This document shows positions 1 to 64,000 of a stretch of 64,000 nt of DNA, one piece after another. Origin of the DNA: Candidatus Chisholmbacteria bacterium (GTDB taxonomy: Bacteria; Patescibacteriota; Microgenomatia; UBA1400; Chisholmbacteraceae). The notes beneath the pieces were generated by a model. The model made no database searches and was not told the origin of the DNA. It saw only the letters and a list, made by a program, of their open reading frames with translations. Both the position numbers and the translations under genes were made by a program. Location of the stretch: NCBI GenBank assembly GCA_963704905.1, contig CAVPHZ010000002.1, positions 203,011-267,010 of the forward strand, written 5' to 3'. Numbering within the stretch: position 1 is the first letter of the stretch; each line of letters opens with the position of its first letter.

Positions 1-194
1 AAGCAGGTTGGCAGATAATAGTATCGCATCGCTCAGGAGAAACGAATGATGATTTCATTGCTGATTTTGCGGTTGGTATTGGTGCTCACTATGCAAAATT
101 TGGAGCTCCTGCACGAGGTGAGCGGGTAGCCAAGTACAACAGACTCCTTCGCATAGAAGAGCAACTTTCTTCTCGGCATCAAAATCAAAGTTAG
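1..194 (+). CDS. eno: Enolase, C-terminal fragment; 5' end lies outside the window
   Basis: Frame 3 translation ...[48 protein letters not shown] matches the conserved enolase C-terminus (SHRSGETED..IADLAV...RSERVAKYNQLLRIEE). Stop TAG at 192-194. Confidence 0.85.
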
Positions 195-218
195 AGACAG
201 TTTTTGTTCAATATTTTT

Positions 219-1853
219 ATGGCACCTATTCCAAAACCTCTAGTGTTAGTCATACTTGACGGTTGGGGATATACGTCAACGAAAACACCCGGAAATGCAA
301 TTTCTGAGGCTCAAACTCCGAATTTAGACAAGTTATACGCAGAGTATCCACATACCCTTTTAGATGCATCTGGAGAGGCTGTTGGGCTTCCGCATGGGGA
401 GGCGGGAAATACAGAAACCGGTCATCTTAACATTGGTGCGGGAAGAGTTGTGCTCCAGGATCTTCCCAGAATAAACATGTCAATAGCCGATGGATCATAT
501 TTTGAAAACGATGCGTTTATCAAAGCAGTAGAGCACGTTCACGATAATCAGAGTACCTTTCATATCCTTGGTCTTCTAGGTGCGGGAGGTGTTCATTCCA
601 ATCTTGAGCATATCTTTGCATTGCTTCACTTAGCCAAGGAAAACAATGTAAAAAGACTTGCATTTCACGTTATAACTGATGGCCGTGATTCTCCTCCGAC
701 ATCCGCATTAACCTACATCGGACAGCTCAACGAGAAGATAAAAACAACTAAAATAGGAAAAATTTCTTCAATTTCTGGGAGATACTATGCTATGGATAGG
801 GATCACCGCTGGGAACGGACTGAAAAAAGCTATAGAACTCTTACCTCAGGTGATGGAAAAATAGCTTCAACACCTGAGCAAGCAGTCAATCAATCCTACA
901 GATCAGGGAAAACAGACGAATTTATTGAACCGACGATAATTGTTGGCTCACATGACGAGCAACCAGTTCTAATTAGAGAGAACGATAGTGTGATCTTTGC
1001 AAATTTTCGTATTGATAGACCCAGGCAATTAACTAAAGCCTTTGTTCTTCCAAATTTTGAAGACTCTGCCAACAGAAAACCAGGTTTCGATCCATACGCT
1101 GTAAAATATTACAAAAAACACGAGGTCGACACAGAAACACAAACAAAACCATTTTCTCGAGGAGATCGGATAAAAAATCTGTTCTTCGTTACCATGACAG
1201 AATACGAAAGAGGCTTACCAGTTTCTGTAGCGTTTCCCCCTCAACCAATTCAAACTCCCCTAGGACAAGTATTGGCAAAAAAAAGCCTCAAACAACTTCG
1301 TATCGCTGAAACAGAAAAAGAACGATTTGTCACCTACTACTTTAACGGTCTCCGAGAAGATCCATTTCCAGGGGAAGATCTCATCATCATCCCTTCACCA
1401 AAGGTGAGTACATATGATCAACAGCCACAAATGTCAGCCCCAGAAATTACCGAAGCAGTACTCGAGCGCGTAGGTGAAGGCTTATATGACGTGATGATTA
1501 TAAATTTTGCAAATCCGGACATGGTTGCTCACACAGGAAACCTTAAAGCTACAATAGATGCTTGCCAGGTCGTCGATGGATCTGTTGGACAAATTGTAGA
1601 AAAAACACTGACTGTCAATGGTGCACTTATTATCACAGCCGATCACGGAAACGCCGAACAATTGCTCAATCCAGATTCAGGTGCGATTATCACCGAGCAT
1701 TCGAGTAATCCAGTTCCATTGATATTGGTTTCAAAGCAATATCATAAATCAACAAAATTACCGCAAGGGGTACTTGCCGACATTGCTCCAACTATGTTAC
1801 AAATGTTAAAGATATCAAAACCTAAGGAGATGACCGGTAGGTCGCTAATTTAA
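219..1853 (+). CDS. gpmI: 2,3-bisphosphoglycerate-independent phosphoglycerate mutase
   Basis: N-terminus MAPIPKPLVLVILDGWG..., full-length (~545 aa) alkaline-phosphatase-like iPGM signature. The ORF-track start at 204 is TTG; first ATG is at 219. Confidence 0.9.
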   Translation: MAPIPKPLVLVILDGWGYTSTKTPGNAISEAQTPNLDKLYAEYPHTLLDASGEAVGLPHGEAGNTETGHLNIGAGRVVLQDLPRINMSIADGSYFENDAFIKAVEHVHDNQSTFHILGLLGAGGVHSNLEHIFALLHLAKENNVKRLAFHVITDGRDSPPTSALTYIGQLNEKIKTTKIGKISSISGRYYAMDRDHRWERTEKSYRTLTSGDGKIASTPEQAVNQSYRSGKTDEFIEPTIIVGSHDEQPVLIRENDSVIFANFRIDRPRQLTKAFVLPNFEDSANRKPGFDPYAVKYYKKHEVDTETQTKPFSRGDRIKNLFFVTMTEYERGLPVSVAFPPQPIQTPLGQVLAKKSLKQLRIAETEKERFVTYYFNGLREDPFPGEDLIIIPSPKVSTYDQQPQMSAPEITEAVLERVGEGLYDVMIINFANPDMVAHTGNLKATIDACQVVDGSVGQIVEKTLTVNGALIITADHGNAEQLLNPDSGAIITEHSSNPVPLILVSKQYHKSTKLPQGVLADIAPTMLQMLKISKPKEMTGRSLI

Positions 1854-1855
1854 TT

Positions 1856-3598
1856 ATGAAAGTTGAAATATTTAAAAAAGATGTAAAATCCCTGAAAAAA
1901 ACTCCTAATCTTCCAGATTATGATGCCTACCACCAAAAATTTAAATGGAGCGATGCAAAAGATGAAATTGAATACTTTAGCGGTAAACTAAACGCAGCCT
2001 ATAATGCAGTTGACCGCAATGCAAATAATTGGAGAAAAAATAAAATTGCCTTATATTGGGAAGGTGACGAAGGTAACAAGCTCAGATACACCTTCACTGA
2101 TCTTTACAAGAGATCGAATCAATTCAGCAATCTCCTTCATACTCTAGATGTTCAAAAAAGCGATAGAGTCTTTTTCTTCCTCCCCAGAGTTCCAGAGTTG
2201 TACTATGGCTTTCTTGGTACCGTAAAACGTGGCAGCATAGCCGGAACCATGTTTTCTGCCTTTGGTCCTAAAGCAATTCAAGACCGTCTTGGTAACAGCA
2301 GTGCCAAAGTAGTTGTGACAAATAAAGAGTTGCTTCCCAGAGTTCTGAAAGTTGTAAAAGACCTTCCGGAATTGGAAACTATTCTGCTAGTCGATTCAAC
2401 CCAGGAGAAAAAGGAAGGACACGCGCGAATCGTTTCTCTGAGAAAACTCATCGATAAAGAGAAGGAAAGCTACGAGACTCGCATGATGAATCCAGAGGAT
2501 CCCGCTTTCATGCTCTACACTTCAGGAACAACTGGTAAACCGAAAGGTGTTATTCATGCACATCGCTCAATTCTTCATGAACACATGAGCGCTAAATGGG
2601 TCCTCGACCTCCAAGAAGACGATGTCTACTGGTGCACGGCTGATCCAGGATGGGTCACTGGTATTGCCTACGAAATCCTTGGAAGTTGGTCTAACGGTGC
2701 TTCTTCCGTTGTCTATGCAGGCCGTTTTAGTCCAGAAAAATGGTATGAAATCATTCAAGAATATAGTGTAAACGTTTGGTATACAGCACCTACAGCCATC
2801 AGAATGCTGGCTGCAGCCAAGGGAAATCCCTCTAAAAACTACGATTTCAGTTCTCTGAGGCATTTGGCAAGTGTTGGCGAGCCTCTCAATCCAGAGCCTA
2901 TCCGTTGGGGTCTAAAAACCTTTGGTTTACCATTCCACGACAATTGGTGGCAAACCGAGACTGGCGGGATTCTCATTGCCAATTATCCTTCTATGGATAT
3001 CAGACTCGGATCCATGGGTAAACCCTTGCCGGGAGTACATGCTGCAATTATTGATGATGAGGGTAAAGAACTTGGACCGAATCAGGAAGGCGACTTAGCA
3101 ATAAAGCCTGGTTGGCCATCGATGATGAAGACCATTTGGCGCAGGCCAAAAAAATACGATTCATATTTCCTCAAAGGCTGGTACATCAGCGGTGACCGTG
3201 CCTTCAAAGACAAGGATGGATATTTTTGGTTCATCGGTCGCGCAGACGATGTTATTAAAACAGCAGGGGAGCGGGTTGGTCCTTTCGAGGTCGAGTCCGC
3301 ACTTGTAGAACATCCTGACATCATTGAAGCTGGTGTTATTGGAAAGCCCGACGCTATGCGCGGTGAAATCATCAAAGCCTTTGTTACGCTCCGACCTGGA
3401 GTAGAGCAAACCGAGAAGCTTAAAGAGGAAATTCAAGTGTTTATCAAAAAGCATCTTGCAGGTCATGCCTACCCTCGCGAAATAGAATTTAAGGATGATC
3501 TCCCCAAAACCCGTTCTGGGAAAATTATGCGCAGGATGCTTAAAGCGCAAGAACTTGGACTACCCATAGGAGATACCTCTACCTTAGCCAAATTTTAG
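1856..3598 (+). CDS. AMP-forming acyl/acetyl-CoA synthetase (adenylate-forming enzyme)
   Basis: AMP-binding motif YTSGTTGKPKGV; N-terminal region resembles acetyl-CoA synthetases; C-terminal lysine motif PKTRSGKIMRR. Confidence 0.75.
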   Translation: MKVEIFKKDVKSLKKTPNLPDYDAYHQKFKWSDAKDEIEYFSGKLNAAYNAVDRNANNWRKNKIALYWEGDEGNKLRYTFTDLYKRSNQFSNLLHTLDVQKSDRVFFFLPRVPELYYGFLGTVKRGSIAGTMFSAFGPKAIQDRLGNSSAKVVVTNKELLPRVLKVVKDLPELETILLVDSTQEKKEGHARIVSLRKLIDKEKESYETRMMNPEDPAFMLYTSGTTGKPKGVIHAHRSILHEHMSAKWVLDLQEDDVYWCTADPGWVTGIAYEILGSWSNGASSVVYAGRFSPEKWYEIIQEYSVNVWYTAPTAIRMLAAAKGNPSKNYDFSSLRHLASVGEPLNPEPIRWGLKTFGLPFHDNWWQTETGGILIANYPSMDIRLGSMGKPLPGVHAAIIDDEGKELGPNQEGDLAIKPGWPSMMKTIWRRPKKYDSYFLKGWYISGDRAFKDKDGYFWFIGRADDVIKTAGERVGPFEVESALVEHPDIIEAGVIGKPDAMRGEIIKAFVTLRPGVEQTEKLKEEIQVFIKKHLAGHAYPREIEFKDDLPKTRSGKIMRRMLKAQELGLPIGDTSTLAKF

Positions 3599-3617
3599 GT
3601 CCAACTAGGAAAGCAGC

Positions 3618-5348
3618 ATGCCATCAATAGATCTAAATTGGAAAGTTGCCGGCTTTGCCGGAGAAGGAATCATGACAACCGGTTTGCTTTTTAGCAAAGT
3701 CTGCGCTCGTCATGGCCTCAACATTTTTGACTATACCGAGTATCCATCCCTCATTCGTGGCGGACACAATACCTATCAGGTGTTTGCCTCAAAAGATGAA
3801 GCAGTCGTTCAAAAGAAACAACTAAATCTCCTCGTTGCATTAAATAAAAATGCTCTAAATTTTCATAAGGACGAATTAAATGAAAATTCATTGGTAATTT
3901 ATGACAAAGAGGACGACAACATTAACATTGAAGAATTTTCTCTCCCTGGTAACTCATTCAATCTTCCCATGGTTCGCCTGGCAGAAGAATCGGGTGCTCA
4001 ACGTGTGATGTCAAATAATGTCGCAGTTGGAGCCTCATTATTTTTTCTGGGTTTAGATTTTAACATTCTCGAAGACCTTATCAAAGATATTTTTGGCAAC
4101 AAAGGCGAAGAAGTTGTGAATTTAAACAAGAACGCCGCCCGAGCTGGATACGATTTTGCCAAAGCCAACGGACAGTCGTTGATGGAAATTGAAAAACAAG
4201 ATCCAGGGAATCGATATACGCTTACCGGGAATGAAGCCGTAGGTCTTGGTGCAATTGCCGGTGGATTACAGTGTTACATTGCCTATCCGATGACTCCATC
4301 CAGCTCAGTTCTTCACTTCCTAGCAGCCAAGGCTGCAGATGCAAACATTGTTGTAAAGCATGCAGAAGATGAAATAAGTGTTATAAACATGGCTTTAGGT
4401 GCATCATTTTCTGGCGTTCGTGTCATGGTAGGAACTTCCGGTGGAGGATTTTGCTACATGACAGAAGCTTTGGGTTTGAGTGGAATTGCAGAACTACCCA
4501 TAGTAGTTTTTGTTGCCATGCGGCCCGGTCCAGCACTTGGCATGCCAACTTGGACTGCTCAGGGGGATTTGCAGTTCTTAATCAGCGCCAGCCAGGACGA
4601 ATTTCCCCGTTTTGTCTTGACACCCAGCAATGCTCAAGAATCGTTTGAATTAACCAGCGCAGCTGTAAATCTAGCAGAAAAGTATCAAACACCTGTAATA
4701 GTTGCAACTGACAAATTTATTGCTGAGAGCCGCCACACAATAGCGCTTGAAGGACAAACATTCAACAACAGTCGATTTGGATTTTCTCAAAATCCTCAGC
4801 CTGATGATTCTGGATTTTTCCCAAGATTTTCACCTACCGAAAATGGCGTAAGTGAGCGCGCCATTCCGGGTATATCAGGTGGAAATTACATTGCCAATTC
4901 CTATGAGCACGATCAATATGGTTTGGCAACCGAAGTTGCGGTAGTTCGACAAGCGCAAATGGAAAAACGATTTAAAAAATTTGAACATATGAAAAAAGAA
5001 GTACCACAGCAGTATTTCGATTCACAAGATGATGCAAAACTCACCTTCATTTCTTATGGCTCTTCAAAAGGCGTGATACAGGAAGCCAGAAAAATGCTCA
5101 GTAGAGATGGCGTCAACTCTAACATGCTCCATATCTCTTGGGCTTGGCCATTCCCTGCCGAGCAGGTTAAGTCGGTACTTGATCAATCACCGAAAACTCT
5201 TGCCGTGGAAGGAAACTACCAAGGACAACTCGCCCGTCTTATTGCTCAAGAAACGGGAGTCCAAGTTCAAAATCATCTGCATAAGTATGATGGCAGACCA
5301 TTTTATATAGACGATATTGTTAATCATGTTAAAGGGATGAACCTCTAA
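3618..5348 (+). CDS. korA: 2-oxoacid:ferredoxin oxidoreductase, alpha (fused gamma-alpha) subunit
   Basis: 576-aa protein with the OFOR alpha pattern (GNEAVGLGAIAGGLQCYIAYPMTPSS...); ATG preceded by AGGAAAG RBS; followed immediately by the beta subunit. Confidence 0.8.
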   Translation: MPSIDLNWKVAGFAGEGIMTTGLLFSKVCARHGLNIFDYTEYPSLIRGGHNTYQVFASKDEAVVQKKQLNLLVALNKNALNFHKDELNENSLVIYDKEDDNINIEEFSLPGNSFNLPMVRLAEESGAQRVMSNNVAVGASLFFLGLDFNILEDLIKDIFGNKGEEVVNLNKNAARAGYDFAKANGQSLMEIEKQDPGNRYTLTGNEAVGLGAIAGGLQCYIAYPMTPSSSVLHFLAAKAADANIVVKHAEDEISVINMALGASFSGVRVMVGTSGGGFCYMTEALGLSGIAELPIVVFVAMRPGPALGMPTWTAQGDLQFLISASQDEFPRFVLTPSNAQESFELTSAAVNLAEKYQTPVIVATDKFIAESRHTIALEGQTFNNSRFGFSQNPQPDDSGFFPRFSPTENGVSERAIPGISGGNYIANSYEHDQYGLATEVAVVRQAQMEKRFKKFEHMKKEVPQQYFDSQDDAKLTFISYGSSKGVIQEARKMLSRDGVNSNMLHISWAWPFPAEQVKSVLDQSPKTLAVEGNYQGQLARLIAQETGVQVQNHLHKYDGRPFYIDDIVNHVKGMNL

Positions 5349-5355
5349 GAATACT

Positions 5356-6276
5356 ATGGATCAAAATCAAAACTCTCAAAACCAACCATCACCAGCACAA
5401 CCCTCAGATCAAGATCGATATGGCAGATCATCTGCAGGAGCAAAATATCCTAAAAATCCGACTTGGTGTCCTGGGTGTGGCAACTATGCGATTTGGGGAG
5501 CCATAAAAATGGGAATTAAAAATCTTGCCTATCCCAAGGAAAAGATTGTGATGTTCTACGATGTCGGATGTTCAGGAAATATGGCAGACTTTAATGAATA
5601 TTATGGATTCCATGCATTGCACGGTCGAGCTCTGCCTCCTGCAGTTGGCGCAAAGTTAGCCAATCATGAGCTTAAACCGCTAGTGATCATAGGAGATGGT
5701 GGTTGCTACGGAGAAGGTGGTACCCATTTTCTCAACCTCATGCGCGGAAACCACGATATTACAGTGCTAGTCCACGATAATCATCGGTACAGCTTAACCA
5801 CCGGTCAAATGAGTCCAACCACCGACAAGGGTGTTAAGACCAAATCCACACCGGAAGGAACTATCGAGGAACCAATGATTCCCATGGCAATTGCGGTCAG
5901 CAATCATGCAACTTTTGTTGCCAGAGAATTTGCGGGAGATATTCCTAAACTCGCTTCTCGGATTACCGAAGCCATGAATCACGTTGGATTTTCTATAATC
6001 GACATCCTTCAACCATGTCCGGTGATGAACCCAGCTCAAGGGTACGACTGGTACAGAGAGCAGATGGTATATCTAGAGAATGAAAATCATGATCCATCCA
6101 GCAAAGAAAGCGCCTGGAAACAGTCAATGAGAGATGACAAACTTCCGGTTGGTCTTTTCTACAAGGAAGAAAAACCAGCCTACCACCAGCAGGTGAGCGA
6201 ACTTTCTGAAAAACCACTCATTCAGCATCAGATAGAATCTGTCGATTTGTCTAAACTGCTCCACCAGTTTAAATAA
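5356..6276 (+). CDS. korB: 2-oxoacid:ferredoxin oxidoreductase, beta (TPP-binding) subunit
   Basis: CPGCGNYAIW... TPP-binding beta-subunit N-terminus; GDGGCYGEGG motif. Confidence 0.85.
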   Translation: MDQNQNSQNQPSPAQPSDQDRYGRSSAGAKYPKNPTWCPGCGNYAIWGAIKMGIKNLAYPKEKIVMFYDVGCSGNMADFNEYYGFHALHGRALPPAVGAKLANHELKPLVIIGDGGCYGEGGTHFLNLMRGNHDITVLVHDNHRYSLTTGQMSPTTDKGVKTKSTPEGTIEEPMIPMAIAVSNHATFVAREFAGDIPKLASRITEAMNHVGFSIIDILQPCPVMNPAQGYDWYREQMVYLENENHDPSSKESAWKQSMRDDKLPVGLFYKEEKPAYHQQVSELSEKPLIQHQIESVDLSKLLHQFK

Positions 6277-7268
6277 TGAATCAATTTCCACCTTCCTCAG
6301 CGGCTCGGATAATGACAGAAAATGTTCCCACAGCAAAACCGGACGATACGGTTTCCTCAGTTCTTCAACACATCAAACAACAAGTCCCTTCCTTTGACAG
6401 CATAAGCTACACGTACGTGGTTGGCTCAAGTGGAAAACTTCTGGGTGTGGTATCCATAGGCTCACTATTGAAAGCCAAAGATTCCCAATTAGTACACGAT
6501 GTTATGACCAAAGATATCATTTCAGTCCATCCCTACACTGACCAAGAACACGTTGCCATGCTAGCAATTGAGCACAATATCAAAGCGATTCCAGTCATTG
6601 ACAGAAATGATTTATTCCGCGGTACTGTAGCAAACGACAGGATTTTGAGCATCCTTCATGAAGAACATATTGAAGATATTTTGAAATTATCCGGAATCGA
6701 TGTCAGTGTCATCAAGAGTTCAGAAATAAAATTAAAAAGTACATCATCTTCACTCCGGATGCGCATTCCTTGGCTTTTATTAGGTCTTTTTGGTGGGTTG
6801 ATAACAACTTTGTTAGTTTCACAGTTTGAAGCGTTAATTCAGGAAATCATAGCGCTTTCGTTTTTCATTCCAGTTGTTGCCTACTTAAGCGGAGCAATTG
6901 CCAATCAAACACAATCAATGCTCATACGAAACGTGATTGTAAGAGGTCTCAACATTAAAAAGTATTACTTTTCTGAGCTAGTCAGTGGCACGATTTTAGG
7001 AGCATTCTTCGGTATTCTGCTTGGTGTCATCTCCTATTTTTGGCTCAAAATTCCGGAAATTTCACTTACAATAGCAATTTCAATGACTATCAATGCAGCG
7101 TTATCAACAACCACCTCTACCTTCATCCCCTGGTTTTTAACTAAGTCCAATAAGGATCCTGCCTTTGCAGCTGGTCCATTTTCTATTGTTATTCAAGATA
7201 TGATGAATATCATCGTATACTTGACGACTGCATCCATAATATTTAACCTAACCAATTTTTCTGCATGA
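6276..7268 (+). CDS. mgtE: Mg2+ transporter MgtE-like (CBS pair plus MgtE membrane domain)
   Basis: CBS-like region followed by multiple hydrophobic helices and a conserved acidic/Pro-rich tail (PFSIVIQDMMNI); start overlaps korB stop. Confidence 0.7.
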   Translation: MNQFPPSSAARIMTENVPTAKPDDTVSSVLQHIKQQVPSFDSISYTYVVGSSGKLLGVVSIGSLLKAKDSQLVHDVMTKDIISVHPYTDQEHVAMLAIEHNIKAIPVIDRNDLFRGTVANDRILSILHEEHIEDILKLSGIDVSVIKSSEIKLKSTSSSLRMRIPWLLLGLFGGLITTLLVSQFEALIQEIIALSFFIPVVAYLSGAIANQTQSMLIRNVIVRGLNIKKYYFSELVSGTILGAFFGILLGVISYFWLKIPEISLTIAISMTINAALSTTTSTFIPWFLTKSNKDPAFAAGPFSIVIQDMMNIIVYLTTASIIFNLTNFSA

Positions 7269-8446
7269 AGAACATCAAAAGTCTTTCTGAACTAAACCTA
7301 GAAGGTAAACGGATTTTAATGCGCGTTGATTTCAATGTTTCACTTCAGGGAAAAATAATTGCCGACGATACACGAATCAAACAAGCGATCCCTACCATTA
7401 AATATCTTCTCGAAAAGAACGCTGGTATCATTCTTGTTTCACATCTTGGTAGGCCAGATGGAAAACGAGTAAATAAATTCTCTATTGCCCCTGCAGCTCA
7501 TCGTCTCAGCCTGCTTATAAAAAAACCTATTTCGGTTGTAAACGACTTCACCAAGAATCATGAAAAAGCCACATTACTTAAATTAAAACCCGGTGAAATT
7601 AAAATGTTGGAAAATATTAGATTTTATCCGCAGGAAGAGAGAAATGATTACCAGTTTTCCCAAGCACTTGCATCCCTTGCAGATGTCTATATTAACGACG
7701 CCTTTGGCGTTAATCACAGAGTGCACAGCTCTACAGTCGGCGTTGCAAGCTTTCTTCCCAAAGCCGCCGGTCTCCTCCTGGAAAAAGAAATTGAGATGAT
7801 CTCGAAGCTAGTAAAAAAACCTAAAAGACCGTTTGTTGCCATCATCGGTGGTGCTAAGGCAGAAACGAAAATTACACTCATCGACCGTCTCTTAGAAATG
7901 GCTGATCAATTGCTCATTGGAGGAGGTGTGGCAAATACATTCTTTAAGGCCTGGGGACTCGAAGTTGGTGATTCTCTTGTAAATCACGAAATGGTTGAAC
8001 TGAGCCGAAAACTCTTTTGGAAGGCCTTACAATCAAACACTGCTATGGTATTACCGCAGGATGTAGTTATAGGGAGTCTAAAAGAGAACAAAATCATTCG
8101 CGTCTCTTCTAGAGAAAATATTTCTAAAAATGGGAGAGTGTTGGATATTGGACCACACACACAAGCAGAGTTTGGCGCAATAATAGCCAAAGCAAAAACG
8201 ATTGTATGGAACGGTCCAATGGGAGTATACGAGAGTTCCAAATTTCGGCTTGGCACAGATTTTGTTTATCATGCGATAGCCGCAAATAAAGATGCATTTT
8301 CAGTTGTAGGAGGTGGAGACACGCTCGCTGCGCTTACCCACAAACATCTGGTTGACGAAATTACCCACATCTCTACCGGCGGTGGATCCATGCTTGAGTA
8401 TATTGAGAAAGGTACGTTACCTGCAATCGAAGCATTGAAGAACTAA
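7265..8446 (+). CDS. pgk: Phosphoglycerate kinase
   Basis: N-terminal KRILMRVDFNV..., HLGRPDG, C-terminal STGGGSMLEY motifs typical of PGK. Confidence 0.9.
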   Translation: MKNIKSLSELNLEGKRILMRVDFNVSLQGKIIADDTRIKQAIPTIKYLLEKNAGIILVSHLGRPDGKRVNKFSIAPAAHRLSLLIKKPISVVNDFTKNHEKATLLKLKPGEIKMLENIRFYPQEERNDYQFSQALASLADVYINDAFGVNHRVHSSTVGVASFLPKAAGLLLEKEIEMISKLVKKPKRPFVAIIGGAKAETKITLIDRLLEMADQLLIGGGVANTFFKAWGLEVGDSLVNHEMVELSRKLFWKALQSNTAMVLPQDVVIGSLKENKIIRVSSRENISKNGRVLDIGPHTQAEFGAIIAKAKTIVWNGPMGVYESSKFRLGTDFVYHAIAANKDAFSVVGGGDTLAALTHKHLVDEITHISTGGGSMLEYIEKGTLPAIEALKN

Positions 8447-8457
8447 TCACATCCAAA

Positions 8458-9078
8458 TTACAATCCAAATCTACGTATGAGTCCAACGACCTTACCTTGA
8501 ATACGTACATTTTTAGCAAATATTGGACTCATCTGAGAATTTGCAGGTTCAAGACGAACCCGTGTTGCTTCCTTGAAATATCGCTTGAGTGTTGCTAAAC
8601 CATTTTCAAGCAGGGCAACAACAATATCACCATCATAAACCTCATCTTGTTCTTCAATGACAACATAGTCACCGTCAAGAATACCTTCTTCAATCATACT
8701 TTCGCCTTTGACCTGGAGTACATAGGATCGTTTTTTACCGGTTATCATCGTAGGTGATACACGAAACTGTGCATTTGGATCAGTATGAGGCTCTATTGGT
8801 TGACCAGCAGCGATGTAACCCATGATTGGAAGTTCAAGGCCATCAGTATTCCTTCCGACCGTTCGATCAAGCAATTCAATACCACGAACTGCACCATCAT
8901 ATTTTTTAATCACTCCCTTTTTCTCAAGTGCTTGAAGATGCTCATGAACAGTGGCTAGTGAAGAGACATTAATCGAATCAGCAATATTTTGCAGAGTTGG
9001 TGAGTATCCATTTTTCTGAATGTACTGAGAAATAAAATCAACAATCTGTCTTTGTCTGCGGTAGAGTGTAACTGGCAT
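8458..9078 (-). CDS. lexA: LexA repressor (SOS regulator, S24 peptidase)
   Basis: N-terminal winged-helix DNA-binding region (LTLRQRQIVDFI...), Ser-Lys dyad region GESMIEEGILDGDYVVI...KGKVVGLIRRF; divergent from uvrB. Confidence 0.9.
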   Translation of the reverse strand: MPVTLYRRQRQIVDFISQYIQKNGYSPTLQNIADSINVSSLATVHEHLQALEKKGVIKKYDGAVRGIELLDRTVGRNTDGLELPIMGYIAAGQPIEPHTDPNAQFRVSPTMITGKKRSYVLQVKGESMIEEGILDGDYVVIEEQDEVYDGDIVVALLENGLATLKRYFKEATRVRLEPANSQMSPIFAKNVRIQGKVVGLIRRFGL

Positions 9079-9206
9079 AGATTTGTTCCTTTCGTTTATA
9101 GTTGATTGGGGTTATATTATTGTTCTCTGCGGGTCATATTAGCCCAAATAATTCCCGACTGTCAATGGGTACAAATGTCTCAAACAAGATCAAGTATAAT
9201 AGAGCT

Positions 9207-11219
<2,013 letters not shown>

Positions 11220-11235
11220 ATTAAAAGCCGAATCT

Positions 11236-11397
11236 ATGCCTGGAGATGAAGAAACCAAACCAAATGGAGTTGAGTTGCACAAAGATGAAAAAATGCAATC
11301 GGCGGTTCGTCGTTTGATTCAAAAACTGGGTGGCAATCCAGACAAACCAAAACAATCCACTGAAAACCAAAATAATACTGAATCAGACTCTTCTTAA
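11236..11397 (+). CDS. Small hypothetical protein (53 aa) between uvrB and uvrA
   Basis: ATG at 11236 just after the uvrB stop; hydrophilic Lys/Glu-rich peptide MPGDEETKPNGVELHKDEKMQSAVRRLIQKLGG...; no recognisable domain. Confidence 0.2.
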   Translation: MPGDEETKPNGVELHKDEKMQSAVRRLIQKLGGNPDKPKQSTENQNNTESDSS

Positions 11398-11455
11398 TAA
11401 ATTTACTCAGGAATCTTCTTTTTAGATTGATTGTCTGCTACAATGTCCGATTGCA

Positions 11456-14398
11456 ATGAAAGAAAATGTAATTAAGGTTATTGGTGCCAATCAGCATAAC
11501 CTAAAAAACGTCAACTTAAAGTTTCCCAAGAACAAACTTGTTGTCTTTACTGGTGTCTCAGGGAGTGGTAAAAGCTCAATGGCCTTTGATACCATTTACG
11601 CTGAAGGGCAACGTCGGTATGTGGAGTCACTGAGTTCGTATGCTCGGCAATTTCTCGGCATCATGAACAAACCGGAAGTAGAATCAATCGAAGGGCTTTC
11701 TCCAGCAATCTCGATTGACCAGAAGACTACTAGTCACAATCCTCGTTCGACTGTCGGAACCATCACGGAAATTTATGACTACCTGAGACTGCTGTACGCC
11801 AGAGTTGGACATCCGCACTGTCCAAAATGTGGAAAGGAAATCAGCAAACAATCACCACAGCAAATCTCTGAAGCAATTCTTGAACTGATAGTTGCAGAAA
11901 CTCGAAAAGAATCTCATGCAAGAGCCTTGCTTCTGGCTCCAATAGTTCGAGATAGAAAAGGAGAATTTACTTCTTTGTTTAGAAATCTTAAATCTCAAGG
12001 TTTTCAACGGGTAAGAATAGATGGAACCGTATTTGATGTCGATGAAGATCTATTCCTAATCAAAACGAACAAACATACAATTGACGTCGTTATCGATCGT
12101 ATCGCCTTTTCAAAAAAAGAAGCGAAAGATGATGTTTCCATCAGCAACATGAGGAGTCGGATCTCGAGATCAGTTGAACAGGCACTCAACTTAAGCAGTG
12201 GTCTTGTGGTTATTGCTCTGATTAAAGACAAAGGCTTCAATCTACCAGAGAGACCAAAGCAATTTGAAAATCATCTTTACTCAGAACATTTTGCCTGTCC
12301 TGATGACAATATCAGCCTTCCGGAGATAGAACCTCGCTCCTTTTCATTCAACTCCCCACATGGCGCCTGTCCTACCTGTAACGGCCTTGGAACGCTTCTT
12401 AAAGTCGATTCGGATCTTATGATAAACCCAAGGTTAACAATTGCCCAAGGTGCGATCTTACCCTACGCGAGTCTTACTTCAGAACGTGGGAGTTGGTATG
12501 GTCGGCTTATTCATTCGATTCTGGAGGTGTACAACGAGTCTCCTGATACGACTTGGGAGCATCTTCCTTCTGGTTTAAGAGAAATTCTCCTTAATGGTGA
12601 TGATTCTCGAGTTTTCACGATATCAGGAACCAGTAATTCAGGGAAAAGTAGATCGTACGATACAACCTTTGAAGGCATCATCAACAACCTTTCCAGAAGA
12701 TATAGAGAAACCCAATCTGAAATCGTCAGAGCCGAAATAGAAAAATACATGCGCAAGGAAATATGTCCCGAGTGTAAAGGTGCACGATTGAAGAAAGAGG
12801 CACTCTCAATTACCATTGAAGATCAAAATATTATTGATATCACTCGAAAACAAATTTATCATGCGCGGAAATGGATTCGCGCACTCAGCACCGACATCTT
12901 CCTCACGGATAAAGAAAATATCATAGGAGGACCAATCATTAAGGAGATTAACGCCCGTCTGGATTTTCTCGTCTCAGTTGGTTTAGCCTATTTAACCCTC
13001 GATCGTGAAGCTTCAACCTTAGCTGGCGGAGAAGCACAAAGAATTCGTTTAGCCTCTCAAATTGGAAGTGGTCTGACAGGAGTATTATATGTACTTGACG
13101 AGCCTACCGTTGGTCTCCATCAACGTGACAACCAACGTCTGATTACCACACTCAAAAATCTACGAGATCTTGGAAATACAGTGCTGGTTGTTGAGCACGA
13201 CCGCGATACCATAGAAAATGCAGACTGGATCGTGGATTTTGGTCTGGGTGCAGGGAAATATGGCGGAGAGCTAATCGCAGAAGGTACACTAGCACACATC
13301 AAAAAATCAAAAAGATCATTAACCGGAAAATACCTGAGTGGGAAAAAACACGTCAAGTACGAAAGGCTTCTGGATAATGGTAGCGTTAGCTCCGAAGTTA
13401 CAATCGGCTCAATCATTCTTGAGGGTTGTACACATCACAATCTGAAAAATGTCAATGTCAGGTTTCCCTTAGGAAAATTAGTCTGTATAACCGGAGTCTC
13501 TGGTTCTGGAAAATCAACACTAATTCACGATATCCTTTATCATGCTCTTTCTCGAGAATTGAATTTCCTCCACAAAGATAAACCGGGAGAGTTTAAATCC
13601 ATCAAAGGTGTTGGAGAAATATCAAAAGTCAGTCTTATTGACCAAAGTCCGATTGGTAAGACACCACGTTCGAATCCAGCCACCTATACAAAAGCTTTTG
13701 ACCATATAAGAAAACTATTTTCGTTGACGAAGGATGCAGCTGTTAGCGGTTATCAGCCAGGAAGATTCTCTTTCAACGTACGTGGCGGTCGATGTGAAGC
13801 ATGCCAGGGTGGTGGTCAGGTAAAAATTGAGATGCAATTCCTTCCCGATGTATACGTAACATGTGAAGTATGTAACGGCACACGATATAACAATGAAACA
13901 CTTGAAATCCGCTACCGCGGAAAAACCATCAATGATGTCTTGAAAATGAATGTAGATGAAGCAGTGGAATTTTTTGGTCAAATATCAGGTCTTGGTATAA
14001 AGTTAAAAATGCTGAAAGAGGTAGGTCTCGGTTACATTGAACTCGGACAACCAGCGCCAACACTTTCTGGAGGAGAAGCTCAACGCATAAAAATTTCTCG
14101 CGAGCTTTCAGTGACCAGTCCAGGTCACACAGTATATCTTCTTGACGAACCAACAACTGGATTACACTTTGCCGATCTGGAAAAACTTTTGAGCGTACTC
14201 AAACAGCTTGTATTTCATGGAAACACGGTCATTGTCATCGAACACAACCTCGATATTATTAAAAATGCTGACCACATTATTGATCTCGGACCGGAAGGTG
14301 GCGATGAGGGTGGTAAACTAATTGCAGAAGGAACACCAAAGCAAGTAGCAAAAATCAAATCCTCACACACAGGAAACTTTTTAAGCCGAGTCCTCTAA
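11456..14398 (+). CDS. uvrA: Excinuclease ABC subunit A
   Basis: 980 aa; two ABC ATPase modules (GVSGSGKSS / GVSGSGKST, LSGGEAQR x2) and zinc-finger Cys clusters. Confidence 0.95.
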   Translation: MKENVIKVIGANQHNLKNVNLKFPKNKLVVFTGVSGSGKSSMAFDTIYAEGQRRYVESLSSYARQFLGIMNKPEVESIEGLSPAISIDQKTTSHNPRSTVGTITEIYDYLRLLYARVGHPHCPKCGKEISKQSPQQISEAILELIVAETRKESHARALLLAPIVRDRKGEFTSLFRNLKSQGFQRVRIDGTVFDVDEDLFLIKTNKHTIDVVIDRIAFSKKEAKDDVSISNMRSRISRSVEQALNLSSGLVVIALIKDKGFNLPERPKQFENHLYSEHFACPDDNISLPEIEPRSFSFNSPHGACPTCNGLGTLLKVDSDLMINPRLTIAQGAILPYASLTSERGSWYGRLIHSILEVYNESPDTTWEHLPSGLREILLNGDDSRVFTISGTSNSGKSRSYDTTFEGIINNLSRRYRETQSEIVRAEIEKYMRKEICPECKGARLKKEALSITIEDQNIIDITRKQIYHARKWIRALSTDIFLTDKENIIGGPIIKEINARLDFLVSVGLAYLTLDREASTLAGGEAQRIRLASQIGSGLTGVLYVLDEPTVGLHQRDNQRLITTLKNLRDLGNTVLVVEHDRDTIENADWIVDFGLGAGKYGGELIAEGTLAHIKKSKRSLTGKYLSGKKHVKYERLLDNGSVSSEVTIGSIILEGCTHHNLKNVNVRFPLGKLVCITGVSGSGKSTLIHDILYHALSRELNFLHKDKPGEFKSIKGVGEISKVSLIDQSPIGKTPRSNPATYTKAFDHIRKLFSLTKDAAVSGYQPGRFSFNVRGGRCEACQGGGQVKIEMQFLPDVYVTCEVCNGTRYNNETLEIRYRGKTINDVLKMNVDEAVEFFGQISGLGIKLKMLKEVGLGYIELGQPAPTLSGGEAQRIKISRELSVTSPGHTVYLLDEPTTGLHFADLEKLLSVLKQLVFHGNTVIVIEHNLDIIKNADHIIDLGPEGGDEGGKLIAEGTPKQVAKIKSSHTGNFLSRVL

Positions 14399-14438
14399 TA
14401 CTAGAGATCAATACCTTCATTCCTCTACAATAGTGAAC

Positions 14439-16313
14439 ATGACTGCACGCCTAAAGTTTTTATTTGTACTCTGTGTGTCGCTCCTTCTATTTTTTTTCAA
14501 AACTGGTAAGGCAATAGCATCAGACGACTTCTTCATTCAATCAACATCAACATATGTTGTCGGTGTAGAGGGAAGAACTGCAGTCCAACACCAAATTAGT
14601 TTGACCAACAAAAAACTCAACATTTTTGCTACCCAGTATGCCTTATCAGTTGCTTCAACTAGGATTAGTAATGTATGGGCAAAAGATGGAATTGCATCGC
14701 TGACACCAAATGTAACAAAAACTGCAAATGCCACGAATATCTCGATTGATTTCAAGCAAAAAGCAGTCGGAGAAGGCCAAACACTGACATTTTTTATTGG
14801 CTATGAGGATGATGACATCACGCAAAAAATTGGTAGGGTTCGAGAAATGAACATTCCACGCCCTGAGGATATCCAAACCTATGAGCAATACACGATTAAA
14901 CTGATAGTTCCAAACGAATTTGAAGCTCCGGTTCAAATAATTCCACAGGCCAGCACAGTTACACATGGGGTAAATACAACCTTGTATACGTTCAATAGAG
15001 ATACTATTTTCGATCGTGGCGTGACTGCATTGTTTGGAGAGCATCAGTTCTTTTCTTTCGATCTGAGATACTCACTTCAAAATACAACGCCGATTGCCAG
15101 AACCATGGAAATTGCCCTCCCACCTGACACTGCAAACCAAACGATGATTTATGATGCAATCACCCCTCTTCCGGATAATATGAAAGTAGATAATGATGGA
15201 AACTGGATCGCGGAATATAAGGTCGATCCCAGAGAACAAATGGAGATTCATGCTGCCGGATCGGTAATTATTAGTCTTCTACCTAATGAAAAAGTATTTC
15301 AAGATTTCTCAAATCTCGATGAATATACTCGATCACAATCTCTTTGGCCAACCGACGATCCAGAAATCAAGCGTCTTGCCAAAGAACTCAAGACGGCTGA
15401 AAACATATACAACTTTGTCGTAGATCACCTGAGCTATAACACTAATCGCATTGATGCTCAGGCAAAGCGCTTGGGAGCCAAACAAGCATACGAGCAACCA
15501 GATCAAGCAATCTGTATGGAATTTACGGATCTTTTCATTGCAATCGCACGAGCAGCTGGTATACCTGCGAGGGAATTAAATGGTTTTGCCTATACGCAAA
15601 ACCCGGATCTCCGCCCACTTAGTCTCCGCCAGGACATTCTTCACGCCTGGCCTGAGTACTATGACCAACAGCAACAACGCTGGATCCAAATTGATCCTAC
15701 CTGGGGAAACACAACCCAAGGAATCGACTACTTTTCGCGATTTGACTTAAATCATTTTGTATTTGTTATCCACGGAACTGACGCTCAAGCACCATATCCT
15801 GCTGGTTTTTATAAAGCTGAAGGTTTTGAAGGAAAAGATATAGAGATAGTTCCCACGGATAGAGATCCAAAAATTATTGATCAGCTTCAGCTGGCCATAA
15901 ATCTGCCCGATCAAATCACAGCCGGATTTACAAACCGGTCAACCATTACGATACAAAATCACGGAAACACCGCACTGCAAAATGGAAAAGTAGAGGTAAG
16001 AACCACTGGGTTTGATATACTCACTCCGACGGTTTATAACATCAATGTTCTACTTCCATACACTGAAGTAGAACTTCCAGTAATCGTAAAAGGATCAAGT
16101 TTCTTTGACACAAAAATCGGGTCAATTCGTGTTGAATCAGGAAAATATGCAGATGAAAAACAAATTAAAATCAAAGCAACAACAACGACAATCCCAACCA
16201 TCATCACAACCATGGCAGTGGGTGCGGCATTTGCCGTTATTGCCACAAGACCCAGGCGTATATTCTTTTCTCTCAAAAAACGGTTCCATTCTTTACGTAG
16301 GAAAAGCAAATAA
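14439..16313 (+). CDS. Secreted/membrane-anchored transglutaminase-like cysteine protease domain protein
   Basis: N-terminal signal peptide; transglutaminase-core-like motif CMEFTDLFIAIARAAGIPARELNGF plus downstream His/Asp; C-terminal hydrophobic anchor followed by a basic tail. GTG at 14433; first ATG 14439. Confidence 0.55.
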   Translation: MTARLKFLFVLCVSLLLFFFKTGKAIASDDFFIQSTSTYVVGVEGRTAVQHQISLTNKKLNIFATQYALSVASTRISNVWAKDGIASLTPNVTKTANATNISIDFKQKAVGEGQTLTFFIGYEDDDITQKIGRVREMNIPRPEDIQTYEQYTIKLIVPNEFEAPVQIIPQASTVTHGVNTTLYTFNRDTIFDRGVTALFGEHQFFSFDLRYSLQNTTPIARTMEIALPPDTANQTMIYDAITPLPDNMKVDNDGNWIAEYKVDPREQMEIHAAGSVIISLLPNEKVFQDFSNLDEYTRSQSLWPTDDPEIKRLAKELKTAENIYNFVVDHLSYNTNRIDAQAKRLGAKQAYEQPDQAICMEFTDLFIAIARAAGIPARELNGFAYTQNPDLRPLSLRQDILHAWPEYYDQQQQRWIQIDPTWGNTTQGIDYFSRFDLNHFVFVIHGTDAQAPYPAGFYKAEGFEGKDIEIVPTDRDPKIIDQLQLAINLPDQITAGFTNRSTITIQNHGNTALQNGKVEVRTTGFDILTPTVYNINVLLPYTEVELPVIVKGSSFFDTKIGSIRVESGKYADEKQIKIKATTTTIPTIITTMAVGAAFAVIATRPRRIFFSLKKRFHSLRRKSK

Positions 16314-17523
16314 TCTTAAAAAAAGAATCCAATCCTACAAACACAAAACTGGCCATGATCCAAAAACGAGAGTTCTTCTCAAAACCGCTACGAGATTAAA
16401 ATACATTCAACTCGAATCAGAGTTTGAAGCTCTGCTCGTCGAAGCAGAACTCATTAAAACCCACAAGCCAAAGTACAACATTCGGTTGAAGGATGATAAA
16501 TCTCCACTGTATATCATTATTACCAAATCCAATTTTCCCAGAGTACTCACAGCCAGAAAATCAGATATCGAAGCGGGAAAAGTGACAGGCTTTATATTTG
16601 GGCCATATGCCTCGGCTCTTCAAGTAAAATTTGTCTTACGCTCAATTCGAAAAATCTTCCCCTACTGCAACGCAACAGAGAAACAGAGACGGATAAAAAA
16701 ACCATGCTTTTATTATCATCTGGGCTTATGTTCTGGAGCTTGCGTAGGAAAAATCTCTAAAACGGACTATAGGGATATCATCAACAACTTGAGACTCTTC
16801 CTAAAAGGCAAGCGCAGCAGCGTTACTCAGGGTGTTACCAAACGGATGCATCAGGCTTCACGTTCTAAACACTTTGAAGAAGCTGCAAAATGGAGAGATC
16901 AACTTCAAGCTATTGATGCTCTTCAACAACAGAGAAATTTCGCCCTACGCTACTCTTCAACTCAAGCACCGTCCAACCTGGCTAGAAAAGAACTCTGGAA
17001 AACAATAGCACCATTTGTTATTAGAAGTGGTTGTCAGCTACCCGACAGTCCATTTAAACGAATCGAAGCATATGATGTTTCAAATATCTCCGGAACAAGC
17101 GCCACCGCTTCAATGATCGTATTCACAGACGGTACACCAGATAAAAATCAATATCGGAAATTCAAAATACGCCTGAAAAATGAGCCTGATGACAGTATGA
17201 TGCTGGCCGAAGCGATCAGCCGTCGACTCAATCATCGTGAATGGACATTTCCAGAGTTAATGGTTATAGATGGAGGAAAAGGTCAGGTACAAATTATCAA
17301 AAAAGTTCTCGCCTCCAAAGGGTTGCATCATAGAATACCTGTAATTGGGCTTGCCAAAAGAAACGAAGAAATCATAGTACATAAGCAGACTTTCCATGCC
17401 ATACGACTCCGAAAAGTGTCAAGTGCTCTACGGCTACTCATGCACATGAGAGACGAAGCGCATCGGTTCGCTAGAGTTTATCATCATATACTCAGAGAGA
17501 GAAAACTGTTTGAGGCTGAATAA
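16147..17523 (+). CDS. uvrC: Excinuclease ABC subunit C, short form; start uncertain
   Basis: GIY-YIG module (PGVYSFLSKNGSILYVGKANNLKKRIQSY...), UVR domain (EEAAKWRDQLQAIDAL), RNase H-like endonuclease domain; lacks a C-terminal HhH2 domain. Candidate starts: ATG 16147/16153, GTG 16222, TTG 16231; all overlap the 3' end of the preceding gene. Confidence 0.8.
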   Translation: MQMKNKLKSKQQQRQSQPSSQPWQWVRHLPLLPQDPGVYSFLSKNGSILYVGKANNLKKRIQSYKHKTGHDPKTRVLLKTATRLKYIQLESEFEALLVEAELIKTHKPKYNIRLKDDKSPLYIIITKSNFPRVLTARKSDIEAGKVTGFIFGPYASALQVKFVLRSIRKIFPYCNATEKQRRIKKPCFYYHLGLCSGACVGKISKTDYRDIINNLRLFLKGKRSSVTQGVTKRMHQASRSKHFEEAAKWRDQLQAIDALQQQRNFALRYSSTQAPSNLARKELWKTIAPFVIRSGCQLPDSPFKRIEAYDVSNISGTSATASMIVFTDGTPDKNQYRKFKIRLKNEPDDSMMLAEAISRRLNHREWTFPELMVIDGGKGQVQIIKKVLASKGLHHRIPVIGLAKRNEEIIVHKQTFHAIRLRKVSSALRLLMHMRDEAHRFARVYHHILRERKLFEAE

Positions 17524-17580
17524 TAAATATCTGGACGTTAGCATCATAGCTGAGTAAAATAGATAGTATTGATAATTCTT

Positions 17581-17988
17581 ATGAAATCACTTCTCAGGTC
17601 ATTTATCATCAATATTGCAGCTCTTTATATTGCTTCAAACATTATCCCTGGAATGATGTATTCCGGAGGAATTCAAACGCTCATTTTTGCGACGTTAGTT
17701 CTGGCAATTATGAATCTTCTCATCCGTCCTATTATTAACATTCTGCTATTACCGATCAATTTGATAACCTTGGGTGCATTTCGTTGGTTAGTGAACGTAT
17801 TCGTCTTGTTTCTTCTAATCGTAGTAATTTCTAATCTCAATATAGAAGCGTTCTCATTTTCTGGTTTTGAATATCAAGGATTTACAGTGCCAGACATTGA
17901 AGTTTCAAGATTTTGGAGTATAGTACTTTCCTCTCTCACAATAAGCTTTACAAACGCCTTCTTGTTTTGGCTGGCAAAAGAGGAATAA
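17581..17988 (+). CDS. Small integral membrane protein (DUF360/holin-family-IV-like, 4 TM)
   Basis: Four hydrophobic helices; pattern AALYIASNIIPG...GAFRWLVN resembles the YvlD/DUF360 family. ORF-track TTG at 17569; first ATG 17581. Confidence 0.45.
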   Translation: MKSLLRSFIINIAALYIASNIIPGMMYSGGIQTLIFATLVLAIMNLLIRPIINILLLPINLITLGAFRWLVNVFVLFLLIVVISNLNIEAFSFSGFEYQGFTVPDIEVSRFWSIVLSSLTISFTNAFLFWLAKEE

Positions 17989-18031
17989 GTCAAGGCAAAT
18001 CTGGATTCATCATGATATACTCAAACCTCAT

Positions 18032-18247
18032 ATGAATACTGGACTGATCATTTTCCAAATGATTGTCTCCATCCTCCTCATCGGAGCAATTATGTTGCAG
18101 GCACAAGGTACTGGATTGGGGAGTGCTTGGGGTGGAGGCGGCGAAACCTATCGCTCCAAACGGGGCGTGGAACGTATCCTGCTCATCTCAACTATCATAT
18201 TAACGATAGTATTCCTGTTAACTGCACTAGCTAGTTTAGCCTTATAA
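18032..18247 (+). CDS. secG: Preprotein translocase subunit SecG
   Basis: 71 aa, two TM segments with the LLQ(x)GKG-like central motif (IMLQAQGTGLGSAWGGGG) typical of SecG. Confidence 0.65.
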   Translation: MNTGLIIFQMIVSILLIGAIMLQAQGTGLGSAWGGGGETYRSKRGVERILLISTIILTIVFLLTALASLAL

Positions 18248-18272
18248 ACTAGCCTGTATAGTCTTATAACCC

Positions 18273-19637
18273 ATGATGAAATCACTTCGAGTATCCTATT
18301 GGATGCTTTCCGGTTTCTTAAAAAAACATAAAAGAATTCTCTTACTCGGAATTGTATTGGGAATTTCCATCATGGTCCTGCTTCCCAGGATCAACAATCT
18401 TCTTCCTGAACCAACACGACGAGAAAAAATTGCAGTGATAGGGAATCCTACGTTATCGGAAATTCCACGCTTTATCCAAGAACAGATCAGCTTTGGACTC
18501 ACCGCCATCACTCCATCCGGGGAAGCAACACCAGCGGCGGCACAGTCATTCAGGGTTGAAGACGACGGTAAACGCTACGTGTTCAAATTACGCCATGATC
18601 TGAATTGGCATGATGGGAAGTCGTTTACCGCGGAAGACGTAAACTACAACTTTGAAGATGTGGAGATCAAACTCCAAAGTCAAGATGAAATTGTTTTTCA
18701 ACTCAAAGAACCGTTTGCTCCCTTTCCAACAATTGTCAGCCAACCGCTTTTTCGCCAGGAAAGATCGAAACTATTAAGAGGAAATCTTTCCCTTCTTGGT
18801 TTAGGGGAAGCAAAGGTCATCAAACTTACGCATTCCTCTCAGGGAAGTCAGAAAATAAATGAGCTTGTTCTTCAAATGGATGAAGGAATTCGATCCTATC
18901 GATTCTACAATACTCAGGAAGCAGCCATTACAGCATTTAAGTTGGGGGAGATAAACACAATACTTGAACTCTCATCGCCTGGAGAGTTGGCCAGTTGGCC
19001 GACGACAATAGTAGAAGAAAACGTACATTCCGATCGCTATGTTGCTTTATTTTTTAATACACAAAATGAATTTCTAGGTAGTAAAAATTTTAGAAAAGCA
19101 CTTACGTATGCAGTTCCAACCAAACCCATAAACGAGCTCAGAGCCATTAGTCCGATCAATCCGAACTCCTGGGCATATAATCCTCAAGTCAGAACCTATG
19201 AATTCGATCTGGAAGCAGCAAAAAATCTCCTTGATCAAGAAAAAGAAGAAAATGAAAATTTCGATCCGGTCATAGAACTCACCACGACACTCCCTCATCT
19301 TGATACAGCAGAGCTTATTAGAGAGCAATGGGAATTGCTAGGCATCCGCACCGCAATTAAAGTAGTCACGTATCTTCCTGAGGAAATGCAAGTTCTGCTC
19401 ATCGCCCAGGAGATTCCAGCCGACCCAGATCAATATAGTTTTTGGCATTCTACTCAGCCAACCAACTTCACTAAATATAATAGCCCAAAAGTAGATAAAC
19501 TACTCGAGGATGGGAGACAAACCCTTGACCAGCAGGAACGAACGCTTCTCTATCAGGACTTTCAACGTTTCCTTGTTGAGGATGCCCCAGCCGCTTTTCT
19601 TTATCATCATCGAACCTATTCCGTCTCGAGACAGTAA
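18273..19637 (+). CDS. Extracellular solute-binding protein, family 5-like (peptide/nickel-type SBP), N-terminal membrane anchor
   Basis: Signature DGKSFTAEDVNYNFEDV (SBP_bac_5 'DGxPxTAxDV'); N-terminal TM helix; shorter than canonical OppA-type proteins. Confidence 0.5.
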   Translation: MMKSLRVSYWMLSGFLKKHKRILLLGIVLGISIMVLLPRINNLLPEPTRREKIAVIGNPTLSEIPRFIQEQISFGLTAITPSGEATPAAAQSFRVEDDGKRYVFKLRHDLNWHDGKSFTAEDVNYNFEDVEIKLQSQDEIVFQLKEPFAPFPTIVSQPLFRQERSKLLRGNLSLLGLGEAKVIKLTHSSQGSQKINELVLQMDEGIRSYRFYNTQEAAITAFKLGEINTILELSSPGELASWPTTIVEENVHSDRYVALFFNTQNEFLGSKNFRKALTYAVPTKPINELRAISPINPNSWAYNPQVRTYEFDLEAAKNLLDQEKEENENFDPVIELTTTLPHLDTAELIREQWELLGIRTAIKVVTYLPEEMQVLLIAQEIPADPDQYSFWHSTQPTNFTKYNSPKVDKLLEDGRQTLDQQERTLLYQDFQRFLVEDAPAAFLYHHRTYSVSRQ

Positions 19638-19682
19638 ATTGACCCAACTCGTTCCCTGTGCTAGCCTGTTCATAGCATATCT

Positions 19683-20936
19683 ATGACATTAGTCGCCAAC
19701 TCTGTCCCTACTCCCCAGACTTCATCAAAAATCTCAACCCGATTTTTAAAAGATGCTTTCGATGAGCATGCCAGAGATGCAGTTTCGTTTGTTTCTACGC
19801 TGATACGTGAATCTGTAACCTTAAGAGCTTCAGATGTATTTATAGAACCACAAAAAAACAACTTTAGAGTTCGTGCTCGGGTAGATGGTGTGATGCATGA
19901 GCTGGGAGAAATCCCTCTCATATCTGCCGAACCGGTTGTTTCACGTATAAAAGTTCTATCTCAGCTTGACCCTACTGAAAAACGCCGTGTACAGGAAGGG
20001 CAATTTACCATCGAACATGAAAAAAAGACCATCAACGTTCGTGTAGAAATTGCCCAAACCGTGCATGGGGAACTCATCGTTGTCAGAATCCATGAGAGAG
20101 AATCAATTATCATGGAGTTATCTCAGCTTGGCTTTAGCGATCAGAACTATGCAACCTATCTTGATGTTCTGAAATACCGAAGCGGGCTCATTCTTGTAAG
20201 TGGTCCGACCGGCTGCGGAAAAACAACCACGCTCTATTCCACAATTAACCATATCAATAAAGATAAGCAATTCAACGTAATGACAGTCGAAGACCCTGTG
20301 GAGTATCAGATGGATGGTCTCAATCAAATGCAAACCCAGAATGAGATCGGATTCACTTTCGCAGAAGGGCTAAAAACTATCCTTCGTCTAAGTCCCGATA
20401 TTGTCTTTGTCGGAGAGATACGGGATCGTGAAACAGCAGAAATCGCTGTTGAGTCAGGATTGACCGGCCAACTAGTGCTTTCGACTATACATGCAGACGA
20501 TGCTGTAGGTGCTCTCTTTCGAATGCTCGATCTCGACATTGAGCCCTATCTGCTCAACTCATCTCTAACCGGAATAGTTTCTCAACGCTTGGTTCGAAAA
20601 ATATGCCCAAACTGTATTACTGAATACCAACCATCCGAACCCGAACGAGACATATTTCAAAATGTCATTGGAAATATTCCAGAAAAATTACGTAGAGGAA
20701 AAGGATGTTTTACCTGTCAAAATCTAACATTTCAGGGAAGAACCGCAATTTTTGAAGTATTGAAGATGGATGCCAATATTCGTGAAGAGCTTCGGAAAAA
20801 CAGTAATGAGGATCAGCTCAGAAAAGACCTCAGAGACAAGGGATATAACACACTCCTTGCTGATGGCCTACAAAAAGTTGAGCAGGGATTAACCACAACA
20901 GACGAAGTCTTCCGATCTAGCCTCAGGGTTCTCTGA
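19683..20936 (+). CDS. Type II secretion / type IV pilus assembly ATPase (GspE/PilB family), short N-terminus
   Basis: Walker A GPTGCGKTTT, Asp box, Walker B VGEIRD, His box, tetracysteine motif CPNC...C..C typical of PilB/GspE. Confidence 0.8.
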   Translation: MTLVANSVPTPQTSSKISTRFLKDAFDEHARDAVSFVSTLIRESVTLRASDVFIEPQKNNFRVRARVDGVMHELGEIPLISAEPVVSRIKVLSQLDPTEKRRVQEGQFTIEHEKKTINVRVEIAQTVHGELIVVRIHERESIIMELSQLGFSDQNYATYLDVLKYRSGLILVSGPTGCGKTTTLYSTINHINKDKQFNVMTVEDPVEYQMDGLNQMQTQNEIGFTFAEGLKTILRLSPDIVFVGEIRDRETAEIAVESGLTGQLVLSTIHADDAVGALFRMLDLDIEPYLLNSSLTGIVSQRLVRKICPNCITEYQPSEPERDIFQNVIGNIPEKLRRGKGCFTCQNLTFQGRTAIFEVLKMDANIREELRKNSNEDQLRKDLRDKGYNTLLADGLQKVEQGLTTTDEVFRSSLRVL

Positions 20937-20984
20937 TCGTCAAAGTTGAGATTCTCAGAGTAAAATGTAGAATACACCAAGAAT

Positions 20985-21692
20985 ATGCGGAAACTAAAGA
21001 GTGTGGCGAAGCTTTTGCTTCTTACGTTCATTGTTACAATCTATTTCACTCGAAGGCAAATTGGAGAATATGTTATTACAGTAAATGGACAAAGAATTCC
21101 AGAGGAACATCGTTCAATCATTCGGGAGTCCGCATCCGAAAAATTGTTGCGTAATCCAAGTCCCGAACCTTTGAACCATACGGAACCAAGTCCGACACCC
21201 ACATCATCACAGAATCCAAAAACCAAAACTCCTTCACCGACAAACAATCCTGAGTTGGATCTAAACTATCAGCTCGAACCGTGTGAAAACGATGACGAGG
21301 TAGGCTGTTATATGATTCGAAACGCACCGTCAGAAACCATGAGTACGGTTGATGACCTCAATCTTGCCGTAAATGCATATCGGAGTAACCATAATCTCTC
21401 ACAAATGTTTATTGATCAGCAGCTATGTGAAGTTGCAGATATTCGTGCCAAAGAAGTTGAAGAAGAATTTAGTCATGCAAAATTTGGGGAACATGTAGAA
21501 AACGGGGATTTCGATTACATCGGTTTTCACACCATTGCTGAAAATCTCTGGCAAGGAAGTTTTTCAGCCGTTCATATCGTTGAATTTGGCTGGGATAAAT
21601 CCGACGGTCATCGTGCCAATCTTCAAGGAAGTTGGAATCGCGGTTGCGCCGGGATTCATGGAATAAATGCAGTATTTATCTTTGTAAACTAA
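20985..21692 (+). CDS. Secreted CAP (SCP/PR-1-like) domain protein
   Basis: N-terminal TM/signal, Pro/Thr-rich linker, C-terminal region with CAP-like HR(A)NL and GH(T) motifs (DGHRANLQGSWNRGCAGIHG). Confidence 0.45.
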   Translation: MRKLKSVAKLLLLTFIVTIYFTRRQIGEYVITVNGQRIPEEHRSIIRESASEKLLRNPSPEPLNHTEPSPTPTSSQNPKTKTPSPTNNPELDLNYQLEPCENDDEVGCYMIRNAPSETMSTVDDLNLAVNAYRSNHNLSQMFIDQQLCEVADIRAKEVEEEFSHAKFGEHVENGDFDYIGFHTIAENLWQGSFSAVHIVEFGWDKSDGHRANLQGSWNRGCAGIHGINAVFIFVN

Positions 21693-21694
21693 TC

Positions 21695-21880
21695 ATGGCT
21701 GCTACAGAATCAAGACCCGGGAATATTGAAAGAGGTGCAAACATTCTAAGAGATGTAAGTCTTATCGTCGGTGGTATTGCCCTATTCTTTGGGAGATTTG
21801 GGAAAGCAGCAATTGCTGCAATTTCTGCAGTGGTAAGTCACGCAAGTGCGAAATATCTCAAATCACGAAGAGAGGGCTAA
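21695..21880 (+). CDS. Small membrane protein (61 aa)
   Basis: ATG at 21695 directly after the preceding stop; single TM (LIVGGIALFFGRFGKAAIAAISAVV). ORF-track version (21632) begins inside the previous gene. Confidence 0.3.
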   Translation: MAATESRPGNIERGANILRDVSLIVGGIALFFGRFGKAAIAAISAVVSHASAKYLKSRREG

Positions 21881-21896
21881 AGGTCAATGGTATACT

Positions 21897-22100
21897 ATGA
21901 GCATGGTAAAGAAAAAAACCCAGAAGAAAACCATTTCAACTGATAGATCATTCTTTTACTCGATAGGCGTTGCTATTATTTCCATCTTTGCTGTTCTGCT
22001 TTTTACGCAGGATCAGATCACCAGATTTACACTCATCATCCCAATTCTTTCCGGTTGGATTCTCATAAACATCTTCATGTTGCCCGAGGAAGAGAACTAA
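21897..22100 (+). CDS. Small membrane protein (2 TM)
   Basis: ATG (MSMVKKK) after a TATACT element; two hydrophobic helices; no domain recognised. Confidence 0.3.
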   Translation: MSMVKKKTQKKTISTDRSFFYSIGVAIISIFAVLLFTQDQITRFTLIIPILSGWILINIFMLPEEEN

Positions 22101-22124
22101 CATCAGGTCAGATTTCAAACTTGT

Positions 22125-23396
22125 ATGGAACGAGAAACCTCGAGTCGCTATAACGAGCTCGCCCCAGTACTAAAAGCTACCCGCTATCCTGAACTCGAAG
22201 AAATAGGCATACCCTACCAAGAAACAGAAACGCGAAATATCGGCAGCATAACAATGGTAACTACAGGGCTTGGATACCTTGAAACAAATCAAGATTTAGC
22301 CGAGCAACTTCCACAAAGCCTTCTCGTTGAAAAAGGAATTCTCAGAGACGGAGTTCTACGGCCAGAAGTCATTACAAAACTTACAGGATTTGAATCTCGT
22401 ACCCAATTATACCGTTTAGGAATAAGTATTGAGCAGAGTTTAGACATTGTCCACGCTGGGGCAAAATCAGTAGCACGGCAAGCTCTCAAACAAGCAAAAT
22501 GGCAGTCTCAGGATGTGGATGTTCTAGTAACGCTTGGCAGTTATACTCGAAACAATTACGGATTTGACATCCTCAGTTCGTTAAACGCTAAAAATGCAGC
22601 GTTGCTCGAAGTGATCTGCGCCTGTCCTGCTCCTGCAATTGCGTTGAATATGCTTTCCCAGTTACATCAGCAGGAAAATAGAAATCTGCGAGTGTTAATC
22701 ACTGGAGCGGAAGTGTTCAGTCACATTAAAGAAGAAGATCGTCTTCTGTTTGCAGACCGAATGTTGGCAATCACGCTCACCTTAGGTGAGGACATTTCCA
22801 TCCTCTCCCCTTTAGTCTGGGGAGAAACAGTTCGTGAATACCCAGCAGAAAGCAAATATCTCAGCGTCGCCTCACCGCATTACAGTCTGGAAGGCTTCAC
22901 AACTAAGGGAGGTGTCATTCACCAAAAACAAGTCAATATCAATGGCCAGAATCACACGCAGTTAAGAAGCAGTCATTCTGATGAATATATCAATGACCCC
23001 GAAAATATTCGTTTGGTAATGATTGGCGATCAAGTTGCAAGATGGATGGCTACTGAAACACATAAACCGGTTGATTCAGCTTTAGCGTATACTGGTTTGC
23101 AATATTCAGATATCAAAATGATAGTTCCTCATGGAGCTAATGGGCGATTCGTGAGGATGCTTCGGCGCATGTTTTCAAGAGAAACAGGCTTAGATTCATC
23201 CGAAATTCCGCCGATCTATTTTGCTACCGAAGATGTTGGAAATTGTTCATCGCTAACTACGCTTCTCGCCCTAACAAGAGCGTTAGACGGATATCATCTC
23301 GATCCAGATAATAAACCTTCCTCTGGCGATAAACTGGTGTTAGTATCAATGGGCGGCGGGCTAGGGACTGCAGCCTCAGTAGTAAAAATTCTTTGA
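22125..23396 (+). CDS. Thiolase-fold condensing-enzyme-like protein (FabH / KAS III-like)
   Basis: Motifs at FabH-equivalent positions: active-site Cys context CACPAPAIALNML, VPHGANGRFV (cf. HQANxRI), GNCSSLTTLLAL (cf. GNTSAAS). Function uncertain. Confidence 0.5.
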   Translation: MERETSSRYNELAPVLKATRYPELEEIGIPYQETETRNIGSITMVTTGLGYLETNQDLAEQLPQSLLVEKGILRDGVLRPEVITKLTGFESRTQLYRLGISIEQSLDIVHAGAKSVARQALKQAKWQSQDVDVLVTLGSYTRNNYGFDILSSLNAKNAALLEVICACPAPAIALNMLSQLHQQENRNLRVLITGAEVFSHIKEEDRLLFADRMLAITLTLGEDISILSPLVWGETVREYPAESKYLSVASPHYSLEGFTTKGGVIHQKQVNINGQNHTQLRSSHSDEYINDPENIRLVMIGDQVARWMATETHKPVDSALAYTGLQYSDIKMIVPHGANGRFVRMLRRMFSRETGLDSSEIPPIYFATEDVGNCSSLTTLLALTRALDGYHLDPDNKPSSGDKLVLVSMGGGLGTAASVVKIL

Positions 23397-23457
23397 AAGT
23401 ATACCTGCCTTGTATTCAACATTGTGAAAATGTAGACTATGCCAGCAGTAAAGACCC

Positions 23458-24555
23458 ATGCCAAAAAGTAAGCATAAAACACAAAACAAAATACGGGTAG
23501 GAATTATTGGTATTGGGAACTGCTTCTCCGGGTTAATTCAAGGAATTGAGTTTTACCGCAAGAATCCAAAAAAAGAAGTCATAGGTCTGATGCATCAAAA
23601 AATCGGGGGATATGAAATTTATGACATCGAAGTAGTAACCGCGTTTGACGTTGCCAAAAACAAAGTAGGCAAACCGCTTCACCAAGCAATTTACGAAAAA
23701 CCAAATAAGGTAAATTGGATAAAACTTCCCAAAAACAAAACGATTGTGAGCGAAGCTCCCGCATTAGACGGTATCGGAATTTATGTCCAAAATCTCATCA
23801 AACCTCTGGATAACGCTCATCGCTCAGATGAGTTAAAAATAAACATAATGAAAGAAATTAAGCGGAGCAAAACAAACATATTAGTAAACTATCTTCCAGT
23901 CGGATCTGATCGGGCAACTCGATTTTGGGCAAATATTGCACTGGAAACCAACTGCGCTTTCGTAAACTGCATCCCATCATTTATTGCTTCAGATAAAATC
24001 TGGGAAAGGAAATTCAAACAGGCTAAACTCCCTGTCATAGGTGATGACATTAAGGGTCAAGTTGGTGCAACCATTGTTCATCGCACACTTGCAAAACTCA
24101 CAGCCGACCGGGGCGCAAAAGTCGATAGATCATATCAACTGAACGTTGGAGGCAATACAGATTTTCTCAATATGAAGGAGATGGAACGGTTGCAAAGTAA
24201 AAAAGTGAGTAAAACTGAAAGTGTGCAATCTCAATTCAAAGAACGTTTACCAGATAATGACATCTATGTAGGACCAAGTGATTTCATCCCCTTTTTAGGA
24301 AACACAAAGTTGTGCTTTATACGTATCGATGGGCGTTTGTTCGCAGACATTCCGTTTAATATAGAACTTCGACTAGACGTTGATGATAAGGCCAACAGTG
24401 CCGGAATTGTCATCGACTGCATTCGTTTTGCCCAGAAAGCGTTAATCGAGAATAAATCAGGATTCCAACAAATATCATGTTTTTATATGAAGCACCCTCT
24501 TTATCAGATGTCTGACTCAGAGGCTCGTGCTCTTGTGGAAAAAAACGTAAATTAA
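23458..24555 (+). CDS. myo-Inositol-1-phosphate synthase (archaeal-type short MIPS)
   Basis: N-terminal Rossmann IRVGIIGIGNCFSGLIQG and overall ~365-aa archaeal/bacterial MIPS architecture. Confidence 0.8.
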   Translation: MPKSKHKTQNKIRVGIIGIGNCFSGLIQGIEFYRKNPKKEVIGLMHQKIGGYEIYDIEVVTAFDVAKNKVGKPLHQAIYEKPNKVNWIKLPKNKTIVSEAPALDGIGIYVQNLIKPLDNAHRSDELKINIMKEIKRSKTNILVNYLPVGSDRATRFWANIALETNCAFVNCIPSFIASDKIWERKFKQAKLPVIGDDIKGQVGATIVHRTLAKLTADRGAKVDRSYQLNVGGNTDFLNMKEMERLQSKKVSKTESVQSQFKERLPDNDIYVGPSDFIPFLGNTKLCFIRIDGRLFADIPFNIELRLDVDDKANSAGIVIDCIRFAQKALIENKSGFQQISCFYMKHPLYQMSDSEARALVEKNVN

Positions 24556-24574
24556 AGACACTCTGGGGTATACC

Positions 24575-25198
24575 CTAATCCAAATCTTGTGAAAATGTCA
24601 CGAAGTTATGGATATATCGAATTGTAGTAAATTCACACTCAACGTTTGAGGAGAGAGGCTTTGGAAACGGACCGTAAACCGTCTCTTCTTCTCTAAAATG
24701 ATACTTCTTGAGCATAGTATTTCGAGTCCGAAATAGTGTTGAAATTACTGATCTCTGAGAATAAAAAAGTTCTATTGGAAAATCAAACACCCGTTTATAA
24801 AAGATTTTTCTCGGATGTTTTTGTGTTCGCTGCAAATATCCAGTCAAAAGGGGAGTCGTACCATGAAAGTGGTGCATGATCTTAAATTCAACTTCGTGTC
24901 CACGGTACGTTTCACCAAGTAATACACGATGGAGTCCCGAAGGCACATCTGATGTAGTGAGTAATATGAACGAAGGTTGTTTTCCCTCCCGTAAATCAAG
25001 TTTATAAATCATCTGCATGTCTGGAAAAAGAGTAAATTCGAACCGATCAATATCAAATATCCGTTCTTGATCAACATGTGGGATATTTTTCAGAGTCGCA
25101 AAACGTTCGAACAGGGGATAGTGGGTCTCTTTTTTCCTTCCATCTCCTTCAGTTTGATAATTCAAAAGAAATCGGACATGAACAGCAGATGGTCGCAT
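24575..25198 (-). CDS. Hypothetical protein (207 aa)
   Basis: ATG-initiated ORF adjacent to the MIPS gene; no recognisable motifs. Confidence 0.35.
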   Translation of the reverse strand: MRPSAVHVRFLLNYQTEGDGRKKETHYPLFERFATLKNIPHVDQERIFDIDRFEFTLFPDMQMIYKLDLREGKQPSFILLTTSDVPSGLHRVLLGETYRGHEVEFKIMHHFHGTTPLLTGYLQRTQKHPRKIFYKRVFDFPIELFYSQRSVISTLFRTRNTMLKKYHFREEETVYGPFPKPLSSNVECEFTTIRYIHNFVTFSQDLD

Positions 25199-25217
25199 AT
25201 ATTCAGTGTAATTACTT

Positions 25218-25649
25218 CTACTCAGATTTCAACTCGAATAACTCAAGACAGTTCATCAATAGTAATGCTCTGCTCTCAACGACTTGGTCCGCGGTGAATT
25301 GAGCGACATCAACATCCGCAATTGCATTGTTTACAGAATTTGTGCAAATCATTTGCTTTTCTTTATCATCAAACTCTTTAGGGTTACTAATAAACACATG
25401 CTTCCGATGATCATACTGTGAAATATCAATGGCAATCTCAGTACCATTGGCTTTATCCTGAACCAGTATTTTTCCAGAAGAAATTGCATTAGGATTCATT
25501 GTACGAAATCCTGCCTGAAATACTTCTCTCAAGGGATCTTTAAGCAAGAGCAATAGCAAAACAGCTGCTGAAACGAGAACTAATCCAACTGCGATCATGC
25601 TGATAATCAATGCTGGGGAGAGTGATCGCTTTTTACACCTGATGTTCAT
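25218..25649 (-). CDS. Hypothetical membrane-anchored protein (143 aa)
   Basis: N-terminal TM helix (LIISMIAVGLVLVSAAVLLLLLL) then soluble domain; ATG start. Confidence 0.4.
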   Translation of the reverse strand: MNIRCKKRSLSPALIISMIAVGLVLVSAAVLLLLLLKDPLREVFQAGFRTMNPNAISSGKILVQDKANGTEIAIDISQYDHRKHVFISNPKEFDDKEKQMICTNSVNNAIADVDVAQFTADQVVESRALLLMNCLELFELKSE

Positions 25650-26166
25650 ACACTATGTAATAAGTATAGCAAGGATTATATTCAGTAGAATTGATGTGAA
25701 ATTATTTGCTACAATAAATATGCCCGTCCTACTGCTCAGCTCTGGTAGAGCAATCTCCAAAGCTAAACAAGGACGGGCATTTGTTAGTCTTTATCAATGA
25801 GTCTATCAGCTTTGCATCATTACTAAAAATACAACAATGTACAACTGAATACAGATCTCCTGCTGTTAGGATACTTGAAAGCAATCTTGAAGTGACAACT
25901 AGACTATGTCTTTCCTCGTCCCATATTCTTATTTTTTCCCCACCGTTTCATCATGCCCTGATTTGCATTTTTGCCGAAGCGTTCTTTGCCATACTGATCC
26001 TTTGGCTTCGTTTCAACTTTTTTTCCTTGAAATTTAACTGGGTTATTTTTCATGCTGCAATTATACAACGATTTCTTTTCTTTAATTTACGGGTCACTTA
26101 ATCAACTCAATTTGAACCTATTTCGAACAATGTAATAAGAGGTGGGAGTGTATTTAAACAGGCCTA

Positions 26167-26619
26167 TTAGTCTTTCGTTGTAGTGTTCTCAGCTTCCTTT
26201 TCGCTCGTTTTCATTTTTTCAATATTTTTATTTTCAGGAACAGCCTTTTCTACCACTTTCTTTATTTTAGTTTTCTTTGAATGAGGTTTTTTTTGAACAA
26301 TCGACTCAATCAGTGTAAGGATTCTCTCAAGTTTTACATTTAGAGAGCTTACTTGCTCGAGTAATTGTTTGTTTGTATTGTCTCTTTGTTCAAAGCCAGA
26401 TCTTCCAGACCTTCTTGAACTCCCTCCATCCTTTCCTTCAAAACAGTCATTACAAAATATTGGCTTATCTCCACTTGGTCGAAAAGGAACTTCACAGTCT
26501 TTTCCGCACTTATCACATACAGCCTTGTGCATTTCCCTACGCCCAGAGCCACTCCTGCGAAAATCTCCTCCTCCAAACCCTCCACCGCGGGATCTATTGT
26601 TTCGATTGTAATTACTCAT
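26167..26619 (-). CDS. RGG/FGG-rich zinc-ribbon protein (C-x2-C-x15-C-x2-C)
   Basis: N-terminal NRSRGGGFGGGDFRRSGSGRR low-complexity region, CDKCGK...CNDC zinc ribbon, Lys-rich coiled-coil tail; GAAAGGAAATT RBS before the ATG. Confidence 0.5.
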   Translation of the reverse strand: MSNYNRNNRSRGGGFGGGDFRRSGSGRREMHKAVCDKCGKDCEVPFRPSGDKPIFCNDCFEGKDGGSSRRSGRSGFEQRDNTNKQLLEQVSSLNVKLERILTLIESIVQKKPHSKKTKIKKVVEKAVPENKNIEKMKTSEKEAENTTTKD

Positions 26620-26718
26620 AATTTCCTTTCTTTCTCAATTATACTCCCTAATGTTATTCGACCTATTTTAAATAATAGTAAATTGCTACTCGTTATGTAG
26701 TAGATCTATTTCTGATCT

Positions 26719-26794
26719 TGGGGTGGCTGACGGGATTTGAACCCGCAACATTCGCCTCCACAGGGCGATGCTCTACCATTGAGCTACAGCCACC
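26719..26794 (-). tRNA. tRNA-His (anticodon GTG), with extra 5' G-1 and encoded CCA
   Basis: Manual fold: G-1 GTGGCTG acceptor, D arm GCTC/GAGC, anticodon stem TCGCC/GGCGA with loop CTGTGGA, T arm GCGGG-TTCAAAT-CCCGT, discriminator C then CCA. Confidence 0.85.
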
Positions 26795-26799
26795 ATAAG

Positions 26800-27672
26800 C
26801 TATGACGAGTCAGACTCTCGTTCCCGAGAAGCGTCAAAGATAACACCCTCTTCCGCTCCAGAGCCTTGCTCTTCCAAATCAATCGCTTTCGCTGTTTCTT
26901 CTTCCGTTATTTCCTGATTCCCAGCCTTCATTGGTTCAGCATGTTCACTATGCATACCCTCACGCTGATTATCTCCCATCTGCACATCTGTTTCAGAGAT
27001 AACGGGTAGAATGTTATCGGTTTTCCAAATTCTTGCCTCTATTGTATCAATAATTAACCGATAAATCCGTCTTCCTTTTGAAAATCCAATCCGACTTATC
27101 GCGATAAAAAGGCGGAATACAAGTTGAAACGCCCAGAAAACCAGAAAAAACATTTGCCCGATCAAAGATCTTTTCGTTCCCTTTTGTCGCTTCTCGGTAG
27201 AAATCATCCAATCTGAAACACTTTCCTTATTATTATTTCGAGGATATTGATGTCGATGGTGTAAATCAATTGGTTTTTCTTGCTTGAGTTGATCAAGATT
27301 AGGCTCAAGCGTTCGATCAATATATTGTTTCTTAATCATGCTTTCCGTCAGTGGAAGTGCGCGATAGACAGGTTCTCCTGTTGTTGATCCATCCTTCTCA
27401 TCTTTATCTTGATGTAGTTGCGGTACGCTTTCCCGGCGTAACTGATCTTCAGCCTCATTCCCCTCAACATGACTCCTGGGTTCAAAGTGACCTGGTTTCG
27501 ACACTGCCCCCGGGGCAATTTGGTGCATCATTTCTTTCCCGATAGAAGTAACCGCATGGCTAAGAGCGCCAAAAGTATCTTCAGCAATATCACCAAATGC
27601 GCCGATTCTGAAGCTAATTCCTCGGGATCTTTTTGATTTGTTTTCTTCAGTAGGAGTGTTATCGTCAGACAT
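26800..27672 (-). CDS. Hypothetical acidic protein with a central transmembrane segment (290 aa)
   Basis: ATG start; Glu/Asp-rich termini; hydrophobic stretch LIGQMFFLVFWAFQLVFRLFIAISRIGF; no recognisable domain. Confidence 0.4.
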   Translation of the reverse strand: MSDDNTPTEENKSKRSRGISFRIGAFGDIAEDTFGALSHAVTSIGKEMMHQIAPGAVSKPGHFEPRSHVEGNEAEDQLRRESVPQLHQDKDEKDGSTTGEPVYRALPLTESMIKKQYIDRTLEPNLDQLKQEKPIDLHHRHQYPRNNNKESVSDWMISTEKRQKGTKRSLIGQMFFLVFWAFQLVFRLFIAISRIGFSKGRRIYRLIIDTIEARIWKTDNILPVISETDVQMGDNQREGMHSEHAEPMKAGNQEITEEETAKAIDLEEQGSGAEEGVIFDASRERESDSS

Positions 27673-27972
27673 TTGAGTTACTTGTCTGAAAATTTGTCAG
27701 TATCCTCAACCGCTCCTACAAGATTTGCCTCATCTGGGGGAATATCTCGGCGTGCTTTTTCATCCTTTTCCATCTCCTCAGCCAGGCTAAATGGCTTTCC
27801 AGGAGCAGGTTTATTTCCGATAACATCTTCCAAATTATCACTCCACATTATCATCAGATGATGTTGATGGCGTACTTCCGCTTACGGAATGTTCTCCTTC
27901 CTCAGCGGGAGTCATAATGTCTTCATCATCTTGATTAAGATCATTTTGATCTGTCATGCATCTCCCTTCTAG

Positions 27973-28152
27973 CTAACCCTTAGCTTTTGTTTCTTCCTGA
28001 CTTGCTTCGTCAAGAATAGCATAGTATGCATCCCAAAGTTCCTTGGCCACTTTATGATAACCTTTTCTGGTTGCCTGCTGGGCCTGCCACTTTATATCAT
28101 TGGCCAACTTTCTATCATAATACGCATCTTGCGAAGGATCATCATATCCCAT
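27973..28152 (-). CDS. Small hypothetical protein (59 aa; below ORF-track cutoff)
   Basis: ATG with AAAGGAAC RBS 5 nt upstream and a TATAAT box further upstream; peptide MGYDDPSQDAYYDRKLANDIKWQAQQATRKGYHKVAKELWDAYYAILDEASQEETKAKG. Confidence 0.3.
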   Translation of the reverse strand: MGYDDPSQDAYYDRKLANDIKWQAQQATRKGYHKVAKELWDAYYAILDEASQEETKAKG

Positions 28153-28289
28153 ATGTTCCTTTTTATTATACTGAATACTTAAATAAGTACATGTTTATAT
28201 TGTAAAATTTGTCATCAATATCTAGTGTTTACACTAAATATTTCTGCAGAGCAAATGAGAAACTGTGTTTATCAAAAATATTACAGTGC

Positions 28290-28362
28290 ACCCCCGGGAG
28301 GATTCGAACCTCCGACCTACTGCTTAGAAGGCAGTTGCTCTAATCCACTGAGCTACGGGGGC
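28290..28362 (-). tRNA. tRNA-Arg (anticodon TCT)
   Basis: Manual fold: acceptor GCCCCCG, D arm GCTC-AGTGGATTA-GAGC, anticodon stem ACTGC/GCAGT with loop CTTCTAA, T arm GGAGG-TTCGAAT-CCTCC. Confidence 0.85.
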
Positions 28363-28382
28363 TCATCAAATGAGCTATTTTG

Positions 28383-28455
28383 AGCGGGAGACGGGATTCG
28401 AACCCGCGACCTTCTCCTTGGAAGGGAGACGCTCTACCAACTGAGCTACTCCCGC
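28383..28455 (-). tRNA. tRNA-Gly (anticodon TCC)
   Basis: Manual fold: acceptor GCGGGAG/CTCCCGC, D arm GCTC-AGTTGGTA-GAGC, anticodon stem TCTCC/GGAGA with loop CTTCCAA, T arm GCGGG-TTCGAAT-CCCGT. Confidence 0.9.
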
Positions 28456-28485
28456 GAATGTCAATGAGTGGGAGTATAGCGAAGT

Positions 28486-28548
28486 TGGTTCTACCAACTG
28501 TTTACGCTGTAAAAAGTATTTTTACAGTGAGCTACTCCCGCGAAACAA
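28486..28548 (-). pseudogene. Rearranged tRNA-Gly 5' fragments (nt 1-14 fused to a CUGUAAAA trailer plus 21-nt hairpin, followed by nt 14-24)
   Basis: Minus-strand reading TTCGCGGGAGTAGCTCA|CTGTAAAAATACTTTTTACAG|CGTAAA|CAGTTGGTAGAACCAAC duplicates the first 14 nt and nt 14-24 of the adjacent tRNA-Gly(TCC), separated by a 9-bp hairpin. Confidence 0.4.
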
Positions 28549-28656
28549 TACAATATCTTATCATCTCTTAAAAAGAATCGGACATCCGATATCCAACTTC
28601 GAAATCTCATATTGTACGGGATTAACCTATCCAGTAATTGAGATCCGTTTATATTG

Positions 28657-28728
28657 TCGGGGCGGAAGGAATTGAACCTACTACCTCTCGGTCCCAAACC
28701 GAGCGTTCTACCGATGAACTACGCCCCG
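28657..28728 (-). tRNA. tRNA-Pro (anticodon TGG)
   Basis: Manual fold: C1-G72 acceptor (CGGGGCG), anticodon stem CTCGG/CCGAG with loop TTTGGGA, T arm GTAGG?-TTCAATT. Confidence 0.8.
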
Positions 28729-28852
28729 TAAAATACTATCTAAATGAACAAATCAATCACTCTGCCTACTACTCCAAACACTGTTATATGTGTTTATACC
28801 GTAAATCTCTAGAGAAACGTAGTTTTCTCTCATATTATCAAGAATTTTACAG

Positions 28853-28936
28853 TGCCGAGGGAGGGACTCGAACCCACACGGTGTTGCCACCACGAGATTT
28901 TAAGTCTCGCGCGTCTACCGATTCCGCCACCTCGGC
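28853..28936 (-). tRNA. tRNA-Leu (anticodon TAA), long variable arm
   Basis: Manual fold: acceptor GCCGAGG, D arm with GGCGGAATCGGTAGACGC, anticodon loop CTTAAAA, long variable arm, T arm GTGGG-TTCGAGT-CCCTC. Confidence 0.9.
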
Positions 28937-29019
28937 AGGGTAGTAGCTATTGTATCAAACTAATTTTAGTAAGGAAAAGTTTCTCCGAACCATAGTACAA
29001 TACAAAATTGATATAAATT

Positions 29020-29697
29020 ATGATACCGATTCGAGACCATAACCCATCTGGCCGCACTCCTTTTTTCACCTACGCATTGATATCAATCAACAGCTTGATC
29101 TTTCTCTTCATGATCACACTCTCCGAGCCAAGTTTAGAACAATTTGTTGATCAATTCGCTCTTATACCGGCAATGATCACCAATGGCCAGAATTTCTTTA
29201 CCCTAATTACGTCTATGTTTCTCCATGGCGGAATTGGTCATATTGTAGGAAATATGTTGTTTCTCAATATTTTCGGTGACAATCTGGAAAACGTATTAGG
29301 TCACGTCAAATTTCTACTCTATTACCTTATGGCAGGGCTGGCAGGTTCCTTGCTTCAGATAGTCTCCGATCCGACTTCAACAATCCCGAATCTTGGTGCT
29401 TCAGGTGCTATCGCTGGAATAATGGGGGGATACCTCTTGCTGTATCCTCGCCATAAAATCGACGTTCTGTTCTCATTCGGCCTATTTCTCCAAAAAGTTA
29501 CCCTTCCTGCCTACACTATGCTTTTTTACTGGTTTATAGCTCAACTATTTTCTGGAGTAGGGGAGTTAGCTTTTTCATTTACTGAAGGTGTGGCGTATTT
29601 CGCCCACGTAGGAGGTTTCTTAGCTGGTTATCTGACTCTATTGCCAATTAAAAACCGTCTAATTAAAGATAAGCCGAGATTTCTGGGATATTTTTAG
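29020..29697 (+). CDS. Rhomboid family intramembrane serine protease
   Basis: Multiple TM helices, catalytic GASGAIAGIMGGY (GxSG) motif and downstream His in FAHVGGFLAGY. Confidence 0.85.
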   Translation: MIPIRDHNPSGRTPFFTYALISINSLIFLFMITLSEPSLEQFVDQFALIPAMITNGQNFFTLITSMFLHGGIGHIVGNMLFLNIFGDNLENVLGHVKFLLYYLMAGLAGSLLQIVSDPTSTIPNLGASGAIAGIMGGYLLLYPRHKIDVLFSFGLFLQKVTLPAYTMLFYWFIAQLFSGVGELAFSFTEGVAYFAHVGGFLAGYLTLLPIKNRLIKDKPRFLGYF

Positions 29698-30344
29698 GTA
29701 CCTAGTGTGGCAATCGCTCTCTTCCCGCAAACTGGCCAAGCTCCTACTCCATCTTGAGAAATTTTAAATGCCGCTGTTTTAATTGACTCATCGGCTTGGA
29801 ATCGAAGCTCAGGGTTATGTGGAAGACCCATGGCTTTTCGGTTCGAAACCCATGTTCCCCGGGAAAATTGATACATACCCCCATATGGCCCATTTATCGC
29901 CTGGGGCCGGGAACCAGATTCACAATGGGCAATGGTCTTGAGGACATCTTTTGGTACGCTATATTCCTGTGAATACATGTCAAAGAGCGGTTCAAGAGGC
30001 ACTCCTGTTTCCGTCGTGTTAACTTGAACTTCTACTGTATCTGTTACCTCTTCAGTATCAGTAGTAGTCATTTCTATTCCCTCTGGCAGTTCTTCAATGA
30101 TTTCTCCTACAGTATCTCCTCGCTGAAAGCTTCGCATCATCATCACTTGTGTTTCAGAAACCTGTTGAAAATCTCTTGTTCGTGCCAAAAAATCAGCCTC
30201 TTCCACAGCCACAGTCATCGCTGCCTGAGGAGTAATTTTTTCTCGTTCAATAATAGTAGTTGATCGTTTTACGTTCAAAAAGGTAAGCACAGGAAAACTA
30301 GCCAACAGCATACCTAGAAAGAACGGTTTTGTTTGAATGCGCAT
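29694..30344 (-). CDS. Secreted protein with C-terminal Rpf-like transglycosylase domain
   Basis: N-terminal signal/TM, acidic Thr-rich linker, C-terminal IAHCESGSRPQAINGPYGGMYQFSRGTW resembling the resuscitation-promoting-factor transglycosylase-like fold. Confidence 0.55.
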   Translation of the reverse strand: MRIQTKPFFLGMLLASFPVLTFLNVKRSTTIIEREKITPQAAMTVAVEEADFLARTRDFQQVSETQVMMMRSFQRGDTVGEIIEELPEGIEMTTTDTEEVTDTVEVQVNTTETGVPLEPLFDMYSQEYSVPKDVLKTIAHCESGSRPQAINGPYGGMYQFSRGTWVSNRKAMGLPHNPELRFQADESIKTAAFKISQDGVGAWPVCGKRAIATLGT

Positions 30345-30470
30345 AAGTAAAAAAAGACCCGCAGGTCTTTGAGTTGTTGCATTATAGGATATTGTGAAAA
30401 AAAGTCAAGTCAGGGCTACTAGGATGATGCCATCGTGGATTTTCAGATGAGCATCTAGAAGGATTACAGC

Positions 30471-31655
30471 TCAGTTTACAAAAGACAATGCAATACCAGT
30501 TTTATTAGCTCGGCCGGTTCTCCCAATCCGATGGACATAATCTTCGTACGTCTGCGGAAGGTCATAATTGATGACATGGGAAATGTCATCTATGTCTAGA
30601 CCTCTGGAAGCGACATCAGTAGCTAAAAGAACTTGAACAACATTCTCTTTGAAACTCCTCAGCGCTAGTTGGCGTTGGTGTTGGGATTTATTTCCATGAA
30701 TTGCTGCAACTCGAAAACCTCTCTCTTGCAATGCTTTAGCTAACTTATTCATACCATATTTAGTCCGTCCAAACACCAATACTTTTTCAAAATCCTTCTG
30801 AATCAATAGATTATGCAAGATGTCAATTTTATTTCTCCCCTCCATTTTAATCACATCCTGATCGACATTATCGGTGATCGGTTTAGAATCGACAGATATT
30901 GTAACTGGATTCGTCAAAAAGCGTTTCATAATCCCATTAAGTTTTTCTGGTATTGTTGCCGAAAAGAATAATGACTGTCGGACACGAGGTAAATGGGAAA
31001 CGATATGCTTGATATCTCGAATAAATCCCATATCGAGCATTCGGTCCACCTCATCAAGTACAACAGTAGAAAAAGTTTCAAACCGAAGTACGTTACGCAT
31101 TTCTAAATCTCTCAATCTTCCAGGTGTACCAATGATAAAGTGAGGTCTTCGTCGGATCAATCCTATTTGACGGTTGATATTGACTCCTCCGATACACAAA
31201 GCAGAATATAAATGTAAGCCTCTTGAAAAAGATCGAAACTCTTCTTCAATTTGAATGGCTAACTCTCTTGTTGGTGTAATGACTAAAACATTTGATGAAT
31301 TATGATAAAAAATAGTATTGATAAGAGGAATTAAGAAAGCTGCCGTTTTTCCGGTTCCAGTATTAGCGACTCCCACCACATCTTTTTTCTCCAATATATG
31401 TGGAATGACTTTATCCTGAATCGGTGTAGGTTTCTCATAGCCACGATCTGAAATATTCTTCTTTATTTGGGCGTTTATAAGAAAATCACTAAACGAGTGT
31501 TGCGCAATATACACAACAGTAGATTTTTCAGTAGCCTTTTTTACTAGAAGAGATGGATCAAAAGTTTTCAAAACGTTGGATCGATTTCTTCCTCTTTGAT
31601 TAAACCCACCTCCGCGAAATCGACGCGAATATTGATATGACATATATACTTTCAT
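30471..31655 (-). CDS. DEAD-box ATP-dependent RNA helicase with N-terminal RGG-like segment; start uncertain
   Basis: Q motif region, ANTGTGKT (Walker A), DEVD (LDEVDRMLD), SAT, HRIGRTGRA. ORF-track TTG at 31685; candidate ATGs at 31655 and 31643. Confidence 0.9.
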   Translation of the reverse strand: MKVYMSYQYSRRFRGGGFNQRGRNRSNVLKTFDPSLLVKKATEKSTVVYIAQHSFSDFLINAQIKKNISDRGYEKPTPIQDKVIPHILEKKDVVGVANTGTGKTAAFLIPLINTIFYHNSSNVLVITPTRELAIQIEEEFRSFSRGLHLYSALCIGGVNINRQIGLIRRRPHFIIGTPGRLRDLEMRNVLRFETFSTVVLDEVDRMLDMGFIRDIKHIVSHLPRVRQSLFFSATIPEKLNGIMKRFLTNPVTISVDSKPITDNVDQDVIKMEGRNKIDILHNLLIQKDFEKVLVFGRTKYGMNKLAKALQERGFRVAAIHGNKSQHQRQLALRSFKENVVQVLLATDVASRGLDIDDISHVINYDLPQTYEDYVHRIGRTGRANKTGIALSFVN

Positions 31656-31991
31656 CAACAGATATCGGAAAAAGAAATTGTGCAAGAAGTTTGAAGTCGT
31701 AACTGACTCAGAGCAATTGCAAGCTTAAACCAATGACTGTTTTAATTAAATAAACAACTTGAGAAGTGTAACACGGGGTGATGCTGATTGCAAATACAGT
31801 GATTTATAATTTGCTGGCAGTCTGGGATGAAATGAAATACTATCCAAAATAATTACTAAAATCCCGGTCGAGACATAAAAAGTGGGTGCACAAACGGATG
31901 TTTTTCAAAGCCCCACCCTTTACTCATCAAAAATAGCTGCAACGTCATCTCCAGACGTTGATATACTGGTATGAAAGGATAAACACAAGAT

Positions 31992-32459
31992 ATGGCAATT
32001 TACTTAAGAGACATAATTCTCGGTGATAAAAAGAAGCTTGCCAAACTCGTCCGAAATTATCATCAAGAACTTTTTGGAGGAAGCAACCAATATAAATATC
32101 GATACCTTGATTCCTACTGGGTGGAAAACGATCGACACCCTTGCTACATCATGCTTGATGATATTGTTGTTGGCTTCGCATTAATTAACAAGCACACTAT
32201 ACTGTCGAAATCAGCAAATAACCTGGCAGAATTTTACATTAAGCCTGAATATCGGAAGAGAGGATTGGGAAACAAAGCTGCTAGAGAGGTCTTTAAAAGA
32301 TATCCCGGAAAATGGGAGGTAAGAGTTTTAAAAGAAAATGCACTTGCGTATTCCTTCTGGAAAAAGGTACTAAGTGTTTCCACCACAAAAAATTTCAAAG
32401 AAACGCTCCTTGATGAGTCAGAGTGGAAAGGGTCAGTATTTACTTTCTGGATAATTTAA
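31992..32459 (+). CDS. GNAT family N-acetyltransferase
   Basis: Acetyl-CoA binding motif A region VVGFALINKH...YIKPEYRKRGLGNKAAREVF (R-x-x-G-x-G/A). Confidence 0.6.
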   Translation: MAIYLRDIILGDKKKLAKLVRNYHQELFGGSNQYKYRYLDSYWVENDRHPCYIMLDDIVVGFALINKHTILSKSANNLAEFYIKPEYRKRGLGNKAAREVFKRYPGKWEVRVLKENALAYSFWKKVLSVSTTKNFKETLLDESEWKGSVFTFWII

Positions 32460-32674
32460 GACACTCTCAAGAAATTTTCAATCTCGGAAACGTACTAGAA
32501 CAGTAAATCGCTGGCTGGCAGCTTGGGATGAAATAAGGAATAAAGAATCTACAAATTACGTTTCTTTCTCCTAACTATTCCCAAAATTCTAACAGTTGAT
32601 TCTAAATCCAAGAATAACTGTTTTTCCCTAGGATAAAGATCCTAAGGAATTAATGATGCGTAGAAAAACTTAAG

Positions 32675-33259
32675 TTATGGGATTAAAATTACTTTTTCCA
32701 TGATGTTTTTATGAACATTTTCGATTGTTTGATCAGCAGTTATTTCTTCTAAAACATCTTTTTTCTTGTAATACTCAAGTGCTTGCTTTTCCCCTGATTT
32801 GTAAATTTCTAATCTGCTTTTAATTCTCTCTGGCGAGTCATGAAGTTCATCTGTCCCAGGATGAAGTGGTCTAGCTCTTTTTATAAGTCTTCTATATGAC
32901 TCCTCTTCGCTTAGGTTTAGATATATGACCAACTCAACTTGATATCCATATTTATCAATTTTTCTATCAAGGAATTTTGCTTGAGAAATATTTCTTGGAA
33001 ATCCGTCCATAATCCAGTCTCCTTTTGCATCGTCTTCTTTTAATCTCCTTTTCCATAAAACGAACATCTCGCTATCTGGAACGTATTTTCCTCTTCTTAA
33101 AGTATTTCTGCACCTCTTCCCAATCACACCCTTATCATTAGCTGCTGCATCTCTTATAAGTTCTCCAGAGTTTAATATTGGTATTTTTAATTTTTCCTTT
33201 AATAATTTCGCCTGAGTTCCCTTGCCTGATCCTTCAGCCCCAAATATTACTATGTGCAT
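32675..33259 (-). CDS. adk: Adenylate kinase (short type), in an AT-rich stretch
   Basis: P-loop GAEGSGKGTQA, NMP-binding GELIRD, DGFPRN motif. Local composition is visibly more AT-rich than flanking core genes. Confidence 0.75.
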   Translation of the reverse strand: MHIVIFGAEGSGKGTQAKLLKEKLKIPILNSGELIRDAAANDKGVIGKRCRNTLRRGKYVPDSEMFVLWKRRLKEDDAKGDWIMDGFPRNISQAKFLDRKIDKYGYQVELVIYLNLSEEESYRRLIKRARPLHPGTDELHDSPERIKSRLEIYKSGEKQALEYYKKKDVLEEITADQTIENVHKNIMEKVILIP

Positions 33260-33462
33260 GATATATTTTAGAATTCTTAATTTTCTTTCCTCCCCAAGGA
33301 TATTTTATAATTTCCAACTCATTTGGTTTACCTTATGGATAAACATATATAGTGCCCGTTAACTTCGCTCAGGGCGATTCTCTGCATAGATACATAGTAA
33401 AGATGAATGCTTGACTTTTTTTTGAGCTTAAATCCGTGAGCGAATGTATCGATTTAAATCGG

Positions 33463-33533
33463 CTGCGGGACTTGGACTCGAACCAAGACTGACGGCTTCA
33501 AAGGCCGCTGTCCTACCATTAGACGATCCCGCA
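33463..33533 (-). tRNA. tRNA-Gln (anticodon TTG)
   Basis: Manual fold: U1-A72 acceptor (TGCGGGA/TCCCGCA) typical of bacterial tRNA-Gln, 3-bp D stem, anticodon stem GCGGC/GCCGT with loop CTTTGAA, T arm CTTGG-TTCGAGT-CCAAG. Confidence 0.8.
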
Positions 33534-33578
33534 AAAAAACAACAATGTATATTTTACCAAAAATATTTGTAAGGAATA

Positions 33579-34850
33579 TCAGTTTCTCTGGATTGGTGTT
33601 TCTGTATTGATTGAAACACCATAAGAGCCACTCTGTAATAATTCGATCATTCTTCCTTGGATCTCGTATGCCTGTTTTTTTGATCTACCGATAATAACGT
33701 AGATAAGTTCATTTGATTTAAGAATGTTCTCAGAATTGATAAGAACACCTCGTTTTTCTTTATGGTCATACAATAACGTATCAAGTTGATCGAGAAGTGA
33801 TGAAAATTTAATCGATTTCCCATGAGGAAAGGAGAAGTGACTTCTTGAAATAATGTAGTAATCATCCATAAAATCTTTTCCTAATAACTTATAAACCACT
33901 CGGTATACATCTGTGCCTCCACTATTTCGCGTGTTAGACTCAGAAACATAAATTTGGTTGTTTTTAGAAGCTATCATGTCAATGTCAAAGTGACCACGAT
34001 ATCCTGCGGTACTAAATTTTTCAGCGATAAAATATCCTGTATCGATGATCTTTGTGCTAATTCGATCGTTGATCAAATCGTCATTAATATCTAAGCCGAT
34101 AAATTCTCCTTTTTGAGTCACTTCCATCAAACAATAATAGAGCATATCAATTCGTCCATTTTTTTGAATCTTAAATTCTATACTAGGAAATCCACCCCCG
34201 ATACCGTACTTAATATTGATGAGATCTTCGATCACAATTGGAAAGTTATCCCAATATTTATCGCTGTTGAAATTCCGGAGAATAGCGGCAACACACTCTC
34301 GGTATGTCTGAGGCAGATCGCCATTTCTAAATATCAGAATACCGCTTCCACCGCTTCCCTTATTTGTCTTGATGACAACACCTTTTTGCTTAATGTATTT
34401 GTTGGCAGCAATATTAGCTGCAACTTCTCTTCCGACACATATAATACCTTCTGGCATGATAAAATCAGGTTCCTGCAACCTGCTTTGTTGCGCGAGTTGA
34501 CGGATCCCTGATTTACTACCGAAGAAATTAACTGTCCAAGCACAATCAATCTCAGGTGTTTCAGGCGTGTAAACCTCAAGACCTAACTCAACGAGTGTTT
34601 CTTTGAGCTTATAGAATTCAGCCGAAGCAGAGTAGCTTATTAACGTAATCTTTTTATATAATTTTGCTTTTTCAACCAAAATATTCAACGATTTTGTATC
34701 ACTCAGAAGATCTTCGCAAATGAGATCTGATTTTTTCTCAGGGGTAATAATTTCGGCTGACTTGTACCCGAGCAGTTGTTTGGCATAACTTTGAAATTCA
34801 GGTGAAATTTTCCTAGGACTGATAAATATGAATTCAGGCTCGGTAGCCAT
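33579..34850 (-). CDS. ATP-grasp fold protein (putative carboxylate-amine ligase)
   Basis: Central/C-terminal region with ATP-grasp-like Gly-rich and acidic motifs (SGGSGILIF, ...SESNTRNSGGTD); AT-rich codon usage. ORF-track TTG 34856; first ATG 34850. Confidence 0.4.
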   Translation of the reverse strand: MATEPEFIFISPRKISPEFQSYAKQLLGYKSAEIITPEKKSDLICEDLLSDTKSLNILVEKAKLYKKITLISYSASAEFYKLKETLVELGLEVYTPETPEIDCAWTVNFFGSKSGIRQLAQQSRLQEPDFIMPEGIICVGREVAANIAANKYIKQKGVVIKTNKGSGGSGILIFRNGDLPQTYRECVAAILRNFNSDKYWDNFPIVIEDLINIKYGIGGGFPSIEFKIQKNGRIDMLYYCLMEVTQKGEFIGLDINDDLINDRISTKIIDTGYFIAEKFSTAGYRGHFDIDMIASKNNQIYVSESNTRNSGGTDVYRVVYKLLGKDFMDDYYIISRSHFSFPHGKSIKFSSLLDQLDTLLYDHKEKRGVLINSENILKSNELIYVIIGRSKKQAYEIQGRMIELLQSGSYGVSINTETPIQRN

Positions 34851-35099
34851 GCTCAAAAAAAAGCAATCTGTTGTTTCTTCACAACGAGCGATTTCTTCAA
34901 TCCTCTTTTTCGGAGTAGATAAATAGTTAATATACGACCACTCATCTTCAACGATATTGAAAACATATACTAACAGCTCATTTCGCAGAGGTTCCTTGTC
35001 GTTTTGTTTAAATTGTAGGAGTGCAGAAGTATTTTTCGTTGTAATAAATCCTTTATCTAATAGTATTGATTAACTTCGTAATTCAATAGCTATCATTTG

Positions 35100-35172
<73 letters not shown>

Positions 35173-35261
35173 TTCTTCGCAGTATACCAAACTCAGCTTT
35201 AGGTGTTTCACTGTAAATTTCATGAGAGACTTTGTTTCACTACTTCAATGAAATTTACTAG

Positions 35262-35334
35262 TGCCAGGGAGAGGAGTCGAACCTCTATCTCATGTTTTTC
35301 AGACACGCGCCGTGACCACCTTGGCTACCCTGGC
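35262..35334 (-). tRNA. tRNA-Phe (anticodon GAA), atypical D arm
   Basis: Manual fold: acceptor GCCAGGG/CCCTGGC, anticodon stem CGTGT/ACATG (one G-U) with loop CTGAAAA, T arm AGAGG-TTCGACT-CCTCT. D arm has a short 3-bp stem and long loop. Confidence 0.75.
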
Positions 35335-35418
35335 TATAAATCAATTCCCGATTCAGACTAAACAGTTTTTCTGTATTTGTAAAGTTGTGTTTGTACTCAA
35401 ACTCAATAGCAATTTCGG

Positions 35419-35492
35419 TGGCCGCTGCAGGGATCGAACCTGCGACCTCCCGGATGTAAACCGGACGCTCTAACCAGCTGAGCTAAGCGGCC
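35419..35492 (-). tRNA. tRNA-Val (anticodon TAC)
   Basis: Manual fold: acceptor GGCCGCT/AGCGGCC, D arm GCTC-AGCTGGTTA-GAGC, anticodon loop TTTACAT, T arm GCAGG-TTCGATC-CCTGC. Confidence 0.9.
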
Positions 35493-35534
35493 CCTACCTT
35501 AGTATTTAGACTGTAAGATCTACTGATTTTACAG

Positions 35535-35619
35535 TGCCGAGAAGAGGACTCGAACCTCCACGCCCATAATGGGCACATGCTCCTGAAGCATGCGCGTCTA
35601 CCAATTCCGCCATCTCGGC
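35535..35619 (-). tRNA. tRNA-Leu (anticodon CAG)
   Basis: Manual fold: acceptor GCCGAGA, anticodon stem CATGC/GCATG with loop TTCAGGA, long variable arm, T arm GGAGG-TTCGAGT-CCTCT. Confidence 0.9.
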
Positions 35620-35660
35620 TCTGGTCAGTGTTTACACTGTAAAATGTAAACATTTTACAG

Positions 35661-35744
35661 TGGGCAAGAGAGGACTCGAACCTCCACGCTCGTAAGAGCA
35701 CTACGTCCTCAACGTAGCCTGTCTGCCAATTCCAGCACTTGCCC
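35661..35744 (-). tRNA. tRNA-Leu (anticodon GAG)
   Basis: Manual fold: acceptor GGGCAAG/CTTGCCC, anticodon stem CTACG/CGTAG with loop TTGAGGA, long variable arm, T arm GGAGG-TTCGAGT-CCTCT. Confidence 0.9.
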
Positions 35745-35930
35745 TAATTTTCTGTCAAACCGAAAATTCTTATCAACATTTGATCGTATATGCTGTCAGT
35801 TTTACGGATGTTAGCGAACAGAGGCAAGTCTAAAGCATATACTAAAACTCTCAATTTACCTACTCGCCTGACAGAAATTTATTATATCACGCGGAAATAT
35901 GTACTCCTAGAAATTGAAGAGGGGGAGTGA

Positions 35931-36677
35931 CTAAAAAGTGAGGAGTAATTTTCTAAATAATTTTTTACGCTTCTTCGCATAGTCGGGAAACTTATTTTTC
36001 AGAGCCAAAACGACATGTTCAGCTGCATCTTGAATATTCATATCTGCAGTGTTTATAACCAGATCATAATAGTTGGCATTTGAAATATCTTTGTTAAAAT
36101 ACTGGCTGATAAATTGCTTCCGATGTGTATCAGTGTCCTTAATAACGTGGATAGCCTTATCCCTGGAAATACCCTCATGCTTAACAGCTCTTTCAACGCG
36201 GACTAAATACGGAGCTTGAATTCTCACATGGAGTCCGCTATTGAATGGGGTAACGAAATTTGCTCCACGACCAAGAATTACCACTTCCCCTTTTATAGCT
36301 GCCGAAAGTATTACCGAACTCAGATATCGCATGTACTGGATATCTGAGACATAATCGGGGTTAAACATACTATGTACCATGTCTTCAATAAAGTTTCTCC
36401 CTCGCTCATCAACAGATTGAACAAGCGCCTTACGTTTTCGAGCGCTACTCGCCAAATCGCTAATCAGCTTTTTATTGTAGTAATCAAAACTCAACCATTT
36501 TGAAACTAATTTGGCGACCGGTTTTCCACCGCTACCAGGTTCTCTGGAAATGGTTATAAATGGTTGAGTGAACTCAATTTCTTCGCCATCCAACTGCAAC
36601 GTTTCTGTACGTTTCAGCTCAACTCTAGAAGAACCGCTAAATGCTTTATTGACAAGTTTATCGTACGTACGCGCCAT
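35931..36677 (-). CDS. Cytidylate kinase-like family protein (P-loop NTPase, Cytidylate_kin2-like)
   Basis: ITISREPGSGG P-loop followed by VAKLVSKWLSFDYYNKKLI; overall similarity to the archaeal/bacterial cytidylate-kinase-like family. Confidence 0.55.
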   Translation of the reverse strand: MARTYDKLVNKAFSGSSRVELKRTETLQLDGEEIEFTQPFITISREPGSGGKPVAKLVSKWLSFDYYNKKLISDLASSARKRKALVQSVDERGRNFIEDMVHSMFNPDYVSDIQYMRYLSSVILSAAIKGEVVILGRGANFVTPFNSGLHVRIQAPYLVRVERAVKHEGISRDKAIHVIKDTDTHRKQFISQYFNKDISNANYYDLVINTADMNIQDAAEHVVLALKNKFPDYAKKRKKLFRKLLLTF

Positions 36678-36767
36678 AGTTTGCTAAACCATACACAAAT
36701 TACTACTCAGGGTCAATAAATCACCAATACATCTCATGAAGGGCGTTTTGATATAATCTTTACGCTC

Positions 36768-36841
36768 GCCCCAGTAGCTCAGTGGATTAGAGCATCTGTC
36801 TTCGGAACAGAGGGTCGGGGGTTCGAATCCCTCCTGGGGCA
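36768..36841 (+). tRNA. tRNA-Arg (anticodon TCG)
   Basis: Manual fold: acceptor GCCCCAG/CTGGGGC, D arm GCTC-AGTGGATTA-GAGC, anticodon stem TCTGT/ACAGA with loop CTTCGGA, T arm GGGGG-TTCGAAT-CCCTC. Extended -10 TGATATAAT 11 nt upstream. Confidence 0.9.
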
Positions 36842-36858
36842 CAACCAATGGAAAAATC

Positions 36859-37134
36859 ATGCAAATAGACACTATGAATTATTCACAGTGGTACGTGTAC
36901 ATAGCGCAGTGCTACGATGGTTCTCTCTATACAGGAATAACCACAGACCCAATACGAAGAGAGTTGGAGCATAATACCGATAATGTCTTAGGTGCTAGAT
37001 CCTTAAGATATAAGCGACCAGTGAAGATTGTCTATACGGAGACACATGCTACAAGATCGGATGCTACTTTACGGGAACATGCTATTAAGAGCCGGAATAG
37101 AGGTTATAAATTGAAATTAATTCAGGAGAAATAA
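36859..37134 (+). CDS. GIY-YIG nuclease superfamily protein (UPF0213-like)
   Basis: WYVYIAQCYDGSLYTGITTDPIRRELEHN matches the GIY-YIG UPF0213 pattern (YVYI..C.DGSLYTG.T.D..RR..EHN). Confidence 0.75.
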   Translation: MQIDTMNYSQWYVYIAQCYDGSLYTGITTDPIRRELEHNTDNVLGARSLRYKRPVKIVYTETHATRSDATLREHAIKSRNRGYKLKLIQEK

Positions 37135-37198
37135 CATAGTGAGTATCCTGAACATTAAAGAATTTTAGGTTTACTCAAAATAAAGCTCTGTATTTTAA

Positions 37199-37270
37199 GG
37201 GCCCGTAGCTCAGCGGTAGAGCAGTTGCCTCTTAAGCAATTGGTCGAAGGTTCGAATCCTTCCGGGCTCA
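37199..37270 (+). tRNA. tRNA-Lys (anticodon CTT)
   Basis: Manual fold: acceptor GGGCCCG, D arm GCTC-AGCGGTA-GAGC, anticodon stem GTTGC/GCAAT with loop CTCTTAA, T arm GAAGG-TTCGAAT-CCTTC. Confidence 0.9.
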
Positions 37271-37600
37271 CAAAAAAAGAAATCGGGTTGGGAGTGTGGG
37301 CAGCACTGGCTGCGCTCACCTCCGCAGATAGATCTGCAAAGGCAAAATCCAGATTCGCCGAGAGCCGCCCGTTAAAAAGAATGAAGAAAAACGTAAGTTT
37401 TAAAGAACTTATTTTTAACTTAAATGGCCTAACCGGCGGAACCAGTTAGTAATTATTTACAGCTGTCCGAATAGGTCATTAAAAACAAATACTTTTTTTC
37501 AACTGGTTTCATATTATATATAAACATTTTTACGAAAACAAAACATTATCGATAGAGATGTGAATGTAACAAAAAAAACTATTAAATTAGATTGTAAAAT

Positions 37601-38605
37601 ATGAGCAACGAAACGACACCACAATCTGAATTAAATTCACAGCTTAGAAACGCTGTATTTTCATTAAGTCTTACTGATAATCAGTCAAATTTATCATTTA
37701 GTCCTCGCGTGCAAAGATTTTTTGATGGAGGAATGCATACACCACTGCAACAATTATCTTTTCTACAATCTTGGGGGTCGCTTATACCCCCATCGGAACT
37801 TGAGGTAAAAAGACAGTGGTATAATCCAAAACCTAGACTTCAGGACGGCCTTGCAATATACCCAAGTTTAACTGGGTTTCCGTCAGATATTTTTATGTCT
37901 ATTGAAAACGAACCTACCCTATTATCGCAAGTTACCGATAAAATCAATCATGCTTCCAATGCAGTACTTTTGGGGGTGATAAGTATACGAAGTGTTATAG
38001 ACACAGCTACCTACTTAAAAGAGAAAGGATTTAAAGGTAGATTAACTGTCTATGATATTCAGGAAGCACCCTTAGAAATCGATAGAATATATCAAGAATT
38101 TGGATTACTACCCAAAGAAATTACTTTTGAATTTGTACAGCAAGATGTATTGAAAATAGAAAAAGATACCAGCGCAGATTTAATAATAAGTGATGTGTTA
38201 GGTTATTATCTTACACCAGAGCAATATCAAACATTAGGAAATGTAATTTCTCGAATGTTAAAACAACATGGGTTATGGATAACACGAGAGCTAGTAGAAC
38301 CTAACGGTCCACCTGAGCCGGAAGAAAGAGATGCATCAGGAAAAAGAGAAAGTGATCCTATCAATCCATTTAACCAATATATTGAAAAGCTTTTTGGTTT
38401 TAAATTAGATACTAAAATTATTGATGAGTTTGAAAAAACGAAATGGGTAATAGTACCAACATACACAAGAAAAAGTTTAGATGAATATACAAGTAGTATT
38501 CCTATTGAATTAAAAATGTTAGGTTTAATACCTATAACAACAGTCAAACAAATCGAATCTGAAAATCCAAGAATTTTTAATTCAGTTGTTTATCGTAAGA
38601 ATTAA
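37601..38605 (+). CDS. Hypothetical protein (334 aa), possibly a degenerate Rossmann/methyltransferase-like fold
   Basis: ATG start in an AT-rich region; weak class I MTase-like beta-strand/acidic pattern (RLTVYDIQE ... ADLIISDV) but no Gly-rich motif I. Confidence 0.35.
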   Translation: MSNETTPQSELNSQLRNAVFSLSLTDNQSNLSFSPRVQRFFDGGMHTPLQQLSFLQSWGSLIPPSELEVKRQWYNPKPRLQDGLAIYPSLTGFPSDIFMSIENEPTLLSQVTDKINHASNAVLLGVISIRSVIDTATYLKEKGFKGRLTVYDIQEAPLEIDRIYQEFGLLPKEITFEFVQQDVLKIEKDTSADLIISDVLGYYLTPEQYQTLGNVISRMLKQHGLWITRELVEPNGPPEPEERDASGKRESDPINPFNQYIEKLFGFKLDTKIIDEFEKTKWVIVPTYTRKSLDEYTSSIPIELKMLGLIPITTVKQIESENPRIFNSVVYRKN

Positions 38606-38779
38606 ATGCTCGGTTTAGCCGAGCAAAAATCGCTAGCGCAAAAAATAACTGAAGCGCGGCGGGTTGGATCGCCGCGCTTGAGTAGCGAGCTCCGCGAAGC
38701 GGGACGAACTAACAATTTGTCTTAAATGAGTTCTAATATTTTCGAAAACGTTCACAAAAAATAGAAACATCATTACCAT

Positions 38780-39121
38780 ATGTCAAACAGTTTTAAAGGC
38801 TTAATTTTCACCAATCACGCTCTCCAACGGATGCATGAGAGGAAACTCTCTCAAAATGATGTCTGGGCTGTTTGGTATAAGCCAGATCAATCACGCTTTG
38901 CTAAAAGCAAAGGAGCATGGATTTACTATAAAACTTGGAATAATCAAAAAGTGGAAGTTGTTGCGAAAAAGAACCCATCCAATGAATGGGTCATCCTTTC
39001 TGTCTGGTCAAAAGAAACCACGAAAGAAAATTCATCTGCTCTACCCATTAAACTACCACAAAGATCGACTCTTCGAAATGTGTTCGATAAAATTCTCCCC
39101 AAGCACATCAATTCCAAGTAA
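38780..39121 (+). CDS. Hypothetical protein with N-terminal HALQRMHER motif (DUF4258-like, toxin-like small protein)
   Basis: LIFTNHALQRMHERKLSQNDV resembles the conserved N-terminus of the DUF4258 family; 113 aa; no obvious partner antitoxin gene adjacent. Confidence 0.35.
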   Translation: MSNSFKGLIFTNHALQRMHERKLSQNDVWAVWYKPDQSRFAKSKGAWIYYKTWNNQKVEVVAKKNPSNEWVILSVWSKETTKENSSALPIKLPQRSTLRNVFDKILPKHINSK

Positions 39122-39378
39122 AACTCACATAAAATTCAGTGAGTAATGAAATTAATTATCAAATGGTTCCAAGAAATGTAAAGTGGTAAGAATGCAAGTA
39201 AAAGTAAACGGATAGAGTAAATATAAAGTATTACATTTCAGAAATAATTATTGGAGCAGACAAAGACAAAACATATCCTTCCTTGACATTCCATCTCAAA
39301 ATATGTCACGATTGATATGAATTGACTATTTACACCAGTTTAAAAGGTTGATAACGTTTTCAGGTACCTGCCGCCATT

Positions 39379-39990
39379 ATGAAACGCTTATTCATCGTCC
39401 TCACATGGTTTCCAGCAACAATCGTTACGTTATTTTTTAGTCTCCAAACCTACGCCCACATCAGCAGAACCGAAGAAATTCAATCACTTATAGCTGCAGA
39501 AACGCAACGCATAACACAGACACAAACACCATTCTTGGCATATGCCGCCATTCCACTGGCAGCAAACGACATCAAAACCGCAATTCGAACCGGTGATGCA
39601 AGACCAGTCATGATCGATCTTTATCTGGAAAGATATGCCTCTCCAATGGCTGGATATGGGGAATTCATATTTAAAACAGCCCAACAATACAACATCGATC
39701 CATATTTATTTGTGGCAATCGCTCAGCAAGAGTCAAACCTAGGCAAGAAGATGCCCTCTGACGACTGCCACAATGCCTGGGGATATGGAATTCACTCAAA
39801 AGGCACACTCTGCTTCGATTCCTGGGAAGAAGGGATCGAATCTGTCATGAAAGGTATCTCAGAAAATTACTTGAGTAGGGGTCTTCAAGAACCAGAGGAA
39901 ATTATGAAAATCTACACACCAAAATCAAACGGCTCATGGGCACATGGGGTAAATCAGTTCCTCGATGAACTTCGAACGGGTGAGTATTAA
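39379..39990 (+). CDS. Secreted protein, possible peptidoglycan hydrolase (glucosaminidase/lysozyme-like)
   Basis: Signal peptide; segment IDPYLFVAIAQQESNLGKK resembles the catalytic-Glu region of FlgJ-type glucosaminidase/lysozyme-like folds. Weak assignment. Confidence 0.35.
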   Translation: MKRLFIVLTWFPATIVTLFFSLQTYAHISRTEEIQSLIAAETQRITQTQTPFLAYAAIPLAANDIKTAIRTGDARPVMIDLYLERYASPMAGYGEFIFKTAQQYNIDPYLFVAIAQQESNLGKKMPSDDCHNAWGYGIHSKGTLCFDSWEEGIESVMKGISENYLSRGLQEPEEIMKIYTPKSNGSWAHGVNQFLDELRTGEY

Positions 39991-40062
39991 CCATATTCCT
40001 CAAACCTTCCAATTATTTCTCAAGAAGAGTAAAATACGCATGTTTCGTATATTTCTATACAC

Positions 40063-40146
40063 GCCGGGGTGGCGGAATTGGTAGACGCGTACGGTTTAGG
40101 ACCGTATGGACTTTTGTCCTTGGAGGTTCGAGTCCTCTCCTCGGCA
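40063..40146 (+). tRNA. tRNA-Leu (anticodon TAG)
   Basis: Manual fold: acceptor GCCGGGG/CCTCGGC (one G-U), anticodon stem TACGG/CCGTA with loop TTTAGGA, long variable arm, T arm GGAGG-TTCGAGT-CCTCT. Confidence 0.9.
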
Positions 40147-40414
40147 CACGAATATACTGAAATGTTTACATCAAAGAGTATAATGACGGATGTCCTCATT
40201 GAGATTCGATTAAAGCAATGTTTACATTGAGAAACGCAGTGACCAAGTGTTTACACCGACCAACGGAGTGAGGAAGTGGCTAAGTTCTATTCGAAAATTA
40301 AATCTCGCGTAAAGCTCGCATACCGCACACCCAATGCCTATAGGCGTGCAGTTAAATTCGAAAAAATACGTAATTCATCTAACGCTCAGCCAAAACCAAA
40401 GGAGACTCATAACA

Positions 40415-41308
40415 ATGACAAAAAAAGTTAAACAGATAACCAAAGACCCTGATGGAACAATTCACATCAAACTGACAATTTCCTGGGAAAAAGTCAAAAC
40501 TGCATACAACAAGGCCTTACTCGATTCAAAAAAAACACTCGAGGTAAAAGGGTTTCGCAAGGGTAAAGCTCCAGACAAAATTGTTGAGGAGCAAGTAGGG
40601 AAACAGTCACTCTATACGCAAGCGTTACAATACATTTTACCTGAAGCATACGCTGAAAAAGTAAAACAGTTAAAACTCAAACCGATTGTCAGTCCCAAGG
40701 TGGAGCCCAACAGCCTTGAAGAAGGTCAAACCTGGGAACTTACCGCAACATTGGCTGAAAAACCATCCATTAAACTTGGCGACTATAAAAAAATTGTGAT
40801 AGGTGCAAAGGCTGCTAGCAAAATCTGGACTCCAGGAAAAGATACCGACTCCCCAAAACAACAAGATGACACCGTACAACAAAAAGAAGCCTCTCTCGAT
40901 GAACGGCTGGCAAAAATCTTTGATGAACTTATTAACGAGGTGAAATTTGACCTACCAAAATTTCTCATCGAAGAACAAGTAAATCGCCAACTTTCTCGTC
41001 TCTTGGAACAAATAGAAAAACTTGGTCTTTCTCTGGAGCAATACCTTATCTCTCTGGGCAAAACTAGCGATCAATTACGAAAAGAATACCACCAAGAAGC
41101 CGAGCGAACGCTGAGACTTGAGCTGATCTTAAATGAAATTGCCAATGATCTGAAAACAACTGTTTTTGAAGAAGAAGTAGATAGACTTATAGATTCAGTC
41201 GGCGATGAGAAGCTGAAGGAAACATTGAAAAGTAACGCTCATGAGCGAGATGCCATCCGGGCCAGTTTACGAAAACGAAAAGTGACCGACGAACTGCTCA
41301 AAATGTAA
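40415..41308 (+). CDS. tig: Trigger factor (short form, apparently lacking the PPIase domain)
   Basis: N-terminal ribosome-binding signature GFRKGKAP and the trigger-factor N/C-domain pattern. ATG at 40415 preceded by AAAGGAG RBS; ORF-track start 40334 is upstream non-ATG. Confidence 0.75.
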   Translation: MTKKVKQITKDPDGTIHIKLTISWEKVKTAYNKALLDSKKTLEVKGFRKGKAPDKIVEEQVGKQSLYTQALQYILPEAYAEKVKQLKLKPIVSPKVEPNSLEEGQTWELTATLAEKPSIKLGDYKKIVIGAKAASKIWTPGKDTDSPKQQDDTVQQKEASLDERLAKIFDELINEVKFDLPKFLIEEQVNRQLSRLLEQIEKLGLSLEQYLISLGKTSDQLRKEYHQEAERTLRLELILNEIANDLKTTVFEEEVDRLIDSVGDEKLKETLKSNAHERDAIRASLRKRKVTDELLKM

Positions 41309-41416
41309 TTATGATTTAATATCCCATAATATTCTTGACTTGGAAGAATATTTATGCTAATATTCGTCAAACTTCCTCAAGCAGGAAGTATATTTTGGTA
41401 CTGTACTTGAGCAATT

Positions 41417-42049
41417 ATGAATAACAAGAAAAAACAAAACAACTTCCGTTCAGACAGTTTCTTTGAAGCTTTTCGAGAACTTGGGGGTGGGACTCGTCAG
41501 GCTGCTAAGGATGCTGCCATGGGTATTGGTGGAGATATGATTCGCCAAGTCACCCAAAAGAACTGGACTCCACAGCCACTTTCCGGTGAAATTTCCATGG
41601 GAGAACATCTTGATATCGACATAGAAATACAGAGAAGGGAAAAAGACATCATCAAGAAAGAGCGGTCCCACCTTGAGTATGTAAGAAGAGAAGAACAGCT
41701 TGTGTTTAATAGGAAAGAAGAACAACTAAAAGAACAAATAAAATCCATCCAAGAGGAACTAAAGAAAGAACTCGAAAAACTCGCCGAAGAAGCCGGAGGA
41801 CTAGTTGGAGAACTTGAAATTGCAGTCGAGCAAACAATTGTCAGCCCTGGTACGTATCATCTAAACTTTTTCGATAAAATCCGACAACTCTTTATCTTGC
41901 TCAGAAAACGTGTTCATGAATCTAAAACCTGGATGCACACCGTCAATAGTCGATCCTCACACAGATCATTCTATTGGGGTAGTGTCGGCAAGTCGGGAAC
42001 CAAATTCATGCTCTCTCAAGAGAGATATATGTCTACTCAGGCTGGATAA
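41417..42049 (+). CDS. Hypothetical coiled-coil protein (210 aa)
   Basis: Charged heptad-like region (EEQLKEQIKSIQEELKKELEKLAEE); no recognisable domain. Confidence 0.35.
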   Translation: MNNKKKQNNFRSDSFFEAFRELGGGTRQAAKDAAMGIGGDMIRQVTQKNWTPQPLSGEISMGEHLDIDIEIQRREKDIIKKERSHLEYVRREEQLVFNRKEEQLKEQIKSIQEELKKELEKLAEEAGGLVGELEIAVEQTIVSPGTYHLNFFDKIRQLFILLRKRVHESKTWMHTVNSRSSHRSFYWGSVGKSGTKFMLSQERYMSTQAG

Positions 42050-42082
42050 CCTCTTACGAATTCAATAAGTTTTTTTTAGTGC

Positions 42083-42265
42083 TTGACACATCCATTACAT
42101 ATTTGCTAAATATAACAATTATGAACAAAGTCTCTCAAACCTACATGCTTATTGATCCTATTTTTGTCCTTATTACCAAGGGCAGTTTTGGTTTGGGGGA
42201 AACGTTGTAAATAAAAATTAAAAATAAGCAAAAACACGAAACCTCCAAACCAGGAGGTTTTTTTG
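42083..42265 (+). promoter_or_regulatory. Candidate leader-peptide transcription attenuator. TTGACA-N18-TAAATA promoter, 29-codon leader ORF (42121-42210, MNKVSQTYMLIDPIFVLITKGSFGLGETL), antiterminator strand GGTTTGGGGG, terminator CCTCC-aaacca-GGAGG-U7.
   Basis: Seen directly: -35 TTGACA at 42083-42088; leader ATG at 42121 (near-leaderless); GGTTTGGGGG (42190-42199) is complementary to CCTCCAAACC (42242-42251) with one G-U; CCTCC (42242-46) also pairs with GGAGG (42253-57), followed by TTTTTTT. Confidence 0.45.
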
Positions 42266-42278
42266 TTTCTAAAGGAAT

Positions 42279-43895
42279 ATGAAACAAGAACGCGACATAC
42301 TAATCTATCCAAGTCACGATTTCGAAGTAGGGAATCACAACGTTGTTAGTCAAGACTTAAAAAGTGGTAAAAGTGTTGGACTGTTGGATGGAGCTTCTCC
42401 GAAAACACAATTGGATGTAGGAGGTCACTATGACTTCCGAAGCATAGATCAGTTGATGAACCAAGAAGCCAAGGGGTACGTACTTACTACAGATGCGGAT
42501 CGGTTGTTCGCCCAAGTTCTCTATCGAGGAATACTCGCAAATCGAAGCTTAACAGCTGTTGAAAGATTGCAAGATATTCCTACAAAGAAAGGGGAAGTTG
42601 GATTGTATATTCCATATGTGAACTTTTATCCACCCGAATTTCCTAACACTGCAACTTGGAAGAGATATGGACTTCCGACAGAAGTTGCTCAACGTGCACA
42701 AAATAAAGCTGACTTCCACAATTGGTTAGTCAAAGAAGGATTTGCAGAACATACTCCTAATCATATCGTTAGCAATGTTGAATCTATCCCAAACCTCGGT
42801 CAAAACATGATCAGACAAATTGATCAGATGTACTCTCAAGCCGCTATGCAAAGTGAGTATCCTTTAGGGCTAATGATCAGAGCAGCTAGAAGCGACGGAA
42901 ATTATGGTGCAGCAAAAGTGGTTCAGCTTGTAGAGGGTGAAACTATTATTGAAAATCATGAAGGTCTAGATATTGTAAGACGGTTTAAGGCTGGAGATAT
43001 TCTTATGTACCCAGATGGAAAGAAAAGGGGTATCAAAAAATTCTCGGAATGGCCAAGGGCTCTGGAAGCAGCTTCAAAGCATATTGAGGGTGCTATGGAT
43101 ATGAACGTCGACAGCAGAGTCGTGATGTCAAGACTCTTAGACTTGGAAGCATCCCCTGGAATAAGTGCCGTAATTATAAAAGGTATAGCTCACACATTTA
43201 GATGGAATGGTCAATGGCAAGAAGATGGAGAAAGCGCTTGTACTGGAACGATGAGCTATGATCTCGCACATGATGGAAAAATCGAGGCTGATTACTTTGA
43301 GCAAAGTCAAGAGGTATATGTAAGAGTTCTAAGTAAAATGCTGGTAGGTCAAGAAAATCTCGAAGATATTTATGCCAAGAACAACATGGATCTCATGATA
43401 CCAGGAAGGCTAGAGAGAAAGCTATGGCAAAGAGCTCAAAGAGACCCTTCCCTGTTTAAATATCTTGGAACTGTTGGAAGAAATAATCTGGAATATATGC
43501 CGAGAATCTATTCGTCCCAGGATGTACTTATTGCTGAAGATAATCCAAGAGACACGAACTGGACTCTGGCTGTGCAAGCTGTTTTACAAGCTCTACAACG
43601 TCAGTTTACCCTGGAAAATATGCTAGCAATTGCGAATGGACTAGATGGTCAGATTATAGCTAGAGATGTATGGCCTTTACCTGAAGCCCTAAGGGGAGAA
43701 GATATGGATAAGGTTCGTGATACTCTACTCGAATTTCATGAGAGAGTTAAGAGAAGAGGAGATGGTTTCATTTTACGAATGCCCGATTTACCAAAAGCAG
43801 GAGCTATAGCCTATACAACTGATGTGTCAAGAACTCCGTACGGTTTGTTTGATGAGGCCTACGGAGCACTAAATTCAAATAATCTAGGACTATGA
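42279..43895 (+). CDS. Large uncharacterised protein A (538 aa), downstream of attenuator 1
   Basis: ATG with AAAGGAA RBS; no confidently recognisable domain. Weak ATP-grasp-like hints (IRAARSDGNYGAAKVV; LIAEDNPRD) that I cannot confirm. Confidence 0.5.
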   Translation: MKQERDILIYPSHDFEVGNHNVVSQDLKSGKSVGLLDGASPKTQLDVGGHYDFRSIDQLMNQEAKGYVLTTDADRLFAQVLYRGILANRSLTAVERLQDIPTKKGEVGLYIPYVNFYPPEFPNTATWKRYGLPTEVAQRAQNKADFHNWLVKEGFAEHTPNHIVSNVESIPNLGQNMIRQIDQMYSQAAMQSEYPLGLMIRAARSDGNYGAAKVVQLVEGETIIENHEGLDIVRRFKAGDILMYPDGKKRGIKKFSEWPRALEAASKHIEGAMDMNVDSRVVMSRLLDLEASPGISAVIIKGIAHTFRWNGQWQEDGESACTGTMSYDLAHDGKIEADYFEQSQEVYVRVLSKMLVGQENLEDIYAKNNMDLMIPGRLERKLWQRAQRDPSLFKYLGTVGRNNLEYMPRIYSSQDVLIAEDNPRDTNWTLAVQAVLQALQRQFTLENMLAIANGLDGQIIARDVWPLPEALRGEDMDKVRDTLLEFHERVKRRGDGFILRMPDLPKAGAIAYTTDVSRTPYGLFDEAYGALNSNNLGL

Positions 43896-44626
43896 AAAAA
43901 CCAACTCTCCTTCTCCAATTCAGAACCGACAGATCAGAGATCCATGAGCAAACCTGCATTATGAAAAAAGGTGGATACCTGCCAGATGAACTCAAAATTA
44001 TTAACGTATTAAAAAATGGAAATACTCTTCCTAAGCCAGAAGCTCTTGATAACTATCAAGCAGTAATTACCGGCGCTTCAGGACAATACAACACTACAGA
44101 TTGGCCTCCAGATATCCGTAGGAAAGTTGAGAAATTCCTTCCATTGCTAAGAGAAATCATTAAAAGAGATAAGCCACTCCTAGCTATCTGTTTCGGACAC
44201 CAAATAATTGCCAACCTCCTCGAGGGAAAAGTAGAGAATGATGAGGATCAAGCTGAAACAGGCACTATTTCTGTCTCGTTAACCAAGGAGGGAAGAAAAT
44301 CGGATCTATTCGAAAATATTCCAGATAATTTCCATGTTGTTCTTGGTCATAAGGACTCTGTAACGAAACTGCCAAAACAGGCAATGCTATTGGCAAAATC
44401 TAAAACGTGCCGAGTAGAGGCGTACAAAATTAAAAACAATATCTATTCAGTCCAGTTTCACCCAGAACTCGATTTAGATGGTCTTATTTGGCGTTTAAAA
44501 CTATATCCTGAGTACCTAAAAGGGAAAACTTTTAAACAAGTTCGCTCTGAATATAACGAAATACCATACGCATCCAAAATCATAGAGAATTTTAAAAAAA
44601 TAACTTTCAAGAACGGTTTTAAATAG
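43892..44626 (+). CDS. Class I glutamine amidotransferase-like protein
   Basis: Catalytic triad context LLAICFGHQIIANLL (nucleophile elbow G-x-C-x-G) and VQFHPE (His-Glu); start overlaps protein A stop by 4 nt. Confidence 0.75.
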   Translation: MKKPTLLLQFRTDRSEIHEQTCIMKKGGYLPDELKIINVLKNGNTLPKPEALDNYQAVITGASGQYNTTDWPPDIRRKVEKFLPLLREIIKRDKPLLAICFGHQIIANLLEGKVENDEDQAETGTISVSLTKEGRKSDLFENIPDNFHVVLGHKDSVTKLPKQAMLLAKSKTCRVEAYKIKNNIYSVQFHPELDLDGLIWRLKLYPEYLKGKTFKQVRSEYNEIPYASKIIENFKKITFKNGFK

Positions 44627-44667
44627 TAATTAATAATCAATAATGTAACTTGATAAACCTAACAAAA

Positions 44668-44798
44668 ATGAATCTGATTACAAGAATCACCACATCTTTT
44701 GAATTTTTTAGCTTCTGCAAAGGAGGTTGTGTTCTTGCGGAAAAGTAACTACTAATAGATAGCAAGAAATATACAACCTCCATTCCGGAGGTTTTTTT
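44668..44798 (+). promoter_or_regulatory. Candidate Phe-responsive leader-peptide attenuator. 26-codon leader ORF (44668-44747, MNLITRITTSFEFFSFCKGGCVLAEK), antiterminator GGAGGTTGT:ACAACCTCC, terminator AACCTCC-attcc-GGAGGTT-U7 containing the GGAGG upstream of the ATG.
   Basis: Seen directly: GGAGGTTGT (44722-30) is perfectly complementary to ACAACCTCC (44773-81); CCTCC (44777-81) alternatively pairs with GGAGG (44787-91), followed by T7 and the ATG at 44799. Leader has 4 Phe codons within 6 codons (TTT GAA TTT TTT AGC TTC). Confidence 0.5.
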
Positions 44799-46442
44799 AT
44801 GACTAAACAAGAAAAAGTAACGCATAAAAACATCGGCAGAGGAGAAATATTAAATCTTCATGGCCAACTGCTTCCGACAGGCAACCGAGAACCAGATATT
44901 CATCAGGGAGAGGGTGCTATTTTGATGGATCTGAGCGGAAACGTAAAACATGAACTGTGGCGCCTAAGAGCTGGATCAATTTCTGAGTATAATCCTGCAA
45001 TTGACGGAGACTTGATACCTTGGTGTCTTAGTCCAAATGTCAGTATACCACCGTTGCTACTTTCTCCCGATCAAATATTTATTGGCACCGAAGATGAAGA
45101 TCACTTAATAACAAGTGACCCTGAAACATCAGGGGACATGAACAATCTTAAACTTGAAAATATAAACGGACCCGAAACAGAGATAGATCCCGAGCTACTC
45201 ATCAACGCCATAGAAATTAAGCGTATCGGAGGAATGCAGGGTTTCAATGCAATTCTAAGGCACATCCAATCTTCACGGGCACGACTGCTAGATACTGCCA
45301 TTCAATCTGGACAGCACGCTTTGTTCCTGGGTGCACAGCCTACAGCATTGCTGCCGGACATTCACCCACACCCCTACTTGCAAAAAGCAGGTCTAACGAC
45401 TGCAAAGCAATATCTCCAACTAGATCCCGAAAGCCACACGCACCAAACGTACTTCTTCCCTTTAATTGGACAAGACTGGGCAACTGAAACGGATCAGCAG
45501 TATATGCGTGGCTTAAGCCAATTTAGCGGATTAGGTTTTCAAACTAATATAAACATTCCTGTGGATAATGAAAACTTAGCCGTAGAGGTAGGGAATAAAT
45601 TGGCTTTTTCCGACATCTCAATTATTTTAGCAGGCATCTTAAACTCTTCACCAGTCTTAAACGGTGTGCTTTCTGCACGCTCTGACACACGACTCATCGC
45701 TAAACGCGTATTAGCTTCCGCAAATCCACAAGCCGAATTTTATCCGCTTAAAGACGTATTGGAGAGGGTCAATGAGGAGGTAGTTTCAGGAAAAGTTCCT
45801 ACAATTGCCAGAGCCTTATGCCTGGGTGTTGATGGTGGTTCAGTGTTTCACGGCATGGGAATGAGGATTCGAGGAGATAGGGGACAGGGTAATTCAACCT
45901 GGGAAGATATGCTACCATCTACTGGAGACGATGAAATCCAGGCTGCCTATGCATACATTAAAGCCTGCCAAACCAGTTATCTGATCTACTGCCAATCACA
46001 TGCTATCGAACCGGATAGAGATGAATTCAACATCCAACCTTCAGACTACAGAGAATCATTGATCAACGATATCTCCATGTATGGACCAAAACCATACACC
46101 CGCAGGATATTCTCTCATCTTAATTTCTTAGAAAACTTTTTTGATCAAAATGCAATTCCCATTGAAGGATTCGAAGATGCTAAATTGGTATTCAGAAGAG
46201 CTCTACAAACCCCAACAAATTACTGTATCGAAAACTATTATCAAAGAGGGCATTATGACCACAAGATTGGTTTACTTACGGATCATCTCAGAGCCACCGT
46301 CAATCAGGAGATACAAAGTATTGGTGAAAATCCCAATCATTGGATCGACAAATACAATCCACAAATTGCATTAGCCGTTCATTCTGCAATGATGAGATAC
46401 GCCGTCTCGTTGGCGAGATACTACTCTCAACCACCTGTTTAG
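44799..46442 (+). CDS. Large uncharacterised protein B (547 aa), downstream of attenuator 2
   Basis: ATG 8 nt after a GGAGG that lies in the terminator hairpin; no recognisable domain by eye. Confidence 0.5.
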   Translation: MTKQEKVTHKNIGRGEILNLHGQLLPTGNREPDIHQGEGAILMDLSGNVKHELWRLRAGSISEYNPAIDGDLIPWCLSPNVSIPPLLLSPDQIFIGTEDEDHLITSDPETSGDMNNLKLENINGPETEIDPELLINAIEIKRIGGMQGFNAILRHIQSSRARLLDTAIQSGQHALFLGAQPTALLPDIHPHPYLQKAGLTTAKQYLQLDPESHTHQTYFFPLIGQDWATETDQQYMRGLSQFSGLGFQTNINIPVDNENLAVEVGNKLAFSDISIILAGILNSSPVLNGVLSARSDTRLIAKRVLASANPQAEFYPLKDVLERVNEEVVSGKVPTIARALCLGVDGGSVFHGMGMRIRGDRGQGNSTWEDMLPSTGDDEIQAAYAYIKACQTSYLIYCQSHAIEPDRDEFNIQPSDYRESLINDISMYGPKPYTRRIFSHLNFLENFFDQNAIPIEGFEDAKLVFRRALQTPTNYCIENYYQRGHYDHKIGLLTDHLRATVNQEIQSIGENPNHWIDKYNPQIALAVHSAMMRYAVSLARYYSQPPV

Positions 46443-46573
46443 CGTGAGATTTATTGCAATATGATTTATGATTATGAAAAAGATCTTTTGGCTGAATCGT
46501 TGTGTTTCGGTATAGATAACTTAACTTAGATGGATTGTCCCATTGACGAATTGAATCCTGATCCTTGAAACTC

Positions 46574-47986
46574 TTATAACCAACCCTTATAAATAATGTC
46601 TAACTTCTCCCTAGCGATTTTCCCTCCATCAAGGTCAACAGCTGTCAGTAGGAATGGATATGAAGCTTCAGTTCGACCAGACATCTCACTTTCAAATCGC
46701 TTAATCAAAGGCGCAAACCGCCTAGCATCGAGTGTGTACTTACCAACCAGACTACCATTCTCACGCACCACCGTTATGGAGCCGATTGGTGCCAGTCTCG
46801 CAGCATTTCCAACGTAGGCGAGTGCTAAAGAATTCTTGTTGACCGAACGTAAACTAAAAGACTTTTCTTCAACCCGAATATTCATACGTTGGGCAAGATG
46901 TCTGACAATAAACCACATCGTTGATGAAGGAAGTTGATTTACCTCAAGTGGGGGATAATACAACGTTTCTCCGTCATATGCCAGTACCCCCTCTCCTGGG
47001 CCATCCGCGATGACCACATTCTCGTACTGAGCATCAAATACACCAGGTTCCTGAAAGTTCACATATGATGCGATCCCACCATTTTTATCTACCGTGTAAG
47101 GTCCGAAGTAACCTGCCTCATCAATACCCTTGATATTACGCGCAAGTTTTCCCACTCGGCCGGCATCTCCATAGTTTGACGCATTTTTTCCCAAAATTGG
47201 AAACAAACGTTGGTCCGGAAAAAAAGCGATACGCAAACCCGATCCACCGTAAACTCTCTTTGGATGATTGAAATAATAAGGCCAATGTAAAGCCATTGCA
47301 GCCACATCAATCTGGTGATGTTCTTTTAGACTCACTCCGACACCGCCAGGTCCTGGTCGCGCTGATGGTCTAAGATAGGCTCTCGAAATTTCTCTTTTGG
47401 AGTTGGTGAGTATTCCCTCCCCCAAAACTGCAACCAGATCCCGAATTGCAAGATCAAATGTCTCGGGCAAACAGGGTAGCGAAAAAAACCTACTTTTCAG
47501 GGATATCTCAAATCGTTTCATCCGCAGAGGGTGCAAAACCAAATGTGCTCCCACAATTCTCCTGCCAGAGACTTCCGGCTCTACACTACTTCCTTCAAAA
47601 ACGCCAGAACCGTAATCTCCCGCGTGACTGGGTAATATCGTGGTTCGGTTGAGAGGATGCCATGAAGGCACGATGACTAGCTTGTTTTCATGGTAGGAGT
47701 AGACAAGGACATACGTGTTTCCTTTGCTTCCCTCTTCAAAAATATCCTTGCGTAGTCTGATCGATTCAGCGTCCGGTTCTTTATAAAAGTCAAGAATTCT
47801 GGTAGAAGGGAGATAATGAGCTATTCTATCTTCGATTCGTAAAGGAAATCCGAGTTGGATTGTTAGCTCATTAGTTGAAAATGATCGTTCAACTCTATCA
47901 AATTCCTCAAAAAGTGCTGACTTACGAAAATTCTTTGCCATTAAATTCATAGTAGCATTTCTATCATCAGATGTATGTGTCATCAA
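46574..47986 (-). CDS. Class IV (fold type IV) PLP aminotransferase, branched-chain aminotransferase-like, with ~100-aa N-terminal extension
   Basis: Aligns with IlvE motifs: SHAGDYGSGVFEG (cf. SHALHYGTSVFEG), HPLRMKRFEISLKS (cf. HREHMQRLHDSAKI), AYLRPSARPG (cf. AYIRPLIFVG), K-x-x-NY region (KNASNYGDAG), GNAARLAPI (cf. SGTAAEITPV). Confidence 0.6.
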   Translation of the reverse strand: MMTHTSDDRNATMNLMAKNFRKSALFEEFDRVERSFSTNELTIQLGFPLRIEDRIAHYLPSTRILDFYKEPDAESIRLRKDIFEEGSKGNTYVLVYSYHENKLVIVPSWHPLNRTTILPSHAGDYGSGVFEGSSVEPEVSGRRIVGAHLVLHPLRMKRFEISLKSRFFSLPCLPETFDLAIRDLVAVLGEGILTNSKREISRAYLRPSARPGPGGVGVSLKEHHQIDVAAMALHWPYYFNHPKRVYGGSGLRIAFFPDQRLFPILGKNASNYGDAGRVGKLARNIKGIDEAGYFGPYTVDKNGGIASYVNFQEPGVFDAQYENVVIADGPGEGVLAYDGETLYYPPLEVNQLPSSTMWFIVRHLAQRMNIRVEEKSFSLRSVNKNSLALAYVGNAARLAPIGSITVVRENGSLVGKYTLDARRFAPLIKRFESEMSGRTEASYPFLLTAVDLDGGKIAREKLDIIYKGWL

Positions 47987-48044
47987 ACCGACTATCCCTT
48001 TTTTATTGAATAACTAAGAGATATTTTGTACAATATCCTGATCT

Positions 48045-48119
48045 GGGGCGGGTAGCTCAGCTGGTTAGAGCGTTACGTTGACATCGTAAAGGTCAGAGGT
48101 TCGAGCCCTCTTCCGCCCA
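48045..48119 (+). tRNA. tRNA-Val (anticodon GAC)
   Basis: Manual fold: acceptor GGGCGGG, D arm GCTC-AGCTGGTTA-GAGC, anticodon stem TTACG/CGTAA with loop TTGACAT, T arm AGAGG-TTCGAGC-CCTCT. TACAAT -10 box 11 nt upstream. Confidence 0.9.
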
Positions 48120-48126
48120 CCCAGCT

Positions 48127-48357
48127 ATGCCTGACGATAATGAAGAACTTCCAAAATTCATCGACAAAGATCGCAGAGTTTCAGCAATACATAGAAACAA
48201 GTACACGCTTGGTGTAAGAATCGGCCCAGACTTCAAAATTCAGTCGATAGTCGGAACCCGAAAGGATATCCTTGGGAGCAAGGAACAGCATGATTCTCCT
48301 TCGGAGAAGAAGGATGCTAACACCAACGATCCAGAATCCGATTCTAAAAACAAATAA
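48127..48357 (+). CDS. Hypothetical small hydrophilic protein (76 aa)
   Basis: ATG-initiated ORF immediately after tRNA-Val; no recognisable motifs. Confidence 0.25.
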   Translation: MPDDNEELPKFIDKDRRVSAIHRNKYTLGVRIGPDFKIQSIVGTRKDILGSKEQHDSPSEKKDANTNDPESDSKNK

Positions 48358-48418
48358 ATTACTTCACACCTCTATCTCCACTTGATCAACGGTAAGAGAA
48401 TGTGATCAAATAGTAACA

Positions 48419-48811
48419 ATGCCGGATGAACAAGGCGAACAATCCCAGATAAAAAGAGAGGGAAAAACAATCTACGAAGCAGGATACGGGGCCATCTTCG
48501 CGCGAAATTTTGTCGCTGGTTTTAGCAGAGCACTAGGTTCAATTTTTGTGTATCTGATACTTGGAGGATTACTCTATGCGCTGGTAACAACCTATATCAT
48601 CCCTCAAGTCCAACGTATACTTCCAGAATCATTCCCTTTCTTCGGGCCATCGCTTCTGCAACAACTCCAAACCCAACCATTATCTGAGGAAAGCTTGCAA
48701 AACAACCCAACATTTACAGTCTCACCGGAACAGGTAAATAACGCATTGGACATTATTGAACAAGCTCAGCATGAACAGCAAAAAACACCAACGCCGACAC
48801 CTTCAGAGTAA
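48419..48811 (+). CDS. Hypothetical membrane protein (130 aa, one TM)
   Basis: TM helix IFVYLILGGLLYALVTTYII; Gln-rich C-terminus. Confidence 0.4.
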   Translation: MPDEQGEQSQIKREGKTIYEAGYGAIFARNFVAGFSRALGSIFVYLILGGLLYALVTTYIIPQVQRILPESFPFFGPSLLQQLQTQPLSEESLQNNPTFTVSPEQVNNALDIIEQAQHEQQKTPTPTPSE

Positions 48812-48872
48812 AATGTCCATGCAATTTCACAATCGTAAACTGAAGAATACGATTCCCATCTTCTAGTATTCG

Positions 48873-49038
48873 TTGACAGCCACTGCTATACTATTTAGTA
48901 GAAACAATCTTTGCCTTGATCCAGCCTCACCAATTGGGAAGCAAAGCGTCAACCCGCGAACGGGGAGAATAAAGACCAAATCAGGATGGAACCGTCTTGA
49001 GCGCAGCGAAAGACTCCTGAATAAGGGGTCTTTTTTTT
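48873..49038 (+). promoter_or_regulatory. Candidate T-box leader upstream of thrS (promoter TTGACA 48873-78; antiterminator with UGGAACC bulge; terminator 49011-49038)
   Basis: Seen directly: AAATCAGGATGGAACCGTC matches T-box consensus AAUUAGGGUGGNACCGCG. Helix A1 CAGGA/TCCTG, 7-nt bulge TGGAACC (48987-93), helix A2 GTCTT/AAGAC, overlapping terminator AGACTCC-tgaataa-GGGGTCT followed by T8. Confidence 0.55.
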
Positions 49039-49094
49039 GTATTCGTTATAAATTTTAGATAATATGCTTCCCGCCGAAGTGTCTGATCTCGAAC

Positions 49095-50945
49095 ATGGCA
49101 GGATGTGCAATTAGTCGAAACTCGCGAAACGAAGAAGGGTATCCGAATATAAATATGTCAATGCAAAACAGCCATACAGATAAAGCTGACAAATTCTTGT
49201 CAATTCGTCATAGTGCAGAACACGTCCTCAGCCAAGCTATGCTGAAACTGTTTCCTGGCATCAAAATGGCCATGGGACCAGCTACAGAGGATGGATTTTA
49301 TTTCGACTTTGATCCAACCGCAAAGGGTGGGGGAGAACACAAAATCAGTGAGGATAATTTTCCCCAAATCGAAGCAGAGATGAAAACAATAATGTTAAAA
49401 GATCTGCCAATCAAAAAAGAGGAAATTTCAATCAAACAAGCACGTGAATTATTTAAAGGAAATCCATACAAACAAGAATGGCTTGATGAAATAGAATCCA
49501 AGGGGGAATCAGCAACTGTCTACTGGACGGGAGATGAGTTTGTCGATCTCTGTGCAGGGCCGCATGTAAAATCGACTGGGAGAATTACCGCATTTAAGCT
49601 GCTGAGTGTTGCCGGTGCATACTGGCGAGGAAGTGATAAAAATAAAATGCTCACCCGCATCTATGGTACGGCATTTGATAAACAGACTGATCTTGACCAA
49701 TATCTTATTCTTCTTGAACAAGCTAAGCAGAGAGACCATAGAAAACTTGGCAAAGACTTAGATCTTTTCACCTTCTCAGACCTCGTGGGAAAGGGGCTAC
49801 CGCTCTTCACTGAAAAAGGCGCTACCATCTGGAGGGAGATCGAGCGTTTCGTCGTTGATGAAGAAATCAAGCGTGGCTATAAACACGTTAAAACACCCAG
49901 CATTGCCAAAACCGATCTCTACAGAAAATCAGGACATTATCCCTACTACGCGGATACGATGTATCCTCCTATGACCATTGATGATGATGAACTCATCTTA
50001 AGGCCCATGACCTGTCCACACCACTTTGCGCTGTTCATGAGTAAACCTCGCAGCTATAAAGAACTACCGATCCGCTTTGCCGAAATGGCCTCACTTTATC
50101 GATACGAAAAATCTGGTGAACTCACTGGTCTCCTCCGAGTTCGGGAGTTTGTCCTGGCAGACTCTCACAATTTTGTTCGCAAAAATCAGGCTGCCAAAGA
50201 AGTTGGCTTCGTCCTCGACCTGATTGAATATATTGCCAAAGTGTTGAAACTCAAGATAGAAAAAGACTTCGTGTATCGATTATCCTTGGGAGATAGAAAC
50301 AACCTAAAAAAGTACTACGATGCACCAGAGCATTGGGAATTTGCAGAAAATCTCTTAAGAAGAGTACTCAATCAGAGAAAATCTCCATACTACGAAGCCC
50401 CAGATGAAGCAGCCTTTTATGGTCCGAAAATCGATGTACAAATGAAAAATGTGCTTGAAAAAGAAGAAACAGCCTTTACCGTTCAATACGATTTCTGCTT
50501 ACCAGCCAGATTTAATCTTTCCTACATCAATGAAAAAGGAGAAGAAGAACAACCGATAGTCATTCATCGATCATCCGTTGGAGCGATGGAGCGATCAATC
50601 GGTTTTCTCATCGAACATTATGCTGGAGCATTTCCGATTTGGCTTTCTCCCACACAAGTGAAAGTAATCCCTATATCAGATAAACACCTAGCATATGCAG
50701 AAAAGGTCACAAGCGCATTACGGCATGGAGATGTTCGGATCGAGATTGACGACCGCTCGCTCAGCATGCAAAAACGCATTAGAGAAGCAGAGCTACAAAA
50801 AATTCCTTACATGGCAATAGTTGGCGATCGAGAGCAAAAATCAAATACGGTCTCTGTCAGAATGCGAGGGGAAAAAGATCAAGGCAGCATGAAACTAAAC
50901 ATCTTCAAAGACAGAGTCATCCAAGAAATAGCAGAAAAATATTAA
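49095..50945 (+). CDS. thrS: Threonyl-tRNA synthetase (lacking N-terminal TGS domain)
   Basis: Second additional/editing-domain HxxxH region (RHSAEHVLSQAML), class II aaRS motifs, C-terminal anticodon-binding domain; conserved position before infC. Confidence 0.9.
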   Translation: MAGCAISRNSRNEEGYPNINMSMQNSHTDKADKFLSIRHSAEHVLSQAMLKLFPGIKMAMGPATEDGFYFDFDPTAKGGGEHKISEDNFPQIEAEMKTIMLKDLPIKKEEISIKQARELFKGNPYKQEWLDEIESKGESATVYWTGDEFVDLCAGPHVKSTGRITAFKLLSVAGAYWRGSDKNKMLTRIYGTAFDKQTDLDQYLILLEQAKQRDHRKLGKDLDLFTFSDLVGKGLPLFTEKGATIWREIERFVVDEEIKRGYKHVKTPSIAKTDLYRKSGHYPYYADTMYPPMTIDDDELILRPMTCPHHFALFMSKPRSYKELPIRFAEMASLYRYEKSGELTGLLRVREFVLADSHNFVRKNQAAKEVGFVLDLIEYIAKVLKLKIEKDFVYRLSLGDRNNLKKYYDAPEHWEFAENLLRRVLNQRKSPYYEAPDEAAFYGPKIDVQMKNVLEKEETAFTVQYDFCLPARFNLSYINEKGEEEQPIVIHRSSVGAMERSIGFLIEHYAGAFPIWLSPTQVKVIPISDKHLAYAEKVTSALRHGDVRIEIDDRSLSMQKRIREAELQKIPYMAIVGDREQKSNTVSVRMRGEKDQGSMKLNIFKDRVIQEIAEKY

Positions 50946-50984
50946 TCTTCTCCATGGTATAATGCTTTCTCGAGATAACTGAGT

Positions 50985-51512
50985 ATGAAAAGATATTGGC
51001 AAATAAATCACTACATTCAAGCTGATAAGCTTCGCGTGGTTGACGAGGATGGAAATCAAATTGGTGTTATGACCAAAGAGGAGGCACTCAAACAGGCAAA
51101 GGCTGAAGGTCTTGATCTGGTTGAGGTTGCCGCCAATGCAAAACCGCCAGTTGCAAAAATTGTTGAATTTGCAAAATTCAAATATCAAGAAAAGCGAAAG
51201 CACATGGAGGGAAAAAAGAGAGCCAAGACTCAAGATCTTAAAATAATCCGATTCACACCGTTCATTGCTGAAAATGATTTTCAAATTCGCATCAATCGTG
51301 CCAGGGAATTCCTCGAGGAAGGTGACAAAGTCAACCTTGTGGTAAAATTCGTGGGTCGTCAGATCACCAGAAAGGAATTTGGTTTCGAGCTTATCAAACG
51401 AGCCTACAACGAGCTCCAGGATCTTGCTACCATGGAAAGAGAACCAAACTTGAGAGGAAAGCTGTTACTTACGACGCTATCACCAATCAAAAAGTCAAAA
51501 AAAGTAAAATAA
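50985..51512 (+). CDS. infC: Translation initiation factor IF-3
   Basis: INHYIQADKLRVVDEDGNQIGVMTKEEALKQAKAEGLDLVEV pattern; TGgTATAAT extended -10 about 25 nt upstream. Confidence 0.9.
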   Translation: MKRYWQINHYIQADKLRVVDEDGNQIGVMTKEEALKQAKAEGLDLVEVAANAKPPVAKIVEFAKFKYQEKRKHMEGKKRAKTQDLKIIRFTPFIAENDFQIRINRAREFLEEGDKVNLVVKFVGRQITRKEFGFELIKRAYNELQDLATMEREPNLRGKLLLTTLSPIKKSKKVK

Positions 51513-51513
51513 C

Positions 51514-51717
51514 ATGACCAAAACCAAGATGAAAACCAGAAAATCGGTATCCAAACGGTTTAGAGTCACCAAAACTGGCAAGGTTCTTCGACGTACCCAA
51601 AATATGCGACATTTGCGGAGAAAAAAGAGCAAAAAACAGATCCGAAAATATCATGTACCAAAATCAGTAACAGGCAAAATGGCGATAAAAATTAAACGCA
51701 TGCTCGGAGCAGCATAA
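51514..51717 (+). CDS. rpmI: 50S ribosomal protein L35
   Basis: MTKTKMKTRKSVSKRFRVTKTGKVLRR, 67 aa. Confidence 0.9.
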   Translation: MTKTKMKTRKSVSKRFRVTKTGKVLRRTQNMRHLRRKKSKKQIRKYHVPKSVTGKMAIKIKRMLGAA

Positions 51718-51723
51718 ATTGAT

Positions 51724-52080
51724 ATGCGGGTAAAAACCGGTCCTACTAGAAGAAGAAGACACAAGAAGGTTCTCGAACGCACCAAAGGAATGCGCATGAC
51801 CAAAAGTCGTCTCTATAAAGTAGCAAAAGAAGCTGATCTGCATGCCGGTCAATATGCATTCGTTGGTAGAAAACTTCGCAAAAGAGATTTTCGCAGACTT
51901 TGGATTCAAAGAATAAATGCAGGTCTCACAGAGTACGCGAACGGATTGAAATACTCAACCTTTATGAATCTTCTTAAAAAAAGCAACATTGATATCGATC
52001 GTAAAATCCTTGCGGACCTCGCAGTCAAAGATCCTGATACGTTCAAGGCAGTAGTTGAAACAGCCAGCCAATCCAATTAA
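51724..52080 (+). CDS. rplT: 50S ribosomal protein L20
   Basis: MRVKTGPTRRRRHKKVLERTKG..., 118 aa. Confidence 0.95.
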   Translation: MRVKTGPTRRRRHKKVLERTKGMRMTKSRLYKVAKEADLHAGQYAFVGRKLRKRDFRRLWIQRINAGLTEYANGLKYSTFMNLLKKSNIDIDRKILADLAVKDPDTFKAVVETASQSN

Positions 52081-52164
52081 AATGATTCTGATGAAATTAA
52101 ACTCAACCACCACCTTTTTCTTTAGTCCACTGTAAACGAGGGGAGTGTTATTATGGAAAAACCA

Positions 52165-52185
52165 ACTCCCCAAGGGGAGTTTTTT
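52165..52185 (+). terminator. Intrinsic terminator after rplT (ACTCCCC-aa-GGGGAGT + T5), with an upstream alternative partner GGGGAGTG at 52140-52147
   Basis: Perfect 7-bp GC-rich inverted repeat followed by TTTTT; a third copy of GGGGAGT 25 nt upstream could form an alternative hairpin. Confidence 0.5.
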
Positions 52186-52239
52186 AATGTGATTAATTCT
52201 CGATACAAATGTAAGGCGTAAGTGTATTACAATAAACCT

Positions 52240-53226
52240 ATGAATAGTCTAGATCTGCGTGACCAGCTAATCAATTTAAAAAATGAGGCATTAGCACTCA
52301 TTTCCGATGCTGGCTCTACTGAAGAACTCGAATATATTCGTATCACCTACTTGGGGAGAAAAGGAAAAATCAACCAGATTACCACCAAGATGGCAAAACT
52401 TTCTCCTCAAGACCGTTCTCAAACAGGAAAAGCAATAAACGACGCCAAAACCGCAATCGAAAATGAACTCAACCTGAGTCAAAAACAAAAAGATACCCCA
52501 AAAGTAGAAAAATCATTTTTTGATCCAACTGTTCCTTCAATCCGTCCAACGATGGGTCAACTCCATCCAATCACCAAAATCATGCACGAAGTTGAAGACA
52601 TTTTCAGGCATTTCGGCTTCACCGTAGCCTTCGGACCAGAAATCGAGTGGGATGAAATAAACTTCCAAAAGCTTCTTTTGGGACCCGATCATCCGAGTCG
52701 CGACACCCAGGAAACCTATTATTTCGACGAAAATCAACTCCTGCGCGTACATACAAGCTCCGTTCAAATTCGCTATATGCAAAATCACCAGCCTCCCATC
52801 CGCATTATCTCTCCAGGTAGGGTGTACAGACGCGATACCATCGATGCAACCCACCTTCCTAGCTTTCATCAAATAGAAGGTCTCATGGTTGATGAACAAA
52901 CAACGTTAACTGATTTGCTTGGCATCCTTGAATACACAGTCAAGCAACTCTTCGGAGAAAAGAGAAAAGTACGTTTTTACAGCCATCACTTTCCCTACAC
53001 CGAACCGAGCATCGAAGTCGAAATGCAAACTGAGACAGGCAAGTGGATGGAAATTCTTGGGTCTGGCATGGTTCGCCCGCAAGTGCTTGAAAATTGCGGA
53101 ATAGATAGCACCAAGTATCAAGGTTGGGCCTTTGGTATGGGTGCTGACCGCCTAGCCATGCTCAAATACGGTATCAACGACATCAGAAGCTTAGTTGCAG
53201 GAGATCTAAGACTGCTTGACATATGA
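52240..53226 (+). CDS. pheS: Phenylalanyl-tRNA synthetase alpha subunit
   Basis: Class II motifs including FPYTEPS and GMGADRLAML; conserved position after rplT. ORF-track GTG at 52222; ATG 52240 gives a typical N-terminus. Confidence 0.9.
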   Translation: MNSLDLRDQLINLKNEALALISDAGSTEELEYIRITYLGRKGKINQITTKMAKLSPQDRSQTGKAINDAKTAIENELNLSQKQKDTPKVEKSFFDPTVPSIRPTMGQLHPITKIMHEVEDIFRHFGFTVAFGPEIEWDEINFQKLLLGPDHPSRDTQETYYFDENQLLRVHTSSVQIRYMQNHQPPIRIISPGRVYRRDTIDATHLPSFHQIEGLMVDEQTTLTDLLGILEYTVKQLFGEKRKVRFYSHHFPYTEPSIEVEMQTETGKWMEILGSGMVRPQVLENCGIDSTKYQGWAFGMGADRLAMLKYGINDIRSLVAGDLRLLDI

Positions 53227-55214
53227 TAGTTCCAAAATCATGGATCAACCAGTACGTAAACACCAAAGGCATTTCTGATCAAATGTTTGCTCAAGAAATG
53301 ACCTTTGCTGGCAACAAAGTCGAGAACGTTTCAACTCAAGGAAAAGAGACTCTGTTTGAATTCGAAATCACCTCAAATCGTCCAGATACTCTTTCTATCA
53401 TCGGCATCGCCCGAGAAACCGCAGCCGTTTTTGGATTGAACCTGAATATTCCACCAACTCCAAAACTGAAAACCAATCTTCCACCAACCAAAAAGCTTCA
53501 TATTCACGAGGATCACTTATGTCCTACCTATAGCGCAATTGAATTGGAAAACGTCAAAATCGGGAATTCACCACAAAAATTGAAAAAACGGCTGAACGCA
53601 ATTGGAATCAATGCTGTCAATAATATTGTTGATATCACCAACTACATAATGCATGAAACTGGTCAACCAATGCACGCTTTCGACTCGGGAAACATCACAG
53701 GAGCCCTGACCCTTCGTGCTGCAAAACCTGGGGAAACAATCACCTTGCTTGATCACCTGGAAAGAACACTTGCAGGAGGAGAAATTATAATAGAGGACGA
53801 AACAAAACTCATCGATCTTGCTGGTCTGATGGGTGGTGAAAACTCAGAAATTACAGAAAAAACTACCAATGTATATCTATTGGTACCAATCTATGATCCG
53901 ATTGCTATTAGAAGAGCCAGCAAGCACTTAAAGCTCAGAACCGACGCGAGCAACAGGTTTGAAAAAAATCTTGATCTCACACAAACTGAGACTGTACTCG
54001 CCAGAGCCACACAGGATCTGTTAACAACTGCTGGAGGAAAACAAAAAACCTCACCGATTACCAAGAAAGCTGTTTTGCATACCCTAACCTTAACACTCGA
54101 TACAGAAAGAATGAACTCACTCATTGGGATCCAGATTAAACAAGCAGAAGTAGACCATCACCTTGAAAAACTTGGAATCAAAAAGAACAACCACGGCTAT
54201 AAGATACCATCATGGAGAAGAGATCTCGAAAAGGATGTTGATCTAATTGAAGAAATATCAAGACTTCACGGTTACAACCAACTTCCACGGACTCTTCCAA
54301 CAGGAATAATACCAACACACCAAGATGCGTTACAGCCAAACTGGGTCCGGATTGTGCGCGAACAAATTGCTGCACTCGGATTTATCGAAACCTACTCATC
54401 AACCCTCATCAGTCAGAGTCAGTTGGAGTCAATTGGACTCAACCAGGATGACCATTGCAAAGTACTTCATCCAATGTCGAGTGAATACGAATACATGCGA
54501 ATGACAACACTCGAAAATCTCATTCCCTTGATCAAAGAGAATCTCAAGTATACGCAGCAATGTAATCTTTTCGAGCTCGGAACGGTGTTTTACAAACAAT
54601 CAAAAGCAGACAGTCTTCCCAATCAACCATTTGAATTAGGTGCTATTTCTACAAAATATTCATATCCAGAAATGAAGGGCATTATTGAAAATCTAACCCA
54701 ATCGATTGGACTTACCCTATCCTTTCAACCAGCCTCAGATGAAGTAGTTCCATATCTTCATCCATCCAATCAAGCAGAAATGTATGTAGACAGTATTCAA
54801 GTTGGAACGATCGGTCAACTACATCCCAAGCTGGTTCAAATTGATGCTCCTACAACCTGGGTATTTAAGCTCAATATAGATAAACTCACTCAAAAGGCTA
54901 CGTTTTCAAAACAATATCCACAACTTCCTGAGCACCCTCCAATAATCGAGGATCTCACCTTTAGTGTTCCGTCTAAAACATTTTTGGGATTTCTCCTTGA
55001 CGAGGTGAGTGTCTCCGACAAGCTTATCGAAAGTGTCAGGATCAAAGAGATTTTTTCACCTGAACAATCAATCGGAAAAAATATTACCTTTACAATCACC
55101 TACAGACATCCAAAACGGTCATTGAAGGATAAAGAAATAGCACCAATCAGAAAAAAGATAGCAATAAACATGAAAAAGAATTTCAAAGCAGATCTCGTCG
55201 GAAAACTCGAATAA
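53223..55214 (+). CDS. pheT: Phenylalanyl-tRNA synthetase beta subunit (short, ~660 aa)
   Basis: N-terminus MIVPKSWINQYV (cf. MKFS.NWL.EY), B3/4 and B5 region, C-terminal FDBD-like domain; start overlaps pheS stop. Confidence 0.9.
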   Translation: MIVPKSWINQYVNTKGISDQMFAQEMTFAGNKVENVSTQGKETLFEFEITSNRPDTLSIIGIARETAAVFGLNLNIPPTPKLKTNLPPTKKLHIHEDHLCPTYSAIELENVKIGNSPQKLKKRLNAIGINAVNNIVDITNYIMHETGQPMHAFDSGNITGALTLRAAKPGETITLLDHLERTLAGGEIIIEDETKLIDLAGLMGGENSEITEKTTNVYLLVPIYDPIAIRRASKHLKLRTDASNRFEKNLDLTQTETVLARATQDLLTTAGGKQKTSPITKKAVLHTLTLTLDTERMNSLIGIQIKQAEVDHHLEKLGIKKNNHGYKIPSWRRDLEKDVDLIEEISRLHGYNQLPRTLPTGIIPTHQDALQPNWVRIVREQIAALGFIETYSSTLISQSQLESIGLNQDDHCKVLHPMSSEYEYMRMTTLENLIPLIKENLKYTQQCNLFELGTVFYKQSKADSLPNQPFELGAISTKYSYPEMKGIIENLTQSIGLTLSFQPASDEVVPYLHPSNQAEMYVDSIQVGTIGQLHPKLVQIDAPTTWVFKLNIDKLTQKATFSKQYPQLPEHPPIIEDLTFSVPSKTFLGFLLDEVSVSDKLIESVRIKEIFSPEQSIGKNITFTITYRHPKRSLKDKEIAPIRKKIAINMKKNFKADLVGKLE

Positions 55215-55221
55215 AAGAAGG

Positions 55222-57894
55222 TTAAGGAGTCGGAGTAGGAGAGGGAGCGTTGGTTGGCGTTGGTGTCACCTCTTCCCAATCGGCATTCACGCCGATCTTA
55301 AGTTCCCCGCTATCAGCTTCCTTGCCAGCGCTGTTTCTCGCCCGAAACTTCAACGTATGCTGTCCATTTTCAATAAACATGGTTGTTCGAAACGGCTTGG
55401 TTTCCAGCGTATCTCTCACAATACCATCTACGAGAACTTTCACCCATGAAATACTCGAGTCTGAAAATACCTCAATCTCCAAAGTAACATCATTGCTATC
55501 AATTCTCTCCTTATCTTTCGGCTTGTTGACACGCACGACGAGATCATCACCACCCTCACAAATATCAGATGGTGGGTGATAGCGTTCATCTGATTGACCT
55601 GATGTCCATGCATCAATTCCTTCCTGCCAAGCCTCTCGATCTGCTGAAGCCAATAGAGATGGTGCTTTAAAAACAAAGTATTCCTTCTCATCGTAATCTC
55701 CATTGGCAATTTGTGCTTGAGATGCAAGTCGATTTGAAGATCGGCAAATTTTTAGTTTAGTATGAATCGGGTCTTGTCCACTTGAGAGCGTTCCTTTCTC
55801 GAAATACTCACTTCTTGAAGGAAAATCATCATGAGCTGGAAAACCTGACACGGCATCAACAGAATATTGCTCCACTCCAGATGGGGGAGTAAACTCTGGA
55901 TCATCCCTGCTCTCTAACGTTTCCAGGAAAATCCGTCTCCATATCGGAGCTGCTCCCGATACACCAGATGCAACTTGCCGCATTGGACTGTTGTCATTAT
56001 TTCCGACCCAAACGCCAACTACCGCTGTACCATTTGTCCACCCAACCGTCCAATTATCTCGCTGGTCATTTGTCGTTCCGGTCTTTACAGCAATCGGTCT
56101 TCCTGAAATGTTTATTAAACTATTTACACCAAAGGTGATGAGTCTTGCATTGTTATCTGTTAACACCGAGTTGATGAGAAATGCTACATCTTCCGAGAGC
56201 ACCCTGCGACCCTTTACGGGTTTCTGTTCAAAAAGCTCTTTTCCATCTCTATCAACAACCTTTAAAATTGCTACTGGCTCTACCCCATATCCACCATTTG
56301 AAAAAGCACTGTAAGCAGTGACCATATCCAATAACCGAATTTCTCCGCCTCCCAGAGTCACCGATAGTCCAACGCGTCGCATATTTTCAGTGGTTGGCGC
56401 AAGTGTTGTAAATCCCATATCATGCGCAAGCGTCATCATATCTTCAAGCCCAATCAGTTGAAGGAGCTTGACTGCTGGTACATTAATCGAACTACCGAGT
56501 GCTCTGCGCAGTTGCAATGGTCCATGATATTCCCCATCATAATTCACTGGAATATAAGGCTCCTCTTTGGTTTTTCCAGGAAATTCTGTTTGGACATCCA
56601 TGATTGAGTACGCAGGAGAGTATCCTTTTGAAAAGGCCGTTGCATACGTCACAGGTTTTATCGAACTTCCGGGTTGTCTATGTGACAAAGAAACATTCAC
56701 CTGTCCATCATAATCTTCAGCAAAGAAATCTTTGCTCCCAACCATTACTAATATTTCACCTGTTGTAGGTTCGATGACCACTGCAGAGCCATTCGTAATA
56801 TCAAGTGATTCAACCTTTTCAATCTCTTCTGCAACAATCTCTTGAGAACTCTCTTGCAGTTCAAGATCAAGTGATGTAGTGACGGTAAGTCCACCTTGCT
56901 CAACCATCCGGTCGCCGAACATCTCCGAGAGTTGCTCTCTCACATACATAACGAAATGTGGCGCCTTGATATTGCGGTCACCAGCGCTGAATTCGACTTT
57001 CTCAAGTTCTTCAAGCGCAACCTCTTCTTGTTCTCGAGTAATATAGCCATCTTCTCGCATACGTCTGAGAACCTCTGTTGCCCGCCCTCTAAATGCATCT
57101 GGATTTGACCCAAATGGGGAATATGTTGTTGGGCGTTGTGGTAACCCAGCCAGAATCGCAGACTCAACCAGCGTGAGGTCTTGCACATCTTTCTGAAAAT
57201 ACACATCTGACGCTGTTTTAACACCCCATGCCGTACCGCCAAAAGGAGCCTCATTAAGGTACATAAGGAGTATTTCATCTTTACTGAACCGGCGCTCAAT
57301 TTGCACAGCTAAGATGAATTCTTTAATTTTTCGTACGACCGATCGCTCAGATGAGAGCAACACATTTTTTACTAGTTGCTGAGTCAGCGTTGATCCACCT
57401 TGTGCATAGCCCCGAGTAAAAAACCGAGAAAATCCGCGGACCATACCCAGTGGATCAAACCCCTCGTGCTTGTAAAAATCTTTGTCCTCAATAGCGATGA
57501 CTGCCTGTTGCAAGTGAAGGGGAACATGATCAAGTTTAACCGGTACCCTGCGCTCCTCACCATACACGTCCCAAAGTTGTTTCCCATTGCGATCCAAAAT
57601 TTGTGTTGCAAAACCTTCTCGGCGAATAACTTTATCAGGCTGAGGAAGATCCTTCGCAAACCATGCAAATAGAATGGAAAAAACAAAAACTCCTCCAATC
57701 ACTGCCACCAAAGCAGCTAATGCTGCACTGCGTAATAGTTTTGTCCTTTTTGGAGATTTGTATCCAGTCCGAAGAAGTGTAAGCTTCTTCATTCGACGCT
57801 TCCATTCACGCCGCCATGAAACACGTCTTGCCATACGCCACATTGTATATCTTCGTTGTATCCTGATCAATGAATTCTTTACCTTCACTATCAT
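55222..57894 (-). CDS. Class A penicillin-binding protein (GT51 transglycosylase + transpeptidase) with long C-terminal extension; true start probably an internal ATG (about 57792)
   Basis: GT51 motifs (EDKDFYKHEGFD, GGSTLTQQL), transpeptidase SxxK/SxN/KTG motifs (KTGTTND), N-terminal TM after a basic tail. ORF-track start at 57894 would leave only 19 nt to divergent tyrS. Confidence 0.85.
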   Translation of the reverse strand: MIVKVKNSLIRIQRRYTMWRMARRVSWRREWKRRMKKLTLLRTGYKSPKRTKLLRSAALAALVAVIGGVFVFSILFAWFAKDLPQPDKVIRREGFATQILDRNGKQLWDVYGEERRVPVKLDHVPLHLQQAVIAIEDKDFYKHEGFDPLGMVRGFSRFFTRGYAQGGSTLTQQLVKNVLLSSERSVVRKIKEFILAVQIERRFSKDEILLMYLNEAPFGGTAWGVKTASDVYFQKDVQDLTLVESAILAGLPQRPTTYSPFGSNPDAFRGRATEVLRRMREDGYITREQEEVALEELEKVEFSAGDRNIKAPHFVMYVREQLSEMFGDRMVEQGGLTVTTSLDLELQESSQEIVAEEIEKVESLDITNGSAVVIEPTTGEILVMVGSKDFFAEDYDGQVNVSLSHRQPGSSIKPVTYATAFSKGYSPAYSIMDVQTEFPGKTKEEPYIPVNYDGEYHGPLQLRRALGSSINVPAVKLLQLIGLEDMMTLAHDMGFTTLAPTTENMRRVGLSVTLGGGEIRLLDMVTAYSAFSNGGYGVEPVAILKVVDRDGKELFEQKPVKGRRVLSEDVAFLINSVLTDNNARLITFGVNSLINISGRPIAVKTGTTNDQRDNWTVGWTNGTAVVGVWVGNNDNSPMRQVASGVSGAAPIWRRIFLETLESRDDPEFTPPSGVEQYSVDAVSGFPAHDDFPSRSEYFEKGTLSSGQDPIHTKLKICRSSNRLASQAQIANGDYDEKEYFVFKAPSLLASADREAWQEGIDAWTSGQSDERYHPPSDICEGGDDLVVRVNKPKDKERIDSNDVTLEIEVFSDSSISWVKVLVDGIVRDTLETKPFRTTMFIENGQHTLKFRARNSAGKEADSGELKIGVNADWEEVTPTPTNAPSPTPTP

Positions 57895-57913
57895 CTGGTA
57901 TAGTATACCTAGT

Positions 57914-59089
57914 ATGTCGAGTAATCAAAATCACAAAAACGACTTGTTTTCCAGAAGGGTTGATAAAATTCTCCCGACAATGAAAGGTCTCCGATCACTC
58001 ACCAGCAAACGGAAGATCCGTCTCTATCAAGGTTTCGATCCAACCGGGTACAGACTCCATCTAGGCCATACCATCGGTCTTCGCAAGCTCATGGAGTTTG
58101 CCAATCTCGGACACGAGGTGATCTTCCTTTTTGGAACTGGAACCGTCCTCGCAGGTGATCCATCCCAAAGATATGAAGCTCGAAAGCGCATTGCAGCTGA
58201 GCAGATTGAACACAATATTCAAACCTGGAAAGATCAGGTAATGCCGATAGTAGACTTCAACAAAGTGAGAATGATGTACAACGCTGAGTGGTTATTAAAA
58301 CTGAACCTGGCTGACATTATTGAAATTGCCAGTAACATCAGCGCTGTACAACTATTTAAACGGGATATGTTTCAACGCCGGCTCAAACAAGGAGATACCA
58401 TCTGGATGCACGAAACACTCTACCCCTTATTACAAGGATATGATTCCGTAGCCATGGATGTTGATCTTGAGATCGGCGGAACAGATCAAGAATTTAATAT
58501 GCTCATCGGAAGAGAATTGCTCCAAAAGATGAAAAGTAAGGAAAAGTTCGTCCTAACAGTTCCGATGATTCTTGGAACCGATGGAAAACAAATGAGTAAA
58601 TCCTCAGGAAACTGTATTTGGCTTGACGACTCAGCAGATGACATGTATGGAAAACTCATGAGTATTCCAGATGAACAAATCACTCCCTATATGGAACTTC
58701 TTACTGATATTCCACTTGAAGAGATAAAAACGAATTCCTCTCAGGCGCTCCAAAACAAAAAACGTCTTGCTCTGGACGTGACAACCCAATTTCACGGACA
58801 GCCAAAAGCGTTCGCAGCACATACACAGTTTAAAAATGTTGTTCAAAAAAAGAAGATACCCCAAAAGCTTGAAGAATTTTTACTAAAACATATCTCCATA
58901 GACGACACCATCGTGGACGTTCTGGTAAAAACTAAATGTGTTCCAACCAGGTCAGCAGCAAAGCGTCTTACCCGTCAAGGTGGGGTAGAAGTAGATGGAA
59001 TAAAAATAACTGACCCTACAAAAAAGATAGCACGAACAAAAAATTCAATTCTCAAAGCTGGAAAAAGAAAGTATATTAAATTTATCTAA
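57914..59089 (+). CDS. tyrS: Tyrosyl-tRNA synthetase
   Basis: HIGH-type motif (HLGH), KMSKS-type motif (KQMSKSSG), C-terminal S4 domain; ATG at 57914 gives a ~39-aa lead-in before GFDPTG as in other TyrRS. ORF-track start 57674 overlaps the PBP gene. Confidence 0.85.
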   Translation: MSSNQNHKNDLFSRRVDKILPTMKGLRSLTSKRKIRLYQGFDPTGYRLHLGHTIGLRKLMEFANLGHEVIFLFGTGTVLAGDPSQRYEARKRIAAEQIEHNIQTWKDQVMPIVDFNKVRMMYNAEWLLKLNLADIIEIASNISAVQLFKRDMFQRRLKQGDTIWMHETLYPLLQGYDSVAMDVDLEIGGTDQEFNMLIGRELLQKMKSKEKFVLTVPMILGTDGKQMSKSSGNCIWLDDSADDMYGKLMSIPDEQITPYMELLTDIPLEEIKTNSSQALQNKKRLALDVTTQFHGQPKAFAAHTQFKNVVQKKKIPQKLEEFLLKHISIDDTIVDVLVKTKCVPTRSAAKRLTRQGGVEVDGIKITDPTKKIARTKNSILKAGKRKYIKFI

Positions 59090-59219
59090 CCTATGATCTT
59101 AACCAAGAAAAAAAGACTGGTGTTTAAAATATTGGTTACCATTGCCTCGCTTGCATTGATACTGACTTCACTCCTGCCATTGCTCTACTCCTTCTAGAAA
59201 AACCGCTATTAAAAAAACA

Positions 59220-61253
59220 ATGAAACTCACACTAGACTCACCAGTTAGCGACGTACAAATGGTTGGTCCCGCCTATCAAAGGCGTCTAAAAAAGCTTGAA
59301 ATTAACACAGTGGGCGACTTACTCCTTCACGCACCTCACCGATATGAAGATTTTAGTCAAACATCAGAAATAGCCACTACCCAACCTGGAGAAACAGTAA
59401 CGGTCAAGGCAAGTATTATAGATAGCAAAAATATATTCACCAGATCAGGAAAACAACTTCAAAAACTTCTCGTACAAGACAAATCTGGGCAGCTCACGGC
59501 TACCTGGTTTAATCAACCATACATAGTGAATACATGTAAAGTCGGCCAGCAAATCTACCTGTCAGGCAAGATCGCCGGGTCTCCGCTAAATCGAGAATTG
59601 ATGGCTCCAGCATATGAAATCGTAAAACGCGAAGATCAAACGCCCATACATACAAATCGCATGGTTCCCATCTATCCAGAGACGGAAGGGCTAAGTTCCA
59701 AATGGCTCCGTAGTCGAATCGCCCCACTTATTAAAGATATCACGCCGACCATTGAAGATTGGTTACCTAGGGAAATCCGGCTTCAGGAAGATCTGCCATC
59801 TCTTTCAGAGTCAATCCAAAACATCCACTTTCCCAATAGCACTGCCGGTGCGCACCAGGCAAAAGCAAGATTGGCTTTTGATGAGATGTTTTTACTCCAA
59901 CTCTCCCAACTCAAAAAAAAGAAGGAGTGGAGCACAACCAAATCTGCTCACCAAATAGAATCAAGTCAGCTACACATTCAGGATCTAATAAATCAACTCC
60001 CCTTCAAACTGACCAGCGCCCAGACCCGCGTAACTCAGGAGATACTATCAGATCTTAGTCTATCTCATCCAATGAACCGACTACTTCAAGGAGATGTGGG
60101 TGCAGGAAAAACAATCATCGCTGCAATTGCCATGTTCACAGTCTGGAAAAACGGTGGAAAATCTGCATTCATGGCACCTACTGAAATTCTTGTACAGCAA
60201 CATCTCGACTCACTCCAAAAAGTGTTTGCTCCCTACAAAATCAAGATCGCAATCCTTACCGGAAAAAAGAAAAACATTCCCAAGGATTTCGATATGGTGA
60301 TTGGTACTCATGCATTGCTTTTCAGCTCACTTCAAAAACAAGATCTTTCACTCATCATCATTGATGAACAACACAGGTTTGGAGTCGAACAACGATCTAA
60401 ACTGATTCAGAAAAGCGGCGCTCCTCACCTGCTTACAATGACTGCCACTCCAATCCCACGTTCCGTAGCACTAACGCTCTACGGTAATCTCGATCTCTCC
60501 ATCCTTGATGAACTTCCAAAAGGAAGACGACAAGTTAAAACTTGGGTAGTTCCACCCAAAAAAAGGATCGCGGCATATGATTGGATACGCCAGAAACTTG
60601 AGACGGGAGAGCAGGCATTTATTGTCTGTCCGCTCATCGAAGAATCTGATCATGAAACCATGACTCAGGTAAAAGCTGCAACTCAAGAAATCAAGGACTT
60701 GCAATCTGGCCCACTTAAACATCTGTCCCTTGGATTGTTACACGGAAAAATGAAATCTCAGGACAAGGAAGATGTCCTAAATGATTTCCGTATGAAGAAA
60801 CTGGATGCGTTGATTACCACTCCTGTCGTAGAGGTCGGTATCGATATCCCAAATGCAACCATCATGACTATCGAAGGTGCAGAACGCTTCGGACTTGCCC
60901 AGCTCCACCAATTCCGAGGTAGAGTGGGTAGAAGTAACCTACAAAGTTATTGTCTACTCTTCACTTCCTCTGGAGTAGAGGTCAATCTGCGTCGTCTACG
61001 AGCCATTGAAACCATGCATGTTGGTATTCAGTTGGCTGAATTTGATCTCAAACTCAGAGGCCCAGGTGAAATGTACGGAACCAGACAGCATGGTTTTAGC
61101 CATCTCAAATTTGCCAGCCTTCAAGATGTACAATTGATATCTAGAACAAAGCTCTACGCAAGTAAAATTATAAAAAACGATCCGAAGCTCACTCATCATC
61201 CAAAACTCATGAAACAGGTAATGAAGCTTGAAAATCATTCCCGACCTAACTAA
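59220..61253 (+). CDS. recG: ATP-dependent DNA helicase RecG
   Basis: N-terminal wedge-domain region (GDLLLHAPHRYED), SF2 helicase motifs (GDVGAGKT, DEQHRFG, TATPIPR), C-terminal TRG motif region. Confidence 0.9.
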   Translation: MKLTLDSPVSDVQMVGPAYQRRLKKLEINTVGDLLLHAPHRYEDFSQTSEIATTQPGETVTVKASIIDSKNIFTRSGKQLQKLLVQDKSGQLTATWFNQPYIVNTCKVGQQIYLSGKIAGSPLNRELMAPAYEIVKREDQTPIHTNRMVPIYPETEGLSSKWLRSRIAPLIKDITPTIEDWLPREIRLQEDLPSLSESIQNIHFPNSTAGAHQAKARLAFDEMFLLQLSQLKKKKEWSTTKSAHQIESSQLHIQDLINQLPFKLTSAQTRVTQEILSDLSLSHPMNRLLQGDVGAGKTIIAAIAMFTVWKNGGKSAFMAPTEILVQQHLDSLQKVFAPYKIKIAILTGKKKNIPKDFDMVIGTHALLFSSLQKQDLSLIIIDEQHRFGVEQRSKLIQKSGAPHLLTMTATPIPRSVALTLYGNLDLSILDELPKGRRQVKTWVVPPKKRIAAYDWIRQKLETGEQAFIVCPLIEESDHETMTQVKAATQEIKDLQSGPLKHLSLGLLHGKMKSQDKEDVLNDFRMKKLDALITTPVVEVGIDIPNATIMTIEGAERFGLAQLHQFRGRVGRSNLQSYCLLFTSSGVEVNLRRLRAIETMHVGIQLAEFDLKLRGPGEMYGTRQHGFSHLKFASLQDVQLISRTKLYASKIIKNDPKLTHHPKLMKQVMKLENHSRPN

Positions 61254-61288
61254 AATAAGAGGGTTCAAGCCCAGAATGGAGGAAATCA

Positions 61289-61441
61289 ATGGGAGCACTA
61301 CCAAAAAGAAAACTATCGACTATGCGAAAAGGAAAGCGACGCAGCGGAAAAATTCTAAACAACATCAATCTTATTAACTGTCCTCAGTGTGGTGAAAAAA
61401 AACTTCCGCATCAACTCTGTAAAGCCTGCGGACACAAATAG
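61289..61441 (+). CDS. rpmF: 50S ribosomal protein L32 (50 aa; below ORF-track cutoff)
   Basis: MGALPKRKLSTMRKGKRRSGKILNNINLINCPQCGEKKLPHQLCKACGHK with C-x2-C...C-x2-C zinc ribbon; GGAGG RBS 7 nt upstream. Confidence 0.8.
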   Translation: MGALPKRKLSTMRKGKRRSGKILNNINLINCPQCGEKKLPHQLCKACGHK

Positions 61442-61456
61442 TGATGAGGGGAAACA

Positions 61457-61834
61457 TTGAAAAGAGTAGACGACCCCAGACACAGAAAGCGAGAAGAAGC
61501 AATTAAACAACTTTTCGCAAATAGCTTTAACAGCAATGCGGAGCTTGGCTTATTAGCACAACAAACCATGAGTCTTGTCGGAAAAACCGATGAAATTATC
61601 CGTTCCTGTGCAACCGAGTGGCCAATTGATAAAATTAATAAGATTGACCTAGCCGTCCTTCGGCTGGCACTCACTGAATTACTCAAAACCGAAACGCCTC
61701 AGAAAGTGGTTATCGATGAGGCTGTAGAGCTTGCCAAAACATACGGGAGTGATTCAAGTCCTTCCTTCGTCAATGGTGTCTTAGGAAGTGCGCTCAAAGA
61801 ATTGGAAAATCAATCAGAAAAGAAAGGGAAATAA
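61457..61834 (+). CDS. nusB: Transcription antitermination factor NusB (TTG start)
   Basis: NusB-like helical protein with C-terminal [19 protein letters not shown]...FVNGVL; GAGGGGAAA RBS before TTG. Confidence 0.8.
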
Positions 61835-61835
61835 T

Positions 61836-62063
61836 ATGAACGAAGAAAAACGTGTGTTAAAGATCATTTCAGATCATTTGGGAGTTTCACCTGATGAGAT
61901 AACCATAGAATCTGAATTACGATCCGACCTGAACGCACAAGATCTGGAAATTGCAGATTTGCTAATGAAAATTGAAAAGGAATTTTCTACACAATTTGCA
62001 CCAGAGGATGTCAGAGAACTCGAAACCATTCGCGATATCATCGATTTAGTGAAGATCAGTTAA
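61836..62063 (+). CDS. Acyl carrier protein homolog with the phosphopantetheine-attachment Ser replaced by Asp
   Basis: Strong ACP similarity (EEKRVLKIISDHLGV...DLNAQDLEIADLLMKIEKEF vs E. coli EERVKKIIGEQLGV...[20 protein letters not shown]); aligned DSL becomes QDL. Located before rnc as acpP is in Bacillus-type gene order. Confidence 0.6.
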   Translation: MNEEKRVLKIISDHLGVSPDEITIESELRSDLNAQDLEIADLLMKIEKEFSTQFAPEDVRELETIRDIIDLVKIS

Positions 62064-62085
62064 AAACTCAGTTAATAAATATTTC

Positions 62086-62769
62086 ATGATTTCAAGCAAA
62101 AATCATAAAAACATTCCAATTCAGAATGATGAGCTGAGAACCAGAGCGTTAACCCATCGTTCATGGTTAAACGAAAATGAGGGTATCAAGGCAAGGTCGA
62201 ACGAACGATTGGAGTTTCTCGGAGACGCGGTTTTGGAGCTCATCGTTACCGAGTATCTGTTTAACAAATTTCCTCTAGAACAAGAGGGAACACTCACCGC
62301 ATATCGTGCATCATTAGTCAGAACTGAAACATTGGCGAAGATAGGAAAAAAATTAAAACTCGGGGAAATGATTCGCTTATCTAATGGAGAAGAGATGAGC
62401 GGTGGACGAGATAACCAAAGTCTACTGGCAAATACATTTGAAGCAATTATTGGGGCAATCTATCTTGAATCAGGAAAGATTTCAGCAGAAACGTTTGTCA
62501 CAAAACATCTTCTTCCAGAGCTTGTACAAGTACGCGAAAACCATTTAGAAAAAGACCCTAAAAGCCTACTTCAAGAAAAAGTTCAATCCGACGGATATCC
62601 AGCTCCTTTTTACAAAGTACAAAAAGAAGCTGGCCCTGATCATGCAAAAACGTTTACCGTTGCCGTGTACATCAATAATAAAAAACTCTCTCAAGGGAAC
62701 GGAAAGAGCAAACAACAAGCACAGCAGAAGGCTGCAGCCCTAGCACTTGAGAAATATAGTCACGACTGA
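62086..62769 (+). CDS. rnc: Ribonuclease III
   Basis: RNase III signature ERLEFLGDAVLELIV, C-terminal dsRBD. Confidence 0.9.
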   Translation: MISSKNHKNIPIQNDELRTRALTHRSWLNENEGIKARSNERLEFLGDAVLELIVTEYLFNKFPLEQEGTLTAYRASLVRTETLAKIGKKLKLGEMIRLSNGEEMSGGRDNQSLLANTFEAIIGAIYLESGKISAETFVTKHLLPELVQVRENHLEKDPKSLLQEKVQSDGYPAPFYKVQKEAGPDHAKTFTVAVYINNKKLSQGNGKSKQQAQQKAAALALEKYSHD

Positions 62770-62783
62770 TACAATTCCAAGTT

Positions 62784-63014
62784 ATGCTAAAGATCAAACT
62801 TTACCCCATGGGAAAAAGGAACCAAATTCAATACCGGATTGTCGTATCCGAGGCGAAAAGCAAGCGTGATGGAAAATATGTAGATCATCTTGGATATTAC
62901 AATCCTCACACCAATCCGCATACAGTAAAACTCGACAAAGATAAGTACAACAACTGGTTAGAAAAAGGAGCGAAACCGACTCAGACAGTTCGTCACCTAG
63001 CTGAAAAAGTATGA
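62784..63014 (+). CDS. rpsP: 30S ribosomal protein S16
   Basis: MLKIKLYPMGKRNQIQYRIVVSEAKSKRDGKYVDHLGYYNPHT. Confidence 0.9.
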   Translation: MLKIKLYPMGKRNQIQYRIVVSEAKSKRDGKYVDHLGYYNPHTNPHTVKLDKDKYNNWLEKGAKPTQTVRHLAEKV

Positions 63015-63304
63015 CCTCATTATTATCCGATATTATCAAAGCCATCGTAGAGTATCCTGACGATGTTTCTATTCAAGAAGACTCTTCTCAAGCCGATTTT
63101 ATTGGTCTTGACCTGTCGGTGAACCCTGAAGATATGGGAAGGGTAATTGGAAAAGAAGGAAAAACAATTGGAGCAATTCGCTCTCTCATGCGTGTCGCAG
63201 GCAGAAAAAAGGGTGTTCGAGTGCGAGTTGAAATTGTGGAACCCAAATCAACTCAGCATCGAGACACAGATGGAGAGAATAAAAATCAAACTGAAACTGA
63301 CTAA
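63011..63304 (+). CDS. KH-domain RNA-binding protein (UPF0109/YlqC-like), typically found after rpsP
   Basis: KH motif VIGKEGKTIGAIRSL; conserved rpsP-KH gene order. Confidence 0.8.
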   Translation: MTSLLSDIIKAIVEYPDDVSIQEDSSQADFIGLDLSVNPEDMGRVIGKEGKTIGAIRSLMRVAGRKKGVRVRVEIVEPKSTQHRDTDGENKNQTETD

Positions 63305-64000
63305 AACGGAGCAAAAAAATCTTCTCTCCCAATGATCTCGCTTGAACGCGTACTTGGTTCATACACCTGAAACTCCTCAAACCTCTCAAGTAGCTCAAAT
63401 TCTGATGCTGAAATGATATCCAAAGCTTTTGAAACAGGTGCGAGTTGATTAGGTAAAGGGACATAGAACAAGAGTAACTCCATTTTTGCTTGCGCTATCT
63501 CACCTCGAAGCTGCTCCTCCGGAACAACTCCACCCCTCCGTCGGGCTACTGGAACCAACTCAAGAGCAGTAATCCGTACAACAGGAGCTACTTGTTGAAT
63601 ATTCTCCAAAAAGTGTGTGACACCATCAATGCTCCCTTCAATTTCAAGTCCTAGCTCAAAACTTTCCAGTTGGGCTGAAACAACCCTATCCCTCGAAGAA
63701 GACGTTGGTTTTGGGGTTGGAGTTGGCCGGGTTTTGGATGAAGTGGATGCTTCAGCTGATTCAGTAGCAATGCTTCCAGGATTCAAGACAATCTCACCTA
63801 GAGCAACCTGAGACTCTCCAGAGAGTCCATTAAGTGCATGGAGCCATTCAATAACTGCCTTTTTTGTTGGTAATACGGTTTCAAGTGTTTCCACCTGTTT
63901 AATGAGAGTATCCTCATCCAAAGACGAAAGCGCTTGGACTTTTTCTTCAAGTTTATCAAGCTCTTTTTGACTTGAAACTAAACCGCTTCTAAGTTCAATA
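63301..64000 (-). CDS. Hypothetical coiled-coil/Pro-Thr-rich protein, 5' end beyond window (open to position 64000)
   Basis: Reading frame remains open upstream through the window edge (the 'M' at 63921 is a TTG); coiled-coil N-region then PT-rich linker. Possibly a pilus/secretion accessory protein but no domain recognised. Confidence 0.35.
   Translation of the reverse strand, partial: IELRSGLVSSQKELDKLEEKVQALSSLDEDTLIKQVETLETVLPTKKAVIEWLHALNGLSGESQVALGEIVLNPGSIATESAEASTSSKTRPTPTPKPTSSSRDRVVSAQLESFELGLEIEGSIDGVTHFLENIQQVAPVVRITALELVPVARRRGGVVPEEQLRGEIAQAKMELLLFYVPLPNQLAPVSKALDIISASEFELLERFEEFQVYEPSTRSSEIIGREDFFAPF

Follow-up and report, generated by a model that had tools for sequence, protein, structure and literature searches.

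A lineage-restricted family of palindromic spacer repeats, with a putative function, downstream of tRNA genes in a Candidate Phyla Radiation bacterium

Bacteria of the Candidate Phyla Radiation (CPR) cannot be grown alone, and to our knowledge almost nothing is known of their cis-regulatory DNA and RNA processing signals. A 64-kb stretch of DNA (hereafter the window) from an uncultured, small-genome member of the Patescibacteria/Microgenomates (CPR), near Ca. Chisholmbacteria, raises the question of what a 12-nt palindrome, ARTGTTTACAYT, built on the core TGTTTACA, signifies in the spacers beside tRNA genes. A preliminary description had proposed either an operator or a recombination or processing site.

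The exact 12-mer occurs at four sites in the window, against 0.07 expected, and at least four were reached in 0 of 100 shuffles; with one mismatch or none there are eight sites, against 1.76 expected (Table 1). Two of the eight lie inside genes and are probably chance matches. The other six (6/6) fall within the non-coding 14% of the window, each downstream of a tRNA gene, so that recurrence of the TGTTTACA-core palindrome 3' of tRNA genes really does far exceed chance, as had been proposed. Box-related copies number about a dozen in 64 kb, all within three tRNA-flanking loci and none away from tRNA flanks; the motif was not found in the window's other translation-gene promoters (thrS, infC, rplT, pheST, tyrS). 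Two details required revision: an inverted copy placed at 35644-35656 is actually at 35643-35654, and a copy at 28497 is present within a larger module but only in degenerate form (ACTGTTTACGCT, 28497-28508), with two mismatches to ARTGTTTACAYT and a length of 12 rather than 13 nt. The palindrome has a symmetry of 5+2+5; at sites A, C, D and F this widens to 14-24 bp. Both orientations relative to transcription occur. Site A follows tRNA-Arg(tct) at a distance of 52 nt and precedes a 59-aa minus-strand ORF (27973-28152) by ~70 nt; as RNA, its extended palindrome folds at -10.1 kcal/mol.

Table 1. Palindrome copies, spacer modules and genes discussed, in coordinates of the window; slashes separate segments of a module.
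Feature	Position	Strand	Description
In-gene matches	2765; 45546		ARTGTTTACAYT with one mismatch
LexA	8458-9078		transcription factor
Site A	28218-28241	.	exact 12-mer AGTGTTTACACT at 28224-28235 (+) within longer imperfect palindrome ATATCTAGTGTTTACACTAAATAT
T6	28262-28288	-	truncated trailer module directly after tRNA-Arg(tct); CA/CTGTAATATTTTTGATAAACACAG
T5	28495-28546	-	CTGTAAAAATACTTTTTACAG/CG/TAAACA; contains degenerate copy 28497-28508
T3	28776-28852	-	after tRNA-Leu(taa); hairpin CTGTAAAATTCT...AGAGATTTACGG (28799-28852), then TATAAACAC, pairing with GTGTTTG (28776-28797)
T4	35202-35261	-	after tRNA-Phe; hairpin CTAGTAAATTTCAT...ATGAAATTTACAG, then box TGAAACACC
T2	35501-35534	-	after tRNA-Leu(cag); CTGTAAAATCAGTAGATCTTACAG/TC/TAAATACT; 12-mer AGTATTTAGACT at 35501-35512
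T1	35624-35662	-	fills 40-nt spacer between tRNA-Leu(gag) and tRNA-Leu(cag); 28-nt hairpin CACTGTAAAATGTTTACATTTTACAGTG (35635-35662) with site D as apex, then site C
Site C	35627-35638	+	exact; CAGTGTAAACACTG on tRNA strand
Site D	35643-35654	-	exact
Tandem array	40159-40275	+	four 28-29-nt units RTG-TTTACAYY-N17, between tRNA-Leu(tag) and small ORF
U1	40161-40172		carries site E (position given), one mismatch
U2	40189-40200		degenerate, GATGTCCTCATT
U3	40217-40228	+	carries site F (position given), exact
U4	40246-40257		carries site G (position given), one mismatch
Small basic ORF	40276-40431	+	51 aa, MAKFYSKIKSRVKLAYRTPNAYRR...; ribosome-binding sequence GGAGTGAGG ahead
tig	40415-41308	+	short trigger factor, 297 aa
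RNase III	62086-62769		

The 12-mers belong to larger units that are repeated in the spacers. It is well supported that these units constitute a lineage-specific family of short AT-rich palindromic repeats, with core TGTTTACA, located 3' of CCA-less tRNA genes and taking two forms: a composite trailer module at tRNA 3' ends and a 29-nt tandem array before an operon of a small ORF and tig. Trailer modules abut the tRNA 3' ends and share the layout CA/CTGTAAA-(variable self-pairing centre)-TTTACAG/YG/TAAACAC, with a span of ~20-80 nt; five hairpin copies, one truncated sixth and one solo palindrome make up the inventory. All five hairpins start exactly at the tRNA 3' end (that of T1 at tRNA positions 72/73) and have the conserved base CUGUAAA/UUUACAG, while their inner stems differ in sequence with pairing kept (AUG/CAU, AUC/GAU, UUCU/AGAG, UUUCAU/AUGAAA).

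In the tandem array the units are contiguous and 54-77% alike (period 29, 77% matches), and the last one overlaps the ribosome-binding site of the small basic ORF and ends at its GTG start codon. This unannotated ORF, which overlaps the start of tig, had been missed earlier: the copies near 40 kb do lie between tRNA-Leu(tag) and tig, as first described, but the gene directly downstream of them is the small ORF. It is conserved upstream of tig in relatives, where it was called as a 49-aa gene in L193/L194, and has no match in Pfam or NCBIfam; in the trigger factor itself, Pfam matched the N and C domains only and not the PPIase domain. The layout resembles iteron or sopC-like arrays in having four contiguous 28-29-nt units, each starting with a 10-12-bp palindrome, and a period conserved in a relative; it differs from them in being chromosomal, between a tRNA and a translated gene, with no replication or partition gene nearby and with units that overlap a ribosome-binding site and start codon. 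Identity of the box with parS was rejected, as was a CRISPR array, given only four contiguous units of limited likeness, the last carrying the next gene's ribosome-binding site.

The copies are not independent, since those at 40217 and 40246 share the 29-nt tandem repeat and that at 35627 has a decayed duplicate at 35501 (T2 being a decayed duplicate of T1, the two lying in a repeat with a period of 126 nt and 80% identity that takes in tRNA-Leu and its spacer). Much of the copy number thus derives from local duplication; its growth by local tandem duplication is well supported, and exchange of flanks among clustered tRNA genes probably contributed. The whole 8-mer, its central TT included, is invariant across six copies, whereas other trailer hairpins have freely varying apexes, which argues that sequence, and not structure alone, has been kept.

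Comparison with related genomes places the box at the orthologous spacer between tRNA-Leu(tag) and the small ORF in two to three of ten family relatives. L196 has GGTTTACACCGAG and ATGTTCACATTGAG, 29 nt apart, the array period of the window, although its first unit is not palindromic; L084 has one copy, ATATTTACATCAATGAG; and L199 has a weaker, antisense match. The box is absent from this spacer in L193, L195, L200, L202, L082, L085/L001 and L198, and from ~160 broader Microgenomates tig loci. The relatives' spacers held four box matches in 752 nt, the background being 4.5e-4 per nt, and two same-strand matches in any of the ten spacers had P ~0.01 by shuffling. Trigger factors of the box-bearing relatives are 56-59% identical to that of the window.

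A cis-acting role for the box is plausible from this pattern, which is non-random, non-coding, tRNA-linked and recurrent at an orthologous spacer. Among candidate functions we favor a sequence-specific protein-binding site on DNA, with a probability of roughly 0.35; an operator remains the likeliest single function. The conserved 8-10-bp core would be read in double-stranded DNA by a protein that is dimeric on the near-palindrome. The 11-mer AGTGTTTACAC of the plus strand is antisense to tRNA transcription at sites A and C and sense at site G, and is thus the same site only to a reader of double-stranded DNA. In the tig leader the array is phased: site E falls within the 16 nt that separate a -35-like hexamer from a perfect -10 hexamer in the promoter-like CTGAAA-N16-TATAAT, and other sites follow downstream, a layout by which a bound protein could modulate transcription of the small ORF and tig; between tRNA genes it might affect read-through or re-initiation.

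Such an arrangement recalls operators of dimeric helix-turn-helix proteins, exemplified by the TyrR box, TGTAAA-N6-TTTACA, of the gammaproteobacterial protein TyrR. The hexamer half-sites TGTAAA/TTTACA, the short non-coding palindrome, the several phased sites upstream of an operon and the position of site E are all shared; the half-sites here overlap (TGT-TT-ACA), whereas those of TyrR are 6 bp apart, and the present sites lack a fixed promoter geometry, some of them lying between adjacent tRNA genes. Several observations weigh against the operator part of the original proposal. Offsets to -10-like hexamers are not constant, being 6 nt for E and 19 nt for A, while C, D, F and G have no such hexamer; C and D both lie in the 40 nt that part two neighboring tRNA genes; most relatives lack the motif, which is patchily distributed; and the 12-mers are locally duplicated module fragments. 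Positions 2 and 11 (R/Y) of the 12-mer are complementary in all six good copies, which would not be expected of independent operator half-sites. Of the proteins encoded in the window, only LexA is clearly a transcription factor; no regulator gene adjoins the boxes and no candidate regulator was found. Identity with the LexA (SOS) box, already doubted in the preliminary description, was rejected, no TGTTTACA-like site being present in the lexA/uvrB intergenic region (9079-9208), which holds LexA's own promoter, or upstream of uvrA. The more specific proposal, that the box is the operator of a putative regulator, in one Microgenomates family, linking tRNA clusters and the small ORF/trigger-factor operon at the level of transcription, is distinctly unlikely.

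An account without function is possible, if somewhat improbable: the modules may be relics of duplication and recombination or a small non-autonomous mobile element, with the 12-mers as debris. An AT-rich palindromic trailer beside one tRNA-Leu gene would have been copied to other tRNA flanks by recombination in conserved tRNA segments, tandem duplication, hairpin-templated repair or insertion at 'CA' beside tRNA ends. Both tandem duplications, of tRNA-Leu with its spacer and of the 29-nt leader unit, agree with this, as do CA...CA flanks on T1, T3, T4, T5 and T6 and the setting of T5, which splits a duplicated 5' portion of tRNA-Gly(tcc) as if inserted (GCGGGAGTAGCTCA-module-CAGTTGGTAGA; its stretch 28528-28544, 17 nt, is identical to 28442-28458). 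Most Microgenomates have tRNA-Leu(gag) and tRNA-Leu(cag) in the opposite order; in L197, 3'-end fragments of tRNA-Leu(cag) stand in tandem, indicating that tRNA flanks of the family are prone to duplication; occurrence in relatives is patchy, with tRNA-Leu(tag)-small-ORF spacers of 6 to 178 nt; and the modules fold as RNA with no consistent sense-strand preference. Against it stands the box, with its 29-nt period, at the orthologous site of L196, a genome so distant (only ~59% trigger-factor identity) that neutral non-coding sequence should have been randomized. Nor does the window hold copies beyond tRNA flanks, target-site duplications other than possibly CA, or a transposase-like Pfam match among the ORFs scanned, and module length varies between 19 and ~55 nt, unlike that of a MITE (miniature inverted-repeat transposable element) family.

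Known repeat classes offer partial parallels. REP/BIME elements, and Correia- or RPE-like repeats, are likewise short imperfect palindromes in intergenic transcribed DNA, often clustered, in both orientations, restricted to particular lineages, unevenly distributed among relatives and capable of forming hairpins at the 3' ends of RNAs; the present repeats differ in being AT-rich, much shorter, tied to tRNA 3' flanks and few in number. They lack a GTAG-type head, and neither a RAYT nor a transposase gene was seen in the window. Palindromic or 'double-hairpin' repeats also flank tRNA genes in organelle and reduced genomes, and have been proposed as processing signals or mobile elements. They share with our case a small genome, palindromes by tRNA genes, rearranged tRNA order and tRNA fragments, but the repeats described here are on a bacterial (CPR) chromosome and have no sequence relationship to them.

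Action at the RNA level we regard as unlikely. On this view the transcripts would carry stem-loops, in the 3' trailers of pre-tRNAs and in the small ORF/tig leader, that direct or obstruct ribonucleases (RNase Z, RNase III, 3' exonucleases), stabilize processed ends or bind an RNA-binding protein. All copies are in probably transcribed spacer immediately 3' of a tRNA, and in L200 only 6 nt separate tRNA-Leu(tag) from the small ORF, which implies their co-transcription. Paired inner stems and the shared hairpin base point the same way, as do the fold of T1 (-14 kcal/mol, z -3.4), the complementarity of positions 2 and 11, and U2, where the arms AUG/CAU are kept though the loop has changed; RNase III is encoded in the window. 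However, the copies do not have one RNA sequence in common, the motif being UGUAAACA in the tRNA trailers and UGUUUACA in the leader and at the T1 apex. The 12-mers alone form stems of 3-5 bp; folding is absent at E, G and U2 (0 to -0.8 kcal/mol) and amounts to only -3 kcal/mol at F. The antisense strand folds better in T2, T4, T5 and T6. Across 356 Microgenomates tRNAs, trailer and leader z-scores are alike (-0.57 versus -0.59), so hairpins abutting tRNA 3' ends are not general in the group. Intrinsic terminators were rejected, no site being called and the stems being AU-rich rather than GC-rich, without a T-run or U-tract; canonical terminators occur elsewhere in the window (38679-38652 and 30370-30353, for example). 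So was any Rfam 15 family, since a scan of 24000-44000 at E up to 1 gave tRNAs, other matches being sub-threshold.

A core promoter, with TTTACA as -35 or TACAYT as -10 for downstream tRNA genes or the small ORF, is very improbable. In its favor, nearly all inter-tRNA spacers in related genomes (L047, L054, L043, L045 and L038, for example) have a canonical TGnTATAAT that precedes the next tRNA by 8-13 nt and so house promoters; TTTACA matches TTGACA at 5/6 positions; and TACACT/TACATT are similar to TATACT, the -10 hexamer ahead of each of the window's two tRNA-Gly genes. A sigma-70 element was nevertheless rejected. No TTTACA has a -10-like partner hexamer 16-18 nt downstream, and half of the copies, read as -10 (TACATC, TACACC), have no T at -7, where it is essential; this T is missing at sites E and G and in L196 unit 1 and L084. 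For an extended -10 the TG is displaced by one position. In addition, sites A, B and C are antisense to neighboring tRNA genes, and promoter-like matches in the region are no better than chance.

The evidence describes a lineage-restricted repeat with a putative function, and its value is modest. A motif common to tRNA clusters and the trigger-factor operon would offer one of the few ways into gene regulation in the CPR; a coupling regulator, if real, would imply that a minimal-genome bacterium has a compact regulon for its translation and nascent-chain machinery, and that the phased 29-nt operator array is conserved from one genus to another. If the repeats are instead duplication debris, they document the reshuffling of tRNA flanks in reduced genomes, through swapped tRNA-Leu order, tRNA fragments and expanding spacers.

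The palindrome ARTGTTTACAYT recurs in exact form at four sites in the window (A, C, D and F), against 0.07 expected from dinucleotide-preserving shuffles, and with one mismatch allowed the count rises to eight against 1.76 expected, the gains being sites E and G and two intragenic matches that are probably due to chance; a further degenerate copy, B, departs from the palindrome pattern at two positions. For the core 8-mer TGTTTACA, complement included, the count is seven where about three are expected. All six good copies (A and C to G) are confined to non-coding DNA, which makes up roughly 14% of the window, and each lies on the 3' side of a tRNA gene as transcribed; in every one positions 2 and 11 are complementary (G-C in three, A-T in three). 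The preliminary description, which reported a recurring intergenic palindrome beside tRNA genes, is borne out by these counts, apart from coordinates that are off by one position.

The 12-mers prove to be parts of larger repeats; sites A, C and D lie within tRNA-trailer modules or a longer palindrome and E, F and G head the units of a tandem array. In the first of these architectures, five trailers, those of tRNA-Leu(gag), tRNA-Leu(cag), tRNA-Leu(taa), tRNA-Phe and a pseudo-tRNA-Gly fragment, open on the tRNA strand with (CA)CTGTAAA, whose pairing partner is a TTTACAG(TG) farther downstream, and the resulting hairpin is followed by YG-TAAACAC. The pattern CTGTAA...TTACAG occurs five times on the minus strand, each time abutting a tRNA 3' end, for an expectation of 0.68 per 64 kb under a Markov model and 0.74 per 64 kb in 2 Mb of related loci. 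The Leu(gag) hairpin, 28 nt long with a folding energy of -14 kcal/mol (z -3.4), has site D as its apex, and site C forms the junction between its 3' arm and the TAAACAC box; tRNA-Arg(tct) is followed by a truncated module and then by site A, which in full is a 24-nt imperfect palindrome. The pseudo-tRNA duplicates part of the 5' region of tRNA-Gly(tcc), GCGGGAGTAGCTCA...CAGTTGGTAGA; it precedes the real gene by 86 nt and is interrupted by the hairpin module as though this had been inserted at CA.

The second architecture occupies the spacer between tRNA-Leu(tag) and the next gene, and comprises four tandem units with a period of 28-29 nt, described by RTG-TTTACAYY-N17; the second unit is degenerate (GATGTCCTCATT), and the last ends at a GTG start codon. 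The gene directly 3' of the array is a small ORF that overlaps the true start of the trigger factor gene, tig, at 40415. Orthologues of this ORF lie upstream of tig in at least eight relatives (loci L082, L084, L001/L085, L193, L195, L196, L200 and L202), and it has no Pfam or NCBIfam match. It begins 6 nt past the tRNA in L200 and 6 nt past a TGCTAGAAT box in L202, spacings that suggest a leaderless or processing-generated mRNA. The trigger factor itself is short, its 297 residues being within the range of roughly 280-320 in the 120 homologues listed, and Pfam matches only its N and C domains; its best named relative among the matches listed, from Ca. Chisholmbacteria, is 55% identical.

Coordinates of the palindrome copies and of associated features in the window
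Feature	Position	Strand	Remark
Site A	28224		exact
Site B	28497		degenerate
Site C	35627		exact
Site D	35643	-	exact
Site E	40161		one mismatch; array unit 1
Site F	40217		exact; array unit 3
Site G	40246		one mismatch; array unit 4
Pseudo-tRNA-Gly fragment	28495-28546	-	carries a trailer module
tRNA-Leu(gag), tRNA-Leu(cag)	35534-35744	-	in transcription order
Tandem array	40159-40275	+	four units
Small basic ORF	40276-40431	+	51 aa, MAKFYSKIKSRVKLAYRTPNAYRR...; unannotated, own ribosome-binding site
tig	40415-41308	+	trigger factor
GIY-YIG nuclease-domain ORF	36859-37134	+	91 aa, stand-alone
lexA/uvrB to uvrC	8458-17523		repair cluster
Phe_leader match	42127-42267	+	sub-threshold

We describe a family of palindromic repeats that is lineage-specific, is associated with tRNA flanks and has two architectures; it belongs with a known kind of element, the short intergenic palindromic repeats or operator-like boxes. 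That description is well supported; the mechanism behind it is one we infer. A core that is invariant, its centre included, and present in both orientations suggests either that double-stranded DNA is recognised or that the repeats have no function; the reading we place first, with a probability of about 0.35, is an operator-like site for a sequence-specific DNA-binding protein.

Somewhat less probable is that the copies are relics of duplication or of a mobile element. Duplication does explain part of the recurrence of the palindrome: Leu(cag) and Leu(gag), each gene taken with its trailer, constitute a 126-nt repeat of 80% identity, array units 3 and 4 are 76-77% identical, and the Leu(tag) trailer is homologous to that of Leu(gag). 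Most Microgenomates have the order Leu(cag), Leu(gag), Val(tac), Phe; the swapped order of the first two genes seen in the window is common only to the related locus L197 (344-538). On the minus strand of L197, the 3'-terminal 17 nt of tRNA-Leu(cag) with its trailer (AATCCTCTCACCTGCACAAGTAATGA) are present three times at positions 230-360, two of the copies in tandem with a 25-nt period, and the real tRNA-Leu(gag) gene is preceded by a duplicated fragment from its 5' end. Taken together, the Leu repeat, the likeness of the two units, the trailer homology, the swapped gene order and the L197 fragments make the tRNA flanks of this family appear duplication-prone. In three related contigs, tRNA-Leu(tag) appears to be nested in another tRNA-Leu-like gene (L193, 1112-1290; L194, 652-830; L198, 1412-1690, with an insert of about 270 nt), the outer 5' and 3' halves flanking the inner tRNA as if it lay in an intron or insertion in the outer anticodon region.

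An element acting in RNA processing or stability is a possibility we hold as weaker again. All copies lie in probably transcribed spacer, trailer hairpins begin at the tRNA end with inner stems that differ in sequence and compensate so that pairing is kept, and positions 2 and 11 co-vary. Against this, the transcript-sense motif is UGUAAACA in the trailers and UGUUUACA in the leader; site F folds weakly and E, G and array unit 2 do not fold; the antisense strand folds better in four of seven modules; and post-tRNA hairpins are not general in the group. An RNAalifold consensus pairs CAY of the box with the start codon RTG, covarying between the window and L196, through only 3 bp and with a folding term of -0.45 kcal/mol.

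A promoter element is improbable, as there is no partner hexamer 16-18 nt away for a sigma-70 -35 or -10 element, and the T at -7 is missing from half of the copies. Other identities were rejected. The repeats are not intrinsic terminators: the stems are AU-rich without a U-tract, unlike the canonical terminators present elsewhere in the window; no Rfam family matched; trailers among Microgenomates are no more structured than leaders, which removes a general post-tRNA hairpin; and G-U pairs gave no consistent strand preference of the kind expected from selection on sense-strand RNA. No copy lies at the lexA/uvrB or uvrA promoters, as a LexA box would. The array units could encode upstream ORFs beginning 'MFTL...', a string that merely translates the motif, and the two differences between window and L196 boxes that are synonymous in frame are too few. 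Over 9 nt, site E is identical to the anticodon loop of tRNA-Val(tac) (GTTTACATC), a match that falls short of significance (P about 0.08), and the 28 single matches of the 16-mer TTTACAGTGTAAACAC in viral contigs are about what chance predicts by a rough estimate of collection size, giving no indication of phage origin. Nor, compared by sequence, do the repeats fit parS (TGTTNCACGTGAAACA), the DnaA box, the CopY box (TACAnnTGTA), integron attC, serine-recombinase sites or DNA-uptake sequences. The literature searches turned up nothing relevant.

The window is cellular Patescibacteria/Microgenomates DNA encoding iPGM, PGK, PFOR, UvrABC, LexA, ThrRS, IF3, L20 and RNase III, with 15 tRNA genes, mostly without encoded CCA, and with the order tRNA-Leu(tag), tig, DUF5660 ... 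tRNA-Val(gac), thrS common to Microgenomates. An insertion, the GIY-YIG ORF, separates tRNA-Arg(tcg) from tRNA-Lys(ctt), genes with a gap of only 4-63 nt in relatives (L082, L197). In a compact SOS/nucleotide-excision-repair cluster of this CPR genome, lexA adjoins uvrB divergently, with uvrA, a transglutaminase-like gene and uvrC coming next; the 130-nt lexA/uvrB spacer contains no obvious known LexA box. The spacer preceding a 538-aa ORF with no assigned function holds the Rfam Phe_leader match, which scores 35.5 bits (E = 0.011) where the gathering score is 55 and is probably due to chance. Almost every tRNA gene surveyed, clustered ones included, has its own extended -10 (TGnTAnAAT), which stops 8-13 nt short of the mature 5' end (L004, L038, L043, L045, L047 and L054; in the window, the genes for tRNA-Leu(taa), Gln, Gly(gcc) and Arg(tcg)), an arrangement which implies that Microgenomates tRNAs are near-leaderless and individually transcribed.

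Among 80 genome loci around tig the 12-mer is absent and the core 8-mer shows no enrichment, with 20 occurrences where 64 would be expected; of 80 metagenome loci the three closest were scanned and have no spacer copy, and Chisholmbacteria tRNA trailers lack the trailer module. Relatives' inter-tRNA spacers have instead a canonical TGnTATAAT, 8-13 nt upstream of the next tRNA. Any two trigger factors of the family share about 50-60% identity, which makes a star-like pattern, and the distance between tRNA-Leu(tag) and the small ORF varies from 6 to 178 nt. An 11-mer near site A common to L084 was discounted, because window spacers have no more 10-mers in common with family loci than chance gives (226 against 240). 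Ten family spacers (752 nt) contain four matches to the box, against a background of 4.5e-4 per nt: L196 has two, GGTTTACACCGAGAAA and ATGTTCACATTGAGGAG, 29 nt apart, which is the window's own period; the one in L084, ATATTTACATCAATGAG, is close to site E; and L199 has a weaker antisense match. By shuffling, the probability of any spacer having two same-strand matches is 0.0096, the matching period not being counted. As judged from these sequences, the boxes at the orthologous spacer in L196 and L084 indicate that the box predates this genome and appears to persist at one orthologous site, patchily among relatives.

Follow-up and report, generated by a model that had tools for sequence, protein, structure and literature searches.

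Genes under a leader-peptide attenuator normally serve to increase the supply, or the charging, of the amino acid that is sensed. Pairs of a ligase and an amidohydrolase are known from the gamma-glutamylation pathway (PuuA/PuuD) and from the carrier-protein lysine pathway (LysX/LysK). PGM1-type ATP-grasp ligases use ribosomal peptides as substrates, and PGM1 itself ligates onto a ribosomally made peptide. The locus described here lies in a stretch of 64,000 nucleotides, analysed as a whole and called the window. Taken as one explanation, it is probable that the locus carries two independent ribosome-mediated transcription attenuators of the leader-peptide (trp/phe/ilv) type. Two starvation switches in an uncultivated bacterium, each controlling a very rare ATP-dependent amide-bond ligase, would point to an undescribed response to amino-acid shortage.

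A variable island between conserved borders

A variable genomic island occupies the region, bounded by the tig-DUF5660 genes on one side and tRNA-Val/thrS on the other, with the following features (window coordinates).

41417-42049, + strand: DUF5660 gene (PF18904), the island's conserved left border (tig-DUF5660 / island / tRNA-Val ... thrS)
42083-42112, + strand: putative sigma-70 promoter of leader 1 read from sequence, TTGACA (42083-42088), 18 nt, TAAATA (42107-42112)
42121-42210, + strand: leader ORF 1, Ile/Leu/Val-type, 29 codons, MNKVSQTYMLIDPIFVLITKGSFGLGETL
42123-42142, + strand: region 1 of attenuator 1, pairs with region 2
42189-42206, + strand: region 2 of attenuator 1, GGTTTGGGGG, the last codons of the leader ORF, with region 1 or region 3 as partner
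42238-42264, + strand: regions 3 and 4 of attenuator 1, intrinsic terminator GAAACCTCC-AAACCA-GGAGGTTTT and U-run
42279-43895, + strand: gene A, predicted ATP-grasp amide (amino-acid/peptide) ligase of PGM1/BesA-like fold, orphan family, 538 aa
43892-44626, + strand: class I glutamine amidotransferase (GATase)/peptidase C26-like protein (PF00117, PF07722), 244 aa
44630-44657, + strand: possible weak promoter of leader 2 read from sequence, TTAATA, 16 nt, GATAAA
44668-44748, + strand: leader ORF 2, Phe-type, 26 codons, MNLITRITTSFEFFSFCKGGCVLAEK
44721-44733, + strand: region 2 of attenuator 2, AGGAGGTTGTGTT, codons 18-22, antiterminator pairing with region 3
44775-44798, + strand: regions 3 and 4 of attenuator 2, terminator AACCTCC-ATTCC-GGAGGTT and U-run
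44799-46442, + strand: gene B, predicted highly divergent GCS2/YbdK-type (glutamine-synthetase-fold) carboxylate-amine ligase (hhalign), orphan family, 547 aa
46574-47986, - strand: fold-type IV (BCAT-like) aminotransferase with a ~95-aa N-terminal extension, 470 aa, convergent with B
48046-48121, + strand: tRNA-Val(GAC), right border of the island

The four large ORFs and both leader ORF/terminator elements lie where an earlier sequence-only reading had placed them. The DUF5660 assignment comes from a precomputed Pfam match (PF18904) on an identical 210-aa product. The tig-DUF5660 ... thrS-infC synteny is also present in L001 and L005-L007, where the corresponding island end is a tRNA at 8810-8883 (L001) and 8265-8338 (L005), both apparently tRNA-Val(GAC). 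The L005 island additionally holds tRNA fragments and a Y1 transposase.

The comparison covered five related metagenomic contigs with seven more leaders, and homologs of A, B and C (a B-related protein) occur in L001, L005, L010, L012, L013 and L057. The unit that recurs among them is a leader, a ligase and an amidohydrolase in a variable island next to tRNA-Val, and ligase/M20 pairs are found with all three ligase families (L001, L005, L057). The suggestion that the four genes form a conserved unit does not hold, since the set is not kept in the related loci compared and both the GATase and the class IV aminotransferase are confined to the window's version of the island. Both ligase families (A and B) are extremely rare and patchy.

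The island enzymes

Neither large protein has a significant Pfam, NCBIfam or PDB sequence match. The sequence-only reading that they lack a recognisable domain is nevertheless corrected by remoter comparison: A belongs by structure with the ATP-grasp ligases and B, by profile-profile alignment, with the GCS2/YbdK-like carboxylate-amine ligases. The best structural matches of A are the secondary-metabolite peptide ligases PGM1 (pheganomycin peptide ligase, 3wvq), BesA (L-propargylglycine--L-glutamate ligase, 8yi6) and a Streptomyces ATP-grasp peptide ligase (8ynd), with BacD and RizA lower in the list. However, identity to the three best matches is just 12-13%, A is ~80-120 residues longer and matches no Pfam ATP-grasp model, and its context is an attenuator-controlled island rather than an actinomycete biosynthetic cluster.

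The following gene overlaps A by 4 nt, by which the two would be translationally coupled. Its expected identity as a class I glutamine amidotransferase is confirmed by PF00117 (1.4e-22, above the gathering score) and residues Cys100/His190/Glu192, together with PF07722 (1.3e-11) and a PRK07567-like match (2e-44, below that model's cutoff).

For B, hhalign aligned the B/C superfamily with a YbdK/GCS2 profile of 9 members at a probability of 97.9% (E 5.5e-13, 252 columns), and B with the C-group at 99.7% (E 9e-26), with controls below 1%; the link from B to GCS2 is transitive, as it runs through the C-group. The core motifs of B are colinear with those of YbdK/GCS2 (PF04107; E. coli YbdK 1r8g; glutamine-synthetase fold), namely GxExE, ExxxxxxE, SSPxxxG...R and H...R...TxE, and the invariant residues are G96-x-E98-x-E100, E132, E139, R338, H351, R356 and T367-x-E369. 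However, B has long additions at both its N and its C terminus, is ~170 residues longer and falls under every curated threshold. B proper also has Asn in place of the His of the GCS2 HxH metal motif, which may mean a different activity or none. Only 5 full-length representatives of the family were found among 1.84 billion, and the AlphaFold model of B is unusable (pLDDT 42). In four loci B stands alone after a Phe leader.

The aminotransferase is a distant match (TIGR01122, 3.5e-9; PDB 1a3g, 2.4e-6; Pfam Aminotran_4 at 24.7 bits, below the gathering score of 28.5) which keeps the catalytic Lys (K267, ILGKNASNY vs TAAKAGGNY of IlvE) and has Asp at the position of IlvE Glu193. The alignment with IlvE begins at residue 119, so that the N-terminal extension is real; the proposed BCAT-like protein with ~100 additional residues is thus borne out, at ~95 aa. 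No leader ORF or terminator is present in the 60 nt upstream of this gene.

Anatomy of the attenuators

As had been claimed, each large gene has its own leader-peptide attenuator, with a leader ORF and a hairpin/U-run upstream of both; the terminator scan places hairpin and U-run at 42238-42261 and at 44775-44793. A gap of 8 nt separates the -10 box of leader 1 from the leader ATG, which would make the mRNA leaderless or nearly so; a perfect TTGACA with a -10 box 8-15 nt before the leader ATG also occurs in L001, L005, L010, L012, L013 and L057. The region 1:2 duplex (-16.5 kcal/mol) is equalled by 10/500 shuffles and appears in the minimum free energy fold, the region 2:3 duplex (-17.7 kcal/mol) is equalled by none of 500, and the whole leader RNA folds better than all of 200 shuffles (z = -3.6). 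The terminator was identified by terminator scan, folding and motif count. At attenuator 2 the 2:3 duplex (-17.9 kcal/mol) is again equalled by 0/500 shuffles, the minimum free energy structure of the full leader is the antiterminator and the RNA folds better than all of 200 shuffles (z = -4.0), whereas 318/500 shuffles equal its 1:2 pairing in a restricted duplex test. Gene B has its Shine-Dalgarno site in the GGAGG arm of the attenuator 2 terminator, 7 nt from the ATG. Transcription of leader 2 may start from the possible weak promoter, or may reach it from the A-GATase operon by read-through. Within the 64 kb the motif CCTCC-N3-9-GGAGGTTTT is confined to the two attenuators, against an expected 0.01.

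The A, B and C homologs in the six loci compared all have a 21-29-codon ORF and a terminator directly upstream; A homologs in Anaerolineae/Chloroflexota-type contigs are without them. At its end each leader ORF has a GGGAGG-like segment, whose pairing partner is the terminator's 5' arm (CCUCC), and this 2:3 pairing beats 97-100% of dinucleotide shuffles (0-15/500 equal) in 8/8 leaders. The 3' arm is GGAGG with a U-run, doubling as Shine-Dalgarno site. In L010, CCTCCC is changed to CCTCTC along with matching changes in regions 1, 2 and 4. The anti-antiterminator (1:2) pairing is convincing in about half of the leaders only.

Leader peptides and what they may sense

A Phe run is present in 5/5 leaders of the B family and 0/4 of the A/C leaders (Fisher p = 0.008), in support of the earlier description of leader 2 as Phe-rich, and Phe makes up 21% of B-leader residues compared with 3.5% in window proteins. 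Against composition-matched shuffles the enrichment is only moderately significant (Fisher combination ~0.02). U-rich region 1 sequences would yield Phe codons whatever the reading frame. The branched-chain character claimed for leader 1 is weaker: Ile/Leu/Val make up 9/29 residues, but this is not significant against composition-matched shuffles (p = 0.22 alone, Fisher combination ~0.11 across leaders). Relatives of leader 1 stand before A or C homologs in L001, L005 and L010, and what the A/C-type leaders have in common is a hydrophobic core that is conserved and a tail rich in Gly (MNQYLLNTIMINVLFMGVSGAGGNS and MNQCLLSTIISIVLFEGVQGVGGNL).

A metagenome scan for the same r2-r3-r4 design served as positive control. 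It returned short ORFs with FFF, TTTTT, CCC and SSS runs before PheA, a class II aaRS, a CysK-like PALP enzyme and SerA-SerB, a KKTTKTT leader before an amino-acid kinase, and aromatic-rich leaders before Asp/Glu-family racemases and aminotransferases.

Proposed mechanism and alternatives

In the mechanism proposed, the ribosome would translate the short leader ORF of an mRNA whose 5' untranslated region is minimal or absent. When tRNAs are fully charged, the ribosome would reach the stop codon and cover region 2 in the last codons, allowing the CCUCC/GGAGG terminator to form, which would both end transcription and hide the Shine-Dalgarno site of the downstream gene. A ribosome stalled on hungry codons further upstream (the Phe run of leader 2, the Ile/Leu/Val-rich stretch of leader 1) would leave region 2 free to pair with the CCUCC arm, permitting read-through and exposing the ribosome-binding site. 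Leader 1 would thus control A and the GATase, and leader 2 would control B. An amino-acid-starvation-responsive module, as the sequence-only reading had it, is the natural reading. The Phe-type leader accompanies the 547-aa family in all 5 independent loci.

Amino-acid salvage is the best guess at the biochemical role, a tentative one with rather less than an even chance. The cell would form an N-acyl or gamma-glutamyl derivative of an amino acid as intermediate with an ATP-dependent ligase, and split it again with an amidohydrolase, either an M20 deacylase or GATase/C26. L-amino acids fit for use would be recovered in this way, for instance from D- or N-acyl forms, when a particular aminoacyl-tRNA is low; the convergent aminotransferase is a plausible but unproven partner. 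This rests on the recurring ligase/M20 pairs, on near-identical leader peptides ahead of non-homologous ligases (ATP-grasp in L001, GCS2-like in L005) and on the L001 operon, where an Ile/Leu/Val-type leader is followed by A, an ArgE/DapE-type M20 protein, a GNAT, an NSAR/OSBS-subfamily enolase (TIGR01928, 299 bits vs a cutoff of 200) and an aminotransferase, a complete GNAT/NSAR/M20 set for D-to-L amino-acid conversion. Against salvage, it is not obvious how a ligase that uses up amino acids and ATP would relieve starvation; a ligase with a deacylase would be a futile cycle unless another step intervenes, and a racemase is present in L001 only.

The same regulation could instead induce a small peptide-like product on starvation (a dipeptide antimetabolite, a signal or a gamma-glutamyl conjugate) which acts on a host or neighbour or stores or exports nitrogen, the amidohydrolase serving in maturation or self-protection. 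This is unlikely, although it accounts for the consumption of amino acids by the ligases, the secondary-metabolite enzymes among the best matches of A and a rare, patchy distribution in a tRNA-adjacent island (with a transposase in L005) typical of accessory functions; the L001 conversion set speaks against it, as do the positive controls, which also follow the rule of supply or charging, and no exporter, immunity gene or further tailoring gene is seen in the L001 and L005 islands. Improbable is a protein- or ligand-controlled terminator/antiterminator, or a hairpin sequestering the Shine-Dalgarno site, in which the short ORFs are incidental. The weak residue enrichments after base-composition control, the inconstant 1:2 pairing and the lack of a Shine-Dalgarno sequence upstream of the leader ORFs would fit such a switch. 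However, 9 independent loci keep a 21-29-codon open frame ending at or just before region 2, the leader start is ATG in all and ATGAAY in 7/8, 8-15 nt from a near-consensus -10 box, such an ORF is present in 66-67 of the 80 metagenome matches, many with amino-acid runs that fit the downstream pathway, and Rfam riboswitch or T-box models gave no match. Slightly less probable still is that the short ORFs encode RiPP-like precursors behind a leaky terminator setting the precursor-to-enzyme ratio, a reading suggested by PGM1 and by the conserved core and tail of A/C-type leaders, since a precursor needs no pairing between its last codons and the terminator 5' arm (significant in 8/8 and co-varying in L010), B-type leaders have nothing in common except the Phe run, one peptide family precedes non-homologous ligases, the conserved 'VLF' codons overlap an internal RNA hairpin and, elsewhere, ordinary biosynthetic genes have this RNA design upstream.

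Comparison with known systems

The island resembles PuuA/PuuD and LysX/LysK in that a ligase, of GS fold or ATP-grasp type, has a hydrolase as its neighbour, either a class I GATase/C26 enzyme or an M20 deacylase. Unlike in Puu, no oxidase or dehydrogenase steps were found in the islands, and unlike in LysX/LysK, no LysW-like carrier was found; a 77-78-aa protein conserved in L001 and L005 has no conserved acidic C-terminus. The GNAT/NSAR/M20 pathway has all three parts in one operon in the L001 island but 0/3 components in the window island, and ligase A and the aminotransferase are extras outside the described pathway.

The attenuators share with E. coli trpL, pheL/pheA, pheM/pheST, ilvL and leuL, and with Rfam Phe_leader (RF01859), a short ORF with regulatory codons, an intrinsic terminator and a four-segment layout. 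As in E. coli-type attenuators, the antiterminators of the window are mutually exclusive with the terminator and have their 5' strand at the end of the ORF, and the Phe run of leader 2 is like that of pheL. The sub-threshold match to RF01859 spans the whole model (35.5 vs 55), on the Ile/Leu/Val-type leader and not the Phe-type. Unlike the E. coli attenuators, those of the window have orphan ATP-dependent ligases as targets rather than biosynthetic enzymes or tRNA synthetases, the 3' arm of the terminator is also the Shine-Dalgarno site of the gene, and the leader mRNA appears to be leaderless.

The gene cluster and its leaders

The sequence-only reading had described a cluster of four ORFs, two encoding large proteins (A, 538 aa, and B, 547 aa), one a glutamine amidotransferase and one an aminotransferase, and all four are present at the places it gave. 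It had also assigned each large gene its own leader-peptide attenuator, and this prediction stands on a short ORF, a terminator, an antiterminator exclusive of it and conservation in relatives.

Features of the gene cluster
42121-42210, plus strand: leader ORF 1 (MNKVSQTYMLIDPIFVLITKGSFGLGETL), 29 codons, upstream of A
42238-42264, plus strand: terminator 1, hairpin and U-run, also in all related loci
42279-43895, plus strand: A, 538 aa
43892-44626, plus strand: ORF of 244 aa, class I glutamine amidotransferase, overlapping A by 4 nt
44668-44748, plus strand: leader ORF 2 (MNLITRITTSFEFFSFCKGGCVLAEK), 26 codons, upstream of B
44775-44798, plus strand: terminator 2, hairpin and U-run, also in all related loci
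44799-46442, plus strand: B, 547 aa
46574-47986, minus strand: ORF of 470 aa, distant fold-type-IV aminotransferase, convergent

Both terminators consist of a CCUCC-loop-GGAGG hairpin followed by a U-run, a motif that occurs nowhere else in the 64 kb (0.01 occurrences expected), and folding of the leader RNA beats 200 of 200 shuffles for both leaders (z = -3.6 and -4.0). The final ORF codons of each leader carry a GGAGG-like segment, an alternative partner for the CCUCC arm of the terminator. In leader 2, 7 nt separate the GGAGG arm of its terminator from the start codon of B, and the arm hence doubles as the Shine-Dalgarno site. The ATG of leader 1 follows by 8 nt the end of a near-consensus promoter (TTGACA, 18 nt, TAAATA), and neither leader ORF is preceded by a Shine-Dalgarno sequence; translation of both leader ORFs therefore probably starts on mRNA that is leaderless or almost leaderless.

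Rfam returned no family at the gathering threshold on any leader. The Phe_leader family (RF01859) gave a sub-threshold match at 42127-42267 (35.5 bits against a threshold of 55, E 0.0038), which sits on leader 1, the Ile/Leu/Val-type leader, and not on the Phe-type leader 2, where this family had no match. The match reflects a common hairpin layout rather than the codons.

Leaders of related loci

In this lineage every homolog of A, B or C (the last a 590-aa relative of B found in related contigs) is preceded by its own short ORF and terminator, both of which are absent before the A homologs in Anaerolineae/Chloroflexota-type contigs.

Leader peptides of related metagenomic contigs
L001, upstream of A: MNQYLLNTIMINVLFMGVSGAGGNS
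L005, upstream of C: MNQCLLSTIISIVLFEGVQGVGGNL
L010, upstream of A: MNNLSRDAKHMSSLINIMFVLFIED
L005, second leader, upstream of B: MNQFNTFTFFFFNAFSGEVKV
L012, upstream of B: MNLKNTSILFFFFNLIEGEGVL
L013, upstream of B: MKTHASLFSKFFFSLAKGRYGCLT
L057, upstream of B: MNKKTNRILFNFFFFHLKKGGWFLI

The pairing can be described by four segments, in which 1:2 would be the anti-antiterminator, 2:3 the antiterminator and 3:4 the terminator. Since the leader helices extend in different directions in each locus and cannot be aligned by column, shuffle tests were made locus by locus. The 2:3 duplex was equalled by 0, 0, 4, 4, 0, 6, 15 and 0 of 500 dinucleotide shuffles in eight leaders, and in all eight region 2 occupies the final 5-8 codons or follows directly after the stop codon. 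The antiterminator excludes the terminator, and its 5' strand sits in the part of the RNA that a ribosome at the end of the ORF would occupy. In L010 the core reads CCTCTC/GAGAGG in place of CCTCCC/GGGAGG, with regions 1 and 2 changed to match, and the flanks of the 2:3 helix vary in sequence while keeping complementarity in every locus. The 1:2 pairing is clear in leader 1 of the window and in the B leaders of L005 and L013, borderline in the A leader of L001 (3-28 of 500 shuffles across these four), and no better than shuffles in a restricted test of leader 2 of the window, the C leader of L005, the A leader of L010 and the B leader of L012; 1:2-type pairing does appear in full folds. By comparison across loci, the interpretation of these elements as leader-peptide attenuators is well supported.

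The proposed sensed amino acid

A Phe run, here three or more Phe within 4 residues, occurs in 5/5 B-family leaders; among the A/C-type leaders the count is 0/4 (Fisher p = 0.008). When the leaders are compared with shuffles that keep their dinucleotides, the excess of Phe comes out as moderate (p = 0.27, 0.006, 0.55 and 0.11; combined by Fisher's method, approximately 0.02). The A/C-type leaders have no significant excess of Ile, Leu and Val by the same comparison (p = 0.22, 0.44, 0.04 and 0.41; combined approximately 0.11), and an Ile/Leu/Val specificity of leader 1 is for this reason only tentatively proposed. The relatives of leader 1 have in common 2-3 Ile and 3-4 Leu codons, mostly between regions 1 and 2. 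Of the two leader types described from the sequence, Phe is upheld by the runs in the B-type leaders, and the branched-chain type is not borne out by the enrichment test.

Protein A, a putative ATP-grasp ligase

Protein A has no significant match in Pfam, NCBIfam (no ATP-grasp model) or the PDB sequences. In a set of 5.8 billion proteins its relatives form 15 other clusters. A scan of genomes (GTDB) with the A alignment matched just two Anaerolineae MAG contigs, the genome of the window not being among the matches. By the fold criterion A belongs to the ATP-grasp enzymes, its top matches having 12-13% sequence identity, and an E-x-N-x-R motif (E420, N422 and R424, in AEDNPRDTNWT) is invariant in 16 homologs; by analogy these residues may be the Mg-ATP-binding catalytic residues. 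A, which had been taken to be of no recognisable kind, can therefore be assigned to the ATP-grasp superfamily by fold and E-x-N motif, as a putative carboxylate-amine ligase from a family not described before.

Protein B and its relative C

Protein B likewise has no significant match in Pfam, NCBIfam or the PDB sequences and is rarer, with relatives in 3 other clusters among 5.8 billion proteins. When 1.84 billion representatives were searched exhaustively by profile, a further full-length member and four distant relatives emerged, giving a B family of approximately 5 members; a homolog search with the B/C alignment found nothing beyond the four known members and a metagenome scan with the B alignment found no match. 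An AlphaFold2 model of B from a 4-sequence alignment was unusable (pLDDT 42). Invariant positions across B, P0022, C and the four distant relatives are G96-x-E98-x-E100, E132, E139, R338, H351, R356 and T367-x-E369. In B proper QTNIN stands at the HxH motif, with Asn replacing His; the Glu and Arg positions do not vary.

The distant relatives and the consensus give weak, colinear matches to GCS2/YbdK (E 0.005-0.25, under curated thresholds). The B/C profile had only spurious matches among PDB sequences (e.g. interferon), and hhalign of B/C against a single YbdK sequence, like the control, gave no signal. Profiles were then compared with a GCS2 profile of 9 members, namely YbdK (its sequence checked against PDB 1r8g) and 8 plasmid-borne genes, 6 of which are annotated as carboxylate-amine or glutamate-cysteine ligase and two of which (L020 and L021) are unannotated tblastn matches.

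Profile-profile comparisons (hhalign)
B/C superfamily against GCS2: 97.9%, E 5.5e-13, 252 columns
C-group against GCS2: 97.3%, E 2e-11
B alone against GCS2: 70%, E 4e-5
B against C-group: 99.7%, E 9e-26
Controls: A against GCS2, 0.5%; reversed B/C against GCS2, 0.2%

From these comparisons B, also described earlier as unrecognisable, is placed in the GCS2/YbdK superfamily, as a predicted, very divergent carboxylate-amine ligase of the glutamine synthetase fold.

The amidotransferase and the aminotransferase

The 244-aa protein matches PF00117 (1.4e-22; 80.8 bits against a threshold of 22.8) and Peptidase_C26 (1.3e-11), and carries a Cys-His-Glu triad (C100, H190, E192), in agreement with its description as a class I glutamine amidotransferase; among NCBIfam models its top match is PRK07567, an uncharacterised type, under the model cutoff.

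The 470-aa protein matches TIGR01122 ilvE (3.5e-9, 36 bits against a cutoff of 245), PDB 1a3g (2.4e-6) and, just under the gathering score of 28.5, PF01063 (24.7 bits). K267 is the conserved catalytic Lys, and Asp stands at the position of IlvE Glu193, which contacts the PLP ring nitrogen. Its sequence makes it a predicted distant fold-type-IV relative and no IlvE equivalog. The N-terminal extension of the BCAT-like enzyme, put at about 100 aa on first description, is real at approximately 95 aa, since the IlvE alignment begins at residue 119. The gene lies inside the variable island described below, no attenuator was found in its 60-nt upstream region and it is not conserved, so that a link between this gene and the module is no more than plausible. 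Elsewhere in the window an AMP-forming acyl-CoA synthetase directly adjoins a 2-oxoacid:ferredoxin oxidoreductase of the POR family (1856-6276); reductive carboxylation by the two together could supply the aminotransferase at 46574-47986 with branched-chain or aromatic 2-oxoacids.

A variable island between conserved neighbours

The closest homologs of A and B occupy the position of their counterparts in the window, with tig-DUF5660 on one side and tRNA-Val/thrS-infC on the other. The recurring unit combines a leader, the ligase gene behind it and an amidohydrolase gene.

Island contents
Window: leader, A and GATase
L001: A, ArgE/DapE-type M20, GNAT, NSAR/OSBS-subfamily enolase, class I/II aminotransferase and a 78-aa protein
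L005: C, M20 and a 77-aa protein, then a second leader and B
L057: B and M20
L010: M20 dipeptidase, then leader and A

The L001 enolase scores 299.5 bits on TIGR01928 (cutoff 200.65), and the GNAT/NSAR/M20 set, complete in L001, is absent from the window island. The four genes of the window do not form a conserved module, as had been supposed, the set not being kept across related islands. In all three versions compared a tRNA gene stands at the island end (window, 48046-48121, tRNA-Val(GAC); L001, 8810-8883; L005, within 7939-8575), and in L005 broken tRNA copies follow B and an IS200/IS605-type Y1 transposase lies at the other end. These features fit a hot spot for gene exchange and suggest that the island is a tRNA-linked one.

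In both L001 (8506-8742) and L005 (5954-6187) the last gene of the ligase-M20 operon encodes a conserved protein of 77-78 aa (MDPKYQELEMEILEKYGAREPGQQVWQEMAKNPA...). This protein matches no family and the window lacks it; a Pup-like or LysW-like role was dropped because its C-terminus is not conserved. Upstream of thrS the window has a 284-nt non-coding stretch (48811-49095) with a strong terminator-like hairpin and T8 (49008-49034) and a motif, GATGGAACCG, that recurs in the corresponding regions of L001 and L005; no Rfam family matched the stretch even at E = 1, and it may represent either a small RNA or an element regulating thrS. On the other side, the trigger factor (40415-41308) is short, 297 aa as called, with the N- and C-terminal Pfam domains and without the PPIase domain, as in L001 and L005. 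The housekeeping proteins tested (Tig, DUF5660, ThrRS and IF3) are singletons at 90% identity, the clusters of A, B and the GATase likewise hold a single member each, and a literature search on DUF5660 found nothing. Of the 15 tRNA genes in the window 13 lie within approximately 10 kb (26719-37271), with no rRNA in the window, and an oligopeptide-binding protein (SBP_bac_5) is encoded at 18273-19637.

The attenuator design in metagenomes

A scan for regions 2, 3 and 4 (GGGAGG, 15-45 nt, CCTCCC, 3-6 nt, GGGAGGTTTTT) matched at least 120 metagenome stretches. A short ORF ends at region 2 in 66-67 of the 80 loci fetched among the matches listed, and many of the ORFs of these matches have runs fitting the downstream gene as identified by Pfam.

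Leader runs and downstream genes
FFF: chorismate mutase-prephenate dehydratase
CCC: PALP enzyme (CysK-like)
SSS: SerA-SerB fusion
KKTTKTT: amino-acid kinase
FSFSFYYYFF: DAHP synthase
TTTTT: class II tRNA synthetase
NWYYG: Asp/Glu-family racemases
SYYWH, HHVWY and MEMM: class I/II aminotransferases

This fit indicates that the elements of the window belong to a widely used attenuator design, which accounts for the sub-threshold Phe_leader match. The same RNA design also precedes non-biosynthetic genes (L083 193-973, L054, L046 6079-7217, L080, L030 and L072 997-2512), among them Asp/Glu-family racemases behind Trp/Tyr-rich leaders, class I/II aminotransferases behind aromatic- or Met-rich ones and a class II tRNA synthetase behind a TTTTT leader. 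It is suggested that the design controls salvage-type enzymes such as racemases and aminotransferases besides classical biosynthetic operons. Attenuator-like leaders, including a YYY and an MMM leader, further precede proteins without a Pfam match (L043 6837-8286, L065 8675-9827, L038, L100 and L026), which are additional orphan genes with an amino-acid label. Many of the listed matches come from 0.1-um-filtered groundwater samples and several lie on 0.7-1.0 Mb contigs; with the 508,777 bp of the source contig and the DUF5660 gene, these features would suit a CPR-like small-genome organism but are suggestive at most, and the CPR lineage proposed in the sequence-only reading is not supported. 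Within the library searched, no paper was found that links CPR/Patescibacteria to leader-peptide attenuation.

Possible function

The leaders of L001 and L005 encode nearly the same peptide, yet the ligases downstream are non-homologous, a point in favour of ligation as such being the required step. Leader-peptide attenuators increase the supply of the amino acid that they sense, and on this ground amino-acid salvage, which would proceed through an N-acyl or gamma-glutamyl intermediate, is favoured, as a tentative reading held with less than even confidence. The main rival, in which the ligases make a starvation-induced peptide-like product, is considered improbable.

Salvage can be extended into a broader proposal, which as a whole is rather unlikely. 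In it A and B/C would be the first representatives of a novel type of enzyme in amino-acid homeostasis, ATP-dependent ligases of two unrelated, interchangeable folds with an M20 or GATase amidohydrolase partner, providing an undescribed route to usable Phe and branched-chain amino acids in a bacterium without the normal biosynthesis and switched by attenuators one amino acid at a time. One possible route would then be deracemisation or de-protection via an N-acyl or gamma-glutamyl intermediate.

A leader-peptide attenuator tells the purpose of a gene, in that the gene is on when one particular aminoacyl-tRNA is short. The attenuators described here consequently put a testable label on two orphan ligase families, as Phe-linked and Ile/Leu/Val-linked ATP-dependent ligation. 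If the design also controls salvage-type enzymes, attenuators could be used to annotate amino-acid-related genes in uncultivated bacteria generally. In comparison with known systems, the attenuators of the window are a known mechanism with a new kind of target.

Follow-up and report, generated by a model that had tools for sequence, protein, structure and literature searches.

A putative leader-peptide transcription attenuator preceding a rare ATP-grasp ligase gene of Candidatus Chisholmbacteria

Which signal controls the ATP-grasp ligase gene carried by contig CAVPHZ010000002.1 of Candidatus Chisholmbacteria bacterium, and by which mechanism? The window, which is the whole stretch of 64,000 nt that was analysed, contains this gene together with an amidohydrolase gene that overlaps its end. 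The ligase is rare (16 clusters in 5.8 billion proteins), its closest solved folds are peptide ligases, PGM1 among them, and some homologue operons add genes for a peptidase and a GNAT acetyltransferase. No known branched-chain or aromatic amino-acid gene was found among the downstream genes. The initial annotation of this DNA had proposed an attenuator upstream of the ligase gene, and the features that we located are listed in Table 1. On the whole evidence, the operon is probably controlled by a ribosome-mediated leader-peptide transcription attenuator.

Table 1. Positions in the window of the predicted regulatory features and of the genes behind them
Feature	Position	Strand	Basis or remark
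-35 hexamer TTGACA	42083-42088	+	sequence
Extended -10 TGcTAAATA	42104-42112	+	sequence; 18-nt spacer from -35
Leader ORF MNKVSQTYMLIDPIFVLITKGSFGLGETL, 29 codons + TAA	42121-42210	+	ATG at 42121, TAA at 42208-42210
Region 1, putative anti-antiterminator UCUCUCAAACC, codons 4-7	42131-42141	+	minimum-energy fold
Putative regulatory cluster of hydrophobic codons, codons 9-18 (M L I D P I F V L I)	42145-42174	+	ribosome-position model
Inner hairpin UGUCCUU-AUUACC-AAGGGCA, then UUUUGGUUUG	42164-42185	+	folding, terminator scan
Region 2, antiterminator 5′ strand U-GGUUUGGGGG-A, codons 24-27	42189-42200	+	sequence, fold
Region 3 CCUCCAAACC	42242-42251	+	pairs with region 2 as antiterminator; its CCUCC pairs with region 4 as terminator
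Intrinsic terminator AAACCUCC / GGAGGUUU, loop AAACCA, U7 at 42258-42264	42239-42264	+	terminator scan, fold
Putatively regulated operon, ATP-grasp ligase and hydrolase	42279-44626	+	
ATP-grasp ligase, 538 aa	42279-43895	+	ATP-grasp fold found by fold test
Class-I glutamine amidotransferase / peptidase C26-like hydrolase (amidohydrolase)	43892-44626	+	4-nt overlap with ligase
Sister leader (win_A2)	44668-44798		same window; Phe run ending at model boundary

The promoter hexamers with their spacer, and the start and stop codons of the leader ORF, were all found where the initial annotation had placed them. The -10 hexamer TAAATA (42107-12) matches TATAAT at 3 of 6 positions only, and a consensus promoter scan of the window did not list a promoter at 42083-42112. 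The promoter call is supported because the hexamer carries a TG extension (42104-05) and because an invariant TTGACA lies 5′ of the leader ATG in five related loci; it is identical in L001, L013a, L003 and L011 and located 36-40 nt before the ATG. Among the five leaders of the same type as that of the window, the -10 of the relatives was TAAAAT or TATTTT, 8-11 nt 5′ of the ATG, and no Shine-Dalgarno sequence precedes the leader ATG in the relatives. From this promoter we infer a transcription start at about 42119-42121, which predicts a leaderless or near-leaderless leader ORF.

The leader ORF is retained as a reading frame in all of the leaders compared: the same frame was open in 9/9 and the remaining frames were closed in 8/9, and the product of the chance probabilities for the openness of the leader frame was about 3.5e-5. 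Homologous short ORFs in the relatives use the same frame and have a common [VT]-L-[FI] motif. The leader had been described as rich in Leu, Ile, Val and Phe, which holds locally for codons 9-18 (8 of 10 residues are Ile, Leu, Val, Phe or Met) but is modest for the whole peptide, with 12 of 28 residues being Leu, Ile, Val or Phe against a 30% background (p = 0.09). The window-type leader contains no run of a single amino acid, and every antitermination window, as defined by the folding model below, includes 2-3 Ile and 2-4 Leu. Stalling at rare codons was considered and rejected: CUY, GUC and UUU are not rare in the genome, and L011 uses UUA/CUA.

Behind the cluster, GGTTTGGGGG (42190-99), CCTCCAAACC (42242-51) and GGAGG (42253-57) followed by T7 were read from the sequence at the positions first reported for them. 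In the RNA, GGUUUGGGGG and CCUCCAAACC pair over 10 bp with one G-U, giving an antiterminator fold of -18.7 kcal/mol (z = -3.5), and region 2 competes with the 3′ arm of the terminator for CCUCC(AAACC). The terminator hairpin (42239-42260; -12.6 kcal/mol, z = -4.9) was also picked up by the terminator scan, and 14 nt separate the end of the terminator from the gene start. The complementarity of regions 2 and 3 exceeded that of dinucleotide shuffles (p = 0.002 in the window). The leader stop codon lies 9 nt 3′ of region 2 in the window, and between -18 and +13 nt from the end of region 2 in 9/9 loci.

Region 1 had been missed before, and adding it completes a four-segment layout of 1:2, 2:3 and 3:4 pairings. 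It pairs with region 2 in the minimum-energy fold (-40.4 kcal/mol, z = -3.6), which combines the 1:2 and 3:4 pairings. The 1:2 duplex reached -18.8 kcal/mol in the window (shuffle p = 0.02) and was weaker at the other loci (p 0.07-0.56), being statistically convincing in the window only. The inner hairpin is a candidate RNA-polymerase pause hairpin, which would synchronise ribosome and polymerase; small analogous hairpins were found on a conserved GUCCUC in L001 and L003.

Is this design kept by related loci? Among the homologues of the downstream gene with recovered upstream DNA, the five closest (P0002, P0003, P0013, P0016 and P0011) all have the element upstream; they share 32-47% identity and lie in different gene neighbourhoods. 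L001/L002, L003 and L011 carry it in full, the L012 copy is cut 5′, and L007 has a variant form. In the three complete loci, TTGACA is followed by a near-leaderless short ORF, an antiterminator strand at the ORF end and an intrinsic terminator just 5′ of the gene. The check asked for by the initial annotation, conservation of the leader ORF and of the complementary segments in relatives, was thus passed in these homologues. The paired segments co-vary in silico (GGUGAGAG/CUCUCACC/GAGAGG; GGCGGG/CCCGCC/GGCGGG; GGAGGGUUUUGUGG/CCACAAAACCCUCC); L003 and L012 show concerted changes, and L011 pairs in another register. The MAFFT alignment of the leaders was too rough for column-wise covariation, and duplex-versus-shuffle tests per locus were used instead; the 2:3 complementarity gave p 0.0005-0.009 in 9/9 loci (Fisher-combined 1e-9 for the five related loci and 1e-16 for the nine). 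A terminator was found in 9/9 scored leaders and in the 5′-cut L012, 0-14 nt 5′ of the gene start. Every close relative that was recovered carries the design with compensating sequence changes, so the element is real.

The leader design was absent from six further homologue loci that were examined, three of which are labelled Anaerolineae or Phototrophicales. When the ATP-grasp alignment was used to scan collections of genomes and metagenomes, three loci were returned, none of them with the leader; the two from the genome collection are labelled Anaerolineae. A profile search for more homologues returned the same 16 proteins, so that at most 5-6 independent leaders of the window type were gathered.

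One locus separated the leader from the ligase. The L013a leader shares about 80% identity with the L001 leader but stands before an unrelated protein of 590 aa that is not an ATP-grasp enzyme, and the operon is otherwise orthologous, the next gene (M20 peptidase) being 70% identical. Because nearly the same leader stands before an unrelated gene in an orthologous operon, this comparison of sequences shows the element to be a putative regulatory module, not a partner of the ATP-grasp enzyme. Between the L001 and L013a leaders, 9 of 10 changed codons were non-synonymous, and the count of hydrophobic residues was unchanged.

The switch was evaluated with a model in which the RNA 3′ of the ribosome was folded at equilibrium and cut at the end of region 4, with a fixed footprint of P-site +15. 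An earlier equilibrium model that allowed pairing across the ribosome was misleading (L003 always terminated) and was replaced. In the window, P(terminator) was about 0 with the P-site at codons 5-18, apart from codon 11 (0.17); it rose to 0.37-0.43 at codons 19-20 and was 1.0 at codon 21 and beyond. The RNA 3′ of a ribosome at codon 18 folded into the antiterminator, and that 3′ of a terminating ribosome into the terminator. As originally suggested, stalling on the hydrophobic codons favoured the antiterminator in the per-codon model, and the terminator was favoured once the ribosome stood close to the stop. In 8/9 loci the boundary between antitermination and termination falls right after VL[FI] (window I18, L001 L14, L013a F15/E16, L003 I23) or after a Phe run in the sister leaders (L013b F12, L015 F13, L016 F13, win_A2 F14). 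In the model, L011 deviates from the other loci, and read-through is the default outcome at three loci.

With these pairings, attenuation would proceed as follows. Transcription would begin 0-2 nt before the leader AUG, and a 70S ribosome would load on the emerging 5′ end. When the 29 codons are translated without delay, the ribosome at the last codons or the stop (42208) would cover or abut region 2 (42190-99), so that regions 3 and 4 would pair and the AAACCUCC/GGAGGUUU-U7 terminator would, we infer, end the transcript at about 145 nt. Without a loaded ribosome, region 1 (42131-41) would sequester region 2 and termination would be expected too. A ribosome slowed at about codons 5-18, chiefly in the Ile/Leu/Val/Phe cluster of codons 9-18, would mask region 1 and leave region 2 free; a 2:3 antiterminator of 10-12 bp could then form while region 4 is still untranscribed, letting the polymerase into the operon.

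What would slow the ribosome? A short supply of charged tRNAs for hydrophobic residues is the most likely signal; Ile and Leu are the most consistent of these residues, and Val, Phe and Met are also present. The best reading is an attenuator of ilv/phe type that would act as a multivalent sensor of Ile/Leu/Val/Phe tRNA charging. The sister leaders carry plain Phe runs (MNQFNTFTFFFFN..., ...ILFFFFN... and ...KFFFS...), which are the hallmark of sensing aminoacyl-tRNA supply.

The same RNA switch might instead respond to a ribosome halted by a nascent arrest peptide ([IM]-F-V-L-[IF]-like) and a small molecule within the exit tunnel, and not to tRNA shortage. This ligand could come from the ligase/hydrolase pathway as a metabolite or be an antibiotic that targets the ribosome, as with TnaC, SpeFL and ErmCL (IFVI). 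We found the V-L-F order and the third codon positions (GUC CUC UUU) kept across very divergent loci, and pure codon counting does not need a fixed order or fixed third positions, so this conservation hints at an extra constraint at the RNA or peptide level. The order and nucleotides persist where the downstream proteins are only 36-47% identical, the motif lies exactly at the last antitermination-competent P-site positions, its codons are not rare, and the IFVL of the leader presumably resembles the IFVI arrest motif of ErmCL. However, the residues flanking the motif vary freely (L001 and L013a differ by nine non-synonymous changes), the sister leaders have plain Phe runs, as is typical for the sensing of tRNA supply, none of the downstream genes is a resistance determinant, and the ribosome-binding region of the window gene is outside the hairpin. 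We consider an arrest peptide unlikely. Its particular form, in which [IM]-F-V-L-[FI] / N-V-L-F would be a ligand-dependent arrest peptide of TnaC/SpeFL type that senses a metabolite of the ligase/amidohydrolase pathway in the exit tunnel, is quite doubtful; if it were true, the operon would be tuned to a pathway metabolite rather than to tRNA charging.

Could the short ORF encode a functional small peptide? It might be a substrate or precursor of the ATP-grasp enzyme (PGM1-like or RiPP-like) or a hydrophobic micro-protein, with a leaky terminator setting the ratio of peptide to enzyme. The ORF stands directly 5′ of an ATP-grasp enzyme resembling PGM1, which acts on ribosomal peptides, and the peptidase and acetyltransferase genes of some operons would suit such a role. 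Yet the C-termini are unconserved and contain no conserved core or recognition sequence, and linkage to the enzyme is not obligatory, since the L013a leader precedes a non-ATP-grasp protein; we judge a functional peptide very unlikely. A RiPP precursor was rejected on account of the gene displacement in L013 and of the mostly non-synonymous substitutions described above. In contrast to PGM1/pheganomycin and graspetide precursors, the window peptide is unconserved where a core is expected, is followed by a non-ATP-grasp gene in L013 and lies inside a terminator/antiterminator switch.

It is highly improbable that the leader is a riboswitch or a protein-binding RNA with an incidental ORF, its anti-antiterminator or antiterminator being stabilised directly by a ligand or protein. 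A length of about 145 nt with a terminator/antiterminator as expression platform would fit, and GUCCUCUUUAU, conserved at the nucleotide level, could serve as a binding motif. But no Rfam family was found at threshold, and besides the switch helices and the small hairpin there is no conserved aptamer-like architecture. The AUG at the predicted 5′ end and the open frame ending by region 2 were kept in 9/9 leaders, with the other frames closed in 8/9, and the Phe runs of the sister leaders make sense only if translated. It is hardly credible that the hairpin is a plain terminator of the upstream DUF5660 gene beside an unrelated promoter, with complementarities arisen by chance: no further terminator is obvious behind this gene, which stops at 42049, and the hairpin could also halt read-through from upstream, but the element goes with the ATP-grasp or 590-aa gene and not with DUF5660, the gene 5′ of it is an M20 peptidase gene in L003 and an opposite-strand transposase gene in L013, and the complementarity statistics exclude chance.

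A leader-peptide attenuator, as preferred here, was compared with known systems. At gathering thresholds, Rfam gave only tRNAs in the window. RF01859 (Phe_leader) scored 35.5 bits against a gathering score of 55, and no other family was found at E < 1. This match is carried by the CCUCC/GGAGG terminator, and its long stem contains many non-canonical pairs; membership in a curated leader family was rejected, as the match is below threshold and driven by the terminator. The label "ilv/trp-type" given by the initial annotation therefore describes the mode of action but does not extend to a curated family. The proposed mechanism is textbook attenuation, and the window element is a fresh example of it outside Rfam.

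Enterobacterial attenuators (trpL, ilvGMEDA/ilvBN, leu, pheA/pheST) use 1:2, 2:3 and 3:4 segments and terminate without a ribosome. The window element resembles them in its promoter-proximal ORF with regulatory codons and in a stop placed so that a terminating ribosome would block segment 2. Its mixed Leu/Ile/Val content is similar to that of the ilvGMEDA leader, and the sister Phe-run leaders are similar to pheA/pheST. Unlike them, the window leader mRNA is predicted to be leaderless without a Shine-Dalgarno sequence and contains no long run of one residue, its operon encodes an ATP-grasp ligase and an amidohydrolase instead of biosynthetic enzymes, and the host appears to be an uncultured bacterium with a small genome. 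The DUF5660/DUF5665-type proteins and the scattered tRNA genes of this DNA would suit a CPR/Patescibacteria-like host. The erm/cat leaders (ErmCL IFVI) also have a short hydrophobic peptide on which a stalled ribosome remodels downstream hairpins. In contrast to the erm type, the window hairpin is a U-tract terminator, the gene start is free and no resistance gene is present: the hairpin GGAGG lies 21 nt from the ATG, and AAGGAA (42272-77) is outside the hairpin. Sequestration was found in the sister element at 44775-93 only.

To our knowledge, nearly all curated leader-peptide attenuators stand before operons for amino-acid biosynthesis in cultivated members of the Proteobacteria, Actinobacteria and Firmicutes. 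A literature search for attenuators in Patescibacteria or before ATP-grasp genes revealed no description. Leaderless short ORFs encoding polycysteine act as attenuators in mycobacteria (bioRxiv 10.1101/834739), and leader peptides of ilvBNC are described in Corynebacterium (PMC11857589). The window element shares with these a short ORF at or near the transcript 5′ end, cis action and a response to amino-acid supply, the last of which is predicted for the window. It differs from the mycobacterial leaders in lineage, in that Cys is sensed there, and in having a canonical hairpin-U7 terminator with an antiterminator. We know of no demonstrated intrinsic-terminator switch for the mycobacterial polycysteine cases. 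The ilv-leu operon of Staphylococcus aureus has a leucine-rich attenuator peptide (PMC5794164), which likewise is leader-peptide attenuation on branched-chain supply outside Proteobacteria; it controls branched-chain biosynthesis genes, and a sequence relationship to the window is not expected.

The putative leaderless attenuation logic stands before orphan genes, namely the rare ATP-grasp ligase or the 590-aa protein replacing it, each coupled to an amidohydrolase, and the attenuators would be a functional clue that homology cannot supply. If the tRNA-supply reading is true, these orphan enzymes would be turned on when hydrophobic amino acids or Phe are scarce, which would suggest a role in amino-acid salvage or handling. 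The element of about 145 nt is a compact testable system for transcription-translation coupling on leaderless mRNAs, and it could seed a new Rfam-type family model.

The sister attenuator in the window, a Phe-run element, precedes a protein of 547 aa from another orphan gene family; its structure prediction had a pLDDT of 42, and PDB profile searches with it gave no useful match. In this sister element (44775-93), the 3′ arm GGAGG of the hairpin doubles as the Shine-Dalgarno sequence of the gene.

At positions 42083-42264 of the window, upstream of a 538-aa ATP-grasp ligase gene (42279-43895), we found a putative leader-peptide attenuator. The initial annotation had placed a promoter, a near-leaderless short ORF and an antiterminator/terminator switch here, and reading 41500-43200 bore out each element and its coordinates. 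The terminator was detected by two scans, a consensus scan and our own, and its isolated fold reached -12.6 kcal/mol (z = -4.9); the complete leader folded at -40.4 kcal/mol (z = -3.6). The consensus promoter scan did not list the putative attenuator promoter, because TAAATA shares only three of six positions with TATAAT; its support is comparative, from the sequences of related loci. In the whole-leader fold an anti-antiterminator, absent from the initial annotation, pairs with GGUUUGGGGGA; with the terminator, this pairing gives the full layout, in which segments 1 (anti-antiterminator), 2 (antiterminator strand), 3 (shared strand) and 4 (terminator 3' arm) form 1:2, 2:3 and 3:4 pairs.

Features of the two putative window attenuators and their counterparts at homologue loci (positions on the window; paired segments given as antiterminator strand / shared strand / terminator 3' arm)
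Locus	Feature	Position	Sequence or detail
Window	-35 hexamer	42083-88	TTGACA
Window	-10 hexamer, extended	42107-12	TAAATA (TGcTAAATA; TG precedes), 18-nt spacer from TTGACA
Window	Leader ORF, 29 codons	ATG 42121, TAA 42208	MNKVSQTYMLIDPIFVLITKGSFGLGETL
Window	Anti-antiterminator, codons 4-7	42131-41	UCUCUCAAACC
Window	Antiterminator strand	42190-99	GGTTTGGGGG
Window	Shared strand	42242-51	CCTCCAAACC
Window	Terminator 3' arm	42253-57	GGAGG, then T7
Window	Second element, leader ORF	44668-44748	MNLITRITTSFEFFSFCKGGCVLAEK
Window	Second element, complement of terminator 5' arm	44721-33	AGGAGGUUGUGUU
Window	Second element, terminator	44775-98	AACCUCC-AUUCC-GGAGGUU + U7
Window	Paired segments		GGUUUGGGGG / CCUCCAAACC / GGAGG
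L001	Paired segments		GGUGCGGGAGG / CCUCCCACC / GGGAGG
L013a	Paired segments		GUGGGAGG / CCUCCCAC / GGGAGG
L003	Paired segments		GGUGAGAG / CUCUCACC / GAGAGG
L011	Paired segments		GGAGGGUUUUGUGG / CCACAAAACCCUCC / GGAGGG
L012	Paired segments		GGCGGG / CCCGCC / GGCGGG
Window, L001	Upstream gene		DUF5660
L003	Upstream gene		M20 peptidase
L013	Upstream gene		Transposase, opposite strand

Homologue loci were fetched and their upstream DNA was inspected. The six proteins of a loose subgroup nearest the window protein (the window, P0002 = L001/L002, P0003 = L003, P0013 = L011, P0016 = L012 and P0011 = L007) all have a short ORF and a hairpin upstream; the ORF and complementary segments, which the initial annotation had proposed to compare among relatives, are kept in this subgroup, at L007 only as a variant. 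No such element was found at the remaining six homologue loci that we examined (L004-L006 and L008-L010, three labelled Anaerolineae or Phototrophicales). The gene neighbourhoods differ between loci, so the element moves with the downstream gene and not with the upstream gene. The L007 variant (2830-3000) has a possible GTG-start 14-codon ORF (..NNVLFIMNY) with the GUCCUCUUUAUU motif kept, then two different hairpins that lack a good U-tract, and may be a degenerate or re-wired leader.

Five leaders are of this type: those of the window, L001, L003 and L011, and L013a, one of two leaders at a locus found via a second gene family. All five have TTGACA 36-40 nt and a TAAAAT/TATTTT/TAAATA hexamer 8-11 nt 5' of the ATG, and none has a Shine-Dalgarno sequence; therefore the prediction for all five is a leaderless or near-leaderless mRNA. 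The proposed frame is the sole open frame in each, and the peptides include MNQYLLNTIMINVLFMGVSGAGGNS, MNQCLLSTIISIVLFEGVQGVGGNL, MNNLSRDAKHMSSLINIMFVLFIED and MSTLTLLTIDHQPLTISISVILFTLFIILVRRMRRVLWT. A Met-Asn start (AUGAAU or AUGAAC) was seen in seven of nine leader peptides (window 42121 and 44668, L001, L003, both L013 leaders and L015), and could be an initiation sequence preference on leaderless mRNAs of this lineage.

The paired segments vary in sequence among loci yet stay complementary. When the upstream leader was dinucleotide-shuffled for comparison, the 2:3 duplex gave p = 0.0005-0.009 in 9/9 loci examined; the Fisher-combined value was 1e-9 over the five leaders of this type and 1e-16 over all nine. 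For the 1:2 pairing, support is good in the window (p = 0.02), though not in every locus. The stop codon lies from 18 nt before to 13 nt after the segment 2 end.

Through a model in which the RNA 3' of the ribosome leading edge (P-site +16) was folded for each P-site position and cut at the segment 4 end, we obtained a window terminator helix probability of 1.0 without a ribosome, about 0 with the P site at codons 5-18 (0.17 at codon 11), 0.4 at codons 19-20 and 1.0 from codon 21 to the stop. Separate folds reproduced both end states, antiterminator and terminator. The modelled switch point falls directly after the conserved hydrophobic codons (window I18, L001 L14, L013a F15/E16, L003 I23), and in L003 the permissive window coincides exactly with SSLINIMFVLFI. 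The behaviour of L011 is less simple, since segments 2 and 4 are further possible partners of its motif. A ribosome stalled on the hydrophobic codons would leave the antiterminator free and one at the ORF end would occlude it, a geometry already proposed in the initial annotation and matched by the model; we add that an untranslated leader would terminate as well. All mechanistic steps that go further than the sequence, the pairing, its conservation and the modelled geometry are inferred.

A second element of the same design occupies 44640-44798, before a 547-aa orphan gene (ATG 44799), with no clear promoter visible in the window copy. Its terminator GGAGG also lies 7 nt 5' of this ATG, so the element may act on both transcription and translation. 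Leaders of the 547-aa gene homologues (MNQFNTFTFFFFNAFSGEVKV, MNLKNTSILFFFFNLIEGEGVL, MKTHASLFSKFFFSLAKGRYGCLT) carry a Phe run (FFFFN). In these leaders and in that of the window copy, the Phe run stops exactly at the modelled switch point (F12, F13, F13 and, in the window copy, F14). The leader of L012, the most divergent ATP-grasp homologue, reads ...LFSFDFFFNLIGGGEV.

Single-amino-acid runs at the switch position are the signature of charged-tRNA supply sensing. Every permissive window of the first element holds 2-3 Ile and 2-4 Leu, in most cases together with 1-2 Val and 1-2 Phe; because of this content and the analogy with the Phe-run leaders, the best reading of the element is multivalent sensing of hydrophobic amino acids of the branched-chain type. 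The main rival is an arrest-peptide or RNA-level role of the leader. The peptide had been described as rich in Leu/Ile/Val/Phe, and this enrichment is present but modest over the whole peptide (43% vs 30%, p = 0.09); the leader codons are not rare, and the V-L-F order and nucleotides GUC-CUC-UUU are conserved beyond what codon counting requires, which together leave room for such a role.

A RiPP precursor or substrate peptide encoded by the ORF is a further rival, suggested by the ATP-grasp neighbour gene and PGM1-like fold. L013 speaks against it: one of its leaders shares about 80% identity with the L001 leader, yet the gene behind it encodes a 590-aa protein that is unrelated to the ATP-grasp family (hhalign probability 0.2), and 9/10 changed codons between these two leaders are non-synonymous. 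This protein and the window 547-aa protein are faint paralogues (E 7e-5), and the next gene, an M20 peptidase, has 70% identity between L001 and L013. L001 2387-4076 versus L013 669-2572 is a non-orthologous displacement of ATP-grasp ligase and 590-aa protein inside one attenuator-controlled operon, which suggests that both orphan families do analogous jobs. Strict conservation of the AUG and of the open frame argues against a riboswitch, as does the lack of an Rfam match at threshold. A plain terminator of the upstream gene is excluded by the association with the downstream gene.

In its mechanism the element would resemble the leader-peptide attenuators of trp, ilv and phe operons, as well as the leaderless attenuators with a short ORF that are known from mycobacteria (bioRxiv 10.1101/834739); other related examples include the leader of Corynebacterium ilvBNC (PMC11857589) and the Leu-rich leader of S. 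aureus (PMC5794164). The element belongs to no curated leader family, since Phe_leader scored 35.5 bits against a gathering score of 55, and we found no paper on attenuators in Patescibacteria-like genomes or before ATP-grasp genes. It is chiefly useful as a pointer to the function of three orphan gene families and as a compact system for leaderless attenuation.

The window is part of a bacterial chromosome, has a G+C content of about 41% and carries 15 scattered tRNA genes and housekeeping genes. Genes for trigger factor and the DUF5660 protein (stop 42049) lie 5' of the element; the trigger factor (40334-41308) has just 324 aa, with N- and C-terminal domains but no PPIase domain that could be detected. 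On the 3' side, the 538-aa protein, which has no match in Pfam or NCBIfam and an ATP-grasp fold (AlphaFold model, pLDDT 92), is followed by a class-I glutamine amidotransferase / peptidase C26-like protein, the genes overlapping by 4 nt. A 470-aa class-IV (branched-chain-type) aminotransferase-like gene (46574-47986, minus strand) converges on the second attenuated gene, and 2-oxoacid:ferredoxin oxidoreductase and acyl-CoA synthetase genes lie at 3618-5348; these may be linked to hydrophobic amino-acid metabolism.

Upstream of thrS (49095), the region 48866-49040 contains TTGACA at 48866, a T-box-like motif AAUCAGGAUGGAACCGUC, CUCACCAA as a possible Thr specifier, and a strong terminator (49009-33 + U8); a segment further upstream is complementary to the 5' arm of this terminator (-16.1 kcal/mol). 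The Rfam T-box model gave no match to this region even at E <= 1, so the region may represent a T-box leader that is divergent or short. At L013, AGAUGGAACCGCG occurs before the thrS region.
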